Position numbers and translations under genes: made by a program
The notes under the pieces: generated by a model
Told to the model about the DNA's origin: nothing
The model's input: the letters and a program-made list of their open reading frames with translations, nothing else
Databases searched by the model: none
Source: an uncultured Roseivirgaceae bacterium
Lineage (GTDB): Bacteria > Bacteroidota > Bacteroidia > Cytophagales > Cyclobacteriaceae
Reading direction: 5' to 3'
NCBI GenBank assembly: GCA_964589185.1
Contig: CAZPST010000001.1
Span: 1 to 34,630, forward strand
Length of the DNA stretch: 34,630 bases
Shown: one piece after another, positions 1 through 34,630 of the stretch
Numbering within the stretch: position 1 is the stretch's first letter
Layout of the letters: each line of letters opens with the position of its first letter

Positions 1-1356
1 TTTGAGGAACTCAGAAATGAGGAATTTGATCTCCAAGTGGTAAACAGTTCTGATCCAAATGTAAACGTAGCTTTTTCGATAACGAGCTCCGGTATCAAAA
101 AGATAACCGTGACGGCTACTCTATCGGGAGATGACGAGCCTGTTGGAACAGCAACGGTTTCTAATATTACGGCTACTTCGCTGAACAGATTGAATATTAG
201 GATTCCATTTCCTGCGAGCAACGATGCACCTAGCGGATTATACACCATTGCCTATTCTATCGAAACAACTGATGGAAGCAAAGATGGCGGTTCGTATACT
301 ATCAATGTGATCAATAATATTCCTCCGGCCTACTGTATCTACGACGAGCCGCTTCCAAGTGGTAAGAATGTTTGGTTGAAAGTGTATTTACCTACATCTG
401 CTCAGATGCCAGGTGGTGACAACACGCTTTATGCCACGGGATCATTTGAAGGCTGGTCTGGTGGAGGAAATCCGGCGAATGCGTTCACGGCTATTAGCAG
501 CACGTGTTATGTATTGGCATTAAATCTATCGAATGGTGATGCATTCAAAATTACTCGTGGAAGTTGGTCGAAGGAAGCACAAGGGTATAACAAATCTAAT
601 TTTAGTGACTTTGTATATGCAGGCCAAAGTGTAATTGAATTTGCTGTCTATGATTTTGGAGACACTGATTTCGATCTTTCTGCAGTGGATGCACCTTCTG
701 TACCACTTGCCATCCCTGCCGGGGCAATTGTACCGGGTAAAATGACCGTAGTGGCGCAAGTAACCAACTTTGATGTAGAAGATGGTGACTATTATGTAGT
801 TGTTGAAGGCGCTACTTCTCTAACGGGTGCTATTCCCATGATTCCGTTCGAAGAACTGAATTATCTGGCTGCAGCTGTAGATAAAGAAGAAGGTGTGAAT
901 TACGTGGTAGTGAAGGACGTAATTGAAGCAGAAGGAACAAATGCCTATGGTTTTGCCCCGGAAATCACTTGGGATGGCGAAACGAATCCCGTACAAGTTC
1001 CAATTGGCAGCTTTGGTGATCCGATTGAGTTACCAGCCTCCATTTATATGACGGGTTCTGCTACAGATGGATGGTCTGGTGGAGGCGACTATGAAATTCC
1101 TTCTATTGCTGATGGAGTATATCAAGCAACCTTTACAATTAATGGCGGATCTGAGTACCTACTTTTACCATCAGTTGGTGGATGGGGTAATAAATGGGGT
1201 TATGGTGGATCGGGTGATGCCTCATCCGGTACGTTAAGTTCCCCAGGCACTGGAAATAATTTGTCTACAGGAGGACTTGAAACAGGGTCATATACGATTA
1301 CTGTTGACTTCACAACTGGTACTGGTACCTATGCGCTTGTACCGGCTAATCCTTAA
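1..1356 (+). CDS. SusE/SusF-like surface glycan (starch)-binding protein, C-terminal part; the gene continues off the left edge
   Basis: Frame 1 is open from nt 1 (FEELRNEEFDLQ precedes the GTG at 37), so the 5' end is truncated by the window. Two similar Trp/Gly-rich modules (LYATGSFEGWSGGGNPANAF and IYMTGSATDGWSGGGDYEIP, then GGWGNKWGYGG) resemble CBM-like starch-binding domains of SusE/SusF proteins. It sits directly upstream of GH13 genes. Confidence 0.5.
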   Translation, partial: FEELRNEEFDLQVVNSSDPNVNVAFSITSSGIKKITVTATLSGDDEPVGTATVSNITATSLNRLNIRIPFPASNDAPSGLYTIAYSIETTDGSKDGGSYTINVINNIPPAYCIYDEPLPSGKNVWLKVYLPTSAQMPGGDNTLYATGSFEGWSGGGNPANAFTAISSTCYVLALNLSNGDAFKITRGSWSKEAQGYNKSNFSDFVYAGQSVIEFAVYDFGDTDFDLSAVDAPSVPLAIPAGAIVPGKMTVVAQVTNFDVEDGDYYVVVEGATSLTGAIPMIPFEELNYLAAAVDKEEGVNYVVVKDVIEAEGTNAYGFAPEITWDGETNPVQVPIGSFGDPIELPASIYMTGSATDGWSGGGDYEIPSIADGVYQATFTINGGSEYLLLPSVGGWGNKWGYGGSGDASSGTLSSPGTGNNLSTGGLETGSYTITVDFTTGTGTYALVPANP

Positions 1357-1375
1357 TAGATAACTTTATAAAAAC

Positions 1376-1410
1376 AAAGGAGTCATTGCTCATCACAGTG
1401 ACTCCTTTTT
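1376..1410 (+). terminator. Rho-independent terminator after the SusE/F-like gene
   Basis: Perfect 10-bp stem AAAGGAGTCA (1376-1385) / TGACTCCTTT (1399-1408) with a 13-nt loop, running into a T-tract (to 1410), 20 nt after the stop codon. Confidence 0.6.
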
Positions 1411-1436
1411 GTTACTACTCATTTAAAGCGAAAGCC

Positions 1437-4400
1437 ATGCGATACATTCTCATTTCAATTGCCAGCATTTTTAGTTTCTCACTCTTCGGACAGGTGGTTG
1501 TCACCAATCCGCCATTCCCATCAGATGCGGCACCTGTTACCATCACCTTTGATGCCACGCATGGCACAGGTGGTTTAGCCGGTTATACAGGTCTTGTATA
1601 TATTCATACGGGTGTACTTACCAATCTAAGCACTGGCCCTAAGGACTGGAAATATGTAAAACCTGGAGCGTGGGGAACAAATACGGACGCAACCAAGATG
1701 GCAAGCATTGGTGAAGACCTGTATCAGATCACTTTAGGCCCATCGATTCGTGAATACTATGGCGTTCCGCAAGGTGAAACGATCATAAGTTTGGCCATGG
1801 TTTTTAGAAGTTCTGTACAGGTAAATGGCAATTGGCTAGAAGGAAAGGCAAATGGAGGAAATGATATTTTCGTGGATATGTTGACGGAGGAATTTCAATT
1901 TCTCATGTACACCCCCACAAAAACGTCCTTTTTGGTTGATCAAAATGAGTCAATTCCGATTAGTGCGCACACCAATTCTTCAGCCACATTTACTGTTTCT
2001 GTAAATGACGTTGAGGTCTACAGCGAAGTAGGAGTGACTGAACTAGATTATGATCTCTTTGCCACGCAAGCCTCAGGAACATATGAGGTAGTAGTTAGCG
2101 CAACGGATGGTGTGAGCGTAGAAGACGCCACGTTTACATACAGCATCCGCAGTGCCACAGTAAATGAAGCTCGTCCATCAGGCACCAAACGGGGAATAAA
2201 TTATAATTCAGAAGACCATACACGAGTCACACTTTGCTTACAAGCCCCCAATAAATCGTCTGTATATGTGATTGGCGATTTCAATGATTGGGGTTTTTCA
2301 TCAGATTATTTGATGAAAAAGGACGGTGAGTTTTTTTGGCTGGAAATTGACGGCCTGGTGCCCAATGAGGAGTACGCTTTTCAATACGTAGTGGATGAAT
2401 CCATCTACATAGCTGACCCTTACGGCGATAAGATTTTGCACCCACTGGATCAATATATCTCTGATGAAATTTATCCCAACCTAAAAGAATATCCTACTAA
2501 GGCCGTAAATGCGGTGGGATTTTATAATACCGTATCTGTTTTAGAGACGGGACAACAAGCTTTTGAATGGACGGATGGCGAATACCAAAAGCCACCAAAG
2601 GAAAAGCTAGTGATATACGAATTATTGGTTCGGGATTTTTTTAACAACGGTCAGGAAACCTACAAGAATCTTACAGACACTCTGTCTTATATCAAGAGTT
2701 TGGGTGTAAATGCCATAGAACTCATGCCGATTACCGAGTATTCAGGTAATGACAGCTGGGGATATAATCCCAATTTTATGTTTGCGGTAGACAAAGCGCA
2801 TGGCACAAAAAATGACTTAAAAGAATTTATAAATGCAGCCCACGAGATGGGAATGGCAGTGATCTTAGATATGGTACTCAATCAACAGGAGCAGCCTTCA
2901 CCACTAGTATTACTTGATTTTAATTTGGCGAATGGCCAGGTGACGCCAAATAATCCCTATTTCAATGTCACGGCAACTCATGAATTCAGCGTATTCTATG
3001 ATATGAATCATTTGAGCCCCTACACTCAATCTTTTGTAGATTCTGTTAATCATTATTGGATCAACGAATATCATTTTGATGGCTATCGATTTGACTTATC
3101 GAAAGGCTTCATGCAGACTGGGTCTTTTCATAACTATAATCAAGAGCGAATTGATATTCTAAAACGCATGTATGATGCAATCCGAGAATACTCATCCGAT
3201 GCATATGTCATATTGGAGCATTTTGGAGAGAATAGCGAAGAAATAGTACTGTCCAATTACGGTATGATGCTATGGGGGAATATTCATGGGCCATATAAAG
3301 AGAATATTCTCGGTACATCCTCTCCTGATATTAGATGGACGCATCATGGCGCCAGGGGGTGGGAAGACATGCACGTTATTGGCTTCATGGAAAGCCACGA
3401 CGAATCAAGACAGGCGCTTGAAGCGCTATTCAATGGTGGTAGTTCTGGAACTTACAATGTTCGAAACTTGAACATTGCATTAGATAGAATCAAACTCGCA
3501 TCGGCCTTCTTATACTCGATTCCTGGTCCCAAAATGTTATGGCAATTTGGAGAGTTGGGATATGATCTTAGTATAAATAGGTGTCCGAATGGCACCATTT
3601 CAAACGATTGCCGCACAAGTGCAAAACCTAACCCCTGGGACAATACAGAAGGATTTCCATATTACTTGTCGGCCAACCGCACGAAGCTGCGCAAGACTGT
3701 TTCTGAGCTGATCAAATTGAAACTGGCGCATGATGTATTTACTACCGGCAATTACTCTATCATAGAGAGTACACTTAGCTCCATTAAGCAAATCACCTTA
3801 CGAAACTCAACCAACGCCACTGCTCCGTCATCAGCTGTGGAGATGAGCGTAGTTGTAGTGGGTAATTTTGGTTTGACAGCTTCACAAGCGAGTATAACCT
3901 TCCCGTTTGCCGGATCTACATGGTATAGTTACTTTGATCAAGGGAAAATACTTTCGTTTAGCGGAAGCACTACAACGGTGACGTTGCAGCCGGGCGAATT
4001 TCGACTGTATACCAATTATGCATTGCCAAATCCTGAGCCAGAACTCATGGAAAATTTGACCCCTTTAGCACCTACTAATTTGTTGGTGTCTGAAAGTCAG
4101 GATGGAGTTTCTCTGACTTGGACCAATAATTCTACGATCAATGATGGAAACAATGTGTACCGACGAGTGGCCGGAGGTGATTGGGTGAATATTAGCAACA
4201 AGGCTCGACTGACAACTACACATTTGGATGCTAATGTACAAGAGGGTGTCACGTATGAATACAGAATAGGCACCTATACCAATGTGGGAGAGACGTTCTC
4301 CAATGAAGTGGAGATACTGGTTGAAGAATTTGTTCTTGGATTGAGTGAAGAATTAGCTGCAAGTATTTTCCCCAATCCCACTCGCGACAAATTGACCGTA

Positions 4401-4586
4401 AAAATGGTAGATAAAGAGCCGCTTTATTACTTCGTGTATGATCTGAATGGTCGGCAGACTGTTCGGGGTAAATTCACAAATGCAGATGCAGTCATTGACT
4501 TATCTACCCAGCAAAAGGGCATGTACTTGCTCGAAGTAATAACTAGAGATGGTGAGCGCCATTTCAGTAAGGTAATCAAGCAATAA
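1437..4586 (+). CDS. Secreted GH13 alpha-amylase-family enzyme with CBM48/E-set-like domain, Fn3-like domain and T9SS C-terminal sorting domain
   Basis: ATG at 1437 gives a signal peptide (MRYILISIASIFSFSLFGQ). The TTG at 1386 lies inside the terminator hairpin. GH13 regions: I VILDMVLNQ, II DGYRFDLSKG, III ILEHFGE, IV FMESHDE. An E-set/CBM48-like stretch (VYVIGDFNDWGF...FWLEIDGLVPNEEYAFQYVV) and an Fn3-like stretch (LTWTNNS...YEYRIGTY) are present. The C-terminal FPNPTRDKLTV...MYLLEVIT...KVIKQ is typical of Por/T9SS CTDs. Confidence 0.85.
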   Translation: MRYILISIASIFSFSLFGQVVVTNPPFPSDAAPVTITFDATHGTGGLAGYTGLVYIHTGVLTNLSTGPKDWKYVKPGAWGTNTDATKMASIGEDLYQITLGPSIREYYGVPQGETIISLAMVFRSSVQVNGNWLEGKANGGNDIFVDMLTEEFQFLMYTPTKTSFLVDQNESIPISAHTNSSATFTVSVNDVEVYSEVGVTELDYDLFATQASGTYEVVVSATDGVSVEDATFTYSIRSATVNEARPSGTKRGINYNSEDHTRVTLCLQAPNKSSVYVIGDFNDWGFSSDYLMKKDGEFFWLEIDGLVPNEEYAFQYVVDESIYIADPYGDKILHPLDQYISDEIYPNLKEYPTKAVNAVGFYNTVSVLETGQQAFEWTDGEYQKPPKEKLVIYELLVRDFFNNGQETYKNLTDTLSYIKSLGVNAIELMPITEYSGNDSWGYNPNFMFAVDKAHGTKNDLKEFINAAHEMGMAVILDMVLNQQEQPSPLVLLDFNLANGQVTPNNPYFNVTATHEFSVFYDMNHLSPYTQSFVDSVNHYWINEYHFDGYRFDLSKGFMQTGSFHNYNQERIDILKRMYDAIREYSSDAYVILEHFGENSEEIVLSNYGMMLWGNIHGPYKENILGTSSPDIRWTHHGARGWEDMHVIGFMESHDESRQALEALFNGGSSGTYNVRNLNIALDRIKLASAFLYSIPGPKMLWQFGELGYDLSINRCPNGTISNDCRTSAKPNPWDNTEGFPYYLSANRTKLRKTVSELIKLKLAHDVFTTGNYSIIESTLSSIKQITLRNSTNATAPSSAVEMSVVVVGNFGLTASQASITFPFAGSTWYSYFDQGKILSFSGSTTTVTLQPGEFRLYTNYALPNPEPELMENLTPLAPTNLLVSESQDGVSLTWTNNSTINDGNNVYRRVAGGDWVNISNKARLTTTHLDANVQEGVTYEYRIGTYTNVGETFSNEVEILVEEFVLGLSEELAASIFPNPTRDKLTVKMVDKEPLYYFVYDLNGRQTVRGKFTNADAVIDLSTQQKGMYLLEVITRDGERHFSKVIKQ

Positions 4587-4590
4587 AGGT

Positions 4591-5520
4591 ATGCGGGCTG
4601 TCACGGCTGCCATACTACTGATCTTGCTGGTGATTTCATGTAAAGACGTGAAGTCACCGGCATCATTGGTGCGCTTACCGGATTTCCCATCGCAATTTGT
4701 TCAGCCCAGACACATAGATGTTTGGTTGCCTCCAAATTACCCCACCCAGCAGCAATACCCCGTACTCTATATGCACGATGGGCAAATGCTTTTTGACTCC
4801 ACCACCACATGGAACGGGCAGGAGTGGGGGGTAGATGAGGTTATGGAGCATTTGATTTCGTCGGGGCAAATACGACCGGCCATTGTGGTGGCCATTCATA
4901 ATATCGATTCAATCCGACATGCGAATTATTTTCCACAAAAACCATTTGAATCATTGGCCAAACAGACGCAAGATTCGCTTTACACGTTGGAGCGTTCTCC
5001 GGGGCGTGGTTTATTTGGTGCCAGTGTCGATTCTGACCAATACCTGAGATTCATTGTTGATGAACTCAAGCCATTCATTGATAAAGAATATGCTACCCTA
5101 CCTGACCCAGCGCACACGTTCATCATGGGGTCCAGCATGGGTGGACTGATTTCGATGTATGCCATTTCGGAGTATCCGGAGGTGTTTGGAGGTGCAGCAT
5201 GTCTGAGCACCCATTGGCCGGGCATTTTCACCATGGAGAACAATCCCATTCCAAAAGCATTTTACCAATATGTCTTCACCAATCTGCCTGATCCTGCTAC
5301 GCACAAGCTCTATTTTGACTTTGGAACAGCCACGCTTGATGCGCTCTACGAGCCACTGCAATTGAAAGTGGATTCTATTATTCAATCTCGCGGATACACC
5401 TCCGAGAATTGGATCACACAAAAATTTGAAGGCCATCCGCATGACGAAAAAGCGTGGAGAAGCCGATTGCACATTCCTTTGACATTTCTTCTAAACAAAC
5501 ACCCACATGAAATCAAATAG
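4591..5520 (+). CDS. Putative esterase-family alpha/beta hydrolase lipoprotein
   Basis: Lipoprotein signal with lipobox (LLVISC). Nucleophile elbow GSSMGG. PVLYMHDGQ and HxxD-containing C-terminus as in the esterase D/enterochelin-esterase-like family. Lies 4 nt after the upstream stop. Confidence 0.7.
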   Translation: MRAVTAAILLILLVISCKDVKSPASLVRLPDFPSQFVQPRHIDVWLPPNYPTQQQYPVLYMHDGQMLFDSTTTWNGQEWGVDEVMEHLISSGQIRPAIVVAIHNIDSIRHANYFPQKPFESLAKQTQDSLYTLERSPGRGLFGASVDSDQYLRFIVDELKPFIDKEYATLPDPAHTFIMGSSMGGLISMYAISEYPEVFGGAACLSTHWPGIFTMENNPIPKAFYQYVFTNLPDPATHKLYFDFGTATLDALYEPLQLKVDSIIQSRGYTSENWITQKFEGHPHDEKAWRSRLHIPLTFLLNKHPHEIK

Positions 5521-7360
5521 CCTAGTAGTTTTCCTTCTTTTGGCCTCCTTTGGAGTATTTGCTCAGCCCAAACCTACCCATGTGGAGCCGCCTTTTTGGT
5601 GGGTGGGAATGAACAATCCCGAACTACAACTTATGCTACATGGTACCAATATCTCCACGCTGCAACCTGAATTTGCTTATGAAGGAGTGGAGTTAAACGA
5701 AGTGGTGAAATTGGATAATCCAAATTATTTGGTACTCAACCTGACTATCACTTCAGCAGCCAAGGCAGGCACATTTAAAGTGACCTTGAAGGAAGGCAAG
5801 AAGGTGAAATACGCCTTTGAGTATGAATTGAAAACTAAAAGTGTAGACAACAACCGCAATCTTGGTTTCAACAGCAGTGATGTGATCTACTTGCTCATGC
5901 CTGATCGATTTGCCAATGGCAATCCGGCCAATGACAATGTGAAGGGAATGCTTGAAGGAACGGATAGAAGCAAACCAAATGGACGCCACGGAGGAGATAT
6001 CAAAGGGGTTGCTGACCGATTGGATTACATAAAGGAGTTGGGCATGACGGCCGTATGGCTCACGCCTACGTTCGAAAACGATATGACACCTGAGTATGGA
6101 GCGTATCATGGCTATGCGGCCACTGATCTGTATGCGATGGATCGTCGATTTGGCTCAAATGAGGAGTTTAATGCCTTTGTGCAAAAATGCCATGACATGG
6201 GACTCAAAGTGATTATGGATATGATTCACAATCATGTGGGCGATCAGCATTGGTGGATGAAGGATATGCCCGACAAAGGTTGGGTGCACGATGTGGAACA
6301 ATACGGAATGACTAATTACCGAGGTGTGGTGCAATCGGATCCGTACGCTTCAAAACACGATATGGATCGATTGGTCAAGGGATGGTTTGTGCCATCTATG
6401 CCCGATTTGGATCAGCGTCATCCGGTTTTGGCTACTTACCTAATTCAAAATTCTATTTGGTGGGTGGAATACTCGGGTGTGGACGGCATACGGATGGATA
6501 CGTATGTGTATCCATACAAGGAATACTTGGCGCGATGGGTGAAAGAAGTGATTGATGCCTATCCCAAGTTCAATATAGTGGGCGAAGCATGGGTAGAGGA
6601 AGTGGCACATGAGTCGTATTGGCAGATGGATGCACCCAAAACAGACGGACACAATACCAACTTACCCAGCATCACCGATTTCCAGATCATGTTTGCGCTA
6701 GATCCCGGATTGAATGAAAACATGGGATGGAGAGAGGGATTGAGCAAGTTGTACTATGCTGTTTCGCAGGATAGACTTTACTCAGATCCTATGAAAAACG
6801 TGATTTTCTTGGATAATCACGACACAGAGCGATTTTTCACCCGAATGAATCAAAATCCGAAATTGTTTAAGATGGGGTATGGCTACATTCTGACCACTCG
6901 CGGTATTCCGCAGGTGTATTACGGCACAGAGCTGATGTGGGCTAATGATGACGTGCCGGGAGACGGACGCAAGCGCAAAGACATGCCCGGAGGATGGGCA
7001 GAAGACGAGCGCTCGGTATTTACACAAGAAGGCAGAACAGCCCAAGAGCAAGAGGCATTTGAGTATGTACAAAAGCTGACCAACTGGCGCAAAGGCTCAA
7101 AAGCCATCCATGAAGGCAAAATGACCCATTTCATTCCTGAAAACAACACCTATGTGTATTTCCGCTATACAGATAATGAAGCAGTGATGGTGGTGATGAA
7201 TAAAAATAGCCAGCCTACGAAAATGAATCGCGATCGATTCAAGGAAATATTGGATGGCTACAAAACGGGCGTGCATGTGATGGATGGCAGCACCATTGAT
7301 GTGACAGCCGATTTTGAAGTTGGTCCTATGCAGACGGCTATTTATGAATTAAAGAGGTAA
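5507..7360 (+). CDS. GH13 cyclomaltodextrinase/neopullulanase-like alpha-amylase (SusA-like), periplasmic
   Basis: Signal peptide (LLLASFGVFAQ). N-terminal HVEPPFWWVGM motif of cyclomaltodextrinase N-domains. GH13 regions DMIHNH, GIRMDTYVY, VGEAW, LDNHDTER. Overlaps the esterase gene by 14 nt. Confidence 0.85.
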   Translation: MKSNSLVVFLLLASFGVFAQPKPTHVEPPFWWVGMNNPELQLMLHGTNISTLQPEFAYEGVELNEVVKLDNPNYLVLNLTITSAAKAGTFKVTLKEGKKVKYAFEYELKTKSVDNNRNLGFNSSDVIYLLMPDRFANGNPANDNVKGMLEGTDRSKPNGRHGGDIKGVADRLDYIKELGMTAVWLTPTFENDMTPEYGAYHGYAATDLYAMDRRFGSNEEFNAFVQKCHDMGLKVIMDMIHNHVGDQHWWMKDMPDKGWVHDVEQYGMTNYRGVVQSDPYASKHDMDRLVKGWFVPSMPDLDQRHPVLATYLIQNSIWWVEYSGVDGIRMDTYVYPYKEYLARWVKEVIDAYPKFNIVGEAWVEEVAHESYWQMDAPKTDGHNTNLPSITDFQIMFALDPGLNENMGWREGLSKLYYAVSQDRLYSDPMKNVIFLDNHDTERFFTRMNQNPKLFKMGYGYILTTRGIPQVYYGTELMWANDDVPGDGRKRKDMPGGWAEDERSVFTQEGRTAQEQEAFEYVQKLTNWRKGSKAIHEGKMTHFIPENNTYVYFRYTDNEAVMVVMNKNSQPTKMNRDRFKEILDGYKTGVHVMDGSTIDVTADFEVGPMQTAIYELKR

Positions 7361-7389
7361 TATCGAAAGATTTGTGTAAACAGCTTGGA

Positions 7390-7899
7390 CTAAGACGTGA
7401 TAGCTGCTCTCGGTCCAAGTTCCACCACTTCCAAATTTTTTACTTGACCATCCGCGAGTGAAAACCGAAGTAAGGTTCGCATCTTGTGAAATCCATGCTT
7501 ACCAGCAGCGCCCGGATTCATGAATAGCAGCTTATTCACTTTGTCAGGCTTCACTTGCAAGATGTGTGAATGACCGCAAATGAGAAGATTGGGCTGATAC
7601 TGACGCACATACCTAAGTACGTTAGGATTGTATCGTGGGGGTTGTCCTGCTATATGCGTAATCAAAACGCGCACGCCCTCACGCTCGAAAACTTCTCCTT
7701 CTTTGCAATCCACGCGCAGTGATCCTCCGTCAATGTTTCCAAAAACAGCTAGGGTAGGTTTAAATGCCTTCAATTGTTCCAATACATCTTGGTTCCCGAT
7801 ATCACCGGCATGCCAGATTTCATCTACATCTTTGAAGTAGGTAAATACCTTGGGATCAAGGTAACTGTGCGTGTCTGAGAGTAGGCCAATTCTAGTCAT
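7390..7899 (-). CDS. YfcE/MJ0936-family metallophosphoesterase
   Basis: Metallophosphoesterase motifs in order: SDTH, GD(I), GNID, ITH, GHSH. The 169-aa size is typical of the family. Confidence 0.8.
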   Translation of the reverse strand: MTRIGLLSDTHSYLDPKVFTYFKDVDEIWHAGDIGNQDVLEQLKAFKPTLAVFGNIDGGSLRVDCKEGEVFEREGVRVLITHIAGQPPRYNPNVLRYVRQYQPNLLICGHSHILQVKPDKVNKLLFMNPGAAGKHGFHKMRTLLRFSLADGQVKNLEVVELGPRAAITS

Positions 7900-8016
7900 A
7901 GGGAATGGCGTGCAAGATATTAAACCAGTTCGTTAGGTCGTCCATTCCCTGACATTTTCCCCTCTGATTCAAATTCGTGGCACCACTTTCGCATCTTTTT
8001 CGTTCTTTTGACTGTG

Positions 8017-8538
8017 ATGAAAACGAAGACTACATTTTTTCTACTCATTCTTTTTTGTTTTTCCTTCAATCTGCGCGCGCAGGAGGTGAATTGGGTGACA
8101 TTCGAAGAGGCCGTGGAACTGAACAAAACAAAGCCCAAAAAATTGCTGATTGACCTCTATACCAACTGGTGCGGCTGGTGCAAAAAGATGGACAAAGAGA
8201 CCTATGCCAATCCGGCCATTGTTAAGGTAATCAATGAATACTATTATCCGGTGAAGTTCAACGCCGAACAGCGCGAGCCGGTCACTTTTGATGGCCATAC
8301 ATTTAACTATGTGGCCTCAGGAAGTAGAGGAGTGCATGAACTGGCTGCTGCGCTTACGCAAAATAAGTTGAGTTACCCCACCACCGTATTTATGGACGAA
8401 GAAGTGCGGATCATTCAGCCATTGCCCGGCTACCTCGGGCCAAATGACATGCTCCCCATCTTAAAATTCATTGGAGAAGATCATTTCAAAACTACATCCT
8501 GGGAAGACTATCAAAAGACATACGGCAAAGCGCAATAA
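8017..8538 (+). CDS. Secreted thioredoxin-fold protein (CxxC)
   Basis: ATG at 8017 yields a signal peptide (MKTKTTFFLLILFCFSFNLRAQ). Thioredoxin-like LIDLYTNWCGWCKKM with CGWC redox motif. Confidence 0.7.
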   Translation: MKTKTTFFLLILFCFSFNLRAQEVNWVTFEEAVELNKTKPKKLLIDLYTNWCGWCKKMDKETYANPAIVKVINEYYYPVKFNAEQREPVTFDGHTFNYVASGSRGVHELAAALTQNKLSYPTTVFMDEEVRIIQPLPGYLGPNDMLPILKFIGEDHFKTTSWEDYQKTYGKAQ

Positions 8539-8596
8539 TTTACGATGCGGATGCAACTATTGATTTTTTTGGGTGGTCAATGAAGAAAAAAATAGC

Positions 8597-9334
8597 ATGA
8601 AAAAGTTAAGCCTATTCCTAACAGCTCTTATCGTAAGCTTCGCATTGCTTGCGCAAAAGGAGACCACTCGTAGTTTATCATCCTTTACCGAAATTTCGGT
8701 TAACGAGGGAATTGATGTATATCTGAAAGAAGGTAGCAAAGAGGAAGCCCGCATTGTAATAGAAGGAAACATCGATATGAATGAGGTTCTCACCGAAGTT
8801 TCAGGAGGAAAATTGAAAATTCATCTTGATGGAAACAATCACAGGAATGTGGATGTGACAATTTGGGTCACCTACAAATCACTTAGCGCTGTAAGCGTGT
8901 CTTCTGCAGGCACTGTCATAGGTCAGAATCGAATAGTCACAGGAGGTGATTTCAGAGTGTCGGTCAGCAGTGCGGGTGATTTGGATTTAGATCTTAAAGC
9001 CAAAAATTTGAATATTAGCGCCTCTAGCGCCGGTGATGCCACCTTGAAAGTGGATGTAACTAGTGTGAACGCATCTGCCAGTAGTGCCGGTTCTATTGAT
9101 ATCTCGGGTGCAGCATCCTCAATAGATGTAGAGGTCAGTTCATCCGGAAGTTTTGGCGGGTATGACTTGGCGGTGGAGCGTGCAGAAGTAAGTGCCAGCA
9201 GCGGCGGTTCAGCAAGTGTCACGGTGAGTGAACAACTGGATGCACGAGCCAGTAGTGGTGGGTCTATCAAATACAAGGGAAATCCGCGCATGGACATCAG
9301 CACGAGCAGCGGTGGTTCAATTAGGAAATCATAG
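8597..9334 (+). CDS. GIN/DUF2807-like beta-helical repeat protein, secreted
   Basis: ATG at 8597 gives a signal peptide (MKKLSLFLTALIVSFALLAQ). About eight ~20-aa repeats are centred on SSAG/SSGG (VSVSSAGTV, VSVSSAGDL, ISASSAGDA, ASASSAGSI, VEVSSSGSF, VSASSGGSA, ARASSGGSI, ISTSSGGSI), as in head-domain/GIN adhesin-like proteins. Confidence 0.6.
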   Translation: MKKLSLFLTALIVSFALLAQKETTRSLSSFTEISVNEGIDVYLKEGSKEEARIVIEGNIDMNEVLTEVSGGKLKIHLDGNNHRNVDVTIWVTYKSLSAVSVSSAGTVIGQNRIVTGGDFRVSVSSAGDLDLDLKAKNLNISASSAGDATLKVDVTSVNASASSAGSIDISGAASSIDVEVSSSGSFGGYDLAVERAEVSASSGGSASVTVSEQLDARASSGGSIKYKGNPRMDISTSSGGSIRKS

Positions 9335-9358
9335 GGGAAATCTCCTTTCAATAGCATT

Positions 9359-9387
9359 AGCCTGACTACTTTTGGTCAGGCTTTTTT
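9359..9387 (+). terminator. Rho-independent terminator
   Basis: AGCCTGAC (9359-9366) / GTCAGGCT (9375-9382), 8-nt loop, followed by TTTTT (9383-9387). Confidence 0.6.
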
Positions 9388-9389
9388 AT

Positions 9390-10397
9390 ATGAGATATTC
9401 GATACTTTTCCTCGCACTTCTGCTAGCAGGGTGCATGTCTGACAAAGACAAACGAAATGGTTTTTTTCTGCAAGGAAATCAGGCGCTGGAGAGGGGAGCT
9501 TTCAAAGAAGCAATTGAGCACTATACCAATGCCCTCACGGTAGATCCGGCATTTGCCGATGCATTGAATAATAGGGGAGTAGCGCTCATGGAGCGGGGAA
9601 ATGCCTATGACGCCATTTTGGACTACAATCAAGCCCTGATTATCGATCCTGAACATGACGAGTGCCGCATCAACAGAGCGTACGCATTTGAATATATCGG
9701 TCAATTTGATAATGCGCTGGGGGATGTCAACTATCTCCTGAAGAAATCGCAAGATTCGGCCTTCCTCCATTTTTATAAAGGATTGGTACTCACCAAAACC
9801 CGCGATTATCGCGGCGCACTAGATGCTTTCAACCAGTCGATAACATTAGGGATGGATCAAACGGAAACGTTCGTCAATGTGGCTACTATCCATTATTTCA
9901 TTGGCACCAATGATTCGGCGCGCTACTACCTTGATCGTGTCTTTGCCGAAAATCCCAAAGAACCAAATGCGCTGAATACGCTTAGTCAATTGCGCCTGAC
10001 AGAGGGTGATTTCACGGGTGCATTGTATGCCATCGAACAAGCACTGGAAGTGGTGCCAAAAGAGCCCTTTTTCTTAAATAACAGAGGATTGATTTATCTG
10101 GAAATGGGACTACTTGATCGTGGATTGGAGGATATCAATCAAAGCATTTTGCTGAATCCGGAAAATGGCTGGGCCTATCGCAACAAGGGCATTTATCATT
10201 ATCGAAAGGCGGAATATGATCGCGCAATCGAGTTGTTTCAACGTGCATTGGATACGCGTGAGTTTATTGATGAAATTCACTATTATTTCGGACTGGCACT
10301 TCAGGCCAATGGCAACTTGGCAGCTGCGTGTGGGCAATGGAAGATAGGGAAGGAAAAAGGTGAGAAACGATCAATTGACAAGCACTTTGGCTGCTAG
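9390..10397 (+). CDS. TPR-repeat lipoprotein
   Basis: ATG at 9390 gives MRYSILFLALLLAGC (lipobox). Repeated 34-aa TPR-like units (A..Y..AL..DP....A..NRG). Confidence 0.8.
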   Translation: MRYSILFLALLLAGCMSDKDKRNGFFLQGNQALERGAFKEAIEHYTNALTVDPAFADALNNRGVALMERGNAYDAILDYNQALIIDPEHDECRINRAYAFEYIGQFDNALGDVNYLLKKSQDSAFLHFYKGLVLTKTRDYRGALDAFNQSITLGMDQTETFVNVATIHYFIGTNDSARYYLDRVFAENPKEPNALNTLSQLRLTEGDFTGALYAIEQALEVVPKEPFFLNNRGLIYLEMGLLDRGLEDINQSILLNPENGWAYRNKGIYHYRKAEYDRAIELFQRALDTREFIDEIHYYFGLALQANGNLAAACGQWKIGKEKGEKRSIDKHFGC

Positions 10398-11260
10398 CAA
10401 TTAGCACATTTGGCGTTCTCTAATTCAAACTCGATAGTAGCATGATTGATGCTTACTGTCTTCAATCGCTTTTTCACCTCCGTTTTTAGTTGTTCTAGAG
10501 AGGTCATTGATTGATCTTTTACCACTAAATGGACGGAAAGCACATGATATTGACCGTCCATCGTCCACGTATGGCAATCGTGCAATCCGTAAATACCGGG
10601 TGTGGATAAAAGTAGGTCGTGTACATGTTTCATGTCCAGATTGGCGGGTGTGCGCTGCAAAATGACATTCAATGAGCTGCGTAGATTTTTGACAACATTG
10701 AATAGAATGAATGCGGCGATTAGAATCGAAAGAAGGGCATCCAGAATGGCAAAATCAGTGAAGTGCATCACCACTGCGCCTATAAGTGTGGCAGCCCAGC
10801 CCAACACATCTTCGAGCATGTGGAGATACACGGCTCGTTCGGTAAGTGAGGTGCCCGTGTGCAGGCGGAGGGCGGCATAGCCATTTACCAAAAGTCCTAA
10901 GACGCCCAATACAATCATGCCCGTGGTATCAGGCTGCACCGGATTGATCAATCTAGGGATGGTCTCGGCAATAATAAATACAGAGCCGATGACGAGTACA
11001 ATGCTGCTTATAATGGCACCAAGTACAGAAAAACGCTTGTATCCGTAGGTGAATGCTTCATCGCGTTTGCGTTTCGCAATTTTATTGAAATACCATGCTA
11101 AACCGAGCGTAATGCTATCGCCAAAATCATGCAACGCATCCGACAAGATGGCCACACTATTTGTAAATAATCCACCTATCAATTCTATGACAGCAAAGAC
11201 AAGATTCAGCACAAAGGCTGTCCCCAGATTTTTGCTTGAATGATCGTGTGAGTGGCTCAC
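10394..11260 (-). CDS. Cation diffusion facilitator (CDF) divalent-metal efflux transporter, CzcD/ZitB-like
   Basis: His-rich N-terminus (SHSHDHS). CDF signature regions (SVAILSDALHDFGD, HMLEDVLGW), six hydrophobic segments and a C-terminal cytoplasmic domain. GTG start at 11258-11260, immediately after the stop of the upstream E2 gene. Confidence 0.85.
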   Translation of the reverse strand: MSHSHDHSSKNLGTAFVLNLVFAVIELIGGLFTNSVAILSDALHDFGDSITLGLAWYFNKIAKRKRDEAFTYGYKRFSVLGAIISSIVLVIGSVFIIAETIPRLINPVQPDTTGMIVLGVLGLLVNGYAALRLHTGTSLTERAVYLHMLEDVLGWAATLIGAVVMHFTDFAILDALLSILIAAFILFNVVKNLRSSLNVILQRTPANLDMKHVHDLLLSTPGIYGLHDCHTWTMDGQYHVLSVHLVVKDQSMTSLEQLKTEVKKRLKTVSINHATIEFELENAKCANC

Positions 11261-12583
11261 TTACATGCCTCGGCTTGCGTCAAATTGCTCCAGATAATCA
11301 GCCACACGGCGCACAAACATGCCACCAAGTGCGCCATCTACCACTCGATGGTCATAGCTGTGAGATAGGAACATTTTGTGTCGGATACCGATCATATCAC
11401 CATCAGGTGTTTCGATCACGGCCGGTTTTTTCTGAATGGCGCCCAGCGCCAGAATACCCACTTGGGGTTGTACCAAAATAGGAGTGCCCATCACATTGCC
11501 AAATGACCCCACATTTGAGACAGTGTAAGTGCCACCTTGCAGTTCGTCAGGCTTGAGTTTGTTTTCTCGTGCACGTTTGGCCAGATCATTCACTTTGATG
11601 GTGAGGCCAATGAGGTTGAGTTGATCGGCATTGTGTATGACAGGTACAATCAAATTGCCACTCGGAAGCGCCACCGCCATACCGATGTTCACTGCCGCTT
11701 TCTTGATGATTCTGTCACCGTCTACTTGCACATTGATCATTGGATAGTCGCGTATGGCTTTTACTATCGCTTCGATCATGATAGGCGTGAAGGTGAGTGC
11801 TTGACCGTGCTGTGTCTGATAGGCATCCTTCATTTTACCACGCCACTTTACGATGGTGGTCACGTCGGCCTCTACAAATGAGGTCACGTGAGGGGAGGTG
11901 TGTTTCGAATGCACCATTCGCTCGGCAATCATCTTGCGCATGCGATCCATTTCAATGATTTCATCCTCACCGCTGATGCTAATGGCAACCGGCTGAGGTG
12001 CTGGTTTAGCCACAGGTGCAGCCACTGTAGTAGGTGCAGTTCCTGATTTTTTTCGTTCTACAAAGGCCAGAATGTCATTTTTGGTCACACGACCTTCCAT
12101 GCCACTGCCGGTCACAGCTTCTAGTTCGGCAACAGATATATTTTCTTGCTTGGCAATGCTTCGCACGAGCGGTGAATAGAACCGACCTGAGTCTCCGGTA
12201 CGTGGTACTTCGGTTGCATGACCATTTGACGCAGTGGCAATAGCCGTTTCCAGAAGTTGCTCCGCCTGTTTCACAGGGTTTTGGCCGTTGGTATGCTGAG
12301 CGGGTGTGGCAGCAGGCGCTGATGATGCAGCCTTACTATCGCCCTCAGTTTCGATGATGCAGATAGGCTTGCCTACTTGCACTACGTCACCTTCATTGGC
12401 CAATATCTCCTTGAGAATTCCCGCGTGGGTGGAGGGGATTTCGGTATCCACCTTGTCAGTGGCTACTTCTAGTATTGACTCATCTTCTTCGATGCTGTCA
12501 CCAACATTTTTTAGCCAGGAAAGAACAGTTCCTTCCATTACACTTTCGCCCATCTTGGGCATCATCATTTCAACTGTTGCCAT
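11261..12583 (-). CDS. 2-oxoacid dehydrogenase complex E2 dihydrolipoamide acyltransferase
   Basis: N-terminal lipoyl domain (MPKMGESVMEGTV...VATDKV lipoyl-Lys motif). Ala/Pro-rich linkers. Peripheral subunit-binding domain (SPLVRSIAKQENI). Catalytic domain with SHSYDHRVVDGA active-site motif. Confidence 0.85.
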   Translation of the reverse strand: MATVEMMMPKMGESVMEGTVLSWLKNVGDSIEEDESILEVATDKVDTEIPSTHAGILKEILANEGDVVQVGKPICIIETEGDSKAASSAPAATPAQHTNGQNPVKQAEQLLETAIATASNGHATEVPRTGDSGRFYSPLVRSIAKQENISVAELEAVTGSGMEGRVTKNDILAFVERKKSGTAPTTVAAPVAKPAPQPVAISISGEDEIIEMDRMRKMIAERMVHSKHTSPHVTSFVEADVTTIVKWRGKMKDAYQTQHGQALTFTPIMIEAIVKAIRDYPMINVQVDGDRIIKKAAVNIGMAVALPSGNLIVPVIHNADQLNLIGLTIKVNDLAKRARENKLKPDELQGGTYTVSNVGSFGNVMGTPILVQPQVGILALGAIQKKPAVIETPDGDMIGIRHKMFLSHSYDHRVVDGALGGMFVRRVADYLEQFDASRGM

Positions 12584-12612
12584 GATTCAGTGGATAAGTA
12601 AAAATTACCGGA

Positions 12613-12620
12613 CAAAGATA
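12613..12620 (-). promoter_or_regulatory. Candidate Bacteroidota -7 promoter box (TAtcTTTG) for the E2-CDF transcription unit
   Basis: Plus-strand CAAAGATA is TATCTTTG on the minus strand, a perfect match to the Bacteroidota sigma-A -7 consensus TAnnTTTG, about 30 nt upstream of the E2 ATG. I saw no convincing -33 TTTG at canonical spacing. Confidence 0.3.
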
Positions 12621-12898
12621 GCAAGAGGAAGATAGAATTGGGAGTGAAGTTAGTAATCGTCATTAATCCCAAATATTATTTCATTGGACATGAATTAGCC
12701 GAAATAAAATAGGAGGATTTTGAATAAGTAAAATGGATGATGCAAACGTTTTCGATGAATAGGTTCTCAGATACCACTAAATTAAAAGAGCATTAGCTTG
12801 GTGTTTAAGGCGGGCACGCAGGTTGAGCAAATCAATTGTGCTTAACATGATCGGTAGTCTTTGTAACAAAGGTCACACTAGCGCAAAAGACGAGCGCC

Positions 12899-12906
12899 TA
12901 CATTTG
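12899..12906 (+). promoter_or_regulatory. Candidate Bacteroidota -7 promoter box (TAcaTTTG) for the rhodanese gene
   Basis: TACATTTG matches TAnnTTTG and ends 14 nt before the ATG at 12921, implying a very short leader. No -33 element at canonical spacing. Confidence 0.3.
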
Positions 12907-12920
12907 CCTAAAAATCAAGT

Positions 12921-13229
12921 ATGTCATTTCTTTCCAAGTTATTTTCATCAACACCAAAGCAAAGCATCAGTGAACTGTTAGCAGCCGGAGCTGTAATCGT
13001 GGATGTGCGTTCCAAAGGCGAATACCAAAGTGGGCATTTGCGCAATTCCATCAATATTCCACTGGATAGCCTTCAGTCCAACTTGAGCCGATTGAAAAAG
13101 GACACACCGGTGATCACCTGCTGTGCGTCAGGTATGCGCAGCGGATCGGCAAAAAGCCTACTGCAGTCAAAGGGATTTAATGTGGTGAACGGAGGAAGCT
13201 GGGTGAGTCTGAAGAAATACGAGAAGTAA
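12921..13229 (+). CDS. Single-domain rhodanese-like sulfurtransferase
   Basis: Rhodanese fold motifs (VIVDVRSKGEYQSGHLRNSINIP) and active-site loop CCASGMRS. 102 aa. Confidence 0.8.
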   Translation: MSFLSKLFSSTPKQSISELLAAGAVIVDVRSKGEYQSGHLRNSINIPLDSLQSNLSRLKKDTPVITCCASGMRSGSAKSLLQSKGFNVVNGGSWVSLKKYEK

Positions 13230-13230
13230 C

Positions 13231-14757
13231 CTACTTATTTTTCAATTTCAACTCAAACAAGTCCTTTCGACGATCCTTGAGGTTACGCACACTACCAAAT
13301 TGATTCAGCTCCATCAGTAGATCTAAGTCCACATCGGCAATTAAGATCATTTCGGTATTTGGAGTAGCCTCGGCTTTTATGCCATTAGATGGAAATGCAA
13401 AGTCGCATGGCGTAAACACCATCGATTGGGCAAACTGAATGTCCATATTATGCACATTTGGCAAATTGCCCACACTGCCGGCAATAGCCACATAGCATTC
13501 ATTCTCTATAGCGCGTGCTTGCGCACAATAGCGTACTCTGGAATAACCATTTTGTGTGTCGGTAAGGAAAGGTACAAATAGAATATCCATTCCTTCATCG
13601 GCCAATAGACGACTGAGCTCGGGGAATTCCGAATCATAACAAATCAATATGCCAATGCGCCCACAGTCGGTATCAAAAGCCCGGAGCTGTGTGCCGCCTT
13701 CCATACCCCATATTTTTGACTCGTCAGGAGTCACATGCAGTTTTTCGTAACGCTCCACGCCACCGTCACGTTTGCACAGATACCCAACATTGTATAGCCT
13801 TCCATTATTGATCTCGGGCATGCTACCGGTGATGATATTGATATTGTAGCCAATAGCCAACTGCGCAAATTTTTCTACAATTTCAGTGGTGTGCTTGGCC
13901 AGTTCACGAATGGCGTCAGGTTCCGACAGGTGATTGTATTCGGCCATCAAAGGCGCATTGAAAAATTCAGGAAAGAGCGCGAAATCAGAGCGATAGCCCG
14001 ACACAGCATCTATGAAATATTCGGCATGTTGCATCAGATCGTCGAGACTCTTATAGGGTCGCATTTGCCATTGGATGAGTCCCAATCGCACAATTTTCTT
14101 CGTGATGGAGGGATTTTTACTCGGTGGCTCGTAGTAGATGTTGTCCCATTCCAGCAATACGGCATATTCATTTGATGCATCGTCTCCTTCGAGATAGCCT
14201 TTGAGCACGCGCACCGGGTGAAAATCATTGGAAATCTGAAAATCCAATACAGGATCATGAATCTCTTTCCGTTTCACCTGATCGATGTATTGCTTTGGCG
14301 TGAGATCTTCGGCGTATTTATGATAATTCGGAATTCGCCCTCCAAATACGATTCCTCTAAGGTTGAGCCGTTCGCACAGTTCTTTTCTATAGTCATAGAG
14401 ACGTCTGCCAAGCCGCAATCCGCGGAATTCAGTTTTGATAAATACGTCAATACCATAGAGCACGTCTCCATCGGCCGTGTGTGTAGAGAAGGAGTAGTTT
14501 CCTGTGATTTCTTTATACGTGTGTCCCACGTCGTACTTGGCGTAATCCACCACAATGGAAAGGGCACATCCGGCTATTTGATTATTCACTTTGATGACCA
14601 CCTGACCCTCTGGAAAAAGATCGATAAGCGACTGAATATGATACTCTTTCCAGTAGGCATTGGGCATAGATGCATATGCCTCTATCATGGCCGATTTTAA
14701 CTCAGCATAATCCTGAAGACTTAAATACGACAGCTCAATATTTTCGATTTCTTCCAT
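13231..14757 (-). CDS. Bifunctional GNAT N-acetyltransferase / carbon-nitrogen hydrolase (nitrilase superfamily) protein
   Basis: N-terminal GNAT motif A region (FRGLRLGRRLY). C-terminal nitrilase-superfamily Glu-Lys-Cys elements (FPEFF; YEKLHVTP; GILICYDSEFPE). Confidence 0.8.
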   Translation of the reverse strand: MEEIENIELSYLSLQDYAELKSAMIEAYASMPNAYWKEYHIQSLIDLFPEGQVVIKVNNQIAGCALSIVVDYAKYDVGHTYKEITGNYSFSTHTADGDVLYGIDVFIKTEFRGLRLGRRLYDYRKELCERLNLRGIVFGGRIPNYHKYAEDLTPKQYIDQVKRKEIHDPVLDFQISNDFHPVRVLKGYLEGDDASNEYAVLLEWDNIYYEPPSKNPSITKKIVRLGLIQWQMRPYKSLDDLMQHAEYFIDAVSGYRSDFALFPEFFNAPLMAEYNHLSEPDAIRELAKHTTEIVEKFAQLAIGYNINIITGSMPEINNGRLYNVGYLCKRDGGVERYEKLHVTPDESKIWGMEGGTQLRAFDTDCGRIGILICYDSEFPELSRLLADEGMDILFVPFLTDTQNGYSRVRYCAQARAIENECYVAIAGSVGNLPNVHNMDIQFAQSMVFTPCDFAFPSNGIKAEATPNTEMILIADVDLDLLMELNQFGSVRNLKDRRKDLFELKLKNK

Positions 14758-14908
14758 TTTCAGATTTGTAGCGGTTAGACAAGGTTATGGAGAATTGACT
14801 TCACTTGCCCCATTTATTGTGGTTTTTTGCCTAATTTGAAATACAAAGTCATACGCATGGTCTATTGGCTTGTAAGTGGTATTTTTCCGTTTTAAATTGA
14901 GCCTTACC

Positions 14909-15529
14909 GTGGCATTAGGAAGTAACCTCAAAAAACCAGTCAGAGAGAATAAACCCACAACCAAAGTGGTGGAAGCGCATGTGCGTCCTGTCCTACAGGC
15001 GCCCGATCTCGAATATACCCCTGATGTTGACGAAATAGATGAAGCGATAGAAGCCAGAGAGCTTATGTGTGTGTTTCGTGCCGGCACCACCGAATATGCT
15101 ATTCCCATTGCATTGGCAAAGGAAGTAGTGAAGATGAAGCGTTTAGCGCCCATTCCCCAGATGCCCAAACACATCATAGGATTGGCCAATGTGCGTGGCT
15201 CCATATACGGAGTGCTCGATCTACAGACTTTTTTTGGCAATGCATCAGAGGCAGCCGATCAGGGGGTATTTCTATTGGTATTGAATGACGACAAATACAA
15301 AATTTGTGTTTCCATTCCGAGTGTGCCGGATACGCTTTATGTGACCGAATCCATGAGAGAAACCAATGGTGCCACCCAGATCAAAACCATCAAGAAGAGA
15401 GAATTTGTACAGGGAATCATCAAAAAGAACGACCGGTTGATTATTCAGCTTAACATCAAAGAATTGATTGCCAGCCCAAGTTTTGTAAATGAGAAAGAAC
15501 AATCGGCCAATGGCCAAAAAGGACACTAA
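14909..15529 (+). CDS. cheW: CheW-like coupling protein with ~50-aa N-terminal extension (CheW-1)
   Basis: CheW domain ([22 protein letters not shown]...[17 protein letters not shown]...[22 protein letters not shown]). The GTG at 14909 is chosen because it yields M-ALGSNLKK, matching the N-terminus MALGRNLKK of the second CheW at 18812. The exact start is uncertain: the ORF opens at 14876. Confidence 0.75.
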
Positions 15530-15531
15530 TT

Positions 15532-18069
15532 ATGCTTAATAATTTCACCATCCGCAGAAAAATGATGTTGTTCATCTTGGGTGTGACTATCGTGATTTAC
15601 ATAGTTACCCTGGGATACATCAGTTTCAACCTTCGCCAAAATGCAATACAAGAGGCTAAAAATCTGGCTGACGCCTACGCCAGGCAAAAGGCATCTGAGA
15701 TTAAGGCAGTGCTCAATGAAGATATGGCCGTATCTCGTATGATGTCCATGGCCGTGACAGAATATACCGGATTACCCAAGGTGCTGCGCGATAGCCTTCG
15801 AAGAAAATTGCTGGTAAACGTACTAAAAGCATATCCTAAATATGATGCTACTTGGATGAGTTGGGAACTTACGGCTATTGATCCGAAGTGGGATAAAACA
15901 CACGGGCGCGAGCGTACGAATTTCTACATGCGCAATGGACAAGTACAGTCTTCTCAAGAACTAGCCAACCTGGAAGCGGATAATACGAGCGGAATCTACG
16001 TTGAGATGAAGCGAAGAGGATATGTGAAGGATGGTCACGAATTATTGTCTGAGCCCTATTGGTATGAAGATTATGACTACTCTACGGCTTCTGGAGATTC
16101 GCTGTTGGGAGTATCGCCCACAGCTTCTCATTTTCACAAAGGCAAGTTTGCAGGGGTGATAGGCACAGACATGACAGTGAAGTACTTTCAAGATATGTCT
16201 GAGGTGTCTTATAAGCGTGGATTTGCTTTTTTGGTTACAAATCAGGGAACCATCATTGCTCACAAAGACCTTGGCATGTTCAGCAAGCCCATTGATAGTA
16301 TGAGCATGATGAAGGGGCTTGATTTTGATTTGAAATCAGGAATAAAGAAAGGTGAAGTGACTCCATTTGTTACCTATGATGCCAGTTTTGGGGAGGATGT
16401 CTATGTCACGTTTGCGCCTATCAAGGCAGGGCGAACTGATACACCTTGGTCAGCCGGTATCATTGTGCCTGTGTCTGAAATCACCGAGACGTTCGACGGT
16501 ATATTTAAATGGACATTGATGGGGGGAGCCGCCGGATTGATCTTCCTGACGTTCGTAATTGCTCGATTGGCCAATGGCATCACCAATTCACTCGATCGCT
16601 CCAATGCTTTATTGAAGGAATTGGCAAAGGGTAATTTGGATACCTCCAAAAAACTCAGAGTAGAAGGGATAGATGAGCTTAGTCAAATCGCGCATTCGGT
16701 CAATACATTGATGGATGAGTTGAATAAAAAGGCGGAATTTTCCAGAAAAATAGGTGAGGGAAACTTGGTGGCAGATTTCCACAGCTCGGGTGAAAATGAC
16801 GTCTTGGGCGAATCACTCCTGCGCATGCGGGATAACCTGCGCGTGGTAATTGAAGAAACTAAAGAAGCTGTGCAGCAAGCCGGATTTGAAGGAAATCTCT
16901 CTGCACGAATGGATCCTGAAGGTAAAATGGGCGCATGGAAAGACCTTACAGACTCGATGAATAGTCTCTTGGCCTCCATTAGTACACCATTCAATTCCCT
17001 CAATACACTAGTAGATGCCATGGCCGAAGGAGATCTCACGGTACGGTATCGTGAAGACGCTAAAGGGGACATTTTGCAAATGGCCAATAACCTGAACAAA
17101 GCATTGGACAACCTCAATGAACTCTTGGGCGGAATTGTCACAAATGCTAACATCATAGGCGATTCGTCAATGGAAATGCTGGCTGCCAGTGAAGAGATGA
17201 ATACAAATACGGGTGAGATTGCATCAGCGATAGCACAAATGAGTAGTGGTGCGCAAAATCAAGTGAGCAAAGTGGATGAATCGTCCAATCTGGTGGAGAG
17301 TATTTTACGTTCGGCCAATGACATGGGGCATCAGGCCGAAGAGATCAACTCTGCAGCGCAAAAAGGAGCGGAGAGCTCAGACAAAGGACTCAAGATGGTC
17401 AATAAAGTGGGCTTTAGTATGAAAGATATTAGAGCCTTTGCCAATGACACCAACGAGTCCATCAAAGTGCTCACTGAGCGATCCAAAGAGATCACACGCG
17501 TATTGGGTATCATCACAGATATAGCTTCTCAAACGAACCTACTCGCACTAAATGCAGCTATTGAAGCTGCGCAAGCCGGTGATGCAGGTCGTGGATTTGC
17601 GGTAGTAGCCGAAGAAATTCGCAAACTAGCAGAAGACTCGCGCACGTCAGCACGCGAAATCGAAAAGCTCGTGACGGATGTGCAAAACGATACCCAAACC
17701 GCAGCTAAGATGATCGAGGTGATGAGTGATAGTATTAAAGGGGGAGAAACAGCGTCCGTGGATGCATCTGAAGCATTTAAGGAGATTGCCGCATCATCTA
17801 TGCAAACGCTGCAACTCTCAGAGCAAATACTGAATGCGGCCAAAGGCCAAATGGAAAGCATCAAGAATGTGGTGAGCATCACCGAAGGTATCGTGGTGAT
17901 TGCAGAGCAAACAGCCGCCGGAACGGAGGAGGTTGCCAGTTCGGCTACCGAACTATCAGCCGGTATGGAAAACTACACTCAGCGCTCCGAACGAGTGACG
18001 GAAATTGCCACAGAATTGAAAGAACGAGTGGGTAAATTCAAACTGTCAGCAAAACGCGATAGCCAATGA
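15532..18069 (+). CDS. Methyl-accepting chemotaxis protein: TM - dCache-like periplasmic domain - TM - four HAMP units - MA signalling domain
   Basis: TM1 is aa ~12-32. A ~290-aa periplasmic region carries the Cache-like LSEPYWYED motif. TM2 is aa ~326-346. Four HAMP-like units each contain a G(N/D)L motif (AKGNLD, GEGNLV, FEGNLS, AEGDLT). Signalling hairpin is [39 protein letters not shown]. Candidate methylation site is [11 protein letters not shown]. Confidence 0.9.
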
Positions 18070-18812
18070 GTATAGTGGCCATCATCAACCAAAAGGGCGG
18101 TACCGGCAAAACGACCACTACGATTAACCTCGGCAGTGCCTTGGCGAAAAAGTGGAAGAAGGTAACGTTGGTAGACCTAGATCCGCAGGGAAATCTGAGC
18201 TATAGCTTGGGTATCAATGACTCGGAAGGTTCGATGGCCGATGTGTTGCTGGGCGACAAGCAATTAGCTGAAATCCTCATCGATCAGGAAGGTATGCGGG
18301 TGGCACCTGCCAATAATCAACTTGCCGATGCAGAACTGTCCCTAGCTGCGTCTGTCAACAGGGAGCATGTGCTTAAGGATGTGCTCAAGGGACAAAAAGA
18401 CCAAGATTTCGTTCTCATCGATTGTCCGCCTTCGCTTTCGGTACTTACGCTGAATGCCCTGCTGGCCGCTGACCAAGTGATCATACCGATGCAAATGGAG
18501 GTGTTAAGTCTTCAGGGACTAGACCAAATAGTGAATACAATAAATCGTGTGAAGTCGGCTTTCAAAAAGAAACTGAAAATTGCGGGTATTTTGCCTGTCA
18601 TGGTTGACAATCGTAGGAAACTGAGCCAAGAAGTGCACGACTACATTGCAGACAATTATGCCATCCCAATTTTCAAAAGTCAGATACGTGCCAATGTAAA
18701 AGCATCAGAGGCACCCTCGTTTGGCAAGAGTGTCATTGCGTATCAACCACGCTCCGCCAGTGCGCAAGATTATCTTCTTTTCGCAGATGAATTTCTAACC
18801 ATGAATGACTGA
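18066..18812 (+). CDS. ParA/MinD-family ATPase embedded in the che operon (ParC/PpfA-like)
   Basis: Deviant Walker A with signature lysine ([12 protein letters not shown]). DLDPQGN. Walker B-like FVLIDCPPS. 248 aa with no HTH extension. ATGA overlap with the MCP stop. Confidence 0.85.
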
Positions 18813-19528
18813 TGGCACTAGGTAGAAATTTGAAAAAGCAATCGCTCATTCCTGATAAGGAAGATGAAAAGAAAGACACGCCCGTAGCTAAGCCGGTGAA
18901 AGTGGAAAAGAAGAAATTGATTGGCACTAAAGAAAAGTCAAAGCGAGAGCGAAAATCACCGTCATCCTTCACCGGAAGCCTGTTTCATTACATCACAGAG
19001 CAGACATTGGCGCATCGGTCAGCCGTGCGCGAAAAGTACCAATTGGAGATACAGGCACTTGCCGGCAAGTCGGTTCAGTTGATCGTATTTGATGCAGGGA
19101 GTGAGGAATTTGCCGTGGATATCTCATCTGTAAAAGAAGTGATCAGCACGCCCACGATCGCCAAAGTACCCGGCATGCCTACCTACTTCAAAGGCATGAT
19201 TAAGGTGCGAAAGAATACCGTGCTGGTGATGGATTTGGGTGAGAAATTGCGCATCTCTACAGCGGATGAATTTCCGTACACATTGCTTTTGCGCAGTACC
19301 AAGCAGCCGCTCGGCTTGCTCCTGAGAGAACTTCCCCGCACGTTCAAAGTAGACGGTGGGCGAATCACAGGATCGCTACAGGCATTGGAACGTACCTCAA
19401 GAGATGAAATATTTGTCAAGGGACTCGTCAGTTTGAATGAGAAATTGGTTTTCTACCTCGACATAGAGGAATTGGTAAACAGTGACAAGGCAGTAGTGGT
19501 ACCGGATCAATTGGCCAAAAACGAATGA
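18812..19528 (+). CDS. CheW-domain protein with ~90-aa Lys-rich N-terminal extension (ParP-like, CheW-2)
   Basis: C-terminal CheW domain (LIVFDAGSEEFAVDISSVKEVI...YFKGMIKVRKNTVLVMDL...VKGLVSLNEKLVFYLDIEELV). The N-terminus [10 protein letters not shown] is followed by a K/E-rich linker (EDEKKDTPVAKPVKVEKKKLIGTKEKSKRERK). TGATG overlap with the ParA-like gene. Confidence 0.8.
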   Translation: MALGRNLKKQSLIPDKEDEKKDTPVAKPVKVEKKKLIGTKEKSKRERKSPSSFTGSLFHYITEQTLAHRSAVREKYQLEIQALAGKSVQLIVFDAGSEEFAVDISSVKEVISTPTIAKVPGMPTYFKGMIKVRKNTVLVMDLGEKLRISTADEFPYTLLLRSTKQPLGLLLRELPRTFKVDGGRITGSLQALERTSRDEIFVKGLVSLNEKLVFYLDIEELVNSDKAVVVPDQLAKNE

Positions 19529-20562
19529 GCATGAGCAAAAGACGTCTCCAAATATTGGTCGTTGACGATTCTGCATTCATGCGGTTATTGCTCTCTGATT
19601 TGATCTCAGAGGATGATGACCTAGAGGTGGCTGGTTCAGCTACCAATGGCATGGAGGCAGCCGCCAAGGTGGCTGAGTTATCACCAGACGTAGTGCTGCT
19701 CGATCTCAATATGGGAGATTATGATGGGCTGTTTGCCGTGAAAAAAATCATGGCCGAAAAGCCTACACCCATTTTGATTTTGAGCTCAGTGGGCAACACA
19801 GACCTGAATCCCATCTTTGAAGCGTTGAAATTCGGAGCGGTGGACTATATGAACAAGCCCGATCGCAACAACTTCAAAATGCGGACGATGCATTCGGAAC
19901 TGATGAGCAAAATTAAAGCCGCCGCTCGTGCTAAGCCCCGCACACTCCCGGTTACATCTGCACCAAAAAAGGCACTCAGTCGCAAAAAGAAGTCAAATTA
20001 TGATTTACTGGTCATTGGAGCGTCTACAGGAGGGCCTTCAGCCATCGAACAAATCATCACTGACCTACCGGCAGATTTTAATTTACCGGTCATTGTATGC
20101 CAGCACATGCCTACACTTTTCATTACGCCATTTGTCAACAGACTCAATTCGCTCACTGAACTCAATGTGGTCACTGCAGCCAAGTCCATGACGCCAGTGG
20201 CCGGAACGATCATGGTGTGCCCCGGACATGCCAACACGGTGCTGCGCAAATCGGGGAGTCGGTTCGTTGTGGAATTTGACGAGACTGTCTATCGCGAATA
20301 CAACAATCCATCAATCAATGCATTGATGCGAAGTGTGGCCGAAACCTACGGTGAAAAAGCCATAGGTGTGATCCTTACGGGCATGGGCAAAGATGGCGTA
20401 GATGGATTGAAGGCCATTAAAGAAACCGGAGGATACACGATTGCTCAAGACAAGGAGAGTTGTATCATTTACGGCATGCCGAAGGTGGCCGTGGAGCAGG
20501 ATGCGGTGCGTATGTCGCTGGATATCAAAGAAATAGGGGACTATATTGTGAATAATCTCTGA
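19525..20562 (+). CDS. cheB: CheB protein-glutamate methylesterase (REC + methylesterase)
   Basis: REC domain (ILVVDDS...VVLLDLNM...NKP). Methylesterase triad contexts GASTGGP (Ser), CQHMP (His), TGMGKDG (Asp). Confidence 0.9.
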   Translation: MSMSKRRLQILVVDDSAFMRLLLSDLISEDDDLEVAGSATNGMEAAAKVAELSPDVVLLDLNMGDYDGLFAVKKIMAEKPTPILILSSVGNTDLNPIFEALKFGAVDYMNKPDRNNFKMRTMHSELMSKIKAAARAKPRTLPVTSAPKKALSRKKKSNYDLLVIGASTGGPSAIEQIITDLPADFNLPVIVCQHMPTLFITPFVNRLNSLTELNVVTAAKSMTPVAGTIMVCPGHANTVLRKSGSRFVVEFDETVYREYNNPSINALMRSVAETYGEKAIGVILTGMGKDGVDGLKAIKETGGYTIAQDKESCIIYGMPKVAVEQDAVRMSLDIKEIGDYIVNNL

Positions 20563-22259
20563 TGGATTCAAAAGAAGCCGAATATCGCCATCTGTTTCTC
20601 ATGGAAGCCCATGAGAACTACGAGAAGCTCAATAACCTGTTTATTGAGTTAGAAAGAGATCCGTCTAGTCGCAATGCCATCAATGGGATTTTCAGGATTG
20701 TGCACACGCTCAAGGGCAATGCCATGCTCATGGGGTTTGATAAAATTGCCAATCTCACACATACCATGGAGGATGTGTTTGGCGCTTTGAGTGAGAAGAA
20801 AATACTCTTGACAGCCGAACTAATAGAAATACTCTTCCGATGCAACGACAAGTTGGGCGAATTGATAAAATCAATCGAATCAGGAGACAAAGTGAGCTAT
20901 TTAGGCGTGCGCACCAAGCTCTCCGTTTATCTGAAAAATGCCTTGGAAGGGGAAGAAAGTCCTAAAGAAGAGCAGCCACAACCCGAATTTGAAGAAGTCA
21001 TCGTAGAGGAAGCTCCTGCAGAAGATACAGCCGGAATCAGTTTTTCGGATGCTGTGCAGATTCCTATTCGTAAAATGGACGATTTGCTTAATCTGGTAGG
21101 TGAATTAGTCATTGAGCGTGACAGACTGATTGCCGTGTATGGTGCAGAGGGCAAGAGCACATTGGAGTTTGAAGGTTTGAAGCGCATTTCATCCAATCTG
21201 CATTACAGCATAATGAACATTCGGATGGTGCAGATGGGCTTTATGTTCAATAAATTTCATCGAATCCTAAGAGATGCTGCAACCTCTGCAAAGAAGGAAG
21301 TGAAGCTAGTGCTGAAAGGCACAGAGGTCGAAATAGACCGCAATATTCTCAAAATCATCAGCGACTCACTCATTCATTTGGTACGAAACTCGGTAAGCCA
21401 CGGCATTGAGTCAGACGCAGATCGACAGCAGGCCAATAAGCCAAAGGAGGGAACTGTGACGTTGGAAGCCCGACATGAGAAGGACAATGTAGTGCTTACG
21501 GTAACGGATGATGGTCGTGGCATTGATACCCAGAAGATTCGTAAAAAGGTAGTAGAGAAAAAAATGGTGTCGGCAGAAGTAGCCGAAAAGCTGCGTGATC
21601 CGGAAATCATCCGCTACATCTTCGAGCCGGGCTTTTCCAGTGCAGATGCCGTGAGTGAGCTATCGGGAAGAGGCGTGGGAATGGATGTGGTGAAAAGAGC
21701 CGTGGAGTCAATAGGAGGGCAGGTTTTGGTAGATACGGTGCTCGGTCAAGGGACATCTATTCACTTGGTTTTACCATCATCATTGGCACTCAAAGGCGCG
21801 CTTTTGTTTGAAATCGATGAGCAGGAATATGCCATTGCATTGGCGTATATTCAATCCGTCATTTACCTCACCAAGAAGGATATTCACAAGATCAGCAATG
21901 GACTGATGATCAATCACCAAGACGAAACGATCTCCATCGTGTTCTTAAAGGATTTGTTAGAAACACACGACTTGTCTGCCGTGCATGAAGGTAATTTACT
22001 TCATACAGGATATAATAACACACCTGACGATGAGCAATTGAGCGTGATACTCACGACCCATTCCGGTCGCCAGCTGGGGTTAGTCGTGGATCGATTGCAG
22101 CGACAAAAGGAAGTGATTGAGAAAAAATTACCCAAACCACTCGATGGAAGTAAGCTCCTAAGTGGTACTACCATTTTAGGTTCGGGCAATGTGTGTCCTG
22201 TGGTGGATGTGGCATCCGTCATGGACACGCTGTACTTATCAGGCACCCAAGCCGACTGA
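20562..22259 (+). CDS. cheA: CheA histidine kinase (P1-linker-P3-P4-P5; no recognisable P2)
   Basis: Hpt with phospho-His context FRIVHTLKGNA (His48, nt 20703-20705). Acidic linker EGEESPKEEQPQPEFEEVIVEEAPAED. P3 is IPIRKMDDLLNLVGELVIERDRL. P4 N-box is LIHLVRNSVSHGIE, with G-boxes DDGRGID and GRGVGMDVV. C-terminal CheW-like P5. Confidence 0.9.
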   Translation: MDSKEAEYRHLFLMEAHENYEKLNNLFIELERDPSSRNAINGIFRIVHTLKGNAMLMGFDKIANLTHTMEDVFGALSEKKILLTAELIEILFRCNDKLGELIKSIESGDKVSYLGVRTKLSVYLKNALEGEESPKEEQPQPEFEEVIVEEAPAEDTAGISFSDAVQIPIRKMDDLLNLVGELVIERDRLIAVYGAEGKSTLEFEGLKRISSNLHYSIMNIRMVQMGFMFNKFHRILRDAATSAKKEVKLVLKGTEVEIDRNILKIISDSLIHLVRNSVSHGIESDADRQQANKPKEGTVTLEARHEKDNVVLTVTDDGRGIDTQKIRKKVVEKKMVSAEVAEKLRDPEIIRYIFEPGFSSADAVSELSGRGVGMDVVKRAVESIGGQVLVDTVLGQGTSIHLVLPSSLALKGALLFEIDEQEYAIALAYIQSVIYLTKKDIHKISNGLMINHQDETISIVFLKDLLETHDLSAVHEGNLLHTGYNNTPDDEQLSVILTTHSGRQLGLVVDRLQRQKEVIEKKLPKPLDGSKLLSGTTILGSGNVCPVVDVASVMDTLYLSGTQAD

Positions 22260-22262
22260 CCT

Positions 22263-23102
22263 ATGGCGTCCATGGCACCCGATATGATCAGTGATGAAGA
22301 GCTTGCAGCACTCATGCAGGCTATAAACAATCGTTACGGGTTGGATTTCACTAACTATGAGCGCACGTCATTGAAGCGGGGCATAGTCCGGCTGATGATG
22401 AAGCATAAGATGGACACCATCATTGAGTTGTGGTCCAAAGTACTCAAAGATCAAGAGTTCTTTCTGAGTGCCATTGACGATCTGCTCGTAAACCTTACAG
22501 AGCTCTTCCGTAATCCTGACGTATGGATCAAGCTGCGCGATCAAATACTGCCTGATTTTAGAGGGAAAGGTCTGAAAATCTGGCATGCCGGGTGCTCCAC
22601 AGGAGAGGAGGTATACACCATGGCCATTGTACTTGAGGTCACGGGATTGCTGCCAAATGCCCGCTTGACCGCCACAGACCTCAGTTCTACGGCACTGCGA
22701 AAAGCTGTAAAAGGACATTATCCACTGGAGGTATTGAAGCAGTACCTCGTGCCTTTTTTGAAATTTTTCCCCAATCGCAGGCTTGAAGATTACTTTGATT
22801 ATTTCGACAAGCATGCCTTGATCAAATCAAAATACCAGAACAACGTACTTTTCAAAAAGCACAACTTGGTGACTGATCCGATGTATGACAAATTCGATAT
22901 CGTTTTTTGTCGAAATGTGATGATTTACTTTGACGATAAACTAAAGAAACGGGTGCTGGATATGCTCTACAATGGCCTCAAAGAAGGGGGCTATTTGATA
23001 ATAGGATATTATGACATTATGCCGGATTATGGCAAAACATTGTTCGATCTGTATGATGTAAAAACCCGGATTTATAAGAAAAAAGTGAGTGTTAATACCT
23101 AA
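22263..23102 (+). CDS. cheR: CheR protein-glutamate O-methyltransferase
   Basis: N-terminal CheR helical domain (NRYGLDFTNYERTSLKRGI). SAM-binding motif IWHAGCSTGEEVYTMA. FCRNVMIYFD. Confidence 0.9.
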   Translation: MASMAPDMISDEELAALMQAINNRYGLDFTNYERTSLKRGIVRLMMKHKMDTIIELWSKVLKDQEFFLSAIDDLLVNLTELFRNPDVWIKLRDQILPDFRGKGLKIWHAGCSTGEEVYTMAIVLEVTGLLPNARLTATDLSSTALRKAVKGHYPLEVLKQYLVPFLKFFPNRRLEDYFDYFDKHALIKSKYQNNVLFKKHNLVTDPMYDKFDIVFCRNVMIYFDDKLKKRVLDMLYNGLKEGGYLIIGYYDIMPDYGKTLFDLYDVKTRIYKKKVSVNT

Positions 23103-23115
23103 AAAGGAAAGCTAT

Positions 23116-23475
23116 ATGCGCATACTAATAGTTGATGATTCGAGCTATATCAGATCTAGATTGAAGGTGACATTGGAAAATAGCGGTTTTACTGTGATAG
23201 GAATGGCCGAAAATGGAGAGCAGGCCATTGACATGGCCATGGATTTAGGACCCGATATTATTACATTGGATAATATCCTGCCGGACATGACAGGTGTAGA
23301 CGTGCTGAAGGCGCTTAAAGATCACGAAGGTCTTACCAAAATCATCATGATAAGTGCCGTAGGACAGCAATCAGCCATCGCCGAAGGATTAGCCAATGGG
23401 GCAAGTGAGTACATCGTGAAGCCCTTTCAGGACGAAGAATTATTGCAAATCATCAAAAATATCAGCAAAGACTAG
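23116..23475 (+). CDS. cheY: CheY-like single-domain response regulator (CheY-1)
   Basis: ATG at 23116 (MRILIVDDSS). Phospho-acceptor context ITLDNILPDMTG. Ser/Thr (ISAVG). CheY-type aromatic switch and Lys (SEYIVKPF). Confidence 0.85.
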   Translation: MRILIVDDSSYIRSRLKVTLENSGFTVIGMAENGEQAIDMAMDLGPDIITLDNILPDMTGVDVLKALKDHEGLTKIIMISAVGQQSAIAEGLANGASEYIVKPFQDEELLQIIKNISKD

Positions 23476-23555
23476 TGACGATTAAGTAGAAACCCTTAGA
23501 AGATTATCGTCATGGTTGGCTATCTTGTATCTTATTAATCACCAACATAATCCGT

Positions 23556-24152
23556 ATGATCTCCAGCTTAAATGAAAACGAAATGAAGGTGGCCAGCAAA
23601 TTGATATTTGATGGTCTTTCTATGGCTAAATCGTCCATGGAGCAAATCCTGCAAAGCCCAATTACTATCCAAAAAATAGATTATAATGATGAAGCTGGCA
23701 TCCATCGCTTTTATGATGGCGGAGAAGGGGATGTGCACCTCATTAAAACTGAATTAATGGGGGAATTAAAGGGCGTCAGTCATTTGATTTTTTCGGCTGA
23801 TGAAGTGGCAAAATTGTACAAAGCGTGCTTGCCCGATCACGTTACTTTTGATGATTCTAATGAGAGTGCCTTGATGAAATTGGGCTTTCTCACAGAGATA
23901 GACAACATGGTGGCAGGAGCGGTCATTACAGAGTTTTCTAATTTCCTTGGCGTAGAGATATATGGTATGGTACCTTCGCTCACAGTAATGCATGCCAATG
24001 AAGTGAATGCCTATTTAGATGCTGAATCCACCGATATGGATTCTGTGATCCATTTCAAAGCTGTTTTTCACGGCAAAGAATTGGATATTTCCCCTGATTT
24101 CGTCTGGGTCTTCCATGATAAATTTGTGGACAAAATCAAGGGACTAGTATAG
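23556..24152 (+). CDS. CheC-family (CheC/FliY/CheX superfamily) CheY-P phosphatase-like protein with one intact and one degenerate site
   Basis: The second half carries a full E-x2-N-x22-P motif (E114-I-D-N117 ... P140 in LTEIDNMVAGAVITEFSNFLGVEIYGMVP). The first half keeps the spacing (E9-x2-V12-x22-P35) but Asn is replaced by Val. The 198-aa size fits CheC. Confidence 0.6.
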   Translation: MISSLNENEMKVASKLIFDGLSMAKSSMEQILQSPITIQKIDYNDEAGIHRFYDGGEGDVHLIKTELMGELKGVSHLIFSADEVAKLYKACLPDHVTFDDSNESALMKLGFLTEIDNMVAGAVITEFSNFLGVEIYGMVPSLTVMHANEVNAYLDAESTDMDSVIHFKAVFHGKELDISPDFVWVFHDKFVDKIKGLV

Positions 24153-24193
24153 TACGATATTGAATTGAAAGAAACTTAACTGAGAATATAATT

Positions 24194-24556
24194 ATGAGTA
24201 AGAGTGTGTTGATTGTGGACGATTCCATCTACATGAGATCATTGATAAAGTCGGCTCTTACGGGTGCCGGCTATAATGTGGTAGGTGAAGCGCAAAATGG
24301 TGAACAGGCGATAGATCTGGCAATAGAATTACAGCCCGACCTAATCACCCTTGACAATATTTTGCCCGATATGATGGGGTTTGAGATTCTTAAAGTCCTA
24401 AAAGATGAAGGCGTAGAATCTAAAGTCATTATGGTAAGTGCCGTAGGGCAGCAGACAGTGGTCAATAAGGGACTGTCGTTAGGAGCCTCAGAGTACATTG
24501 TGAAACCTTTTACAGAGGAAGATTTGGTTTCTGTAGTAAATAGGGTAATTTCCTGA
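24194..24556 (+). CDS. cheY: CheY-like single-domain response regulator (CheY-2), close paralogue of CheY-1
   Basis: VLIVDDS; ITLDNILPDMMG; VSAVGQQ; GASEYIVKPF. It shares long identical stretches with CheY-1 (NGEQAID, ITLDNILPDM, SAVGQQ, GASEYIVKPF). Confidence 0.85.
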   Translation: MSKSVLIVDDSIYMRSLIKSALTGAGYNVVGEAQNGEQAIDLAIELQPDLITLDNILPDMMGFEILKVLKDEGVESKVIMVSAVGQQTVVNKGLSLGASEYIVKPFTEEDLVSVVNRVIS

Positions 24557-24578
24557 TGTAAGCGCGTCACACAAACGA

Positions 24579-27185
24579 ATGATCAAAAAATTATACAACC
24601 TGCCGATCCGACAGAAGTTTGCGGTTATTATTTTACCGCTTATTCTTATCGTCTTGGTGTTTGATTATCTTCAAATCAAGCATCATTACGTGGATTTTAA
24701 TGATTCTAAGCGTCTGAATAAGGCCATCACAGTAGGAATTGAAATCAACCATGTAGTACACGAACTTCAGAAAGAACGCAGTATTTCAACAGGTTTTCTT
24801 TCCAATCAAGGAGCCACTTTCAGCGATGAGTTAAACGAACAGCGATCCAAGACAGATAGTACGCTGAATCAATACTATACCGAGATAAGTAGCAAAGCGC
24901 TCAAAGATTTAGTAGGCATTCATCAAGAAGATATTGATCAGTTAAATACCTGGTTTGATAAACTCAAAGTGCTTCGAGCCAATATTGATGCGCACGACAT
25001 CACGTCCGAACTGTCTATCGAGAGCTATTCAGATATCAATAACATGGCACTTAATACTGTCATTCGATTGATTGATGAAACCCGAGACAAGCAAGTGGCA
25101 CAGCAAGTGCACGCTATCATCTATTTTCTGAAAGCCAAAGAGAATGCGAGTATCGAACGAGCCATTGGCACCCAAGCCTTTTCCTTAAGTCATTTGGATT
25201 TTGGGCTATACAACAGATTCACCAGGCTTGTAGCCAATCAAAACTCGTTTTTTGAAGCGTTTCAAATTATTGCGGATGAGGAATCAAATGAGCAATATTC
25301 CACCATCTTGTCAGGTGATGCCGTCTCTGAAGTGAAGCGGATGCGGACGGTTTTGTTTCAAAATGATTCATTAAGTGAAAATGCCGCACATTGGTACGAT
25401 GTGAGCACGGAGCAAATAAATCTTCTTAAAAAACTTGAAGACGCAATGTCTGATCGGATACAATCTCGTACAGAAGATATTGCGATCAGTTCCATGCAAA
25501 AATTCTGGTCATTCTTGGTCTTGGATATTTTGATTGGCATTCTCACATTCTGGTTGATGACCACACTAGCGACCAACTTGCTCAAGAACGTCAAAATACT
25601 TGATGATTTTACAAAGAAAATTTCATCCGGTGATCTCACGCAGAAAGTAGTCATTGACTCGCGGGACGAATTAGGCCAGTATGCCAAAACGTTCAATCAG
25701 ATGGTGTTGGAGATTCGCAAGTCGCACTATGCGTTGCGCCAGCAGCGTGACAAAGCAAAATTTCTTTACGAGAACATCTATCGCGTCTCCATGGTTGTGT
25801 TCGAAAATATCCAGCAGGGTATCTTCTTGTTGGACAAAGAATTTAAAATCTCAAAGTTTCACTCGCGAGCGATGAAGGGCATCTTTGCCAATGACCGCAT
25901 TGCCGGTGAGAATTTCGCCAACTTCATGCGTCCACTCATTTTGCCACGCGAGTTAGAGGCACTTGAGATGTTTATGCGGCACTTGTTCAATGAGGACATG
26001 GATGAGGACGTGGTGAATCAGTTGAATCCGATTGATCAAGTGAAAATCCACACCGAACAAAACGGCGTGGTGGCCACCAAGTACATCCGCGTGGATTTCA
26101 CACGCGTGTATCGTCAGGATAAAATCCAGCATGTAATGGTGACCGTGTCTGACGAGACTGAATCTATCCTATTGCAGCAGCATCTGGATGAAGCAGAGAA
26201 GAAGAAGCAGCAAGAAACCGAGCGTGTACTCAGCATCCTCAAAATCGACCCATCCATTTTGCGTGGTTTCCTTCACAATTCGCGAAAAATGCTGAAGAGT
26301 ATTTCGCAGCGATATGAGCAGCACGACAAAGGTGATTTCGATGAATTGCTCAGTTTTACCATGGACATTATTCATAACCTAAAAGGAAATGCGGTAGTGA
26401 TAGGCATGGATTTGATGTCGAATAAATTCCATGAAATTGAGGAGACCATCACCCAATTGAAATCGCGTCAACTTCGTGGAAAGGACTTTTTGGCTGTGTT
26501 GTATGAAATAGATGAGGCCGATCGAATGATTGCCGATATTTCAGAAATGCTCTACAAGATTGTCAGCATTTACAAGAAATTTCCTGCTGAGGGTCATTCC
26601 GTATCCAATATAATGGTGGTGGACGCACTTGAACGTGGGGCAGAGCTCATCAGCAAAGAGGTAGGGAAAAATGTGGAGGTCAACTTCAAAAACGATAAGA
26701 ACCTCTCGATACCTGAAAAATACGTGGAGCCATTCAAGGATGTCATGATCCAACTCATTCGAAATTCGATCATTCACGGGATCGAAACGCCAAGTGCACG
26801 AATCACGGCCGGTAAGGTGATCAAAGGTGAAATTGGTATTGAATTGGACAAAACAGCTTCCGATGATTTGGTGATTCGCTACCACGATGATGGAGCCGGT
26901 TTGGATTTGCAAGAGATCAAAGTAAAAGCATTAGATAGGGGTATTGTGATGGGCTTTGAGCTAGAGAAGATGTCGGATCAAGAGCTGGTAGAATTGATTT
27001 TCTTGGAAGGATTCTCTACATCTGAAAAATCAAATAAGCATGCCGGTCGTGGACAAGGGATGCACCTCGTGAAATCAATTGTAGCAGACCATGGTGGCAC
27101 ATACGCATTGACCTACGAAAAAGGAAAGTCATTTGGTATTACCATTACATTCCCAAGTACAGGTGAAAAGCTGGAGCAAGAATGA
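24579..27185 (+). CDS. Membrane sensor kinase: TM - NIT (nitrate/nitrite-sensing-type) domain - TM - HAMP - PAS-like region - Hpt - CheA-type HATPase; no P3 or P5
   Basis: TM1 is aa ~13-30. The NIT-type periplasmic helical domain (aa ~45-295) has the hallmark HELQKERSISTGFLS plus ENASIERAIG. TM2 is aa ~309-331. HAMP is aa ~332-385 (SSGDLTQKVVIDSRDELGQYAKTFNQM). PAS-like region is aa ~395-530. Hpt is aa ~555-650 with CheA-P1-like IIHNLKGNA (His599, nt 26373-26375). The catalytic domain is co-linear with the CheA in this window (MIQLIRNSIIHGIE; HDDGAGLD; GRGQGMHLVKSIVADHGG). Confidence 0.8.
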   Translation: MIKKLYNLPIRQKFAVIILPLILIVLVFDYLQIKHHYVDFNDSKRLNKAITVGIEINHVVHELQKERSISTGFLSNQGATFSDELNEQRSKTDSTLNQYYTEISSKALKDLVGIHQEDIDQLNTWFDKLKVLRANIDAHDITSELSIESYSDINNMALNTVIRLIDETRDKQVAQQVHAIIYFLKAKENASIERAIGTQAFSLSHLDFGLYNRFTRLVANQNSFFEAFQIIADEESNEQYSTILSGDAVSEVKRMRTVLFQNDSLSENAAHWYDVSTEQINLLKKLEDAMSDRIQSRTEDIAISSMQKFWSFLVLDILIGILTFWLMTTLATNLLKNVKILDDFTKKISSGDLTQKVVIDSRDELGQYAKTFNQMVLEIRKSHYALRQQRDKAKFLYENIYRVSMVVFENIQQGIFLLDKEFKISKFHSRAMKGIFANDRIAGENFANFMRPLILPRELEALEMFMRHLFNEDMDEDVVNQLNPIDQVKIHTEQNGVVATKYIRVDFTRVYRQDKIQHVMVTVSDETESILLQQHLDEAEKKKQQETERVLSILKIDPSILRGFLHNSRKMLKSISQRYEQHDKGDFDELLSFTMDIIHNLKGNAVVIGMDLMSNKFHEIEETITQLKSRQLRGKDFLAVLYEIDEADRMIADISEMLYKIVSIYKKFPAEGHSVSNIMVVDALERGAELISKEVGKNVEVNFKNDKNLSIPEKYVEPFKDVMIQLIRNSIIHGIETPSARITAGKVIKGEIGIELDKTASDDLVIRYHDDGAGLDLQEIKVKALDRGIVMGFELEKMSDQELVELIFLEGFSTSEKSNKHAGRGQGMHLVKSIVADHGGTYALTYEKGKSFGITITFPSTGEKLEQE

Positions 27186-27556
27186 AAAAGCGCCTTCTCA
27201 TAGTAGATGACTCCTCTATCATGAGGAGAACCATAGAAAAGAATCTAGCCGAGTATGATTTAGAGATCATCGGTCAGGCATCAAATGGCAAAGAGGCATT
27301 GGAGATGGTGAAAAAGGAAATGCCCGATGTGATTACACTGGATATCACCATGCCTGAAATGAACGGTATAGAGTGTTTGGAAGGAATCATGAAAATTCAT
27401 CCTACGTGTAAGGTGATGATCATCACGGCACTCTCGGATAAGTTGACCGGTTTGATAGCCTTAGATAGGGGAGCTAGGGGTTTTTTGTACAAGCCTGTGA
27501 GTGCGGAGGATTTGGAGCGATCGTTCAATAAATTATTGAAGCGAAATGGAGAGTAG
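27182..27556 (+). CDS. cheY: CheY-like single-domain response regulator (CheY-3)
   Basis: LLIVDDSS; canonical ITLDITMPEMNG; ITALS; GFLYKPV. ATGA overlap with the kinase stop. Confidence 0.85.
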   Translation: MKKRLLIVDDSSIMRRTIEKNLAEYDLEIIGQASNGKEALEMVKKEMPDVITLDITMPEMNGIECLEGIMKIHPTCKVMIITALSDKLTGLIALDRGARGFLYKPVSAEDLERSFNKLLKRNGE

Positions 27557-28013
27557 AAAGGAGGAGTTCGAAGCTACATGCAATTTGTTCATCAATTCGG
27601 TGAATAATTATTTCAAGCATCTCACTGAGATTGATTCCAATATTAAGGTGCCATACCTCAAAGAATCTCAGGGATTGGTGCTCAAGGATTATACAGGCAT
27701 GATTGCCATTTCTGGCAGCCGAAAGGGCTTTGTATATATCTCTGCCAATCGAGACATGTTTGGTGATTTGATCCACATGTTTATCGGCATTGAAGATCCG
27801 TCTGACGAGGATATTTTGGACATGGCCGGTGAAATATCCAATGTGGTGGCAGGTAATGTGCGTGCCAATTTGGGTGCGAATTTTATGATTTCCGTACCCA
27901 TTGTATTTGAAGGTATGCCTTCCGAATTGAAAATACCGGAAGATATTTCAATTTACGTGATACCGATCCAATGGAACAACCATGAGGCTTTTGTTGTATT
28001 AGGATTAGAATAG
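27546..28013 (+). CDS. cheX: CheX-like CheY-P phosphatase
   Basis: 155 aa with a single D-x3-E-x2-N site (D92-MAG-E96-IS-N99 in LDMAGEISNVVAGNV) followed by P118. Size and single-site layout fit CheX rather than CheC. 11-nt overlap with CheY-3. Confidence 0.65.
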   Translation: MESRKEEFEATCNLFINSVNNYFKHLTEIDSNIKVPYLKESQGLVLKDYTGMIAISGSRKGFVYISANRDMFGDLIHMFIGIEDPSDEDILDMAGEISNVVAGNVRANLGANFMISVPIVFEGMPSELKIPEDISIYVIPIQWNNHEAFVVLGLE

Positions 28014-28019
28014 GCGAAG

Positions 28020-28823
28020 ATGATAGAGCAGGGAAATTCCAGAAAGACAGATGCGAAGGCTAATTGGCTACTCAATCTTGATAAGATTGAGGATAAGACG
28101 CGTCGCAATTATTTCTCAGGCTTACCACAGGAGCACACATTGTTGGATTTCTTCACCTATGCTTTTGTGATCAATAAACCCAAAGGCCGTGTGGGGGGCG
28201 ATGGATTTTGGTTGCATGAAAACGGAGATGATGTCTATCTAGCCTTGTTCACCTGCGTGGGCGAGGGGCATTTGGCGCACATGATGATCCGCATTTATAT
28301 GAATGCGCTCAAGAAAATGGTTAATGAATACGCCATTGATTATCCCGGATCCATCCTGCAGTTTGTGCACAAAGAGGTTCAGTCTCGATTTAATAGCAAA
28401 AACAACATCCTATTGAATACCAATGCCAATATTGGTATTGTCAAACTCAATGCAATCACCAAATCGATGGAATTTGCTGGAGCTAATATGAATTTGATTC
28501 AAGTGGCGCGTGATGGTGTGCGCATTATCGAAGGAGAGAAATATCAGGTAGGAGATACAGGTAAAGAGAAGCCAACATACAGTTCCAATTCGCTAAGCGA
28601 TACAGATACTTCGTCGTTCTATTTGTGCAGTTCTGGCATTTTTAATCTTATTGGAGGGTCTGCGTTCAAGAAGTTGTCGCAGAACGAGCTCACAGATCAT
28701 CTCAAGGCTATTCAGAGGTATCCTGTATCAAGCCAAAAAGAGCATGTAGAGGAGTTCATGGCCGATTGGACAGGATCAAACAGGCAGAATGATGACATTC
28801 TGGTGATTGGTTTTACGCCTTGA
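28020..28823 (+). CDS. SpoIIE/RsbU-type PP2C-like domain protein, stand-alone, with a partly degenerate metal-binding set
   Basis: SpoIIE-family landmarks are present: KGRVGGDGFWL (GGDxY-type, D61) and C-terminal NDDILVIGF (D258/D259). The expected D-x-x-G-x-G Asp reads FTCVGEGH (T78). The expected (T/S)DG Asp reads CSSGIF (S205). Confidence 0.6.
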   Translation: MIEQGNSRKTDAKANWLLNLDKIEDKTRRNYFSGLPQEHTLLDFFTYAFVINKPKGRVGGDGFWLHENGDDVYLALFTCVGEGHLAHMMIRIYMNALKKMVNEYAIDYPGSILQFVHKEVQSRFNSKNNILLNTNANIGIVKLNAITKSMEFAGANMNLIQVARDGVRIIEGEKYQVGDTGKEKPTYSSNSLSDTDTSSFYLCSSGIFNLIGGSAFKKLSQNELTDHLKAIQRYPVSSQKEHVEEFMADWTGSNRQNDDILVIGFTP

Positions 28824-28877
28824 CATTTTTTCACATTTCCAGATTTTCTTTGAATCTGGCTCTACAATTATTTTCTT

Positions 28878-30506
<1,629 letters not shown>

Positions 30507-30561
30507 TTACGGGATGCAAATTTAGGACACTTACATGCGTGGATGGCCGAATGAAAGATTT

Positions 30562-31593
30562 TTATTTTCTGTCCCACGTAAGGCGCTGACTTATCGAAAC
30601 ATTGAAGAACCCGGATGGATTCACACCCAAATCTTCTCCCGGTAATTGTTGCGGAAAGGCGTAGGAATAACTGATCAGGATATTAGTCTTGTTGATGCTG
30701 AAAGTCAGGGGAAGACTGAATGTGTAGTTTAACAGCGCAAATGTGTCGCTTTCTTCCAATGTGTTTAAGAGTTCTTTGAGGGAGGCAATGTCTGCTTCAG
30801 ACCCTTCATTGAGCAGTCGACGTGTATTCCGCAATTGGATTGCTTCGGCAGTGGTGATGCGCCCATTTACCACAAGAAAGCGAATCTCATCATCTGTAAG
30901 TTGCTGAACACGGAGCAGGTACGCATCTATTTCTTCGGTGGAATACTGATAGGTGAATATGCTAGTAGTACCTGCAATCATGGATACAGACGGATACAGG
31001 GTTATAGTTTTTACTAGCGGTACTCCTTTGATCCGTATTCGGCGACTTAGGCTTGGTATCAACCGATGACCCGTGTCTTTTCCCCACAAAAAGGCATAGT
31101 CTACCCCTATATCTACGGCCTTCGTGTTTCGAGTGATTGAAGTTCCCATACTGTTTGATAGATCGGTAGAAAAAGAATTATGAAAGAATGAGCGCTCTAC
31201 ATAGGGATTGATTGTCCACTTGAGGCTGGGCATCCAAAAATAACCCGCATGAAGAATAGTTTGATATGCGGCAGGTCTGTAATTGGTATCAAAAAAGGTG
31301 CTTACATCTGTATAAAAACCTGATTTGTGATAATAAGCCAAGCCTGTGGTGTAGCCTTTTTGTTCAAGATTGAAATCTCGTCCGGCAGTCAAGCGGCTAG
31401 ACATGTAGCCCAAACGAACGCTAATTTCAGAAGTAGGAGAGGGCAGGAGCAACACACTATCCAGAAAGCTGAATAAGGCAATAGAATCCATTTCCAGCTC
31501 CAAATCAGCCAGTTGCTGCTCAATGCTCAGCGAATCTGACTGACTGTGAACACGGAATGAAATAATGAGTAAGCCAAGAACGATCCAGCGCAT
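30562..31593 (-). CDS. Hypothetical secreted/outer-membrane protein (possible beta-barrel with helical insert)
   Basis: Signal peptide (MRWIVLGLLIISFRVHSQ). Alternating aromatic/polar beta-strand-like segments (GLAYYHKSGFYTDVSTFF, VDIGVDYAFLW, ILISYSYAF) are interrupted by a helical stretch (aa ~225-290). No recognisable family motif. Confidence 0.4.
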   Translation of the reverse strand: MRWIVLGLLIISFRVHSQSDSLSIEQQLADLELEMDSIALFSFLDSVLLLPSPTSEISVRLGYMSSRLTAGRDFNLEQKGYTTGLAYYHKSGFYTDVSTFFDTNYRPAAYQTILHAGYFWMPSLKWTINPYVERSFFHNSFSTDLSNSMGTSITRNTKAVDIGVDYAFLWGKDTGHRLIPSLSRRIRIKGVPLVKTITLYPSVSMIAGTTSIFTYQYSTEEIDAYLLRVQQLTDDEIRFLVVNGRITTAEAIQLRNTRRLLNEGSEADIASLKELLNTLEESDTFALLNYTFSLPLTFSINKTNILISYSYAFPQQLPGEDLGVNPSGFFNVSISQRLTWDRK

Positions 31594-31617
31594 GAATTAG
31601 GTAGTGTGGCGCGTCGG

Positions 31618-32115
31618 TTAATTCCTTCGGCGCTGTAAATCCTGATTGCCTTGCTGGCGCTCCTGCATTTGTTGTCGGCGTTGCTGCTGCTCACGCAAGC
31701 GATTGAGGATCATTACTTTGAAGTCTGATTCAGCTTTACGCAGACTCAACATCTGCCGATTGTCTATGACTTGAAGCAAACGCTCAGAGTAGGTGCGTTC
31801 CAATTCGATGGTACGTTCTTTCACCTGCATTCCCAGCTCCAGCAAGCGCTTATTGTCATCATCTGAGGCCGTTTCCGGATTGTGACGGTTTCTTGCTTGC
31901 GTGAATTCCCTTCGCACTTCTTCTTGCCTACGGCTGTACTCATTATAAATTGGCCAAAATTTCTCAGCCTGCGCAGGCGTAAGCTGCAGCCGCTCTGTGA
32001 TAAGGGCAATTTTAGCTGCCTCTATCTGTTCTCTCGGATTTCGTTCGCCCTTGGGTTGACTTACTGCCGCCAAACTTGCGACAATCAGGGCTACAAATAG
32101 GGTGTACTTTTTCAT
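31618..32115 (-). CDS. Periplasmic Spy/CpxP-like helical protein
   Basis: The ATG at 32113-32115 gives a signal peptide (MKKYTLFVALIVASLAAVSQ). LTPAQAEKFWPIYNEY and Arg/Gln/Glu-rich helices are typical of Spy/CpxP-like periplasmic proteins found after Bacteroidota ECF sigma/anti-sigma pairs. The longer ORF (to 32220) would overlap the upstream gene. Confidence 0.55.
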   Translation of the reverse strand: MKKYTLFVALIVASLAAVSQPKGERNPREQIEAAKIALITERLQLTPAQAEKFWPIYNEYSRRQEEVRREFTQARNRHNPETASDDDNKRLLELGMQVKERTIELERTYSERLLQVIDNRQMLSLRKAESDFKVMILNRLREQQQRRQQMQERQQGNQDLQRRRN

Positions 32116-32119
32116 GGTA

Positions 32120-32548
32120 TTATGAGTTAATTTCGTTTTCGTATTCCAATAAGAGTTGGTCCAAATCATCTGTTTCCAACTGTAAATCATCGAAGGCGTC
32201 TTCTTCTTGCCATAGGTCATTGATCACGTTAGGGCTCACGCCTTCTAATAGCTCTGCCTCGCTGAATTCGCTGATGTCCAGATATTCTAATAAAGTCTCC
32301 TCATCTACTTGCGCCAACATTTGCTCGGCGGTGAGTGTTGTGTCGCTTTGGTAGATCCAGATGACGGCTACTAATGTGAGCATTGCTGCTGCAGCCATCG
32401 CCCATTTCAATTGTGGCGCGGGGAGCCACGCACGCTTTTTCTTGTCCTGAATACGCGCTTGTATGTCCACAGTCAATTGATCGAAGTAGCCTTCAGGCAC
32501 CTGAAAAGGTGACTTTTTGTTCAGCTCATCTAGTTTTATTCGTTTCAT
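32120..32548 (-). CDS. Putative single-pass anti-sigma factor
   Basis: Lies 32 nt downstream of the ECF sigma gene. One TM segment (WAMAAAAMLTLVAVIWIY). Acidic C-terminal tail. The call rests on position and topology only. Confidence 0.45.
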   Translation of the reverse strand: MKRIKLDELNKKSPFQVPEGYFDQLTVDIQARIQDKKKRAWLPAPQLKWAMAAAAMLTLVAVIWIYQSDTTLTAEQMLAQVDEETLLEYLDISEFSEAELLEGVSPNVINDLWQEEDAFDDLQLETDDLDQLLLEYENEINS

Positions 32549-32580
32549 TGCAGCATTTGATTTAAAAAGGCGGCTATAGT

Positions 32581-33120
32581 TTAATGTGGATTGAGAAATT
32601 CTTCCATTTTTTTTACTGCGTGGTGATAGCTGGCCTTGAGTGCACCTTCGCTCGTACCCGTGATTTCAGCCATCTCGCTGAATTTCATTTCATCGTAGTA
32701 TTTCATGTTGAAAACCAATCGCTGTTTGTCCGGCAGTCTGAGCAGTGCTTTTTGCAGTTTGAGTTCAATTTCATCTCCTGTCATCAGATTTGCCTGATCT
32801 AATTTGCCCATTAACTCGCTTGTCACGTCATGAATAGGAAGGAAAAAGCGGCGTTTTTTCTTGTTGAGAAAATTGAGGCATTCGTTGGTAGCAATGCGAT
32901 ATATCCAGGTGAAGACCTTTGAATCTTCCCTAAACGAATCGAGGTTGTTCCACACCTTTACAAATATGTCTTGTGTCACATCATTGGCGTCTTCATGGTC
33001 GATTACCATTTTGCGTACGTGCCAGTACACGCGCTGTTGGTAGGTTTTCACCAGTAGGTTGAACCCATAGTGGCGTGTTTCTGAGCTTCGTAGTTTGGAT
33101 ATGATGAACTTTTCGTCCAA
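32581..33120 (-). CDS. ECF-type RNA polymerase sigma-70 family factor
   Basis: Region 2 (LLVKTYQQRVYWHVRKMV...DANDVTQDIFVKVW...FTWIYRIATNECLNF) and region 4 (LPDKQRLVFNMKYYDEMKFSEMAEITGTSEGALKASYHHAVKKM). The start is a TTG at 33118-33120, and the first in-frame ATG would delete region 2, so the start is uncertain. Confidence 0.85.
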   Translation of the reverse strand: MDEKFIISKLRSSETRHYGFNLLVKTYQQRVYWHVRKMVIDHEDANDVTQDIFVKVWNNLDSFREDSKVFTWIYRIATNECLNFLNKKKRRFFLPIHDVTSELMGKLDQANLMTGDEIELKLQKALLRLPDKQRLVFNMKYYDEMKFSEMAEITGTSEGALKASYHHAVKKMEEFLNPH

Positions 33121-33236
33121 TTTTTTTGGTAGTTTGCGGCCTTAGACAGCTAAATAACAGATTCGTTTAAATGTAGTAAGAAAAATAATGAACTGCTTTT
33201 CTTTGCAGCACGTTAGCACCATGTCAAGTTAGAACT

Positions 33237-33686
33237 ATGGGAATAAGTCAGGATATACAACAAAAGACGTTTAAGTCGGAATTTTCGAAGGCACTGATCA
33301 ATATCTTTTATACCAGTGCTTGGCTTAATCAAAAGCATGCGGATGTATTCAAAGCGCATGACCTCACATCGCCTCAGTTTAATGTGCTGCGCATTTTGAG
33401 AGGCCAGCATCCCAAGCCGGCCACAGTGAATCTCATTATTGATCGCATGCTGGATAAGAGCTCCAATGCGTCTCGTATAGTTGATCGATTGGAGTTAAAA
33501 GGGCTAGTTGTTAGGAAGCAGTGCCCGAGCGATAGACGGGCAGTAGATGTGATTATTTCTGATTCAGGATTGGCTGTACTCAAAAAGATGGATTCAGAGC
33601 TCGACGCTTTTCAGGAAAAAATCTGCAATTTATCCGAAAAGGAAGCTGCAAAGCTCAACGAGCTATTGGACAAAATGCGCCTATAA
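33237..33686 (+). CDS. MarR-family transcriptional regulator
   Basis: Winged-helix core LTSPQFNVLRIL...ATVNLIIDRMLDKSSNASRIVDRLELKGLVVRKQCPSDRRAVDV. Confidence 0.85.
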   Translation: MGISQDIQQKTFKSEFSKALINIFYTSAWLNQKHADVFKAHDLTSPQFNVLRILRGQHPKPATVNLIIDRMLDKSSNASRIVDRLELKGLVVRKQCPSDRRAVDVIISDSGLAVLKKMDSELDAFQEKICNLSEKEAAKLNELLDKMRL

Positions 33687-34601
33687 TTCCTGAAGTAAAT
33701 CTTTGATTCCGGCTTTGTCACCCTTTTTTCTCACCACTAGCATGGATGCTCCTGTGTGCATCATCACAATTCGCTCCGCCTTGCTACCGATGAACAGCAT
33801 AGACGCAGCTGTCTGCCCTCTAGCTCCTATGATTATCAATTCGGTCTTGTGTCGTGTTGCTTGATCCTTGATGTCTGAAACGAAATCCTCATTGTCATTG
33901 AGTGAATAAATCGGCTTAATTTTTCGTCCGCCGGTTTCAATATTCTTCATGAAAGCCTCATAGCTCTTCATGGCATTGTCTTTCATTATCTGGGCAAATT
34001 CTTTGTGTGTTTTGCCGGTATAATGATAGCCCGAAGGCACGGTGTATACGTTTTGCGTATACAGTTCCACAAGTTCGGTGGAGAGGATGGCAAAATCCAA
34101 CGCCTTCTGCACGGCCAACGCTGAGTGTTCCGAAAAGTCGATAGGAACCAGTATTCGCTTGAAATCAAATTTTCGTCCTTCGGCCACCATCAGAAAAGAG
34201 CAATCTGCCCTACGTGCCAATCGGCTCATGAGTACGCCGGAGCTCGTGCTTTTCTTCTTGCGACCGGCTATGATTAGGTCTATTTTCTTTTTGGTGGCAT
34301 ACGATACAATTGCTTTGGCTGGGGAGTCATCCTGCATGATCTTAATGCGCACATCCAAATCAGGCCAGGTGAAATGTTTGATTACAGATTCTCGTATTTG
34401 CTGTTTGCGCTCTTCCAATGCTTTTTCCATGAAATCAGGAAATTCCTTTTTCATTTCCTCCGGCAAATCAAAGTCGCGCATGACATTGACAAACGTGATT
34501 TCGGATGGATTCAATTCACAGATTTTGCCTGCAGCATGGATGACGTCTTCATCCATTTCAGACTGATCCAAACAAACGAGTATCTTGTCGTATTTTTCCA
34601 T
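33681..34601 (-). CDS. Tandem universal stress protein (UspA-family) domain protein
   Basis: Two Usp-like halves, each starting with ILV(C/P)(L/I)D.S and ending with a G..G....L.GS....V-type ATP-binding motif (IAGRKKKSTSSGVLMSRLARRADCSFLMV; IIGARGQTAASMLFIGSKAERIVMMHTGASMLVV). Convergent 6-nt overlap with the MarR gene. Confidence 0.8.
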   Translation of the reverse strand: MEKYDKILVCLDQSEMDEDVIHAAGKICELNPSEITFVNVMRDFDLPEEMKKEFPDFMEKALEERKQQIRESVIKHFTWPDLDVRIKIMQDDSPAKAIVSYATKKKIDLIIAGRKKKSTSSGVLMSRLARRADCSFLMVAEGRKFDFKRILVPIDFSEHSALAVQKALDFAILSTELVELYTQNVYTVPSGYHYTGKTHKEFAQIMKDNAMKSYEAFMKNIETGGRKIKPIYSLNDNEDFVSDIKDQATRHKTELIIIGARGQTAASMLFIGSKAERIVMMHTGASMLVVRKKGDKAGIKDLLQEL

Positions 34602-34630
34602 TCAATGTGCGATTTCGCTGCAAATTTAAG

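Follow-up and report, generated by a model that had tools for sequence, protein, structure and literature searches.

A two-module chemosensory gene cluster with a likely phosphatase-switch output in Cytophagales related to Ekhidna and Marinoscillum

In the Wsp system of Pseudomonas aeruginosa and the Che3/CrsR-CrsA system of Shewanella, Che-type sensing drives an enzyme or a partner switch instead of a motor. Both systems carry their output domain (GGDEF or PP2C) as a fusion with the receiver. A receiver (REC) is also joined to a degenerate PP2C domain in RssB, the adaptor for RpoS with RpoS/ClpXP as its client. The F1-type systems of Thermotoga, Bacillus and haloarchaea combine CheA, a class II histidine kinase with P1, P3, P4 and P5 domains, with 44H-like MCPs, CheC- and CheX-family phosphatases, CheB and CheR.

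In the ParC/ParP system of Vibrio and the PpfA/TlpT system of Rhodobacter sphaeroides, a ParA/MinD-type ATPase is encoded inside the che operon, directly followed by a partner protein whose CheW-like domain is C-terminal and whose N-terminal extension is basic and disordered. ParP of Vibrio has been described (PMC5706961), basic N-terminal partner peptides represent a general principle and a CheW protein is listed as the partner of ParC (PMC10241942). Finally, SiaABCD of P. aeruginosa is a threonine-phosphorylation partner switch, for which the biochemistry of SiaA and SiaC is available (PMC7647112, PMC8457831).

The window, meaning the whole 34.6-kb stretch of DNA analysed here, originates from a member of the Cytophagales close to Ekhidna and Marinoscillum. 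Its family is described as gliding, and the phylum Bacteroidota is generally without flagella (PMC6767994). Flagellar genes were absent from the window and from every related locus with listed gene content, and over the same scope no gld, spr or other motility genes were found in or beside the cluster. An amylase in the flank (1386-4586) carries the T9SS sorting domain that a sequence-only reading had noticed (Por_Secre_tail in Pfam); the 'SusE/F-like' protein of the same reading (37-1356) had no match in Pfam or NCBIfam. The region from 14909 to 28823 harbours fourteen tightly packed ORFs in the following order:

14909-15529, plus strand: CheW1 (206 aa, GTG start; Pfam CheW 8.9e-23)
15532-18069, plus strand: transmembrane MCP (Pfam MCPsignal 6.4e-37, HAMP_2, HAMP, weak dCache_1)
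18066-18812, plus strand: ParA/MinD-type ATPase (AAA_31 1.9e-53; PDB ParA/Soj matches down to 9e-54)
18812-19528, plus strand: CheW2, ParP-like (CheW 9.7e-23)
19525-20562, plus strand: CheB methylesterase with REC (CheB_methylest 3.3e-57, Response_reg 5e-21)
20562-22259, plus strand: CheA (565 aa; Pfam Hpt, H-kinase_dim, HATPase_c, CheW)
22263-23102, plus strand: CheR methyltransferase (CheR 3.5e-41, CheR_N 3e-9)
23116-23475, plus strand: CheY1, single-domain receiver, last gene of module 1 (Response_reg 8.9e-28)
23556-24152, plus strand: CheC-family protein, first gene of module 2 (NCBIfam CheC 7.8e-6; Pfam CheC 0.0097, weak)
24194-24556, plus strand: CheY2, single-domain receiver (Response_reg 3.3e-28)
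24579-27185, plus strand: NIT sensor kinase (NIT 2e-49, HAMP, Hpt, HATPase_c)
27182-27556, plus strand: CheY3, receiver (Response_reg 1.5e-27)
27546-28013, plus strand: CheX phosphatase (CheX 1.6e-19)
28020-28823, plus strand: SiaA-like PP2C-fold protein (NCBIfam SiaA 1.7e-28; PDB 6k4e 1.8e-15)

Reading the junctions base by base confirmed the packing described before from the ORFs, with neighbouring genes overlapping by ATGA at 18066-18069, 19525-19528 and 27182-27185 and by TGATG at 18810-18814 and 20560-20564, and with gaps of 80 nt (23476-23555) and 41 nt (24153-24193); the remaining junctions are at most 22 nt or overlapping. Corrections to the first ORF reading concern an 11-nt overlap of the CheY3 and CheX genes, the start of CheW1 (GTG at 14909) and that of CheY1, which is probably the ATG at 23116. 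The motif-level domain assignments, including the complete CheB/CheR pair for adaptation, two phosphatases of the CheC family and three CheYs (all single-domain REC proteins in Pfam), also held in Pfam, NCBIfam and PDB searches. Scans for promoters and terminators performed no better than on shuffled sequence. The 80-nt gap marks the boundary between two modules, a receptor-array Che core (module 1, 14909-23475) and a set of CheC-like protein, CheY, NIT kinase, CheY, CheX and PP2C (module 2, 23556-28823).

Module 1 resembles the F1-type systems. Its MCP consists of TM1, a periplasmic dCache-like domain, TM2, two HAMP domains and a signalling domain of about 44 heptads, and the best PDB match is TM1143 of T. 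maritima (2ch7, 2.6e-23). CheA comprises P1, with the phospho-His motif HTLKG, together with P3, P4 and P5, lacks P2 and is closer to the T. maritima (1b3q, 4e-74 in the PDB search) and haloarchaeal enzymes than to CheA of E. coli. CheY1 retains the signature residues DD, D, S and K and is 57% identical to CheY2 of module 2. With CheC- and CheX-family phosphatases, CheB and CheR, the cluster shares the inventory of F1-type systems; in contrast to these, the core has neither CheD nor CheV and stands in no flagellar context.

The ATPase of module 1, which shows the deviant Walker A motif KGGTGKTT, and the protein encoded directly downstream resemble ParC/ParP and PpfA/TlpT in gene order and domain layout. 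CheW2 starts with a 13-residue peptide, followed by a Lys-rich disordered linker and the C-terminal CheW domain (residues 89-225). The peptide motif (MALGxNLKK) was kept in 45 of 45 ParA-bearing loci and lost in six of the eight loci without ParA (kept in two). Rather than the separate parts for which the ATPase and the second CheW had been taken, the two genes form a co-varying pair, a pattern that looks like array positioning of the ParC/ParP type, and we propose the ParA-like protein as a putative array-positioning ATPase. Unlike in the known systems, the corrected start provides CheW1 with the same N-terminus (MALGSNLKK); the cluster also differs in phylum, in the lack of a described flagellum and in that no HubP-type polar anchor is known.

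In module 2, the sensor kinase is built from a TM segment, a periplasmic NIT domain, a second TM segment, HAMP, a PAS-like fold, a CheA-type P1 (H599-N-L-K-G) and a CheA-type P4, with the invariant motifs HNLKGNA, HGIE, DDGxGL and GRGQG, which include the N, G1 and G2 boxes. P2, P3 and P5 were found neither by Pfam nor by family search, and the AF2 model lacks the P3 hairpin and P5. P4 is the last domain of the protein, and the same holds for nearly all of the best 150 family representatives. Judged from sequence and model, the kinase is not a true CheA, with which it shares only P1 (HxxKG) and P4, and would therefore not be able to act as a receptor-coupled CheA. Of the two CheA-type kinases assumed previously, the second thus fits only in its P1 and P4. 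P2 is missing from both kinases of the cluster. As a transmembrane sensor in its own right, the NIT kinase would also not depend on receptors.

The kinase belongs to a large family annotated solely as "ATP-binding protein". In six distant members sampled, a REC gene adjoins the kinase in every case, accompanied by CheX in five, one of which also has PP2C; our literature search returned no description of this type of kinase/CheY/CheX cassette. CheY3 is translationally coupled to the kinase by the ATGA overlap, and CheY2 orthologues share 70-88% identity. CheX has an intact E96-x2-N99 motif. The CheC-like protein has lost its first active site, but keeps the second (E114-x2-N117-x22-P140), the helix of which aligns with CheC (1xkr) and FliY (4hyn).

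The terminal protein had no match in Pfam, and its closest relative in sequence and structure is the PP2C domain of SiaA (AF2 pLDDT 84; Foldseek TM 0.83/0.90 to 6k4e). Mapping onto SiaA located T78, N137 and S205 where Asp is expected, the equivalents of D474, D600 and D534 being T, S and N, respectively; of the four strictly conserved aspartates that bind metal, two (D474 and D600) are replaced in the lineage of the window. While the PP2C fold expected for this SpoIIE/PP2C-like gene product is present, the metal site is degenerate and catalysis probably lost, so that the protein of this lineage is probably an inactive pseudophosphatase. Lacking the D474 and D600 equivalents, it would therefore make a Sia-style phosphatase output impossible here. 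In most relatives, the protein is a canonical phosphatase.

Of 76 relatives, 16 carry SiaC-type (DUF1987) genes inside or close to the cluster, in three arrangements and always with the phospho-Thr motif; in the other 60, the 20 kb sampled contain none. This association points to a partner-switch output. In seven loci (L075 and six others), SiaC directly follows the MCP gene and precedes ParA, and the MCP concerned contains a PAS domain in L075. The 34.6-kb window itself contains no SiaC, SiaB-like kinase, STAS protein or diguanylate cyclase. Compared with SiaABCD, the PP2C protein stands alone without a periplasmic or HAMP part, no SiaB kinase or SiaD cyclase was seen, and the PP2C would be placed under CheY/CheX control.

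The full 14-gene order recurs in Ekhidna lutea, Marinoscillum furvescens and a Cyclobacteriaceae MAG (8.1 Mb), and because the flanks differ, the arrangement is not a matter of chance. All 76 related loci belong to Cytophagales-type genomes (Ekhidna, Marinoscillum, Cyclobacteriaceae or Roseivirgaceae MAGs), except for one contig binned as 'Rickettsiales' (L078), which is probably mis-binned. Counted over 60 loci (60 species), CheX is present in 60, the CheC-like gene in 58 and PP2C in 56, and CheA lies within 10 kb of the NIT-kinase orthologue in 59. Module 2 is the constant part, and the Che core next to it is of one of two unrelated types: in nine loci, the core is swapped for a CheD-containing one (core B), with which the CheC-like gene is paired. 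Moreover, the core is inverted in L039, the PP2C gene has moved into it in L028, and L052 has neither the core nor the CheC-like gene nor CheY2, which leaves NIT kinase, CheY, CheX and PP2C. Cassettes without a nearby core were also found as a paralogue in L083 and in Reichenbachiella (L080), Spirochaetia (L081) and Caldithrix (L084). Synteny and strong co-conservation thus agree with the sequence-only reading of a composite pathway, but not with a single unit, as the modules are separable.

The function that we infer, and to which we give slightly more than even credence, is that of a composite non-flagellar chemosensory pathway, whose two modules are held together by selection and which has a partner-switch output via PP2C. 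The dCache MCP, both CheWs and the P2-less CheA would form an array with adaptation by CheR and CheB and CheY1 as receiver. The ATPase would position or partition this array by binding the basic peptide of CheW2 and probably that of CheW1. Module 2 would act as a self-contained cassette, in which the membrane kinase senses a periplasmic ligand, presumably nitrate or nitrite, dimerises via its TM and HAMP segments in place of P3, and autophosphorylates H599 by means of P4. The phosphate may then pass to CheY3 and possibly CheY2, with CheX and the single-site CheC-like protein resetting the CheYs. The pool of phosphorylated CheY would target the PP2C-fold protein. In most relatives, the likely substrate is a SiaC-type threonine phosphoprotein, and the output would therefore be a partner switch controlling another enzyme or regulator. 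The Ekhidna-like lineage probably uses the protein as a non-catalytic binder or adaptor, like RssB, structures of which were among the Foldseek matches of the model; RssB is a fusion, whereas the receiver is separate here. Such an output would resemble Wsp and Che3/CrsR-CrsA, with the difference that receivers and PP2C are separate proteins here and that input also comes from a second kinase, which is not a CheA.

Alternatively, the direct target of CheY-phosphate could be the T9SS-linked gliding machinery (e.g. adhesin reversal or speed), with PP2C/SiaC as an accessory. The gliding habit of the family, the presence of three separate CheYs that have their own phosphatases, as is the case in motility systems, and the combination of CheB/CheR, a transmembrane MCP, two CheWs and ParA positioning, as expected of true temporal gradient sensing for motility, are in line with this idea. 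We nevertheless consider it unlikely, since motility genes are missing from the cluster and its surroundings in the window and in all loci with listed gene content, and the conserved terminal genes are of enzyme or regulator type (PP2C, SiaC). Gliding Bacteroidota that serve as models, e.g. Flavobacterium johnsoniae, are not known to carry Che genes, nor is any component of the gliding motor known to be targeted by CheY. An ordinary flagellar (F-class) operon with flagella encoded elsewhere in the genome would explain the F1-like core, but deserves hardly any credence given the gliding, generally non-flagellated relatives, the lack of flagellar genes in the window and in all loci with listed gene content, and output genes unrelated to a motor.

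That the Che pathway and the cassette merely lie side by side without cross-talk is suggested by the 80-nt gap, by cassettes free of a nearby core and by their association with two unrelated cores. This appears quite unlikely, as kinase and CheA stay close in 59 of 60 species although the core may be inverted or replaced and the flanks vary, the core half contains an inserted PP2C in L028 and an inserted SiaC in L075 and six other loci, the paralogues CheY1 and CheY2 sit on either side of the boundary, and the CheC-like gene pairs with core B. PP2C and SiaC might instead serve as an input or feedback element, in which a SiaC-type protein under PP2C control would tune the activity of the receptor or array by binding to it. 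This would fit the seven loci with SiaC between MCP and ParA, the proposal that DUF1987 proteins modulate 'adjacent proteins' (PMC8457831) and the hypothesised PP2C/STAS link to chemoreceptors (PMC9239204), akin to the STAS-chemoreceptor links proposed for Campylobacterota. We regard it as improbable, because PP2C stays genetically linked to the kinase/CheY/CheX cassette also in L052 and L083, which have no MCP in the vicinity.

Taken together, a conserved 14-gene cluster joins a complete chemotaxis-type system and a second sensor kinase cassette in a gliding marine bacterium for which no flagellum is described, and the likely output is a protein-phosphatase switch rather than a motor.

Fourteen consecutive plus-strand ORFs are present in the window as the sequence-only reading had described them, and its gene assignments agree with sequence searches against Pfam, NCBIfam and the PDB. 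The order is CheW, MCP, a ParA-like ATPase (AAA_31), CheW, CheB, CheA, CheR, REC, a weakly matching CheC-family protein, REC, a NIT-HAMP-Hpt-HATPase kinase, REC, CheX and a terminal gene. The cluster and its surroundings are laid out as follows:

37-1356: ORF of 439 aa, upstream of the starch-utilisation set
1386-7360: starch-utilisation set (1066-aa CBM48 alpha-amylase with a T9SS C-terminal sorting domain, esterase, cyclomaltodextrinase)
13231-14757, minus strand: 508-aa GNAT acetyltransferase-carbon-nitrogen hydrolase fusion, directly upstream of the cluster and on the opposite strand
14909-28823, plus strand: the 14-gene cluster
24579-27185, plus strand: the NIT sensor kinase, within the cluster
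31618-33120, minus strand: ECF sigma factor, then a 142-aa ORF without match, then a periplasmic LTXXQ/Metal_resist protein

Reading the junctions base by base confirmed the ATGA overlaps at 18066, 19525 and 27182 and the TGATG overlaps at 18810 and 20560, and gave an 11-nt overlap between CheY3 and CheX. The two larger gaps measure 80 nt (23476-23555) and 41 nt (24153-24193), and all remaining junctions overlap or are at most 22 nt long. Between 14500 and 29100, predicted sigma-70 promoters (34 versus 29 expected from shuffles) and intrinsic terminators (14 versus 11 from shuffles) were no better than shuffled sequence, and the Bacteroidota -7 motif TAnnTTTG was found at chance level (19 versus 24).

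The cluster is flanked by housekeeping and polysaccharide genes. The T9SS sorting domain noticed there earlier is a Por_Secre_tail on the alpha-amylase; the SusE/F-like label of the 439-aa ORF did not hold up, as this protein has no match in Pfam or NCBIfam. The ECF sigma group looks like an envelope-stress unit, which pyrG separates from the Che cluster with no evident link between them. As claimed, the window shows no motility gene, and flagellar genes were found neither in it nor in any related locus with listed gene content.

Homologues of the NIT kinase number more than 300; among those with names, the nearest come from Ekhidna (~71% identity) and Marinoscillum (57%). An exact look-up found no recorded gene identical to it. 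Scanning a single genome for each GTDB species yielded 76 related loci, and all except one lie in Cytophagales-type genomes (Ekhidna, Marinoscillum, and MAGs of Cyclobacteriaceae or Roseivirgaceae). The remaining locus, L078 (PBTY01000042.1), is binned as 'Rickettsiales bacterium NP5' and carries a Marinoscillum-type cluster with a CheX 80% and a CheY2 81% identical to those of the window; this contig is probably mis-binned. The full 14-gene order was found again in E. lutea, M. furvescens and an 8.1-Mb MAG, each time amid unrelated flanks, and the genes are therefore co-conserved, a point on which the sequence-only reading had let its case depend. Ekhidna, Marinoscillum and Reichenbachiella make up the Reichenbachiellaceae, a family described as 'motile by gliding' within the generally non-flagellated Bacteroidetes (PMC6767994). 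Nothing relevant on Che systems of Bacteroidetes, Cytophagales or Ekhidna came out of literature searches. The usual model organisms among gliding Bacteroidota are not known to have Che genes.

We compared the 14 window proteins with all loci by tblastn and counted over the 60 species with enough flanking sequence. CheX was present in all 60 loci, the CheC-like protein in 58 and the PP2C-fold protein in 56, and a CheA lay within 10 kb in 59. A Che core of the window's type (core A) accounted for 50 loci and was inverted and placed downstream in one of them (L039). Nine loci carry an unrelated, CheD-containing core with ~30% identity (core B; order CheY, CheA, CheW, MCP, CheR, small HisKA kinase, CheD, CheB), and one (L052) consists of NIT kinase, CheY, CheX and PP2C only. 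Since the Che core varies across loci, the constant unit is the stretch 23556-28823 with the CheC-like protein, CheY2, NIT kinase, CheY3, CheX and PP2C, and its boundary to the Che core falls at the 80-nt gap.

Core B is found at L056 (1-8944) and also at L057, L060, L063-L065, L071, L074 and L079. At L056 its CheA has 713 aa and its HisKA/HATPase kinase 282 aa; such a small orthodox kinase inside a che operon is unusual.

Several observations argue that the two modules function together: their linkage survives rearrangement, PP2C (L028) and SiaC (seven loci) have been inserted in the Che-core half, and CheY1 and CheY2 are paralogues (57% identical) that stand one on each side of the module boundary.

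The Che core holds an MCP signalling domain, CheW, CheY and a CheA with P1, P3, P4 and P5, all above the Pfam gathering thresholds. The MCP combines a dCache-like domain, two HAMP domains and MCPsignal, and CheA, built of Hpt, H-kinase_dim, HATPase_c and CheW, aligns with T. maritima CheA at 4e-74. Methylation-based adaptation is represented by CheR (3.5e-41) and CheB (CheB_methylest 3.3e-57 together with a REC domain). In alignment with the 44H receptor TM1143 the MCP shows a single 7-residue deficit in the N-arm, and for this reason we call it 44H-like as an estimate and not as a class. Going by these indirect hints, the core appears to resemble F1-type systems, with which it shares a 44H-like MCP, CheC plus CheX, and a CheA closest to the T. 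maritima and haloarchaeal proteins.

The ParA-like ATPase (AAA_31 1.9e-53) has the deviant Walker A motif KGGTGKTT, as expected of a ParA/MinD ATPase that positions arrays, and occurs in 42 of the 50 core-A loci. Both CheW proteins start with the peptide MALGxNLKK (CheW1 from the GTG at 14909). In CheW2, encoded immediately downstream of ParA, the peptide reads MALGRNLKK and is followed by a Lys-rich linker and the CheW domain (residues 89-225). All 45 loci with a ParA-like gene have MALGxNLKK on the downstream CheW; in the eight loci without ParA the peptide is gone in six and degenerate (MTAGRNLKKK) in two. A published list gives a CheW protein as the partner of ParC (PMC10241942), and in Vibrio this partner is ParP (PMC5706961). 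On these grounds genes 3 and 4 are read as an array-positioning pair, for which we infer a physical interaction. In architecture the pair resembles ParC/ParP, and it offers a clean co-variation case for partner-peptide recognition by ParA.

The CheW2 linker (window 18851-18970, residues 14-53) is extremely rich in lysine and variable in length, CheW2 as a whole measuring 223-330 aa in the different species. Binding to DNA or to membrane is conceivable for it, and this bears on whether the array is positioned on the nucleoid, as for PpfA, or at a pole, as for ParC.

The NIT kinase had been counted as the second of 'two CheA-type kinases'. This holds for its phosphotransfer and catalytic domains: the P1 phospho-acceptor motif H599-N-L-K-G-N-A corresponds to the CheA P1 signature HxxKG in alignments of 8 and 40 homologues, with H599, L601, K602 and N604 invariant and N600, G603 and A605 nearly invariant among the 40. 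P1 matches Pfam Hpt at 9.5e-4 and forms a helical bundle in the AF2 model (pLDDT 77), and a CheA-type P4 is present at residues 680-861 (NCBIfam CheA_Halo 5.6e-34), with conserved N (HGIE), G1 (DDGxGL) and G2 (GRGQG) boxes in both homologue sets. The claim fails for P3 and P5. Pfam gave no H-kinase_dim match, the stretch from P1 to the N box is ~40 residues shorter than in CheA and is modelled as a single helix, and no CheW-domain match was obtained in Pfam for a protein that stops 8 residues past HATPase_c. A second CheA is thereby ruled out. The modelled order is a TM helix, an all-alpha NIT domain, a TM helix, HAMP, a PAS-like alpha/beta domain (414-525), the H599 helical bundle, the single helix and P4; as this topology sets the NIT domain between two TM helices, it is predicted to be periplasmic. 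The domain composition thus marks the protein as a putative self-sensing kinase with CheA-type chemistry, and not a receptor-coupled CheA.

Searching the P1-P4 part of this kinase against 1.84 billion representatives returned 278 matches at E <=1e-30. Of the top 150 family representatives, almost all stop at P4, and the length of the N-terminus varies widely among them. The ten members that were domain-scanned carry PilJ-N, Reg_prop/Y_Y_Y, HAMP or no recognised domain, and another is listed as a GAF-domain protein. Source names of the representatives P0121-P0269 are only 'ATP-binding protein' or refer to the sensor domain. The gene context was read for six distant members, one of them the short locus L052:

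Gene context of the other five distant members of the P1-P4 kinase family
L080, Reichenbachiella: kinase, REC, CheX
L081, Spirochaetia: REC, CheX, kinase, Guanylate_cyc
L082, metagenome contig (protein clusters with a Cyclobacteriaceae MAG protein): kinase, REC
L083, same genome as L028: kinase, REC, CheX, SpoIIE-type PP2C
L084, Caldithrix: kinase, REC, CheX

A cassette of kinase and REC, often with CheX, is thus general. The fragment following CheX in L084 was considered as a PP2C and rejected, its sequence not being PP2C-like. At L083 (4001-7803) the kinase/REC/CheX/canonical SpoIIE cassette is paralogous, and a TPR protein and an ECF sigma/FecR pair come after it; L028, from the same genome, is the NIT cluster with a relocated PP2C. 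Literature searches for P5-less CheA-like sensor kinases and for the kinase cassette found no description of either.

Acidic pocket, phospho-Asp, S/T residue and Lys are all in place in the three CheY proteins of the window. CheX keeps its active site (E96-x2-N99). The CheC-like protein, which aligns with CheC and FliY at the second-site helix, keeps the second site (E114-x2-N117-x22-P140) and has lost the first (KVAS).

The terminal protein has no Pfam match. The earlier SpoIIE/PP2C-like call was right about the fold, an alpha-beta-beta-alpha PP2C fold closest to that of SiaA (NCBIfam 1.7e-28; PDB 6k4e 1.8e-15), and SiaA-PP2C is also the best structural match of the AF2 model (pLDDT 84; Foldseek TM 0.83/0.90); it is qualified by an incomplete set of strictly conserved active-site residues. 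In SiaA this set comprises D457, D474, G477, D600, G601 and D653 (PMC7647112). In the 6k4e alignment these positions map to D61, T78, G81, S205, G206 and D258 of the window protein, and the auxiliary D534 to N137. We take the equivalents of D474 and D600 to be direct ligands of the catalytic metals in the PP2C mechanism. An alignment of 70 orthologues showed that the PP2Cs of Marinoscillum and Cyclobacteriaceae keep the whole residue set, with the motifs FDCMGHG, GADxG, (S/T)DG and DD, and match Pfam SpoIIE, whereas the entire Ekhidna-like clade, including the window, has the coordinated changes FTCVGEG, NANxG and SSG and is still 56-84% conserved. As metal ligands are missing, an active phosphatase was rejected for the window's lineage, in which the protein is in all likelihood a pseudophosphatase kept by conservation. 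RssB, found among the structural matches, provides a precedent: an inactive PP2C that serves as an adaptor under the control of a receiver. The pathway offers a natural comparison of a canonical PP2C with a conserved pseudo-PP2C.

Candidate genes for a non-motility output are linked to the cluster, the PP2C-fold gene in 56 of 60 loci and SiaC-family genes (PF09345), lying within it or close by, in 16 of 76. SiaC occurs in three arrangements: ~6 kb downstream of the cluster in Ekhidna, within the operon between MCP and ParA in seven species that are Marinoscillum or related to it, and downstream of PP2C in L061 and L047 (~0.6 and 2.6 kb, respectively). All cluster-linked SiaC genes keep FNT(S/A)SSKC, matching the T68 site of P. 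aeruginosa SiaC (PMC7647112), and SiaC, as a partner-switch protein of the STAS-like kind, exerts control over a neighbouring enzyme (PMC8457831). This linkage in relatives, together with the retained phospho-Thr motif, supports a PP2C/SiaC switch as the output, resembling SiaA/SiaC with the difference that the window cluster would put the PP2C under CheY/CheX control. Tblastn and Pfam found no SiaC in the window itself, a SiaB kinase was identified neither in the window nor in related loci, and no diguanylate cyclase was found in the window, which makes the link to this switch an indirect one for the window's organism. Among candidates for conservation together with SiaC, its PAS and 300-aa neighbours in E. 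lutea were dropped, as they are not conserved with the cluster. Motility (gliding) as the output is a live alternative.

Each part of the system has a known relative, in F1-type systems, ParC/ParP and SiaA/SiaC. In the searchable literature no description was found of these parts in combination, of a sensor-kinase cassette of the P1-P4 type, or of the pseudo-PP2C state. As a tentative overall picture, which we regard as possible rather than probable, an apparently undescribed cassette of a P1+P4 kinase lacking P3 and P5, CheY and CheX, with a PP2C or cyclase in two of the six sampled loci and found in Bacteroidota, Spirochaetia and Caldithrix MAGs, would be wired to a ParA-positioned array in gliding Reichenbachiellaceae, both modules acting on a partner switch of SiaC type and thereby on surface behaviour or gliding.

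The P1-P4 proteins form a large, poorly annotated kinase family that reuses CheA P1 and P4 without receptor coupling, usually with CheY and often with CheX. CheA-type catalysis and CheX phosphatases thereby gain uses beyond those known so far. As two culturable type strains carry the cluster, Ekhidna lutea DSM 19307 and Marinoscillum furvescens DSM 4134, genetics can now be applied to the question of how gliding Bacteroidota bias their behaviour in chemical gradients. If the proposed picture is true, the cluster would represent the first described case of a chemosensory pathway in T9SS-gliding bacteria.

What the first reader, a model, noticed from the sequence alone, without database searches (positions are those of the whole stretch)
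18066..19528. ParC/ParP-like array-positioning pair inside the operon, with a shared N-terminal MALG(S/R)NLKK peptide on both CheW paralogues
Seen: a small ParA/MinD ATPase (deviant Walker A KGGTGKTT) is translationally coupled on both sides, to the MCP upstream and to a CheW-domain protein downstream. That downstream protein has a ~90-aa Lys/Glu-rich N-terminal extension. Its first nine residues (MALGRNLKK) are almost identical to the peptide given by the GTG at 14909 in the first CheW ([10 protein letters not shown]). The underlying codons differ at synonymous positions (tta/cta, gga/ggt, aac/aat, ctc/ttg, aaa/aag), so the peptide is conserved at protein level rather than by recent DNA duplication. 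Established: in Vibrio the ParA-like ParC and the CheW-domain protein ParP, encoded adjacently in the che cluster, localise chemoreceptor arrays. In Rhodobacter sphaeroides PpfA is stimulated by the N-terminus of TlpT. ParA-family ATPases are generally stimulated by short basic N-terminal peptides of their partners, and the ParB/Spo0J N-terminal GLG(K/R)GL peptide is similar in character. Inference: both CheW paralogues may carry a ParA-stimulating or ParA-tethering peptide, which would extend the ParC/ParP logic to a non-proteobacterial lineage with two adaptors.
Basis: partly seen in the sequence, partly recalled or inferred. Interest (0 to 1): 0.7.

Follow-up and report, generated by a model that had tools for sequence, protein, structure and literature searches.

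The report
ParA-docking tag on chemotaxis adaptors
Inside the chemotaxis operon of an uncultured gliding Cytophagales bacterium sits a ParA-type positioning ATPase, and the adaptor proteins around it begin with a short, strictly conserved tag that most likely hooks the chemoreceptor array to that ATPase; this is a new lineage-specific version of a known bacterial cargo-positioning principle.

Summary
A 248-aa ParA/MinD ATPase (KGGTGKTT) overlaps the upstream transmembrane MCP gene (ATGA) and the downstream CheW-domain gene (TGATG). CheW2 starts MALGRNLKK and CheW1, read from GTG 14909, starts MALGSNLKK, with different synonymous codons.

Related loci make this more than a coincidence. In 56 of 59 distinct related ParA genes with a readable downstream gene (Cytophagales, one Chitinophaga MAG and unassigned metagenome contigs), that gene starts M-A-L-G-x-N-[LI]-K-K-x-x-L-I-P. 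Most of these loci were retrieved through the motif itself. The linker after the tag is hypervariable, and up to six synonymous codons are used per invariant residue.

The tag is portable. It sits on a ParP-like CheW adaptor where receptors are membrane-bound, and on soluble PAS or poly-HAMP receptors (TlpT-like) elsewhere. Thirty-nine che loci without the ParA lack it.

The first half of the tag resembles the ParB ParA-binding motif. The ATPase family keeps most of the matching hydrophobic pocket but has lost the Tyr/Glu site that reads ParB's central Arg.

CheW1 carries only a nine-residue half-tag, which several lineages have lost.

Binding was not tested. Verdict: a new variant of ParC/ParP- and PpfA/TlpT-type array positioning, in non-flagellated Bacteroidota.

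The parts
14890..14902 (+). Conserved box TTTTAAATTGAGC, ending about 8 nt upstream of the CheW1 start. It resembles a Bacteroidota -7 promoter element (TAnnTTG).
   Evidence: Conserved in the window, L001 and L004, and as TTTTACCTTGAG in Ekhidna. The promoter reading is inference.
14909..14935 (+). CheW1 N-terminal half-tag, (M)ALGSNLKK, read from GTG.
   Evidence: In 19 distinct DNA versions the consensus is M/V-A-L-G-x-N-[LI]-[K/T]-K. L004 has an in-frame stop three codons upstream.
14909..15529 (+). CheW1: 206-aa CheW-domain adaptor with a 52-aa acidic N-terminal extension. The CheW domain spans residues 54-189.
   Evidence: Pfam PF01584, E = 7.7e-23. Composition.
15532..18069 (+). Transmembrane chemoreceptor (dCache-HAMP-MCPsignal) with no tag. 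This is the likely cargo array.
   Evidence: Pfam. Two hydrophobic segments at about residues 12-30 and 329-347.
18066..18812 (+). che-linked ParA/MinD-family ATPase, 248 aa. It has a deviant Walker A motif, KGGTGKTT (nt 18093-18116), and no C-terminal membrane-targeting helix.
   Evidence: Pfam AAA_31 1.9e-53 and CbiA. Best solved relatives are M. xanthus ParA 8RAY (9e-54) and Thermus Soj. Catalytic residues K10, K15, D39 and Q41 are invariant in 144 relatives.
18812..18853 (+). CheW2 N-terminal 14-residue tag, [14 protein letters not shown]. This is the proposed ParA-docking motif.
   Evidence: M1, A2, L3, G4, N6, K8, K9, L12, I13 and P14 are invariant in A1. In 40 distinct DNA versions L3 uses 6 codons. 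The tag follows the ParA gene in 56 of 59 distinct ParA loci.
18854..19075 (+). CheW2 Lys-rich linker (residues 15-88), hypervariable. Its C-terminal part is a conserved helix (R69, E79, K86).
   Evidence: linker length mostly 54-194 aa, median about 100, 26% K/R. The AF2 model is of low confidence.
19076..19528 (+). CheW2 C-terminal CheW-like domain. This is the part that would integrate into the array.
   Evidence: Pfam PF01584, residues 89-225, E = 9.7e-23.
19525..23475 (+). cheB-cheA-cheR-cheY, the rest of the co-oriented and overlapping operon.
   Evidence: Pfam. Synteny is conserved in L001, L004 and about 30 genome loci.

Best explanation
The ParA-like protein is an active ParA/MinD-type ATPase dedicated to the chemosensory array, not to DNA segregation.

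CheW2 is its cargo adaptor. The C-terminal CheW domain of CheW2 sits in the receptor-kinase lattice. A flexible Lys-rich linker of 54-194 residues presents the N-terminal tag MALGxNLKKxxLIP. The tag docks on the ATP-bound ParA dimer, most likely in the hydrophobic pocket at the dimer edge that chromosomal ParAs use for the ParB motif L-G-R/K-G-L-x-x-L-I. Docking tethers the array and probably triggers ATP hydrolysis. The array is thereby positioned or partitioned on the ATPase's matrix. The nucleoid is the favoured matrix, because the basic residue equivalent to the DNA-binding Arg is kept and there is no membrane-targeting helix.

CheW1 carries only the first half of the tag. It is an accessory, weaker or modulating contact.

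Shown here:
- gene architecture and gene overlaps
- protein-level conservation of the tag
- its strict association with the ParA gene
- its portability between CheW and soluble MCP scaffolds
- retention of the catalytic residues and most pocket residues.

Inferred:
- physical binding
- ATPase stimulation
- the matrix
- the positioning outcome.
For: 1. Conservation. The tag is invariant in CheW2 orthologues down to 31% identity next to a hypervariable linker. In 40 distinct DNA versions positions 1-4, 6 and 8 are invariant and 7, 9, 12 and 13 nearly so, while Leu3, Leu7 and Leu12 each use 6 codons, Ala2 uses 4 and Gly4 uses 4. Selection is therefore on the peptide, not on the RNA.

2. Association with the ParA gene. 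In 56 of 59 distinct che-type ParA genes with a readable downstream gene, that gene starts with the tag, usually 0-7 nt after the ParA stop. In a tag-first scan of metagenomes, 16 of the 17 hits that are true ORF starts lie just downstream of such a ParA. The 9 chance hits do not. Thirty-nine che loci from other phyla have neither the ParA nor the tag.

3. Portability. In L038, L080 (Pontibacter), L087, L097, L104 and L109-L111 the same tag heads PAS or poly-HAMP MCPs without TM segments, encoded directly after the ParA gene. The tag follows the ATPase, not the CheW fold.

4. Co-divergence. At 48-49% ParA identity the partner peptide changes. In L113 the ParA pocket reads EQQIEL and the partner starts MALGNNLGGPQM. 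In L112 the partner starts MAKRRNNQQKSIF.

5. Similarity to an experimentally defined system. In M. xanthus ParB, residues L11, R13, L15, L18 and I19 bind a ParA pocket formed by V116, L150, L152, L155, L187 and L192 (PMC12462528). Five of the six pocket positions stay hydrophobic in 144 che-ParAs, and L124 is invariant. The R13-reading residues Y81 and E117 are always replaced, which matches the unconstrained tag position 5.

6. The architecture equals ParP (PMC5706961). The use of N-terminal charged peptides by ParA/MinD partners is a general rule (PMC10241942).
Against: - No interaction test of any kind was possible. AF-Multimer is not available here, and the CheW2 monomer model was unusable (pLDDT 39).
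- The hydrophobic pair L12-I13 lies two residues further from L7 than in the ParB motif, and four residues further in Pontibacter. The tag therefore cannot copy the ParB helix exactly.
- One pocket position (MxParA L187) is K, Q or R in this family.
- CheW1 lacks L12-I13-P14, and its half-tag is absent from about nine loci.
- Two tag-bearing PAS proteins or receptors (L039, L103) have no ParA gene next to them.
- Much of the locus sample was retrieved through the tag itself. The ParA-first sample is small: 4 full, 1 partial, 1 different and 2 uninformative.
Confidence: 0.7

Rival explanations
1. The tag does bind the ParA-like ATPase, but the ATPase does not position anything. Instead it acts as an assembly or stoichiometry regulator. 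For example, it could sequester CheW2 or soluble receptors, or gate their entry into the lattice in an ATP-dependent way.
For: CheW2 is a second, divergent adaptor, 29% identical to CheW1. Divergent CheWs that tune array plasticity are known (FrzB, PMC6952110). ParP itself promotes array formation as well as localisation (PMC5706961).
Against: All studied che-linked ParA-like ATPases (ParC, PpfA) affect localisation or partitioning (PMC11407121). The DNA-binding-equivalent basic residue is kept in 137 of 144 relatives.
Confidence: 0.13
2. The tag and the Lys-rich linker bind something other than ParA, such as nucleoid DNA directly or the membrane. The neighbouring ParA gene would then work independently.
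For: The FrzCD receptor binds the nucleoid through a positively charged N-terminal tail without any ParA (PMC5716589). The CheW2 linkers are 26% K/R and some look histone-H1-like.
Against: DNA binding by a basic tail does not need an invariant M-A-L-G-x-N-L motif with conserved Leu, Ile and Pro. The linker itself is hypervariable while the tag is fixed. CheW1 and the MCP-type partners carry the tag with acidic or neutral linkers. The tag co-occurs with the ParA gene.
Confidence: 0.08
3. The shared N-terminus is a translation-initiation or mRNA-level feature, or an inert relic of CheW paralogy.
For: Both genes start in tightly coupled or short-leader contexts. Bacteroidota do not rely on Shine-Dalgarno pairing (general knowledge).
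Against: Synonymous sites vary freely while the amino acids are fixed. The same peptide heads non-homologous MCPs. The CheW domains have diverged to 29% identity, yet the nonapeptide is 8 of 9 identical.
Confidence: 0.03

Closest known systems
ParC/ParP of Vibrio and Pseudomonas (polar chemotaxis-array positioning)
   Same: A ParA-like ATPase is encoded in the che operon. [quoted passage not shown] The receptors are membrane-bound (PMC5706961).
   Different: The host is Bacteroidota (Cytophagales), a gliding lineage without flagella (PMC6767994). The linker is Lys-rich rather than Pro-rich. The interaction element is a defined 14-residue linear motif. A second adaptor, CheW1, carries a half-motif. 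CheA has no EFExLLD/LID-type repeats. Nothing is known about a polar landmark. The clade relationship to ParC is untested. A published survey scored Reichenbachiella faecimaris, a genus that carries this che-ParA family, as ParC = 0.
PpfA/TlpT of Rhodobacter sphaeroides (partitioning of cytoplasmic arrays on the nucleoid)
   Same: A ParA-like ATPase sits in a che operon. The partner's N-terminus contacts the ATPase. In sister lineages (Pontibacter, a Chitinophaga MAG and several metagenome contigs) the tag heads a soluble chemoreceptor encoded next to the ATPase, exactly the TlpT arrangement. The basic residue equivalent to the DNA-binding Arg is retained.
   Different: In the window itself the tagged partners are CheW adaptors, and the operon's receptor is transmembrane and untagged. 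Bacteroidetes were not among the 77 species listed with che-linked PpfA homologues (PMC2829493).
Chromosomal ParA-ParB N-terminal motif (M. xanthus, B. subtilis, H. pylori, T. thermophilus)
   Same: The first half of the tag, L-G-(K/R)-x-L, matches the ParB motif L11-x-R13-x-L15. The best solved relative of the ATPase is M. xanthus ParA (8RAY, 9e-54). Five of the six ParB-pocket positions stay hydrophobic (PMC12462528, PMC11229316).
   Different: There is no ParB, CTPase or parS. Y81 and E117, which read the central Arg/Lys, are never present. The central tag residue is not constrained to be basic. N6, K8 and K9 are new invariant positions. The second hydrophobic pair is displaced by two residues and is followed by Pro.
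McdA/McdB and the general 'N-terminal luggage tag' rule for ParA/MinD partners
   Same: A cargo-bound partner uses a short, charged, disordered N-terminal peptide to engage its own ATPase, and the rest of the protein binds the cargo (PMC10241942, PMC11407121).
   Different: The cargo is a chemoreceptor lattice. Here the tag is seen on two unrelated scaffolds within related lineages, which directly illustrates its modularity.
Frz nucleoid-associated arrays of Myxococcus xanthus (FrzCD tail, FrzB)
   Same: A gliding bacterium, two CheW-like proteins, and a basic N-terminal region on an array component (PMC5716589, PMC6952110).
   Different: Frz uses direct DNA binding and no ParA. Here a dedicated ATPase and a fixed sequence motif are present.

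Membership tests
ParA/MinD ATPase superfamily | Deviant Walker A with signature Lys (xKGGxxK[T/S]), plus the catalytic Asp and Gln of motif 2 | tested here: met
   [11 protein letters not shown]10, K15, D39 and Q41 are invariant in 144 relatives.
ParA/MinD ATPase superfamily | MinD/FlhG-type C-terminal amphipathic membrane-targeting helix | tested here: not met
   The protein ends ...[14 protein letters not shown] at residue 248, aligned with the end of the Soj/ParA core. It is therefore ParA-like, not MinD-like.
ParC/ParP system | ParA-like ATPase gene inside a che operon, without parB | tested here: met
ParC/ParP system | Adjacent CheW-domain partner built as N-terminal interaction region, long linker and C-terminal CheW-like domain | tested here: met
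   CheW2 has the tag at residues 1-14, the linker at 15-88 and the CheW domain at 89-225.
ParC/ParP system | ATPase belongs to the ParC clade of gamma-proteobacteria | not testable with these tools
   No ParC reference sequence could be retrieved. The host is Bacteroidota. A published survey scored Reichenbachiella faecimaris as ParC = 0 with 2 ATPases of unknown type.
ParC/ParP system | CheA carries LID / EFExLLD repeats for ParP binding | tested here: not met
   No EFExLLD match in the window CheA; only EFEEVIV and EFEGLKR.
ParC/ParP system | Dependence on a polar landmark (HubP/FimV) | not testable with these tools
   Needs localisation experiments. No HubP/FimV-like gene was looked for outside the window.
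PpfA/TlpT system | Partner is a cytoplasmic chemoreceptor whose N-terminus engages the ATPase | tested here: not met
   In the window the operon's MCP has two TM segments and no tag, and the partner is CheW2. The feature is met architecturally in related loci L038, L080, L087, L097, L104 and L109-L111.
PpfA/TlpT system | Non-specific DNA binding through a conserved basic residue | tested here: inconclusive
   The equivalent of MxParA R238 is K212 in the window, and K or R in 137 of 144 relatives. Binding itself was not tested.
Chromosomal ParABS | Partner is a ParB (CTPase/HTH) with parS | tested here: not met
   No ParB-like gene in the operon. The neighbours are an MCP and a CheW-domain protein.
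Chromosomal ParABS | ParA residues Y81 and E117, invariant in chromosomal ParAs, which read the central Arg/Lys of ParB | tested here: not met
   A58 and S92 in the window. The family has A/G/S/T/C/V and S/N/T/A/G/V at these two positions in 144 relatives, never aromatic and never acidic. Canonical Y..E ParAs appear only below about 207 bits in the representative search.
Chromosomal ParABS | Partner motif L-G-R/K-G-L-x-x-L-I | tested here: inconclusive
   L3-G4-x5-N6-L7 fits the first half. L12-I13 is displaced by two residues, and position 5 is not constrained (PMC12462528).

The most novel reading that the evidence does not exclude
The 14-residue peptide is a ParB-derived, freely transferable 'luggage tag' that by itself specifies binding to a dedicated che-ParA. 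Evolution has moved it between CheW adaptors, used for membrane arrays, and soluble receptors, used for cytoplasmic arrays. In the window lineage a full tag on CheW2 and a half-tag on CheW1 would give a two-tier tether. One tier binds and activates, the other binds weakly or competes. This tether would space transmembrane arrays along the nucleoid of long, gliding, non-flagellated cells. That would be a nucleoid-ParA mechanism acting on a membrane cargo.
Probability: 0.25. Interest if true: 0.75.

Novelty: new variant of a known kind. Interest (0 to 1): 0.55.

Why it matters
ParA-like genes in che operons are common: 77 of 206 species in PMC2829493. Even so, only ParC/ParP and PpfA/TlpT have been studied, both in Proteobacteria, and in neither case do the papers read here describe the ATPase-binding element as a short sequence motif.

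This family supplies three things:
- a crisp 14-residue motif with clear invariant positions, which can be synthesised, mutated and modelled
- a natural 'domain-swap' series showing that the motif, not the scaffold, goes with the ATPase
- a family-level link between the loss of the Arg-reading site on the ATPase and the loss of the central basic residue on the peptide.

Together these bear on how coexisting ParA systems avoid cross-talk.

The finding also places array positioning in Bacteroidota, whose che systems and their outputs in gliding cells are essentially unstudied. Cultured hosts are available for experiments, including Ekhidna lutea DSM 19307, Marinoscillum furvescens DSM 4134 and Pontibacter sp. 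SGAir0037.

Tried and rejected
1. AlphaFold2 of CheW2 with the 9-sequence alignment A1 gave a mean pLDDT of 39 and was unusable. No fold search was attempted.

2. Placement relative to ParC and PpfA failed. No reference sequences were reachable, and the Roberts 2012 and Ringgaard 2014/2018 papers are not held. Diagnostic residues and a rough NJ tree were used instead. The tree gives a canonical-free split of 34 clusters around the window protein, but its exact membership has weak bootstrap support (7 of 50). Only the residue signature is relied on.

3. NCBIfam names no specific family for the ATPase. All hits are below their cut-offs, and the best is ParA_partition at 115 bits against a cut-off of 180.

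4. mRNA-level conservation as the cause of the shared N-terminus was rejected on codon diversity.

5. The upstream GTG 14876 as the CheW1 start was rejected. Gene callers used the equivalent upstream start in two orthologues, and the extension VVFFRFKLS... is open in the closest relatives. It is closed by a stop in L004 and absent in most other loci.

6. Reading the tag as a general Bacteroidota N-terminus was rejected. The metagenome-wide pattern scan returned only che-linked true ORF starts plus 9 obvious chance matches.

7. Two representative ParAs (P0145, P0150) sat on contigs too short to show their partners.

Full report
OBSERVATION. The window carries a co-oriented che operon. Its genes are:
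- CheW1, 14909 (GTG) to 15529
- a dCache-HAMP MCP, 15532-18069
- a 248-aa ParA/MinD-family ATPase, 18066-18812 ([10 protein letters not shown]; Pfam AAA_31 1.9e-53, CbiA)
- CheW2, 18812-19528 (CheW domain at residues 89-225)
- CheB, CheA, CheR and CheY
- a conserved 198-aa protein, a second CheY, a NIT-HAMP-Hpt-HATPase kinase, a REC protein and CheX.

The MCP and ParA genes overlap as ATGA, and the ParA and CheW2 genes overlap as TGATG.

CheW2 begins MALGRNLKK. CheW1 read from GTG 14909 begins MALGSNLKK, which is 8 of 9 identical. The codons differ at synonymous sites exactly as reported. A degenerate DNA pattern for the nonapeptide matches the window only at these two starts, against 0 matches in 100 shuffles. 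The two CheW domains are only 29% identical.

WHO CARRIES IT. CheW2 has only eight relatives in the 5.8-billion-protein collection besides the window's own protein. In their alignment M1, A2, L3, G4, N6, K8, K9, L12, I13 and P14 are invariant down to 31% identity. The following 60-190 residues are a hypervariable Lys/Pro/Glu/Ala-rich linker.

A scan of one genome per species found the same protein in about 30 Cytophagales genomes: Ekhidna, Marinoscillum, Reichenbachiella, Cyclobacteriaceae and Roseivirgaceae. The window has 44.5% GC and a T9SS-tailed amylase. Its closest relatives are metagenomic. It therefore comes from an uncultured Cytophagales lineage near the Reichenbachiellaceae, whose members are flexible thread-like or rod-shaped cells that move by gliding (PMC6767994).

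THE TAG FOLLOWS THE ParA GENE, NOT THE CheW FOLD. I annotated every fetched locus with the window proteins as queries. Among 59 distinct che-type ParA genes that have a readable downstream gene, 56 are followed by a gene starting with the tag. In 8 of these, my ORF caller or the source's gene caller had extended the ORF a few codons upstream. The intergenic distance is -14 to +18 nt (mostly 0-7 nt) for the CheW2 type.

In L038 (a Chitinophaga MAG), L080 (Pontibacter sp. SGAir0037), L087, L097, L104 and L109-L111 the tagged gene is not a CheW. It is a chemoreceptor, for example MALGKNLKKESVLP, MALGKNLKLSKDKLIS or MALGDNLKKAKLIPNG. These receptors have no hydrophobic segment. They are PAS-MCP or poly-HAMP-MCP proteins, so they are soluble receptors. 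A plain 166-177-aa CheW without extension follows them.

A reciprocal, tag-first scan of the metagenome collection gave 26 pattern matches:
- 9 are short or internal chance ORFs with no ParA nearby
- 16 are true ORF starts lying directly after a ParA-like gene
- 1 (L103, a PAS protein) has no ParA upstream.

As a negative control, 39 che loci from Nitrospirota, Desulfobacterota, Magnetococcales and other groups were fetched in the same scan through a CheW-domain pattern. They contain neither a ParA-like gene nor the tag.

Caveat: most loci were found through the tag or through CheW2 itself. The unbiased ParA-first sample is small. Of eight look-ups, four showed the full tag, one a partial tag, one a different peptide, and two were uninformative.

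SELECTION IS ON THE PEPTIDE. In 40 distinct DNA versions of the CheW2 start, Leu3, Leu7 and Leu12 each use six codons, Ala2 uses four and Gly4 uses four, while the amino acids are fixed. The profile is:
- M A L G
- position 5: K26, G8, R4, Q2
- N
- position 7: L38, I2
- K
- position 9: K38, R2
- x x
- position 12: L38
- position 13: I35, L3, A2
- position 14: P25, S8, A4.

This excludes an mRNA-level explanation.

CheW1. Its start is conserved. The Met of MALG is ATG in 15 of 19 distinct versions and GTG in the window's own clade. Eleven of the 15 ATG-start loci listed have no upstream in-frame start, and L004 has a TGA three codons upstream.

However, CheW1 shares only M-A-L-G-x-N-[LI]-[K11/T7]-K. 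It has no L12-I13-P14, and its extension is acidic. The motif is missing from about nine loci, mostly Marinoscillum-type. CheW1 therefore carries a weaker half-tag.

THE ATPase. Its best solved relatives are chromosomal-type ParAs: M. xanthus ParA 8RAY (9.4e-54), a mycobacterial ParA-like protein 4PFS, Thermus Soj and H. pylori Soj.

For M. xanthus it has been shown experimentally (PMC12462528) that:
- the central R13 is read by Y81, E82, D110 and E117
- R238 is needed for DNA binding.

I mapped these positions onto the window protein and onto 144 family members:
- Catalytic residues K10, K15, D39 and Q41 are invariant.
- Five of six pocket positions stay hydrophobic: L91 is L/I (141 of 144), L124 is Leu in 144 of 144, V126 is L/V/I/M (T in 9), L129 is V/I/L (143 of 144), and F166 is F/L/Y/I/V. 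The sixth position is K, Q or R.
- The R238 equivalent is K or R in 137 of 144.
- Y81 and E117, described as invariant in chromosomal ParAs, are never kept. They are A/G/S/T/C/V and S/N/T/A/G/V here.

This fits the peptide. The L-G-x-x-L half is fixed, while the central position is free (K, R, G, Q, N, D, T, S, E), and new invariant positions appear at N6, K8 and K9.

An exhaustive search of 1.84 billion representatives shows the same signature in nearly all of the roughly 25 nearest clusters (43% identity or more): KGGTGKT and no Tyr or Glu. Canonical KGGVGKT/Y..E ParAs take over only at lower scores. An NJ tree agrees but is weakly supported.

The four nearest representatives whose neighbourhoods were readable are all che-linked. 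With the ParA at 54% and 51% identity the partner carries the tag. At 48%, where the pocket is altered to EQQIEL, the partner starts MALGNNLGGPQM. At 49% the partner, a 1398-aa PAS-MCP, starts MAKRRNNQQKSIF. The ATPase and the partner peptide therefore diverge together.

MECHANISM (best-supported, confidence 0.7). The CheW domain of CheW2 integrates into the transmembrane receptor-CheA lattice. The long basic linker presents the tag. The tag docks at the dimer-edge pocket of the ATP-bound ParA-like dimer, and probably activates it. The array is thereby tethered to, and moved on, the ATPase's matrix.

The nucleoid is the favoured matrix, because the DNA-binding-equivalent basic residue is retained and no membrane-targeting helix is present. 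A polar anchor as in Vibrio cannot be excluded.

Architecture, conservation, association and portability are shown. Binding, stimulation, the matrix and the outcome are inferred.

The main rivals are:
- a regulatory rather than positioning role for the ATPase (0.13)
- a non-ParA target for the tag, such as DNA, as in FrzCD (0.08; PMC5716589)
- an mRNA feature or a relic of paralogy (0.03).

COMPARISON WITH KNOWN SYSTEMS. Several points are established in the literature:
- ParA-like genes are common in che operons: 77 of 206 species, with no Bacteroidetes in the list (PMC2829493).
- ParP is an N-terminal ParC-interaction domain, a Pro-rich linker and a CheW-like AIF domain (PMC5706961).
- The TlpT N-terminus engages PpfA (same paper, citing Roberts 2012).
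- Partners of ParA/MinD ATPases generally use charged, disordered N-termini (PMC10241942).

The window system works like ParC/ParP, and its relatives work like PpfA/TlpT.

Membership of either clade could not be tested. One ParC/ParP-associated feature, the EFExLLD repeats in CheA (bioRxiv 10.1101/2025.10.27.684771), is absent. A published survey scored Reichenbachiella faecimaris as ParC = 0 with two ATPases of unknown type. I found no paper describing che-linked ParAs in Bacteroidota.

What is new:
- the lineage
- the explicit 14-residue motif and its ParB-like first half
- its occurrence on two unrelated scaffolds in related lineages
- the half-tag on a second adaptor
- the correlated loss of the Arg-reading site.

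VERDICT. This is a real and well-supported feature. It is a new variant of a known kind, with moderate to good interest (0.55). The principle is established, but the motif makes specificity and 'luggage-tag' ideas directly testable in a phylum where chemosensory arrays are unexplored.

Noticed in passing
window 14890-14909 (also L001 6071-6090, L004 1419-1438): A conserved box, TTTTAAATTGAGC, ends about 8 nt before the GTG start of CheW1, and Ekhidna has TTTTACCTTGAG. It resembles the Bacteroidota -7 promoter element. If so, the operon mRNA would have an almost leaderless 5' end with a GTG start in the window's clade.
   Followed up: partly
window 24579-27185, 27182-27556, 27546-28013: An 868-aa kinase with NIT sensor, HAMP, a weak Hpt match and HATPase domains lies downstream. 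It is CheA-like in phmmer (about 84 bits) but has no CheW-like P5 domain. A REC protein and CheX follow it. This trio is conserved downstream of the che operon in nearly all related loci that extend far enough. It may be a second, receptor-fused kinase branch.
   Followed up: partly
window 23556-24152: A 198-aa protein sits between the two CheY genes and has only a sub-threshold CheC match (E = 0.0097). It is conserved in nearly all related loci that extend that far (MI..LNENE.KVA.KLIFDGLSMAKSSMEQ). Its function is unknown; it could be a CheC/CheX-class phosphatase or a switch-like component.
   Followed up: no
window 18974-19075 (CheW2 residues 55-88): A conserved segment lies just before the CheW domain, with R69, E79 and K86 invariant in A1. 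It is predicted helical (residues 63-81) in an otherwise poor model. ParP is reported to dimerise through its N-terminal part, so this could be a dimerisation helix that pairs two tags for the two sites of a ParA dimer.
   Followed up: no
window 14936-15067 versus 18854-19075: The two adaptor extensions carry opposite charge. CheW1 residues 1-52 have a net charge of -4 and CheW2 residues 1-88 have +10. Soluble-MCP partners have neutral or acidic Thr/Asn/Glu-rich linkers. Linker charge is therefore not part of the conserved signal.
   Followed up: partly
L112 6001-10961 (GCA_016775155.1, JAEUGD010000042.1): A ParA-like gene 49% identical to the window's is followed by a 1398-aa PAS-MCP. That MCP starts MAKRRNNQQKSIFNEMGG, a different basic N-terminal peptide. 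It looks like a sister system with its own tag.
   Followed up: no
L039 4424-7558; L103 (oriented) 1779 to end: Two tag-bearing PAS proteins have no ParA gene next to them: L039 starts MALGGNLKKEKLMP and L103 starts MALGDNIKKDQLIP. L039 sits in a truncated MCP-CheW-CheY-CheB cluster followed by clpB. The ATPase may be encoded elsewhere in those genomes.
   Followed up: partly
L001 1-5258: In the 151-kb ENA contig, the orthologous che operon lies next to genes for a TrwC relaxase, a TraG-like protein and a tyrosine integrase (an integrative conjugative element). The rhodanese gene just upstream of the operon is shared with the window.
   Followed up: no
L013-L016, L019, L021, L025: Several Ekhidna loci have one or two extra MCPs of about 715-745 aa, plus unassigned DNA, inserted between the first MCP and the ParA gene. 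The ParA-CheW2 junction stays intact.
   Followed up: no

What the first reader, a model, noticed from the sequence alone, without database searches (positions are those of the whole stretch)
24579..27185. Receptor-fused CheA-type kinase: NIT sensor - HAMP - PAS-like - Hpt - CheA-class ATPase domain with no P3 dimerisation or P5 CheW-like domain
Seen: one 868-aa ORF has two TM segments bracketing a ~250-aa helical periplasmic domain with the NIT hallmark HELQKERSISTGFLS. This is followed by a HAMP, a ~135-aa PAS-like region and an Hpt whose phospho-His context (IIHNLKGNA) mirrors CheA P1 in this window (IVHTLKGNA). The ATP-binding domain is co-linear with the neighbouring CheA P4 (LIRNSIIHGIE vs LVRNSVSHGIE; GRGQGMHLV vs GRGVGMDVV). 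There is no IRV..LD.L.NLVGELV-type P3 segment, no C-terminal CheW-like domain and no DHp H-box. Established: NIT domains are predicted nitrate/nitrite-responsive sensors. CheA kinases normally receive input only through MCP/CheW contacts via P5 and dimerise through P3. Inference: here the sensor is fused directly to a CheA-class catalytic core, bypassing the MCP/CheW array, and dimerisation would presumably come from the TM/HAMP coiled coil. It is flanked on both sides by CheY genes, one of them overlapping, which are its likely substrates. The architecture is uncommon and, as far as I know, not functionally characterised.
Basis: partly seen in the sequence, partly recalled or inferred. Interest (0 to 1): 0.8.

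Follow-up and report, generated by a model that had tools for sequence, protein, structure and literature searches.

The report
Sensor-fused CheA-like kinase, class III
This gene encodes a membrane sensor kinase that joins a nitrate-type sensor directly to the phosphotransfer and ATP-binding domains of the chemotaxis kinase CheA. It is real and unusual-looking, but it belongs to a widespread family already described by comparative genomics as "class III histidine kinases".

Summary
The 868-aa ORF (24579-27185, +) has this order: TM1, NIT, TM2, HAMP, PAS fold, linker helix, CheA-P1-type Hpt (His599), 8-residue loop, CheA-P4-type ATP-binding domain. No P2, P3, P5 or DHp/H-box was found by Pfam, PDB profile search, hhalign or AlphaFold2.

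The claim that it is uncommon and undescribed is not supported. The ~460-aa cytoplasmic module (PAS-Hpt-P4) recurs behind many different sensors: NIT, PilJ, MASE6, Amt, Reg_prop/Y_Y_Y and GAF. A search found 967 clusters (50% identity) at E<1e-30.

The module sits in a conserved gene unit: kinase, single-domain CheY, CheX. This matches the class III histidine kinases (HKIII) of Adebali et al. 2017. I could confirm that paper only by citation and from memory.

The cognate regulator is the overlapping downstream CheY. It is 62-70% identical to HKIII-linked regulators elsewhere and only 32-33% identical to the two upstream CheYs, which belong to a separate complete che operon.

In Cytophagales the unit carries a PP2C phosphatase (71/74 genomes) and follows a che operon (56/61).

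Verdict: a new member of a known kind. Its biochemistry has not been studied, as far as I know. Moderate interest.

The parts
24579..27185 (+). Class III (HKIII-type) sensor histidine kinase, 868 aa
   Evidence: ORF. Domains. 322 close homologues of ~870 aa in Cytophagales.
24621..24677 (+). TM1 (residues 15-33)
   Evidence: Hydropathy peak 2.57.
24753..25463 (+). Periplasmic NIT domain (residues 59-295)
   Evidence: Pfam NIT 2e-49. NasR 4akk 8e-13, with R67 and R194 aligned to the NasR ER arginines. All-helical in AF2.
25512..25568 (+). TM2 (residues 312-330)
   Evidence: Hydropathy peak 2.16. Continuous helix 269-349 in AF2.
25611..25718 (+). HAMP (Pfam-matched part, residues 345-380)
   Evidence: Pfam HAMP 1.2e-6, 29.2 bits against cutoff 25.
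25785..26156 (+). PAS-fold domain (residues 403-526), first part of the conserved HKIII module
   Evidence: AF2 pLDDT 86.5, topology N-cap helix, b-b-a-a-a-a-b-b-b. Foldseek to the FixL, DosP, WalK and LOV PAS domains. G414, S429, N483/P484, F507, R509 and D525 are conserved family-wide.
26157..26243 (+). Linker helix after the PAS domain (residues 527-555)
   Evidence: AF2 helix 527-555. H535 is not conserved in the wider family, so this is not an H-box.
26250..26576 (+). CheA-P1-type Hpt four-helix bundle (residues 558-666). Phospho-acceptor His599 is the codon at 26373-26375 (CAT).
   Evidence: Family profile against CheA P1 structures, 1e-10. hhalign 96.7% to CheA P1. H599/K602/G603/H618/E621 spacing identical to CheA H48/K51/G52/H67/E70. 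Invariant in 60 orthologues and >=90% conserved across NIT and PilJ types.
26577..26600 (+). Short loop (residues 667-674) joining Hpt helix D directly to P4, in the position where CheA has P2 and P3
   Evidence: AF2 low-pLDDT segment 668-677 between helices 634-666 and 675-695. Length is variable in the family. No P3 match.
26601..27161 (+). CheA-P4-type ATP-binding domain (residues 675-861)
   Evidence: PDB phmmer 1i58 1.8e-25, top 10 hits all CheA. Foldseek TM 0.87, rmsd 2.0 A. N box LIRNSIIHGIE, G1 DDGAG, F FLEGFS, G2 GRGQGM.
27182..27556 (+). Cognate single-domain CheY-like response regulator (124 aa), overlapping the kinase stop codon by 4 nt
   Evidence: Pfam Response_reg 1.5e-27. Present downstream in 74/74 orthologous loci and in all NIT/PilJ-type loci examined. 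62-70% identical to those regulators, 32-33% to the upstream CheYs.
27546..28013 (+). CheX phosphatase for CheY~P (155 aa)
   Evidence: Pfam CheX 1.6e-19. 74/74 orthologous loci. Present in every NIT/PilJ-type locus examined.
28020..28823 (+). Stand-alone PP2C/SpoIIE-type Ser/Thr phosphatase (267 aa), lineage-specific fourth gene and probable output
   Evidence: NCBIfam SiaA PP2C region 1.7e-28. The orthologue in Marinoscillum and a PilJ-type locus carry Pfam SpoIIE. 71/74 orthologous loci.
14876..24556 (+). Adjacent complete che operon. Context only, not part of the HKIII core. Gene order: CheW, dCache-MCP, ParA-like ATPase, CheW, CheB, CheA (P1-P3-P4-P5), CheR, CheY, CheC-like, CheY.
   Evidence: Pfam and NCBIfam. 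Same order in Marinoscillum. CheA lies upstream of the kinase in 56/61 loci. Absent from the PilJ-type and Reichenbachiella loci.

Best explanation
The gene encodes a class III histidine kinase (HKIII). This is a transmembrane sensor in which a periplasmic NIT domain signals through TM2 and HAMP to a conserved cytoplasmic module of PAS, linker helix, CheA-type Hpt (P1) and CheA-type ATP-binding domain (P4).

**Proposed mechanism (inferred).** P4 binds ATP and phosphorylates His599 on the Hpt bundle, which is tethered to P4 by only ~8 residues. This probably happens within one chain. The PAS domain and linker helix gate access of His599 to the active site in response to the sensor.

**Downstream steps (inferred from gene content).** The phosphoryl group passes to the CheY-like regulator encoded by the overlapping downstream gene. 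CheX removes it, giving a fast-resetting signal. In this Cytophagales lineage the unit also carries a stand-alone PP2C phosphatase, which is the most likely target or effector of CheY~P. It may work as a SiaA/SiaC-like Ser/Thr partner switch.

**Relation to the che operon.** The unit sits at the end of a complete che operon and may share signalling with it, but it is an autonomous system in other genomes.

**Shown here:** the domain identities, the absence of P3, P5 and DHp, the family spread, the conserved gene order and the regulator lineage.

**Inferred only:** cis-phosphorylation, PAS gating, the ligand (nitrate, nitrite or a similar oxyanion) and the PP2C output.
For: - Domains.
- The module is conserved as one unit behind many sensors and always ends the protein.
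- Some members are fused to trimeric Amt transporters and some appear soluble. This argues that the core does not need a dedicated dimerisation domain.
- All ATP-binding motifs and the CheA P1 His/Lys/His/Glu network are conserved.
- Kinase, CheY, CheX gene order in 74/74 orthologous loci and in 8/8 NIT/PilJ loci from Bacteroidota and Proteobacteria.
- The downstream CheY belongs to the HKIII-linked regulator lineage.
- PP2C is present in 71/74 loci. In Reichenbachiella a SiaC-family protein occupies the fourth position instead.
- Published class: Adebali et al. 2017. The title is in a reference list and a paraphrase agrees with my recollection of the abstract: sensory domains, no dimerisation domain, single-domain regulator plus CheX.
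Against: - No biochemical data exist for this protein.
- The HKIII paper could not be read, so the class definition rests on memory and one secondary paraphrase.
- The AF2 full-length model has pTM 0.40, so relative domain positions, including the distance from His599 to the ATP site, are unknown.
- The N-box His of CheA is Gln725 here and family-wide. The effect on catalysis is unknown.
- Reg_prop-type members have no adjacent regulator, so the CheY-CheX pairing is not universal.
- The PP2C has no partner (STAS, SiaC or a kinase) in the window.
- Tight linkage to a che operon in 56/61 genomes leaves open that the kinase also feeds the che CheYs.
Confidence: 0.78

Rival explanations
1. It is an auxiliary kinase of the adjacent chemosensory pathway. 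It injects a direct periplasmic signal into the same CheY pool as CheA, so the upstream CheYs (23089 and 24194) are also substrates. The whole 14-gene cluster would then be one system.
For: The genes are contiguous on one strand with gaps of 80 nt or less. A che operon lies upstream of the kinase in 56/61 Cytophagales genomes and in the same order in Marinoscillum. From memory, Adebali et al. describe HKIII systems as often using chemotaxis components.
Against: The kinase-CheY-CheX unit occurs without any che genes nearby in PilJ-type and Reichenbachiella loci. The upstream CheYs are only 32-33% identical to the HKIII-linked regulator lineage. Five of 61 orthologous loci lack the upstream CheA. 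The kinase has no P5 to dock on an array.
Confidence: 0.3
2. It is a decayed CheA paralogue. The fusion to a sensor is incidental and the kinase core is catalytically dead or acts only as a phosphatase or phosphate sink.
For: The single-sequence Pfam Hpt score is below threshold. The N-box His of CheA is replaced by Gln.
Against: H599, K602, H618, E621 and the N, G1, F and G2 boxes are invariant in 60 orthologues spanning 55-87% identity. They are conserved at 90% or more across NIT and PilJ types at ~25% identity. The module is maintained in hundreds of clusters with intact length. This pattern indicates purifying selection on an active enzyme.
Confidence: 0.05
3. It is a classical (class I) histidine kinase with a cryptic DHp. 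The helix after the PAS domain (527-555), or the Hpt helices, would form a dimeric four-helix bundle carrying the real phospho-His.
For: Foldseek aligns the whole cytoplasmic part with PAS-DHp-CA kinases such as WalK, YF1 and VicK. H535 is nearly invariant among close orthologues.
Against: H535 is replaced by K, R, Q or E in the wider family. There is no HisKA, HisKA_2/3 or H-kinase_dim hit. The helical region matches CheA P1 over all four helices. The ATPase domain is specifically of CheA type: the top ten PDB hits are CheA and the best classical kinase scores only E=0.07.
Confidence: 0.04

Closest known systems
Class III histidine kinases (HKIII), Adebali, Petukh, Reznik, Tishkov, Upadhyay and Zhulin, J Bacteriol 2017;199:e00218-17
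   Same: A sensor domain joined to a CheA-type Hpt and CheA-type ATP-binding domain. No dimerisation domain and no CheW domain. Encoded next to a single-domain response regulator and CheX. Found with or without che genes. The class features come from my memory of the abstract. One search confirms that the class occurs with and without che genes. The other features were tested here.
   Different: This member has a NIT-HAMP sensor and comes from Cytophagales (Bacteroidota). It carries a PP2C phosphatase as a conserved fourth gene and is appended to a full che operon. I could not check whether the paper covers this subfamily, the PAS domain or the PP2C/SiaC link. The paper's proposed role in modulating type IV pili was not tested here.
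CheA (class II histidine kinase; T. maritima 1b3q, 1i58, 1tqg; E. coli CheA)
   Same: The P1-type Hpt has the same His/Lys/His/Glu network. The P4 fold matches (TM 0.87). The substrate is a CheY-type regulator reset by a CheC/CheX-family phosphatase.
   Different: No P2, P3 or P5. It has its own transmembrane sensor, HAMP and PAS domains. P1 joins P4 through about 8 residues instead of P2, long linkers and P3. The N-box His is Gln. All CheAs surveyed by Berry et al. 2023 have P1, P3, P4 and P5 and no sensor domain (PMC10782961).
Classical PAS-DHp-CA sensor kinases (WalK, VicK 4i5s, YF1 4gcz) and the monomeric kinase EL346 (4r3a)
   Same: The overall logic is sensor, then PAS, then a helical phospho-acceptor element, then a GHKL ATPase. 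Foldseek aligns them over 470-590 columns. EL346 shows that a histidine kinase can work without dimerising (established knowledge).
   Different: The phospho-acceptor is a monomeric Hpt bundle homologous to CheA P1, not a DHp. The ATPase is of CheA class.
NasR (NIT-ANTAR, 4akk) and NIT- or PilJ-domain nitrate sensors (NarX/NarQ, McpN)
   Same: The NIT domain matches at 8e-13. Q-x-x-R (Q64-R67) and the second 'ER' arginine (R194) align with the NasR motifs (motif described in PMC8199190).
   Different: The output is a CheA-type kinase core rather than ANTAR, DHp or an MCP. The Gly of the second NasR G-x-x-R motif is Ser191 here. The ligand has not been tested.
SiaABCD Ser/Thr partner switch of P. 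aeruginosa (PMC7647112)
   Same: The fourth gene matches the PP2C region of SiaA (1.7e-28). A SiaC-family protein replaces it in a Reichenbachiella HKIII locus.
   Different: No SiaB kinase, SiaC or SiaD cyclase lies in this window. The PP2C is a bare 267-aa domain. The link to CheY~P is inferred.

Membership tests
HKIII (class III histidine kinase) | CheA-class ATP-binding (P4-like) domain | tested here: met
   Top 10 PDB sequence hits are all CheA P4 (1.8e-25). Foldseek TM 0.87. NCBIfam CheA models hit only residues 680-861.
HKIII (class III histidine kinase) | Hpt (CheA P1-like) phospho-acceptor immediately N-terminal to the ATPase | tested here: met
   Family profile against CheA P1 structures, 1e-10. 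hhalign 96.7%. H599/K602/H618/E621 network.
HKIII (class III histidine kinase) | No dimerisation domain (H-kinase_dim or DHp) and no CheW domain | tested here: met
   No Pfam hit at E<=1. None in 91 family members scanned. hhalign and the PDB profile find P1 only. AF2 shows an 8-residue loop between Hpt and P4.
HKIII (class III histidine kinase) | Own sensory input domain(s) | tested here: met
   NIT, two TM segments, HAMP and PAS.
HKIII (class III histidine kinase) | Encoded with a single-domain response regulator and CheX | tested here: met
   Window genes 27182-27556 and 27546-28013. 74/74 orthologous loci. All NIT/PilJ loci examined.
HKIII (class III histidine kinase) | Genome also encodes type IV pilus genes (pilT co-occurrence, per Adebali et al.) | not tested
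paraphrases the co-occurrence claim.
CheA (class II histidine kinase) | P3 dimerisation domain (H-kinase_dim) | tested here: not met
   The neighbouring CheA scores 9e-9 for H-kinase_dim in the same scan.
CheA (class II histidine kinase) | P5 / CheW-like domain | tested here: not met
   The protein ends 7 residues after P4. The neighbouring CheA scores 1.1e-18 for CheW.
CheA (class II histidine kinase) | No sensor domain; input comes only through chemoreceptors | tested here: not met
   NIT, HAMP and PAS are present. Definition from PMC10782961.
Classical (class I) histidine kinase | DHp/HisKA helix hairpin with a conserved H-box | tested here: not met
   No HisKA-family hit. The only His in the linker helix (H535) is not conserved family-wide.
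NIT domain sensors | Match to the NIT profile and the NasR fold, with both conserved arginines | tested here: met
   Pfam 2e-49 over 238/239 profile positions. NasR 8e-13 with R67 and R194 aligned.
NIT domain sensors | Binds nitrate or nitrite | not testable with these tools
   Needs ligand-binding assays. The Gly of one NasR G-x-x-R motif is Ser191 here.

The most novel reading that the evidence does not exclude
The HKIII core (PAS, Hpt, P4) may be a third mechanistic type of histidine kinase. It would autophosphorylate within a single chain, with the PAS domain gating access of a tethered Hpt to the ATP site, independent of oligomeric state. Fusions to trimeric Amt transporters and soluble forms support that independence. 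In Cytophagales this kinase would link three signalling paradigms in one operon: a His-Asp relay with CheX reset, a PP2C/SiaC-type Ser/Thr partner switch, and a complete MCP-CheA pathway. No structure or enzymology of such a core exists, to my knowledge.
Probability: 0.3. Interest if true: 0.6.

Novelty: new member of a known kind. Interest (0 to 1): 0.35.

Why it matters
The protein shows how the CheA catalytic pair (P1 and P4) can work outside a chemoreceptor array, under direct control of a membrane sensor. The class has been described only by comparative genomics, as far as I know, so three questions remain open:

- how it autophosphorylates without a dimerisation domain
- what the conserved PAS domain does
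- what CheY~P acts on

The Cytophagales subfamily offers a compact test system of kinase, CheY, CheX and PP2C with a plausible ligand. There is also a practical annotation point: many members are mislabelled 'chemotaxis protein CheA' or only 'NIT domain-containing protein', which inflates or hides chemotaxis gene counts.

Tried and rejected
1. **Vestigial P3.** phmmer alignments to 1b3q and 4xiv ran back to residue 642, opposite P3 helix 2. I rejected this. The family profile and hhalign assign 634-666 to Hpt helix D, and nothing matches P3.
2. **Cryptic H-box at H535.** Rejected because H535 is not conserved outside close orthologues.
3. **Amt-fused relatives the same as Ks-Amt5.** Rejected. 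Ks-Amt5 is a HisKA/DHp kinase (PMC5764959).
4. **Profile search with alignment A3.** It returned only 48 hits, mostly NIT types, so it said little about spread.
5. **The search for related loci with the diverse PAS-Hpt alignment A5.** It failed because no stretch was conserved enough. The single genome scan was then spent on close orthologues, so the taxonomic spread of the wider family rests on the names returned.
6. **Reading Adebali et al. 2017.** The paper is not held under its PMC id or DOI. Several citing papers turned out to cite other Adebali works.
7. **Sigma-70 promoter and terminator scan of the cluster.** It was not above chance and does not suit Bacteroidota.
8. **Literature searches** for a CheX/SiaC/PP2C link and for the D. 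nodosus system found nothing directly relevant.
Full report
**Observation.** The ORF at 24579-27185 (+) encodes 868 aa.
- Hydropathy gives two TM segments, residues 15-33 and 312-330.
- Pfam finds NIT (59-295, 2e-49), HAMP (345-380, above cutoff), Hpt (560-646, 19.8 bits, below the 24.6 cutoff) and HATPase_c (721-860). It finds no H-kinase_dim, CheW or HisKA.
- The neighbouring CheA (20562-22259) scores for Hpt, H-kinase_dim, HATPase_c and CheW in the same scan.
- Against solved structures, the ten best sequence hits are all CheA P4 or P3-P4-P5 chains (1i58, 1.8e-25). The NIT region matches NasR.
- NCBIfam CheA models match only residues 680-861.

**Structure prediction.** A full-length AF2 model (pLDDT 78, pTM 0.40) gives this layout:
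- a helical periplasmic domain
- a continuous helix through TM2 into HAMP
- a low-confidence linker (385-402)
- an alpha/beta domain (403-526) and a long helix (527-555)
- four helices (558-581, 587-608 carrying His599, 611-628, 634-666)
- a short low-confidence loop (668-677), then the ATPase domain

Foldseek places the ATPase domain on T. maritima CheA P4 (TM 0.87, rmsd 2.0 A). A separate model of residues 390-560 (pLDDT 86.5) has PAS topology. Its best matches are the FixL, DosP, WalK, FlrB and LOV PAS domains (prob 1.00).

**The Hpt is of CheA P1 type, and there is no P3.** A 20-sequence family profile covering PAS, Hpt and linker hits CheA P1 structures (T. maritima 1tqg 1e-10; Salmonella 1i5n 6e-8; R. 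sphaeroides CheA3 P1 3kyi 3e-6). The match covers all four helices. Nothing else is hit apart from designed coiled coils. hhalign of the same profile against a five-CheA alignment returns a single hit, P1, at 96.7%.

H599, K602, G603, H618 and E621 have the same spacing as H48, K51, G52, H67 and E70 in the window's own CheA. From established knowledge, those positions match the E. coli CheA P1 active-site network. These residues are invariant in 60 orthologues and at least 90% conserved across NIT and PilJ types at about 25% identity.

An early hint of a vestigial P3 came from phmmer alignments reaching residue 642. This is explained by Hpt helix D occupying the position just before P4. The linker-helix His535 is not conserved family-wide, so there is no cryptic H-box.

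The P4 N, G1, F and G2 boxes are present. The first His of the CheA N box is Gln725, a family-wide difference.

**How common is it?** An exhaustive HMMER search with residues 385-868 found 967 clusters (50% identity) at E<1e-30. All 150 best representatives match residues ~405-860 in essentially one stretch that ends at their C-terminus. Their lengths range from about 500 to 1691 aa.

Pfam scans of 91 of these show HATPase_c in all and Hpt in 81. None has CheW or H-kinase_dim. Their N-terminal sensors vary: PilJ (25), NIT, MASE6, ammonium transporter, Reg_prop/Y_Y_Y beta-propellers (20), GAF, PAS and HAMP.

Named members come from Bacteroidota, Burkholderiaceae, Hahella, Pseudomonadales, other Gammaproteobacteria and Lentisphaeria. 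They are often annotated 'chemotaxis protein CheA'. The architecture is therefore not rare.

**Gene context.**
- In this window the kinase is followed by a CheY that overlaps it by 4 nt, then CheX, then a PP2C phosphatase (NCBIfam SiaA PP2C region, 1.7e-28).
- Kinase, CheY, CheX recurs in Marinoscillum, in two metagenomic PilJ-type loci, in Reichenbachiella, in Hahella, in a 4.6-Mb genome and in a Burkholderiaceae MAG.
- Most of these loci have no che genes nearby.
- The fourth gene varies: PP2C/SpoIIE, a SiaC-family protein plus an alginate-export porin, the porin alone, or nothing.
- A Reg_prop-type member is an orphan with no adjacent regulator.

Across 77 species-level Cytophagales genomes carrying the NIT-type orthologue (Ekhidna, Marinoscillum, Cyclobacteriaceae and 'Roseivirgaceae' MAGs), I counted neighbours by tblastn:

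| Neighbour | Present |
|---|---|
| Downstream CheY | 74/74 |
| CheX | 74/74 |
| PP2C | 71/74 |
| Full che operon (CheA) upstream | 56/61 |

The downstream CheY is 62-70% identical to HKIII-linked regulators of other Bacteroidota loci and 45-48% identical to proteobacterial ones. It is only 32-33% identical to the two upstream CheYs, which are 55% identical to each other. The cognate partner is therefore the downstream CheY. The upstream ones belong to the che operon.

**Identity.** These features match the class III histidine kinases (HKIII) defined by Adebali et al. 2017. They are sensory domains, CheA-derived Hpt and kinase domains, no dimerisation domain, a single-domain regulator plus CheX, and occurrence with or without che genes.

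The paper is not in the held library. Its title appears in a reference list. A citing paper paraphrases it as usually part of chemotaxis systems, also found in genomes lacking che genes, and co-occurring with a type IV pilus marker. The remaining class features are from my memory of the abstract.

Berry et al. 2023 define CheA as always having P1, P3, P4 and P5 and no sensor domain. The protein is therefore not a CheA.

**Mechanism.** Shown:
- an intact CheA-type P1 and P4 pair, joined by a short loop
- a fixed PAS domain upstream of that pair
- variable sensors
- a conserved CheY and CheX

Inferred:
- P4 phosphorylates His599, probably in cis.
- Fusions to trimeric Amt transporters and apparently soluble members argue that the core does not depend on a dimeric scaffold.
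- This member could still dimerise through its TM, HAMP and PAS helices.
- The phosphoryl group goes to the downstream CheY, and CheX resets it.
- The PP2C, which a SiaC-family protein replaces in Reichenbachiella, suggests an output through a Ser/Thr partner switch.

The ligand is unknown. Both NasR 'ER' arginines are kept (R67, R194), but the Gly of one NasR G-x-x-R motif is Ser191. A PilJ-type relative sits next to ANTAR and nitrate-transporter-like ABC genes, which supports nitrate sensing somewhere in the family.

**Verdict.** It is wrong on rarity and on prior description, and imprecise on the substrates.

This is a new member of a known kind: a NIT-HAMP subfamily in Cytophagales, with a PP2C, appended to a che operon. 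The class itself has no enzymology or structure that I know of, which keeps moderate interest.

Noticed in passing
window 14876-24556 (+): A complete che operon: CheW, dCache-MCP with two TM segments and a double HAMP, ParA/MinD-like ATPase, CheW, CheB, CheA, CheR, CheY, CheC-like, CheY. It lies in an Ekhidna-like Cytophagales genome. From my own knowledge this lineage glides rather than swims with flagella, so the output of this pathway is unclear. The ParA-like gene between the MCP and CheW recalls the ParC/PpfA array-positioning ATPases.
   Followed up: partly
window 23556-24152 (+): A 198-aa protein with only weak CheC/CheX similarity (Pfam CheC 0.0097, CheX 0.013; NCBIfam CheC_Thtogales 7.8e-6). 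It is conserved upstream of the kinase in 57/61 orthologous loci. It is probably a divergent CheC-type phosphatase of the che operon.
   Followed up: partly
window 28020-28823 (+): Pfam gives no SpoIIE/PP2C hit for this 267-aa protein at E<=1. NCBIfam matches the SiaA PP2C region at 1.7e-28, and the orthologue in Marinoscillum is Pfam SpoIIE. It is a bare PP2C domain with no partner gene in the window.
   Followed up: partly
L006:4441-7304 (Reichenbachiella sp., GCA_039978375.1): A NIT-type HKIII is followed by CheY, CheX, a SiaC-family phosphoprotein (Pfam 1.6e-28) and an alginate-export-type porin. This suggests HKIII output can run through a SiaC-type switch and exopolysaccharide export.
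   Followed up: partly
L009:1809-8978 (Burkholderiaceae MAG, GCA_004298905.1): A PilJ-type HKIII with CheY and CheX lies directly downstream of an ANTAR regulator and an NMT1_2, permease, ABC-ATPase set that resembles a nitrate/nitrite transporter. This is a contextual hint of nitrate sensing by PilJ-type members.
   Followed up: no
proteins P0147, P0179 and relatives: Some HKIII modules are fused to a full ammonium-transporter (Amt) domain (Pfam up to 1.6e-118) and are annotated only as 'ammonium transporter'. They differ from the characterised Ks-Amt5, which has a HisKA/DHp kinase.
   Followed up: partly
target residue Q725 (window 26751-26753); family-wide: The first His of the CheA N box (H..RN...HG.E) is invariant in five CheAs. 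It is Gln in the target and in at least 90% of 144 family members. This is a class-specific active-site difference of unknown consequence.
   Followed up: no
L084 (PBTY01000042.1, 'MAG: Rickettsiales bacterium isolate NP5'): A contig labelled Rickettsiales carries a 56%-identical NIT-type HKIII of the Cytophagales kind. The contig is probably mis-binned or the MAG mis-classified.
   Followed up: no
window 1386-7360 (+): A starch or maltodextrin utilisation cluster. It holds a 1066-aa GH13 alpha-amylase with CBM48 and a T9SS C-terminal sorting domain (Por_Secre_tail), an esterase and a cyclomaltodextrinase. This is consistent with a Bacteroidota origin.
   Followed up: no

What the first reader, a model, noticed from the sequence alone, without database searches (positions are those of the whole stretch)
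28020..28823. Terminal SpoIIE/PP2C-like gene with two of four canonical metal-binding Asp residues substituted: candidate pseudo-phosphatase or output module
Seen: the last gene of the array has SpoIIE/RsbU-family landmarks (VGGDGFWL with D61; C-terminal NDDILVIGF with D258/D259). The position aligned by eye to the D of the D-x-x-G-x-G motif reads T78 (FTCVGEGH). The position aligned to the D of the (T/S)DG motif reads S205 (CSSGIF). Established: in SpoIIE/RsbU-type PPM phosphatases four Asp residues (equivalents of B. subtilis SpoIIE D610, D628, D746, D795, recalled from the literature) coordinate the Mn2+ pair. Hpt-to-REC-to-PP2C signalling is known from the Pseudomonas HptB-HsbR-HsbA partner switch, where REC and PP2C are fused. 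Inference: the REC (CheY-2/3) and PP2C-like modules are separate proteins here, and the PP2C-like protein may be catalytically impaired and act as a CheY~P-regulated binding or scaffold output. It could also use a variant metal site. No STAS/anti-sigma-antagonist substrate gene is in the window. The substitutions rest on my manual alignment and could shift by a residue or two.
Basis: partly seen in the sequence, partly recalled or inferred. Interest (0 to 1): 0.65.

Follow-up and report, generated by a model that had tools for sequence, protein, structure and literature searches.

The report
Catalytically dead PP2C in chemosensory operon
The last gene of this chemotaxis-like operon encodes a PP2C-type protein phosphatase fold in which the metal-binding active site has been neutralised. 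The gene has nevertheless been kept under strong selection in every Ekhidna-group species examined, so it is most likely a non-catalytic "pseudophosphatase" signalling part, comparable to E. coli RssB.

Summary
ORF 28020-28823 (267 aa) is a stand-alone SiaA/SpoIIE-type PP2C domain. Its AlphaFold model matches SiaA-PP2C (PDB 6K4E) with TM-score 0.80-0.86. Three independent alignments place T78 and S205 opposite the metal-ligand aspartates D474 and D600 of SiaA. One of them is a profile built only from 142 canonical domains. D61 and D258/D259 are retained. Three further active-site residues are also replaced: E82 for the His of the DxxGHG motif, N137 for D534, and N209 for D604.

This five-residue pattern is fixed in all 31 species-level Ekhidna-clade loci found. 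Position 78 is T or S, and position 205 is S or T in all but one. Most syntenic orthologues in Marinoscillum and Cyclobacteriaceae keep every Asp, as do 141 of 147 nearest family representatives.

The gene is not decaying. dN/dS is 0.008-0.04, as for the catalytic orthologues. Its clade stem branch is 2-6 times longer, relative to within-clade depth, than those of five neighbouring genes.

The best reading is a pseudophosphatase retained as a non-catalytic output or adaptor of the HKIII-CheY-CheX module. A SiaC-family phosphoprotein is a candidate partner. The function itself is inferred, and nothing here tests activity.

The parts
28020..28823 (+). Stand-alone PP2C-like (SiaA/SpoIIE-type PPM fold) protein of 267 aa, the last gene of the operon; candidate pseudophosphatase
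   Evidence: ORF. NF038263 SiaA C-terminal domain, E = 1.7e-28. 6K4E, E = 1.8e-15. AF2 model with pLDDT 84.7. Foldseek TM-score 0.80-0.86 to 6K4E. No PF07228 hit.
28053..28118 (+). N-terminal helix (residues 12-33) ahead of the PPM core. D25, N30, Y31 and P36 are conserved in both degenerate and canonical orthologues. It is the likely linker, dimerisation or regulator-docking element.
   Evidence: DSSP on the model (pLDDT is low for residues 1-23). Conservation. The analogy to the RsbU linker and the SiaA alpha1-alpha3 dimer interface is inferred from PMC12143880 and PMC7647112.
28200..28202 (+). D61, retained; equivalent of SiaA D457
28251..28253 (+). T78, replacing the Asp ligand equivalent to SiaA D474. 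It is T or S throughout the Ekhidna clade.
28263..28265 (+). E82, replacing the conserved His of the D-x-x-G-H-G motif (SiaA H478)
28428..28430 (+). N137, replacing the Asp equivalent to SiaA D534, which helps hold the third metal
28632..28634 (+). S205, replacing the Asp equivalent to SiaA D600 (an active-site Asp and the ligand of the third metal). It is S or T in 30 of the 31 Ekhidna-clade loci.
28644..28646 (+). N209, replacing the Asp equivalent to SiaA D604, which also helps hold the third metal
28791..28796 (+). D258-D259, retained; D258 is the equivalent of SiaA D653
27546..28013 (+). CheX-family CheY~P phosphatase, immediately upstream
   Evidence: PF13690, E = 1.6e-19. Syntenic with the PP2C gene in the 67 fetched loci (window included) that show the run HKIII-CheY-CheX-PP2C.
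27182..27556 (+). Single-domain receiver (CheY-3). It overlaps the kinase stop by 4 nt and the CheX start by 11 nt.
   Evidence: PF00072, E = 1.5e-27; coordinates
24579..27185 (+). NIT-HAMP-Hpt-HATPase sensor kinase (CheA-like class III type), the presumed donor for CheY-3
23556..24556 (+). CheC/CheX-like single-site protein (23556-24152) and CheY-2 (24194-24556), the first two genes of the conserved six-gene sub-module

Best explanation
The gene encodes a PPM/PP2C-fold pseudophosphatase. An ancestral SiaA/SpoIIE-type Ser/Thr phosphatase was already the terminal gene of a sub-module in Cytophagales. That sub-module reads CheC-like, CheY, HKIII kinase, CheY, CheX, PP2C. On the stem of the Ekhidna clade the phosphatase lost its metal centre. 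Five active-site positions changed: D to T78, H to E82, D to N137, D to S/T205 and D to N209.

By homology with other PPM phosphatases, T78 replaces the Asp that bridges the two catalytic metals. S205 replaces a ligand of the first metal and the only ligand of the third. The canonical metal-activated-water hydrolysis of phospho-Ser/Thr should therefore be lost or severely crippled. This step is inferred from SiaA structural data and from other PPM pseudophosphatases.

The protein is nevertheless kept under strong purifying selection. It retains D61, D258/D259, the G-x-G-H loop and the N-terminal helix. The hydroxyl side chains at positions 78 and 205 are themselves conserved.

I infer that it works as a non-catalytic output or adaptor of the kinase-to-CheY-3 branch. 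In this model, CheY-3~P, whose lifetime is set by CheX, controls dimerisation or partner binding through the N-terminal helix and switch region. The remodelled pocket would bind a partner protein rather than dephosphorylate it. The most likely partner is a SiaC-family phosphoprotein, the substrate class of the closest characterised relative.

Shown here: the fold, the substitutions, their clade-wide fixation, purifying selection, the stem-branch burst and the synteny. Inferred: loss of activity, regulation by CheY-3 and the identity of the partner.
For: Fold and family.

Ligand mapping onto SiaA D457, D474, D534, D600, D604 and D653: (PMC7647112). An independent canonical-only profile agrees.

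Clade-wide fixation: among the 109 homologues, position 78 is T in about 92 and S in 4, and position 205 is S in about 65 and T in 29. All 31 species-level Ekhidna-clade loci lack Asp at both positions, and 30 of them carry N137 and N209. The clade is monophyletic with 100% SH-aLRT support.

Orthologues in the same operon position keep all Asp in 29 other loci. 141 of 147 nearest family representatives are four-Asp.

Not a pseudogene: dN/dS is 0.008-0.040, against 0.008-0.068 in catalytic orthologues. The clade's share of total tree length is 0.32, against 0.25-0.34 for five neighbour genes.

Change of function on the stem: the ratio of stem length to within-clade depth is 1.27, against 0.21-0.73 for the neighbours. 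The five positions that are conserved in both clades but differ between them (78, 82, 90, 137, 209) are four mapped active-site positions plus I90, eight residues after E82.

Precedents: E. coli RssB is a PPM pseudophosphatase lacking catalytic Asp and acts as an adaptor (PMC6546054; PMC12143880). PHLPP2 and TAB1 lost the first and third metal sites and have no activity (PMC12002173).

Candidate partner: PF09345 SiaC genes lie within 10 kb of this PP2C family in 15 distinct loci. Ten are among the 31 Ekhidna-clade loci, one of them 27 bp away. Five are non-Ekhidna loci in four different arrangements.
Against: No enzymatic or binding data exist.

Four carboxylates remain in or near the pocket (D61, E82, D258, D259). 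Together with the conserved hydroxyls at 78 and 205 they could form a variant metal site, so some hydrolytic activity is not excluded.

Regulation by CheY-3 rests on adjacency only. No REC-PP2C fusions were found among the nearest relatives scanned.

The window itself has no SiaC or STAS gene. The rest of its genome could not be searched.

SiaC linkage within Ekhidna is partly inherited synteny, so the loci are not independent events.

Confidence: 0.7

Rival explanations
1. The protein is still an active hydrolase with a re-engineered metal site. E82 would stand in for the lost Asp, together with D61, D258/D259 and the T78 and S205 hydroxyls. They would bind one or two metals in a different geometry. 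The enzyme would act on phospho-Ser/Thr or on a different phospho-substrate.
For: E82 is a newly fixed carboxylate inside the catalytic loop, and D61 and D258/D259 are invariant. Positions 78 and 205 tolerate almost only S/T exchange, which looks like selection for a ligand or hydrogen-bonding group rather than neutral filling. Purifying selection is as strong as in active orthologues.
Against: The residue equivalent to the bridging Asp and three other Asp of the metal centre are all neutralised together. All PPM enzymes known to date need two or three metals. PPM proteins lacking the first and third metal sites (PHLPP2, TAB1) are inactive (PMC12002173). Ser/Thr hydroxyls are poor ligands for Mn2+ (general chemistry, not tested here).
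Confidence: 0.2
2. The protein is a dominant-negative or heterodimerising regulator. It would pair through the PPM alpha1-alpha3 interface with catalytically active SpoIIE-type phosphatases encoded elsewhere in the genome and tune them, rather than binding substrate itself. This is a sub-case of the pseudophosphatase reading.
For: SiaA-PP2C is a homodimer through helices alpha1-alpha3 (PMC7647112). PPM activation works through dimerisation of the switch element (PMC12143880). One genome (L040) carries both a degenerate terminal copy and a canonical copy in one cluster.
Against: The Ekhidna clusters contain no second PP2C. No data exist on the dimer interface. The active-site pocket residues are more tightly conserved than this role alone would need.
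Confidence: 0.1
3. The gene is a decaying remnant, or the substitutions are an alignment artefact.
For: There is no Pfam hit to PF07228. It is the fastest-evolving gene of the module.
Against: The frame is intact in 31 species-level genomes. dN/dS is 0.008-0.04. The AF2 model is confident. Three independent alignments agree with the highest posterior marks.
Confidence: 0.01

Closest known systems
SiaA PP2C domain of Pseudomonas aeruginosa (PDB 6K4E; SiaABCD pathway)
   Same: It is the closest solved structure and the closest sequence relative (E = 1.8e-15; TM-score 0.80-0.86). It has the same flap-less SpoIIE-type PPM fold with N-terminal helices. SiaC-family genes are recurrent neighbours of the Cytophagales family.
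   Different: SiaA is a 663-aa membrane sensor with an active PP2C domain, three Mg2+ ions and all ligand Asp (PMC7647112). It sits in a siaABCD operon. The window protein is a 267-aa stand-alone domain in a chemosensory operon. It lacks the equivalents of D474, H478, D534, D600 and D604. It scores 99.6 bits against the NF038263 cut-off of 700.
E. coli RssB (receiver domain plus degenerate PP2C; ClpXP adaptor for sigma-S)
   Same: It is a bacterial PPM-fold pseudophosphatase that lost catalytic Asp yet kept regulatory features and works as a phosphorylation-controlled binding adaptor (PMC6546054; PMC12143880). A receiver domain and a PP2C-like domain belong to one pathway.
   Different: In RssB the two domains are fused and part of the PPM fold is missing. 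Here they are separate genes with CheX between them and the PPM fold is complete. Bacteroidota have no RpoS (general knowledge, not tested here). There is no closer sequence relationship than to other PPMs; P. aeruginosa RssB gives TM-score about 0.6-0.67.
Eukaryotic PPM pseudophosphatases PHLPP2 and TAB1
   Same: A catalytic ancestor lost its first and third metal sites on one ancestral branch. The protein was then conserved over a long period, with parts of the second metal site retained (PMC12002173).
   Different: They are unrelated lineages with different domain contexts. PHLPP2 binds a single Zn2+ through a Cys and three Asp. The metal content of the window protein is unknown.
HptB-HsbR-HsbA, RsbY and CrsR-type receiver-PP2C partner-switch regulators
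   Different: In those systems the receiver is fused to a catalytically competent PP2C and a STAS substrate is encoded alongside. Here the receiver is separate, the PP2C site is degenerate, and no substrate gene is in the window.
Class III histidine kinase systems (Adebali et al. 2017, J Bacteriol; recalled from memory, paper not held)
   Same: They comprise a sensor-fused CheA-like kinase without P3 and P5 domains, a single-domain receiver and CheX. That matches genes 24579-28013.
   Different: A PP2C gene is not, to my recollection, part of the described HKIII system. In Cytophagales it is a constant sixth gene of the sub-module.

Membership tests
PPM / PP2C fold (SpoIIE-type, Pfam PF07228) | Four-layer alpha-beta-beta-alpha PPM fold | tested here: met
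   AF2 model with pLDDT 84.7 and pTM 0.82. The top Foldseek hits are all PPM structures: SiaA, RsbX, RssB, SpoIIE and Rv1364c.
PPM / PP2C fold (SpoIIE-type, Pfam PF07228) | Significant match to the family profile | tested here: not met
   No PF07228 hit even at E <= 10. Orthologues that keep the Asp residues do hit PF07228. A custom profile of 142 canonical domains does match, at 237 bits.
PPM / PP2C fold (SpoIIE-type, Pfam PF07228) | Four conserved metal-ligand Asp (SiaA D457, D474, D600, D653; SpoIIE D610, D628, D746, D795) | tested here: not met
   Only D61 and D258 are present. T78 and S205 replace the other two.
PPM / PP2C fold (SpoIIE-type, Pfam PF07228) | Mn2+- or Mg2+-dependent phospho-Ser/Thr phosphatase activity | not testable with these tools
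   This needs purified protein.
SiaA (NCBIfam NF038263, equivalog) | Full-length sensor architecture scoring at or above the 700-bit cut-off, in a siaABCD operon | tested here: not met
   99.6 bits, covering model positions 427-656 only. The protein is a stand-alone 267-aa domain. No siaB, siaC or siaD gene is in the window.
PPM-fold pseudophosphatases (E. coli RssB, TAB1, PHLPP1/2) | PPM fold lacking catalytic metal ligands | tested here: met
PPM-fold pseudophosphatases (E. coli RssB, TAB1, PHLPP1/2) | Retained under purifying selection after the loss, so not a pseudogene | tested here: met
   dN/dS 0.008-0.040. 31 species-level loci are intact. The clade's share of tree length is like that of neighbour genes.
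PPM-fold pseudophosphatases (E. coli RssB, TAB1, PHLPP1/2) | Demonstrated absence of activity and a non-catalytic function | not testable with these tools
   This needs biochemistry and genetics.
Class III histidine kinase (HKIII) signalling module | Sensor-fused CheA-type kinase lacking P3 and P5 domains, plus a single-domain receiver, plus CheX | tested here: met
   NIT-HAMP-Hpt-HATPase_c kinase with no H-kinase_dim or CheW domain, followed by REC and CheX. The family definition is recalled from memory and from note e1-4271086; the paper is not held.

The most novel reading that the evidence does not exclude
The stand-alone PP2C of the Cytophagales CheC-like/CheY/HKIII/CheY/CheX/PP2C module is the pathway's output device. 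Its essential job would be binding rather than catalysis. It would form, in effect, a 'split RssB': CheY-3~P in trans controls a PPM-fold adaptor that captures a SiaC-type phosphoprotein. That would explain why its metal centre could be dismantled wholesale in Ekhidna, and degraded in two other small lineages, without the gene being lost. It would link a chemosensory array in non-flagellated gliding Bacteroidota to a partner-switch output.
Probability: 0.2. Interest if true: 0.7.

Novelty: new variant of a known kind. Interest (0 to 1): 0.5.

Why it matters
Bacterial pseudoenzymes that have been analysed are rare. E. coli RssB is essentially the only well-studied PPM pseudophosphatase in bacteria.

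This case offers a natural matched pair. Orthologues sit in the same operon position either with a complete catalytic centre (Marinoscillum and many Cyclobacteriaceae) or with a coordinately neutralised one (Ekhidna, including the cultured E. lutea DSM 19307 and Ekhidna sp. To15). The question "what does a PP2C do once it stops being an enzyme?" therefore becomes directly testable.

It also points to the still unknown output of a large chemosensory/HKIII cluster in gliding, non-flagellated Bacteroidota. A SiaC-type partner switch is a concrete candidate. For annotation, Pfam currently misses this clade, and public records name it either "hypothetical protein" or "PP2C/SpoIIE family phosphatase".

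Tried and rejected
1. Pfam scan at E <= 10 gave no PF07228 hit. The family was established through NCBIfam, PDB and fold instead.

2. I looked for REC-PP2C fusions among the ten nearest multidomain relatives, as support for CheY control. Nine carry TPR, PAS/GAF, Reg_prop/Y_Y_Y or YfiR-like modules and one has no recognised N-terminal domain. None has a REC domain.

3. I tested whether the three degenerate lineages (Ekhidna; DNH-type L033/L034/L072; NADE-type L040/L045) are independent losses. The AU test does not reject a single clade (p = 0.51). I therefore claim only one to three loss events.

4. The second CheC-like paralogue next to the PP2C was considered as a possible substrate. It is a CheC/CheX-type phosphatase (ExxN-x22-P motif). 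It also accompanies the other two degenerate lineages, so it is not tied to catalysis.

6. An expression check found no public sequencing run holding the stretch.

7. The terminator and promoter scan around the gene found nothing above shuffled expectation.

8. The HKIII paper (PMC5573082) is not held, and two literature searches for it were unproductive.

9. The pseudogene and misalignment readings are rejected.

10. I do not claim that E82 replaces the general-acid His of human PPM1A. The motif spacing differs and the equivalence was not tested.
Full report
**What is there**

The ORF 28020..28823 (+, ATG, 267 aa) is the last of fourteen co-directional genes. It starts 6 nt after the CheX stop and is followed by a convergent pyrG.

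Pfam and NCBIfam scans give the following gene order:
- CheW
- MCP
- ParA-like ATPase
- CheW
- CheB
- CheA
- CheR
- CheY-1
- a 198-aa CheC-like protein
- CheY-2
- a NIT-HAMP-Hpt-HATPase kinase of the CheA-like class III type
- CheY-3
- CheX
- this gene

The window appears to be a whole 34,630-bp metagenomic contig, since the longest contig listed for the window's protein is 34,630 bp. Its relatives place it in the Ekhidna group of Cytophagales.

**Family and fold**

Pfam finds nothing for this protein, not even PF07228 at E <= 10. NCBIfam NF038263 (SiaA) matches residues 36-266 to the C-terminal PP2C part of the model. The score is E = 1.7e-28 and 99.6 bits, far below the 700-bit equivalog cut-off because only the domain is present.

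The only solved relative by sequence is SiaA-PP2C of P. aeruginosa, 6K4E (E = 1.8e-15). An AlphaFold2 model built on 35 homologues has pLDDT 84.7 and pTM 0.82. Its best structural matches are 6K4E (TM-score 0.80-0.86), then RsbX, P. aeruginosa RssB, SpoIIE and Rv1364c. The PPM fold is therefore secure. A predicted N-terminal helix (residues 12-33) precedes the core.

**The ligand columns**

The SiaA structure paper names D457, D474, G477, D600, G601 and D653 as the conserved active-site residues. It states that the C475 carbonyl binds the second metal. It also describes a third Mg2+ held by D600 with help from D534 and D604 (PMC7647112). Using the phmmer alignment and the chain offset of +362, the window residues map as follows:

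| Window residue | SiaA residue |
|---|---|
| D61 | D457 |
| T78 | D474 |
| C79 | C475 |
| G81 | G477 |
| E82 | H478 |
| N137 | D534 |
| S205 | D600 |
| G206 | G601 |
| N209 | D604 |
| D258 | D653 |

MAFFT alignments with orthologues agree. As a check free of circularity, I built an HMM only from 142 canonical four-Asp domains and aligned the window protein to it. The score is 237 bits with top posterior marks throughout. T78, E82, N137, S205 and N209 sit opposite D, H, D, D and d of the consensus 'vvDCtGHG ... GmDia ... fsDGytdqfGg'.

It is also larger than stated: five active-site positions are changed, not two.

**More than chance, and clade-wide**

A full HMMER search of 1.84 billion cluster representatives returned 26,262 family members. 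Of the 147 closest new representatives, 141 have all four Asp.

Among 109 closer homologues, position 78 is T in about 92 and S in 4. Position 205 is S in about 65 and T in 29. Twelve outgroup proteins read D or N at position 78 and D at position 205.

A scan of one genome per GTDB species gave 70 loci. All 31 Ekhidna-clade loci lack Asp at positions 78 and 205. Thirty read D-T-C-G-H-N-(S/T)-G-N-N-D-D at positions 61, 78, 79, 81, 84, 137, 205, 206, 209 and 257-259, with minor changes in two rows. One locus (L029) reads S78, P205, D137 and K209. Twenty-nine loci in Marinoscillum, Cyclobacteriaceae and Roseivirgaceae genomes read D-D-C-G-H-D-D-G-D-x-D-D.

The sub-module CheC-like, CheY, HKIII, CheY, CheX, PP2C is syntenic throughout. 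These are therefore orthologues in the same operon position.

An IQ-TREE analysis recovers the Ekhidna clade with 100% SH-aLRT support on a long stem of 0.97 substitutions per site. Two other small lineages are also degenerate. L033/L034/L072 have D78N, D137H and D209R. L040/L045 have D61N, D78A and D205E. An AU test does not reject one common clade for all degenerate proteins (p = 0.51). The number of independent losses is therefore between one and three.

**A working gene, not a wreck**

For the three Ekhidna-clade pairs with unsaturated dS, dN/dS is 0.022, 0.008 and 0.040. This is the same range as CheX, CheY-3 and the kinase in the same pairs. It also matches the canonical PP2C orthologues, at 0.008-0.068.

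The PP2C is the fastest-evolving protein of the module in both groups. Its mean p-distance is 1.39 times that of the kinase in the Ekhidna clade and 1.21 times in the canonical group.

In FastTree trees of six module genes on the same 59 taxa, the Ekhidna subtree holds 0.32 of total tree length for the PP2C. The figure for the neighbours is 0.25-0.34, so constraint is not relaxed. The Ekhidna stem is 1.27 times the mean within-clade depth for the PP2C, against 0.21-0.73 for the neighbours. That pattern is a burst of change on the ancestral branch followed by normal constraint.

Five positions are conserved in both groups but differ between them: 78, 82, 90, 137 and 209. Four are mapped active-site positions, and I90 lies eight residues after E82. 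Position 205 misses the threshold only because S and T alternate. Within the clade positions 78 and 205 exchange almost only between S and T, which suggests that the hydroxyl groups themselves are selected.

**Mechanism**

By homology with other PPM phosphatases, the Asp replaced by T78 bridges the two catalytic metals. D600 helps bind the first metal and is the only ligand of the third, according to for the third-metal role. D534 and D604 support the third metal.

PPM enzymes need two or three metals. PPM proteins that lost the first and third sites (PHLPP2, TAB1) are inactive (PMC12002173). [quoted passage not shown] The regulatory linker and switch logic was kept when it lost activity (PMC12143880).

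I therefore read the window protein as a pseudophosphatase (confidence about 0.7). Neutralising four Asp residues is also what one expects if a metal-free pocket is to remain stable; this point is an inference.

How it acts is also inferred. The N-terminal helix and the retained D61, GxGH and D258/D259 elements are conserved in both groups. In RsbU, a partner protein binding the linker drives dimerisation through the switch helices. CheY-3 and CheX are always its immediate neighbours. The simplest model is that CheY-3~P, timed by CheX, controls this protein's oligomeric state or partner binding. The only support is adjacency, because no REC-PP2C fusions appear among the nearest relatives scanned.

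**A candidate partner**

SiaA's substrate is SiaC, phosphorylated on T68 in the peptide 'LLYLNTSSIK'. PF09345 SiaC genes with the same N-T-S-S motif ('EYFNTSSSK') lie within 10 kb downstream of the PP2C-like gene in 10 of 31 Ekhidna-clade loci. The distance ranges from 27 bp (convergent, L028) to 9.6 kb.

Outside the clade, SiaC genes occur in several arrangements:
- 602 bp downstream on the same strand (L043)
- 2.5 kb downstream (L069)
- 7.7 kb downstream, next to a DUF6272 gene (L044)
- at the head of an array that reads SiaC, CheC-like, CheY, deacetylase-like protein, PP2C, weak STAS-like protein, CheY, CheA (L049 and L054)

The repeated, differently arranged linkage suggests that this PP2C family acts on SiaC-type proteins.

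In the window itself no SiaC, STAS or RsbW-type gene exists. The rest of the genome could not be searched because the tool is shut.

**Rivals**

A variant metal site built from D61, E82, D258/D259 and the two hydroxyls remains possible (about 0.2). Heterodimerisation with active PPM paralogues is a sub-variant of the pseudophosphatase reading. Pseudogene and misalignment readings are excluded.

**Comparison and novelty**

The protein works like RssB, PHLPP2 or TAB1: a PPM fold turned into a binding module. It is not a member of the SiaA equivalog. It fails two defining features of catalytic PF07228 members, the profile match and the four Asp ligands.

I found no description of a stand-alone pseudo-PP2C as a fixed component of a chemosensory/HKIII operon (literature searches). 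I rate it a new variant of a known kind, of moderate interest. Its value lies in the natural active-versus-dead orthologue pair and in pointing to the output of this pathway in gliding Bacteroidota.

Noticed in passing
window 23556-24152; L002:11089-11697, L055:10762-11382(-) and others: The 198-aa 'CheC-like' protein has one CheC/CheX-type site, with E114-x2-N117-x22-P140 invariant in 17 aligned sequences. A second paralogue of 27-41% identity lies beside or within about 6 kb of the PP2C gene in 18 of 28 canonical loci and in both other degenerate lineages. It is found in none of the 31 Ekhidna-clade loci.
   Followed up: partly
L003:16898-17293(-), L028:8304-8684(-), L043:11403-11813, L049:7073-7447, L069:13312-13719, L044:18506-18907: SiaC-family (PF09345) phosphoprotein genes with the conserved N-T-S-S phosphosite motif recur near this PP2C family in several different arrangements. 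In L044 one is paired with a DUF6272 gene. No such gene is in the window.
   Followed up: partly
L049:7073-20735 and L051:8670-20741: Some Cyclobacteriaceae genomes carry a second che cluster directly upstream of the main module. L049 reads SiaC, CheC-like, CheY, histone-deacetylase-like protein, PP2C (canonical), weak STAS-like 138-aa protein, CheY, CheA, CheW, MCP, CheR, HisKA kinase, CheD, CheB. L051 shows the same order from the deacetylase-like gene onward.
   Followed up: partly
L040:38-787, L061:10004-10753, L036:9091-9909: Extra canonical PP2C paralogues occur at other positions in the cluster, between MCP and ParA/CheW or in tandem after CheX. In L040 a canonical copy coexists with a degenerate terminal copy.
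   Followed up: partly
L060 (PBTY01000042.1): A contig titled 'Rickettsiales bacterium isolate NP5' carries the complete Cytophagales module. Its PP2C nests inside Marinoscillum in the tree, so it is probably a mis-binned or mislabelled MAG contig.
   Followed up: no
window 14876-28823: Across orthologous loci the module genes evolve at very different rates. Identity to the window is CheY-2 69-88%, CheX 64-89% and CheY-3 70-87%, but the PP2C only 34-68%.
   Followed up: yes
window 1386-4586: A 1066-aa alpha-amylase/CBM48 protein ends in a Por_Secre_tail (type IX secretion sorting domain). This fits a gliding, T9SS-bearing Bacteroidota host. A cyclomaltodextrinase and an esterase follow it.
   Followed up: no
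window 30562-33120 (-): An ECF sigma factor (32581-33120) is followed by a small protein with no family hit, a Spy/LTXXQ-like protein (31618-32220) and a 342-aa protein with no Pfam hit. Another first-stage note had already flagged this module.
   Followed up: no
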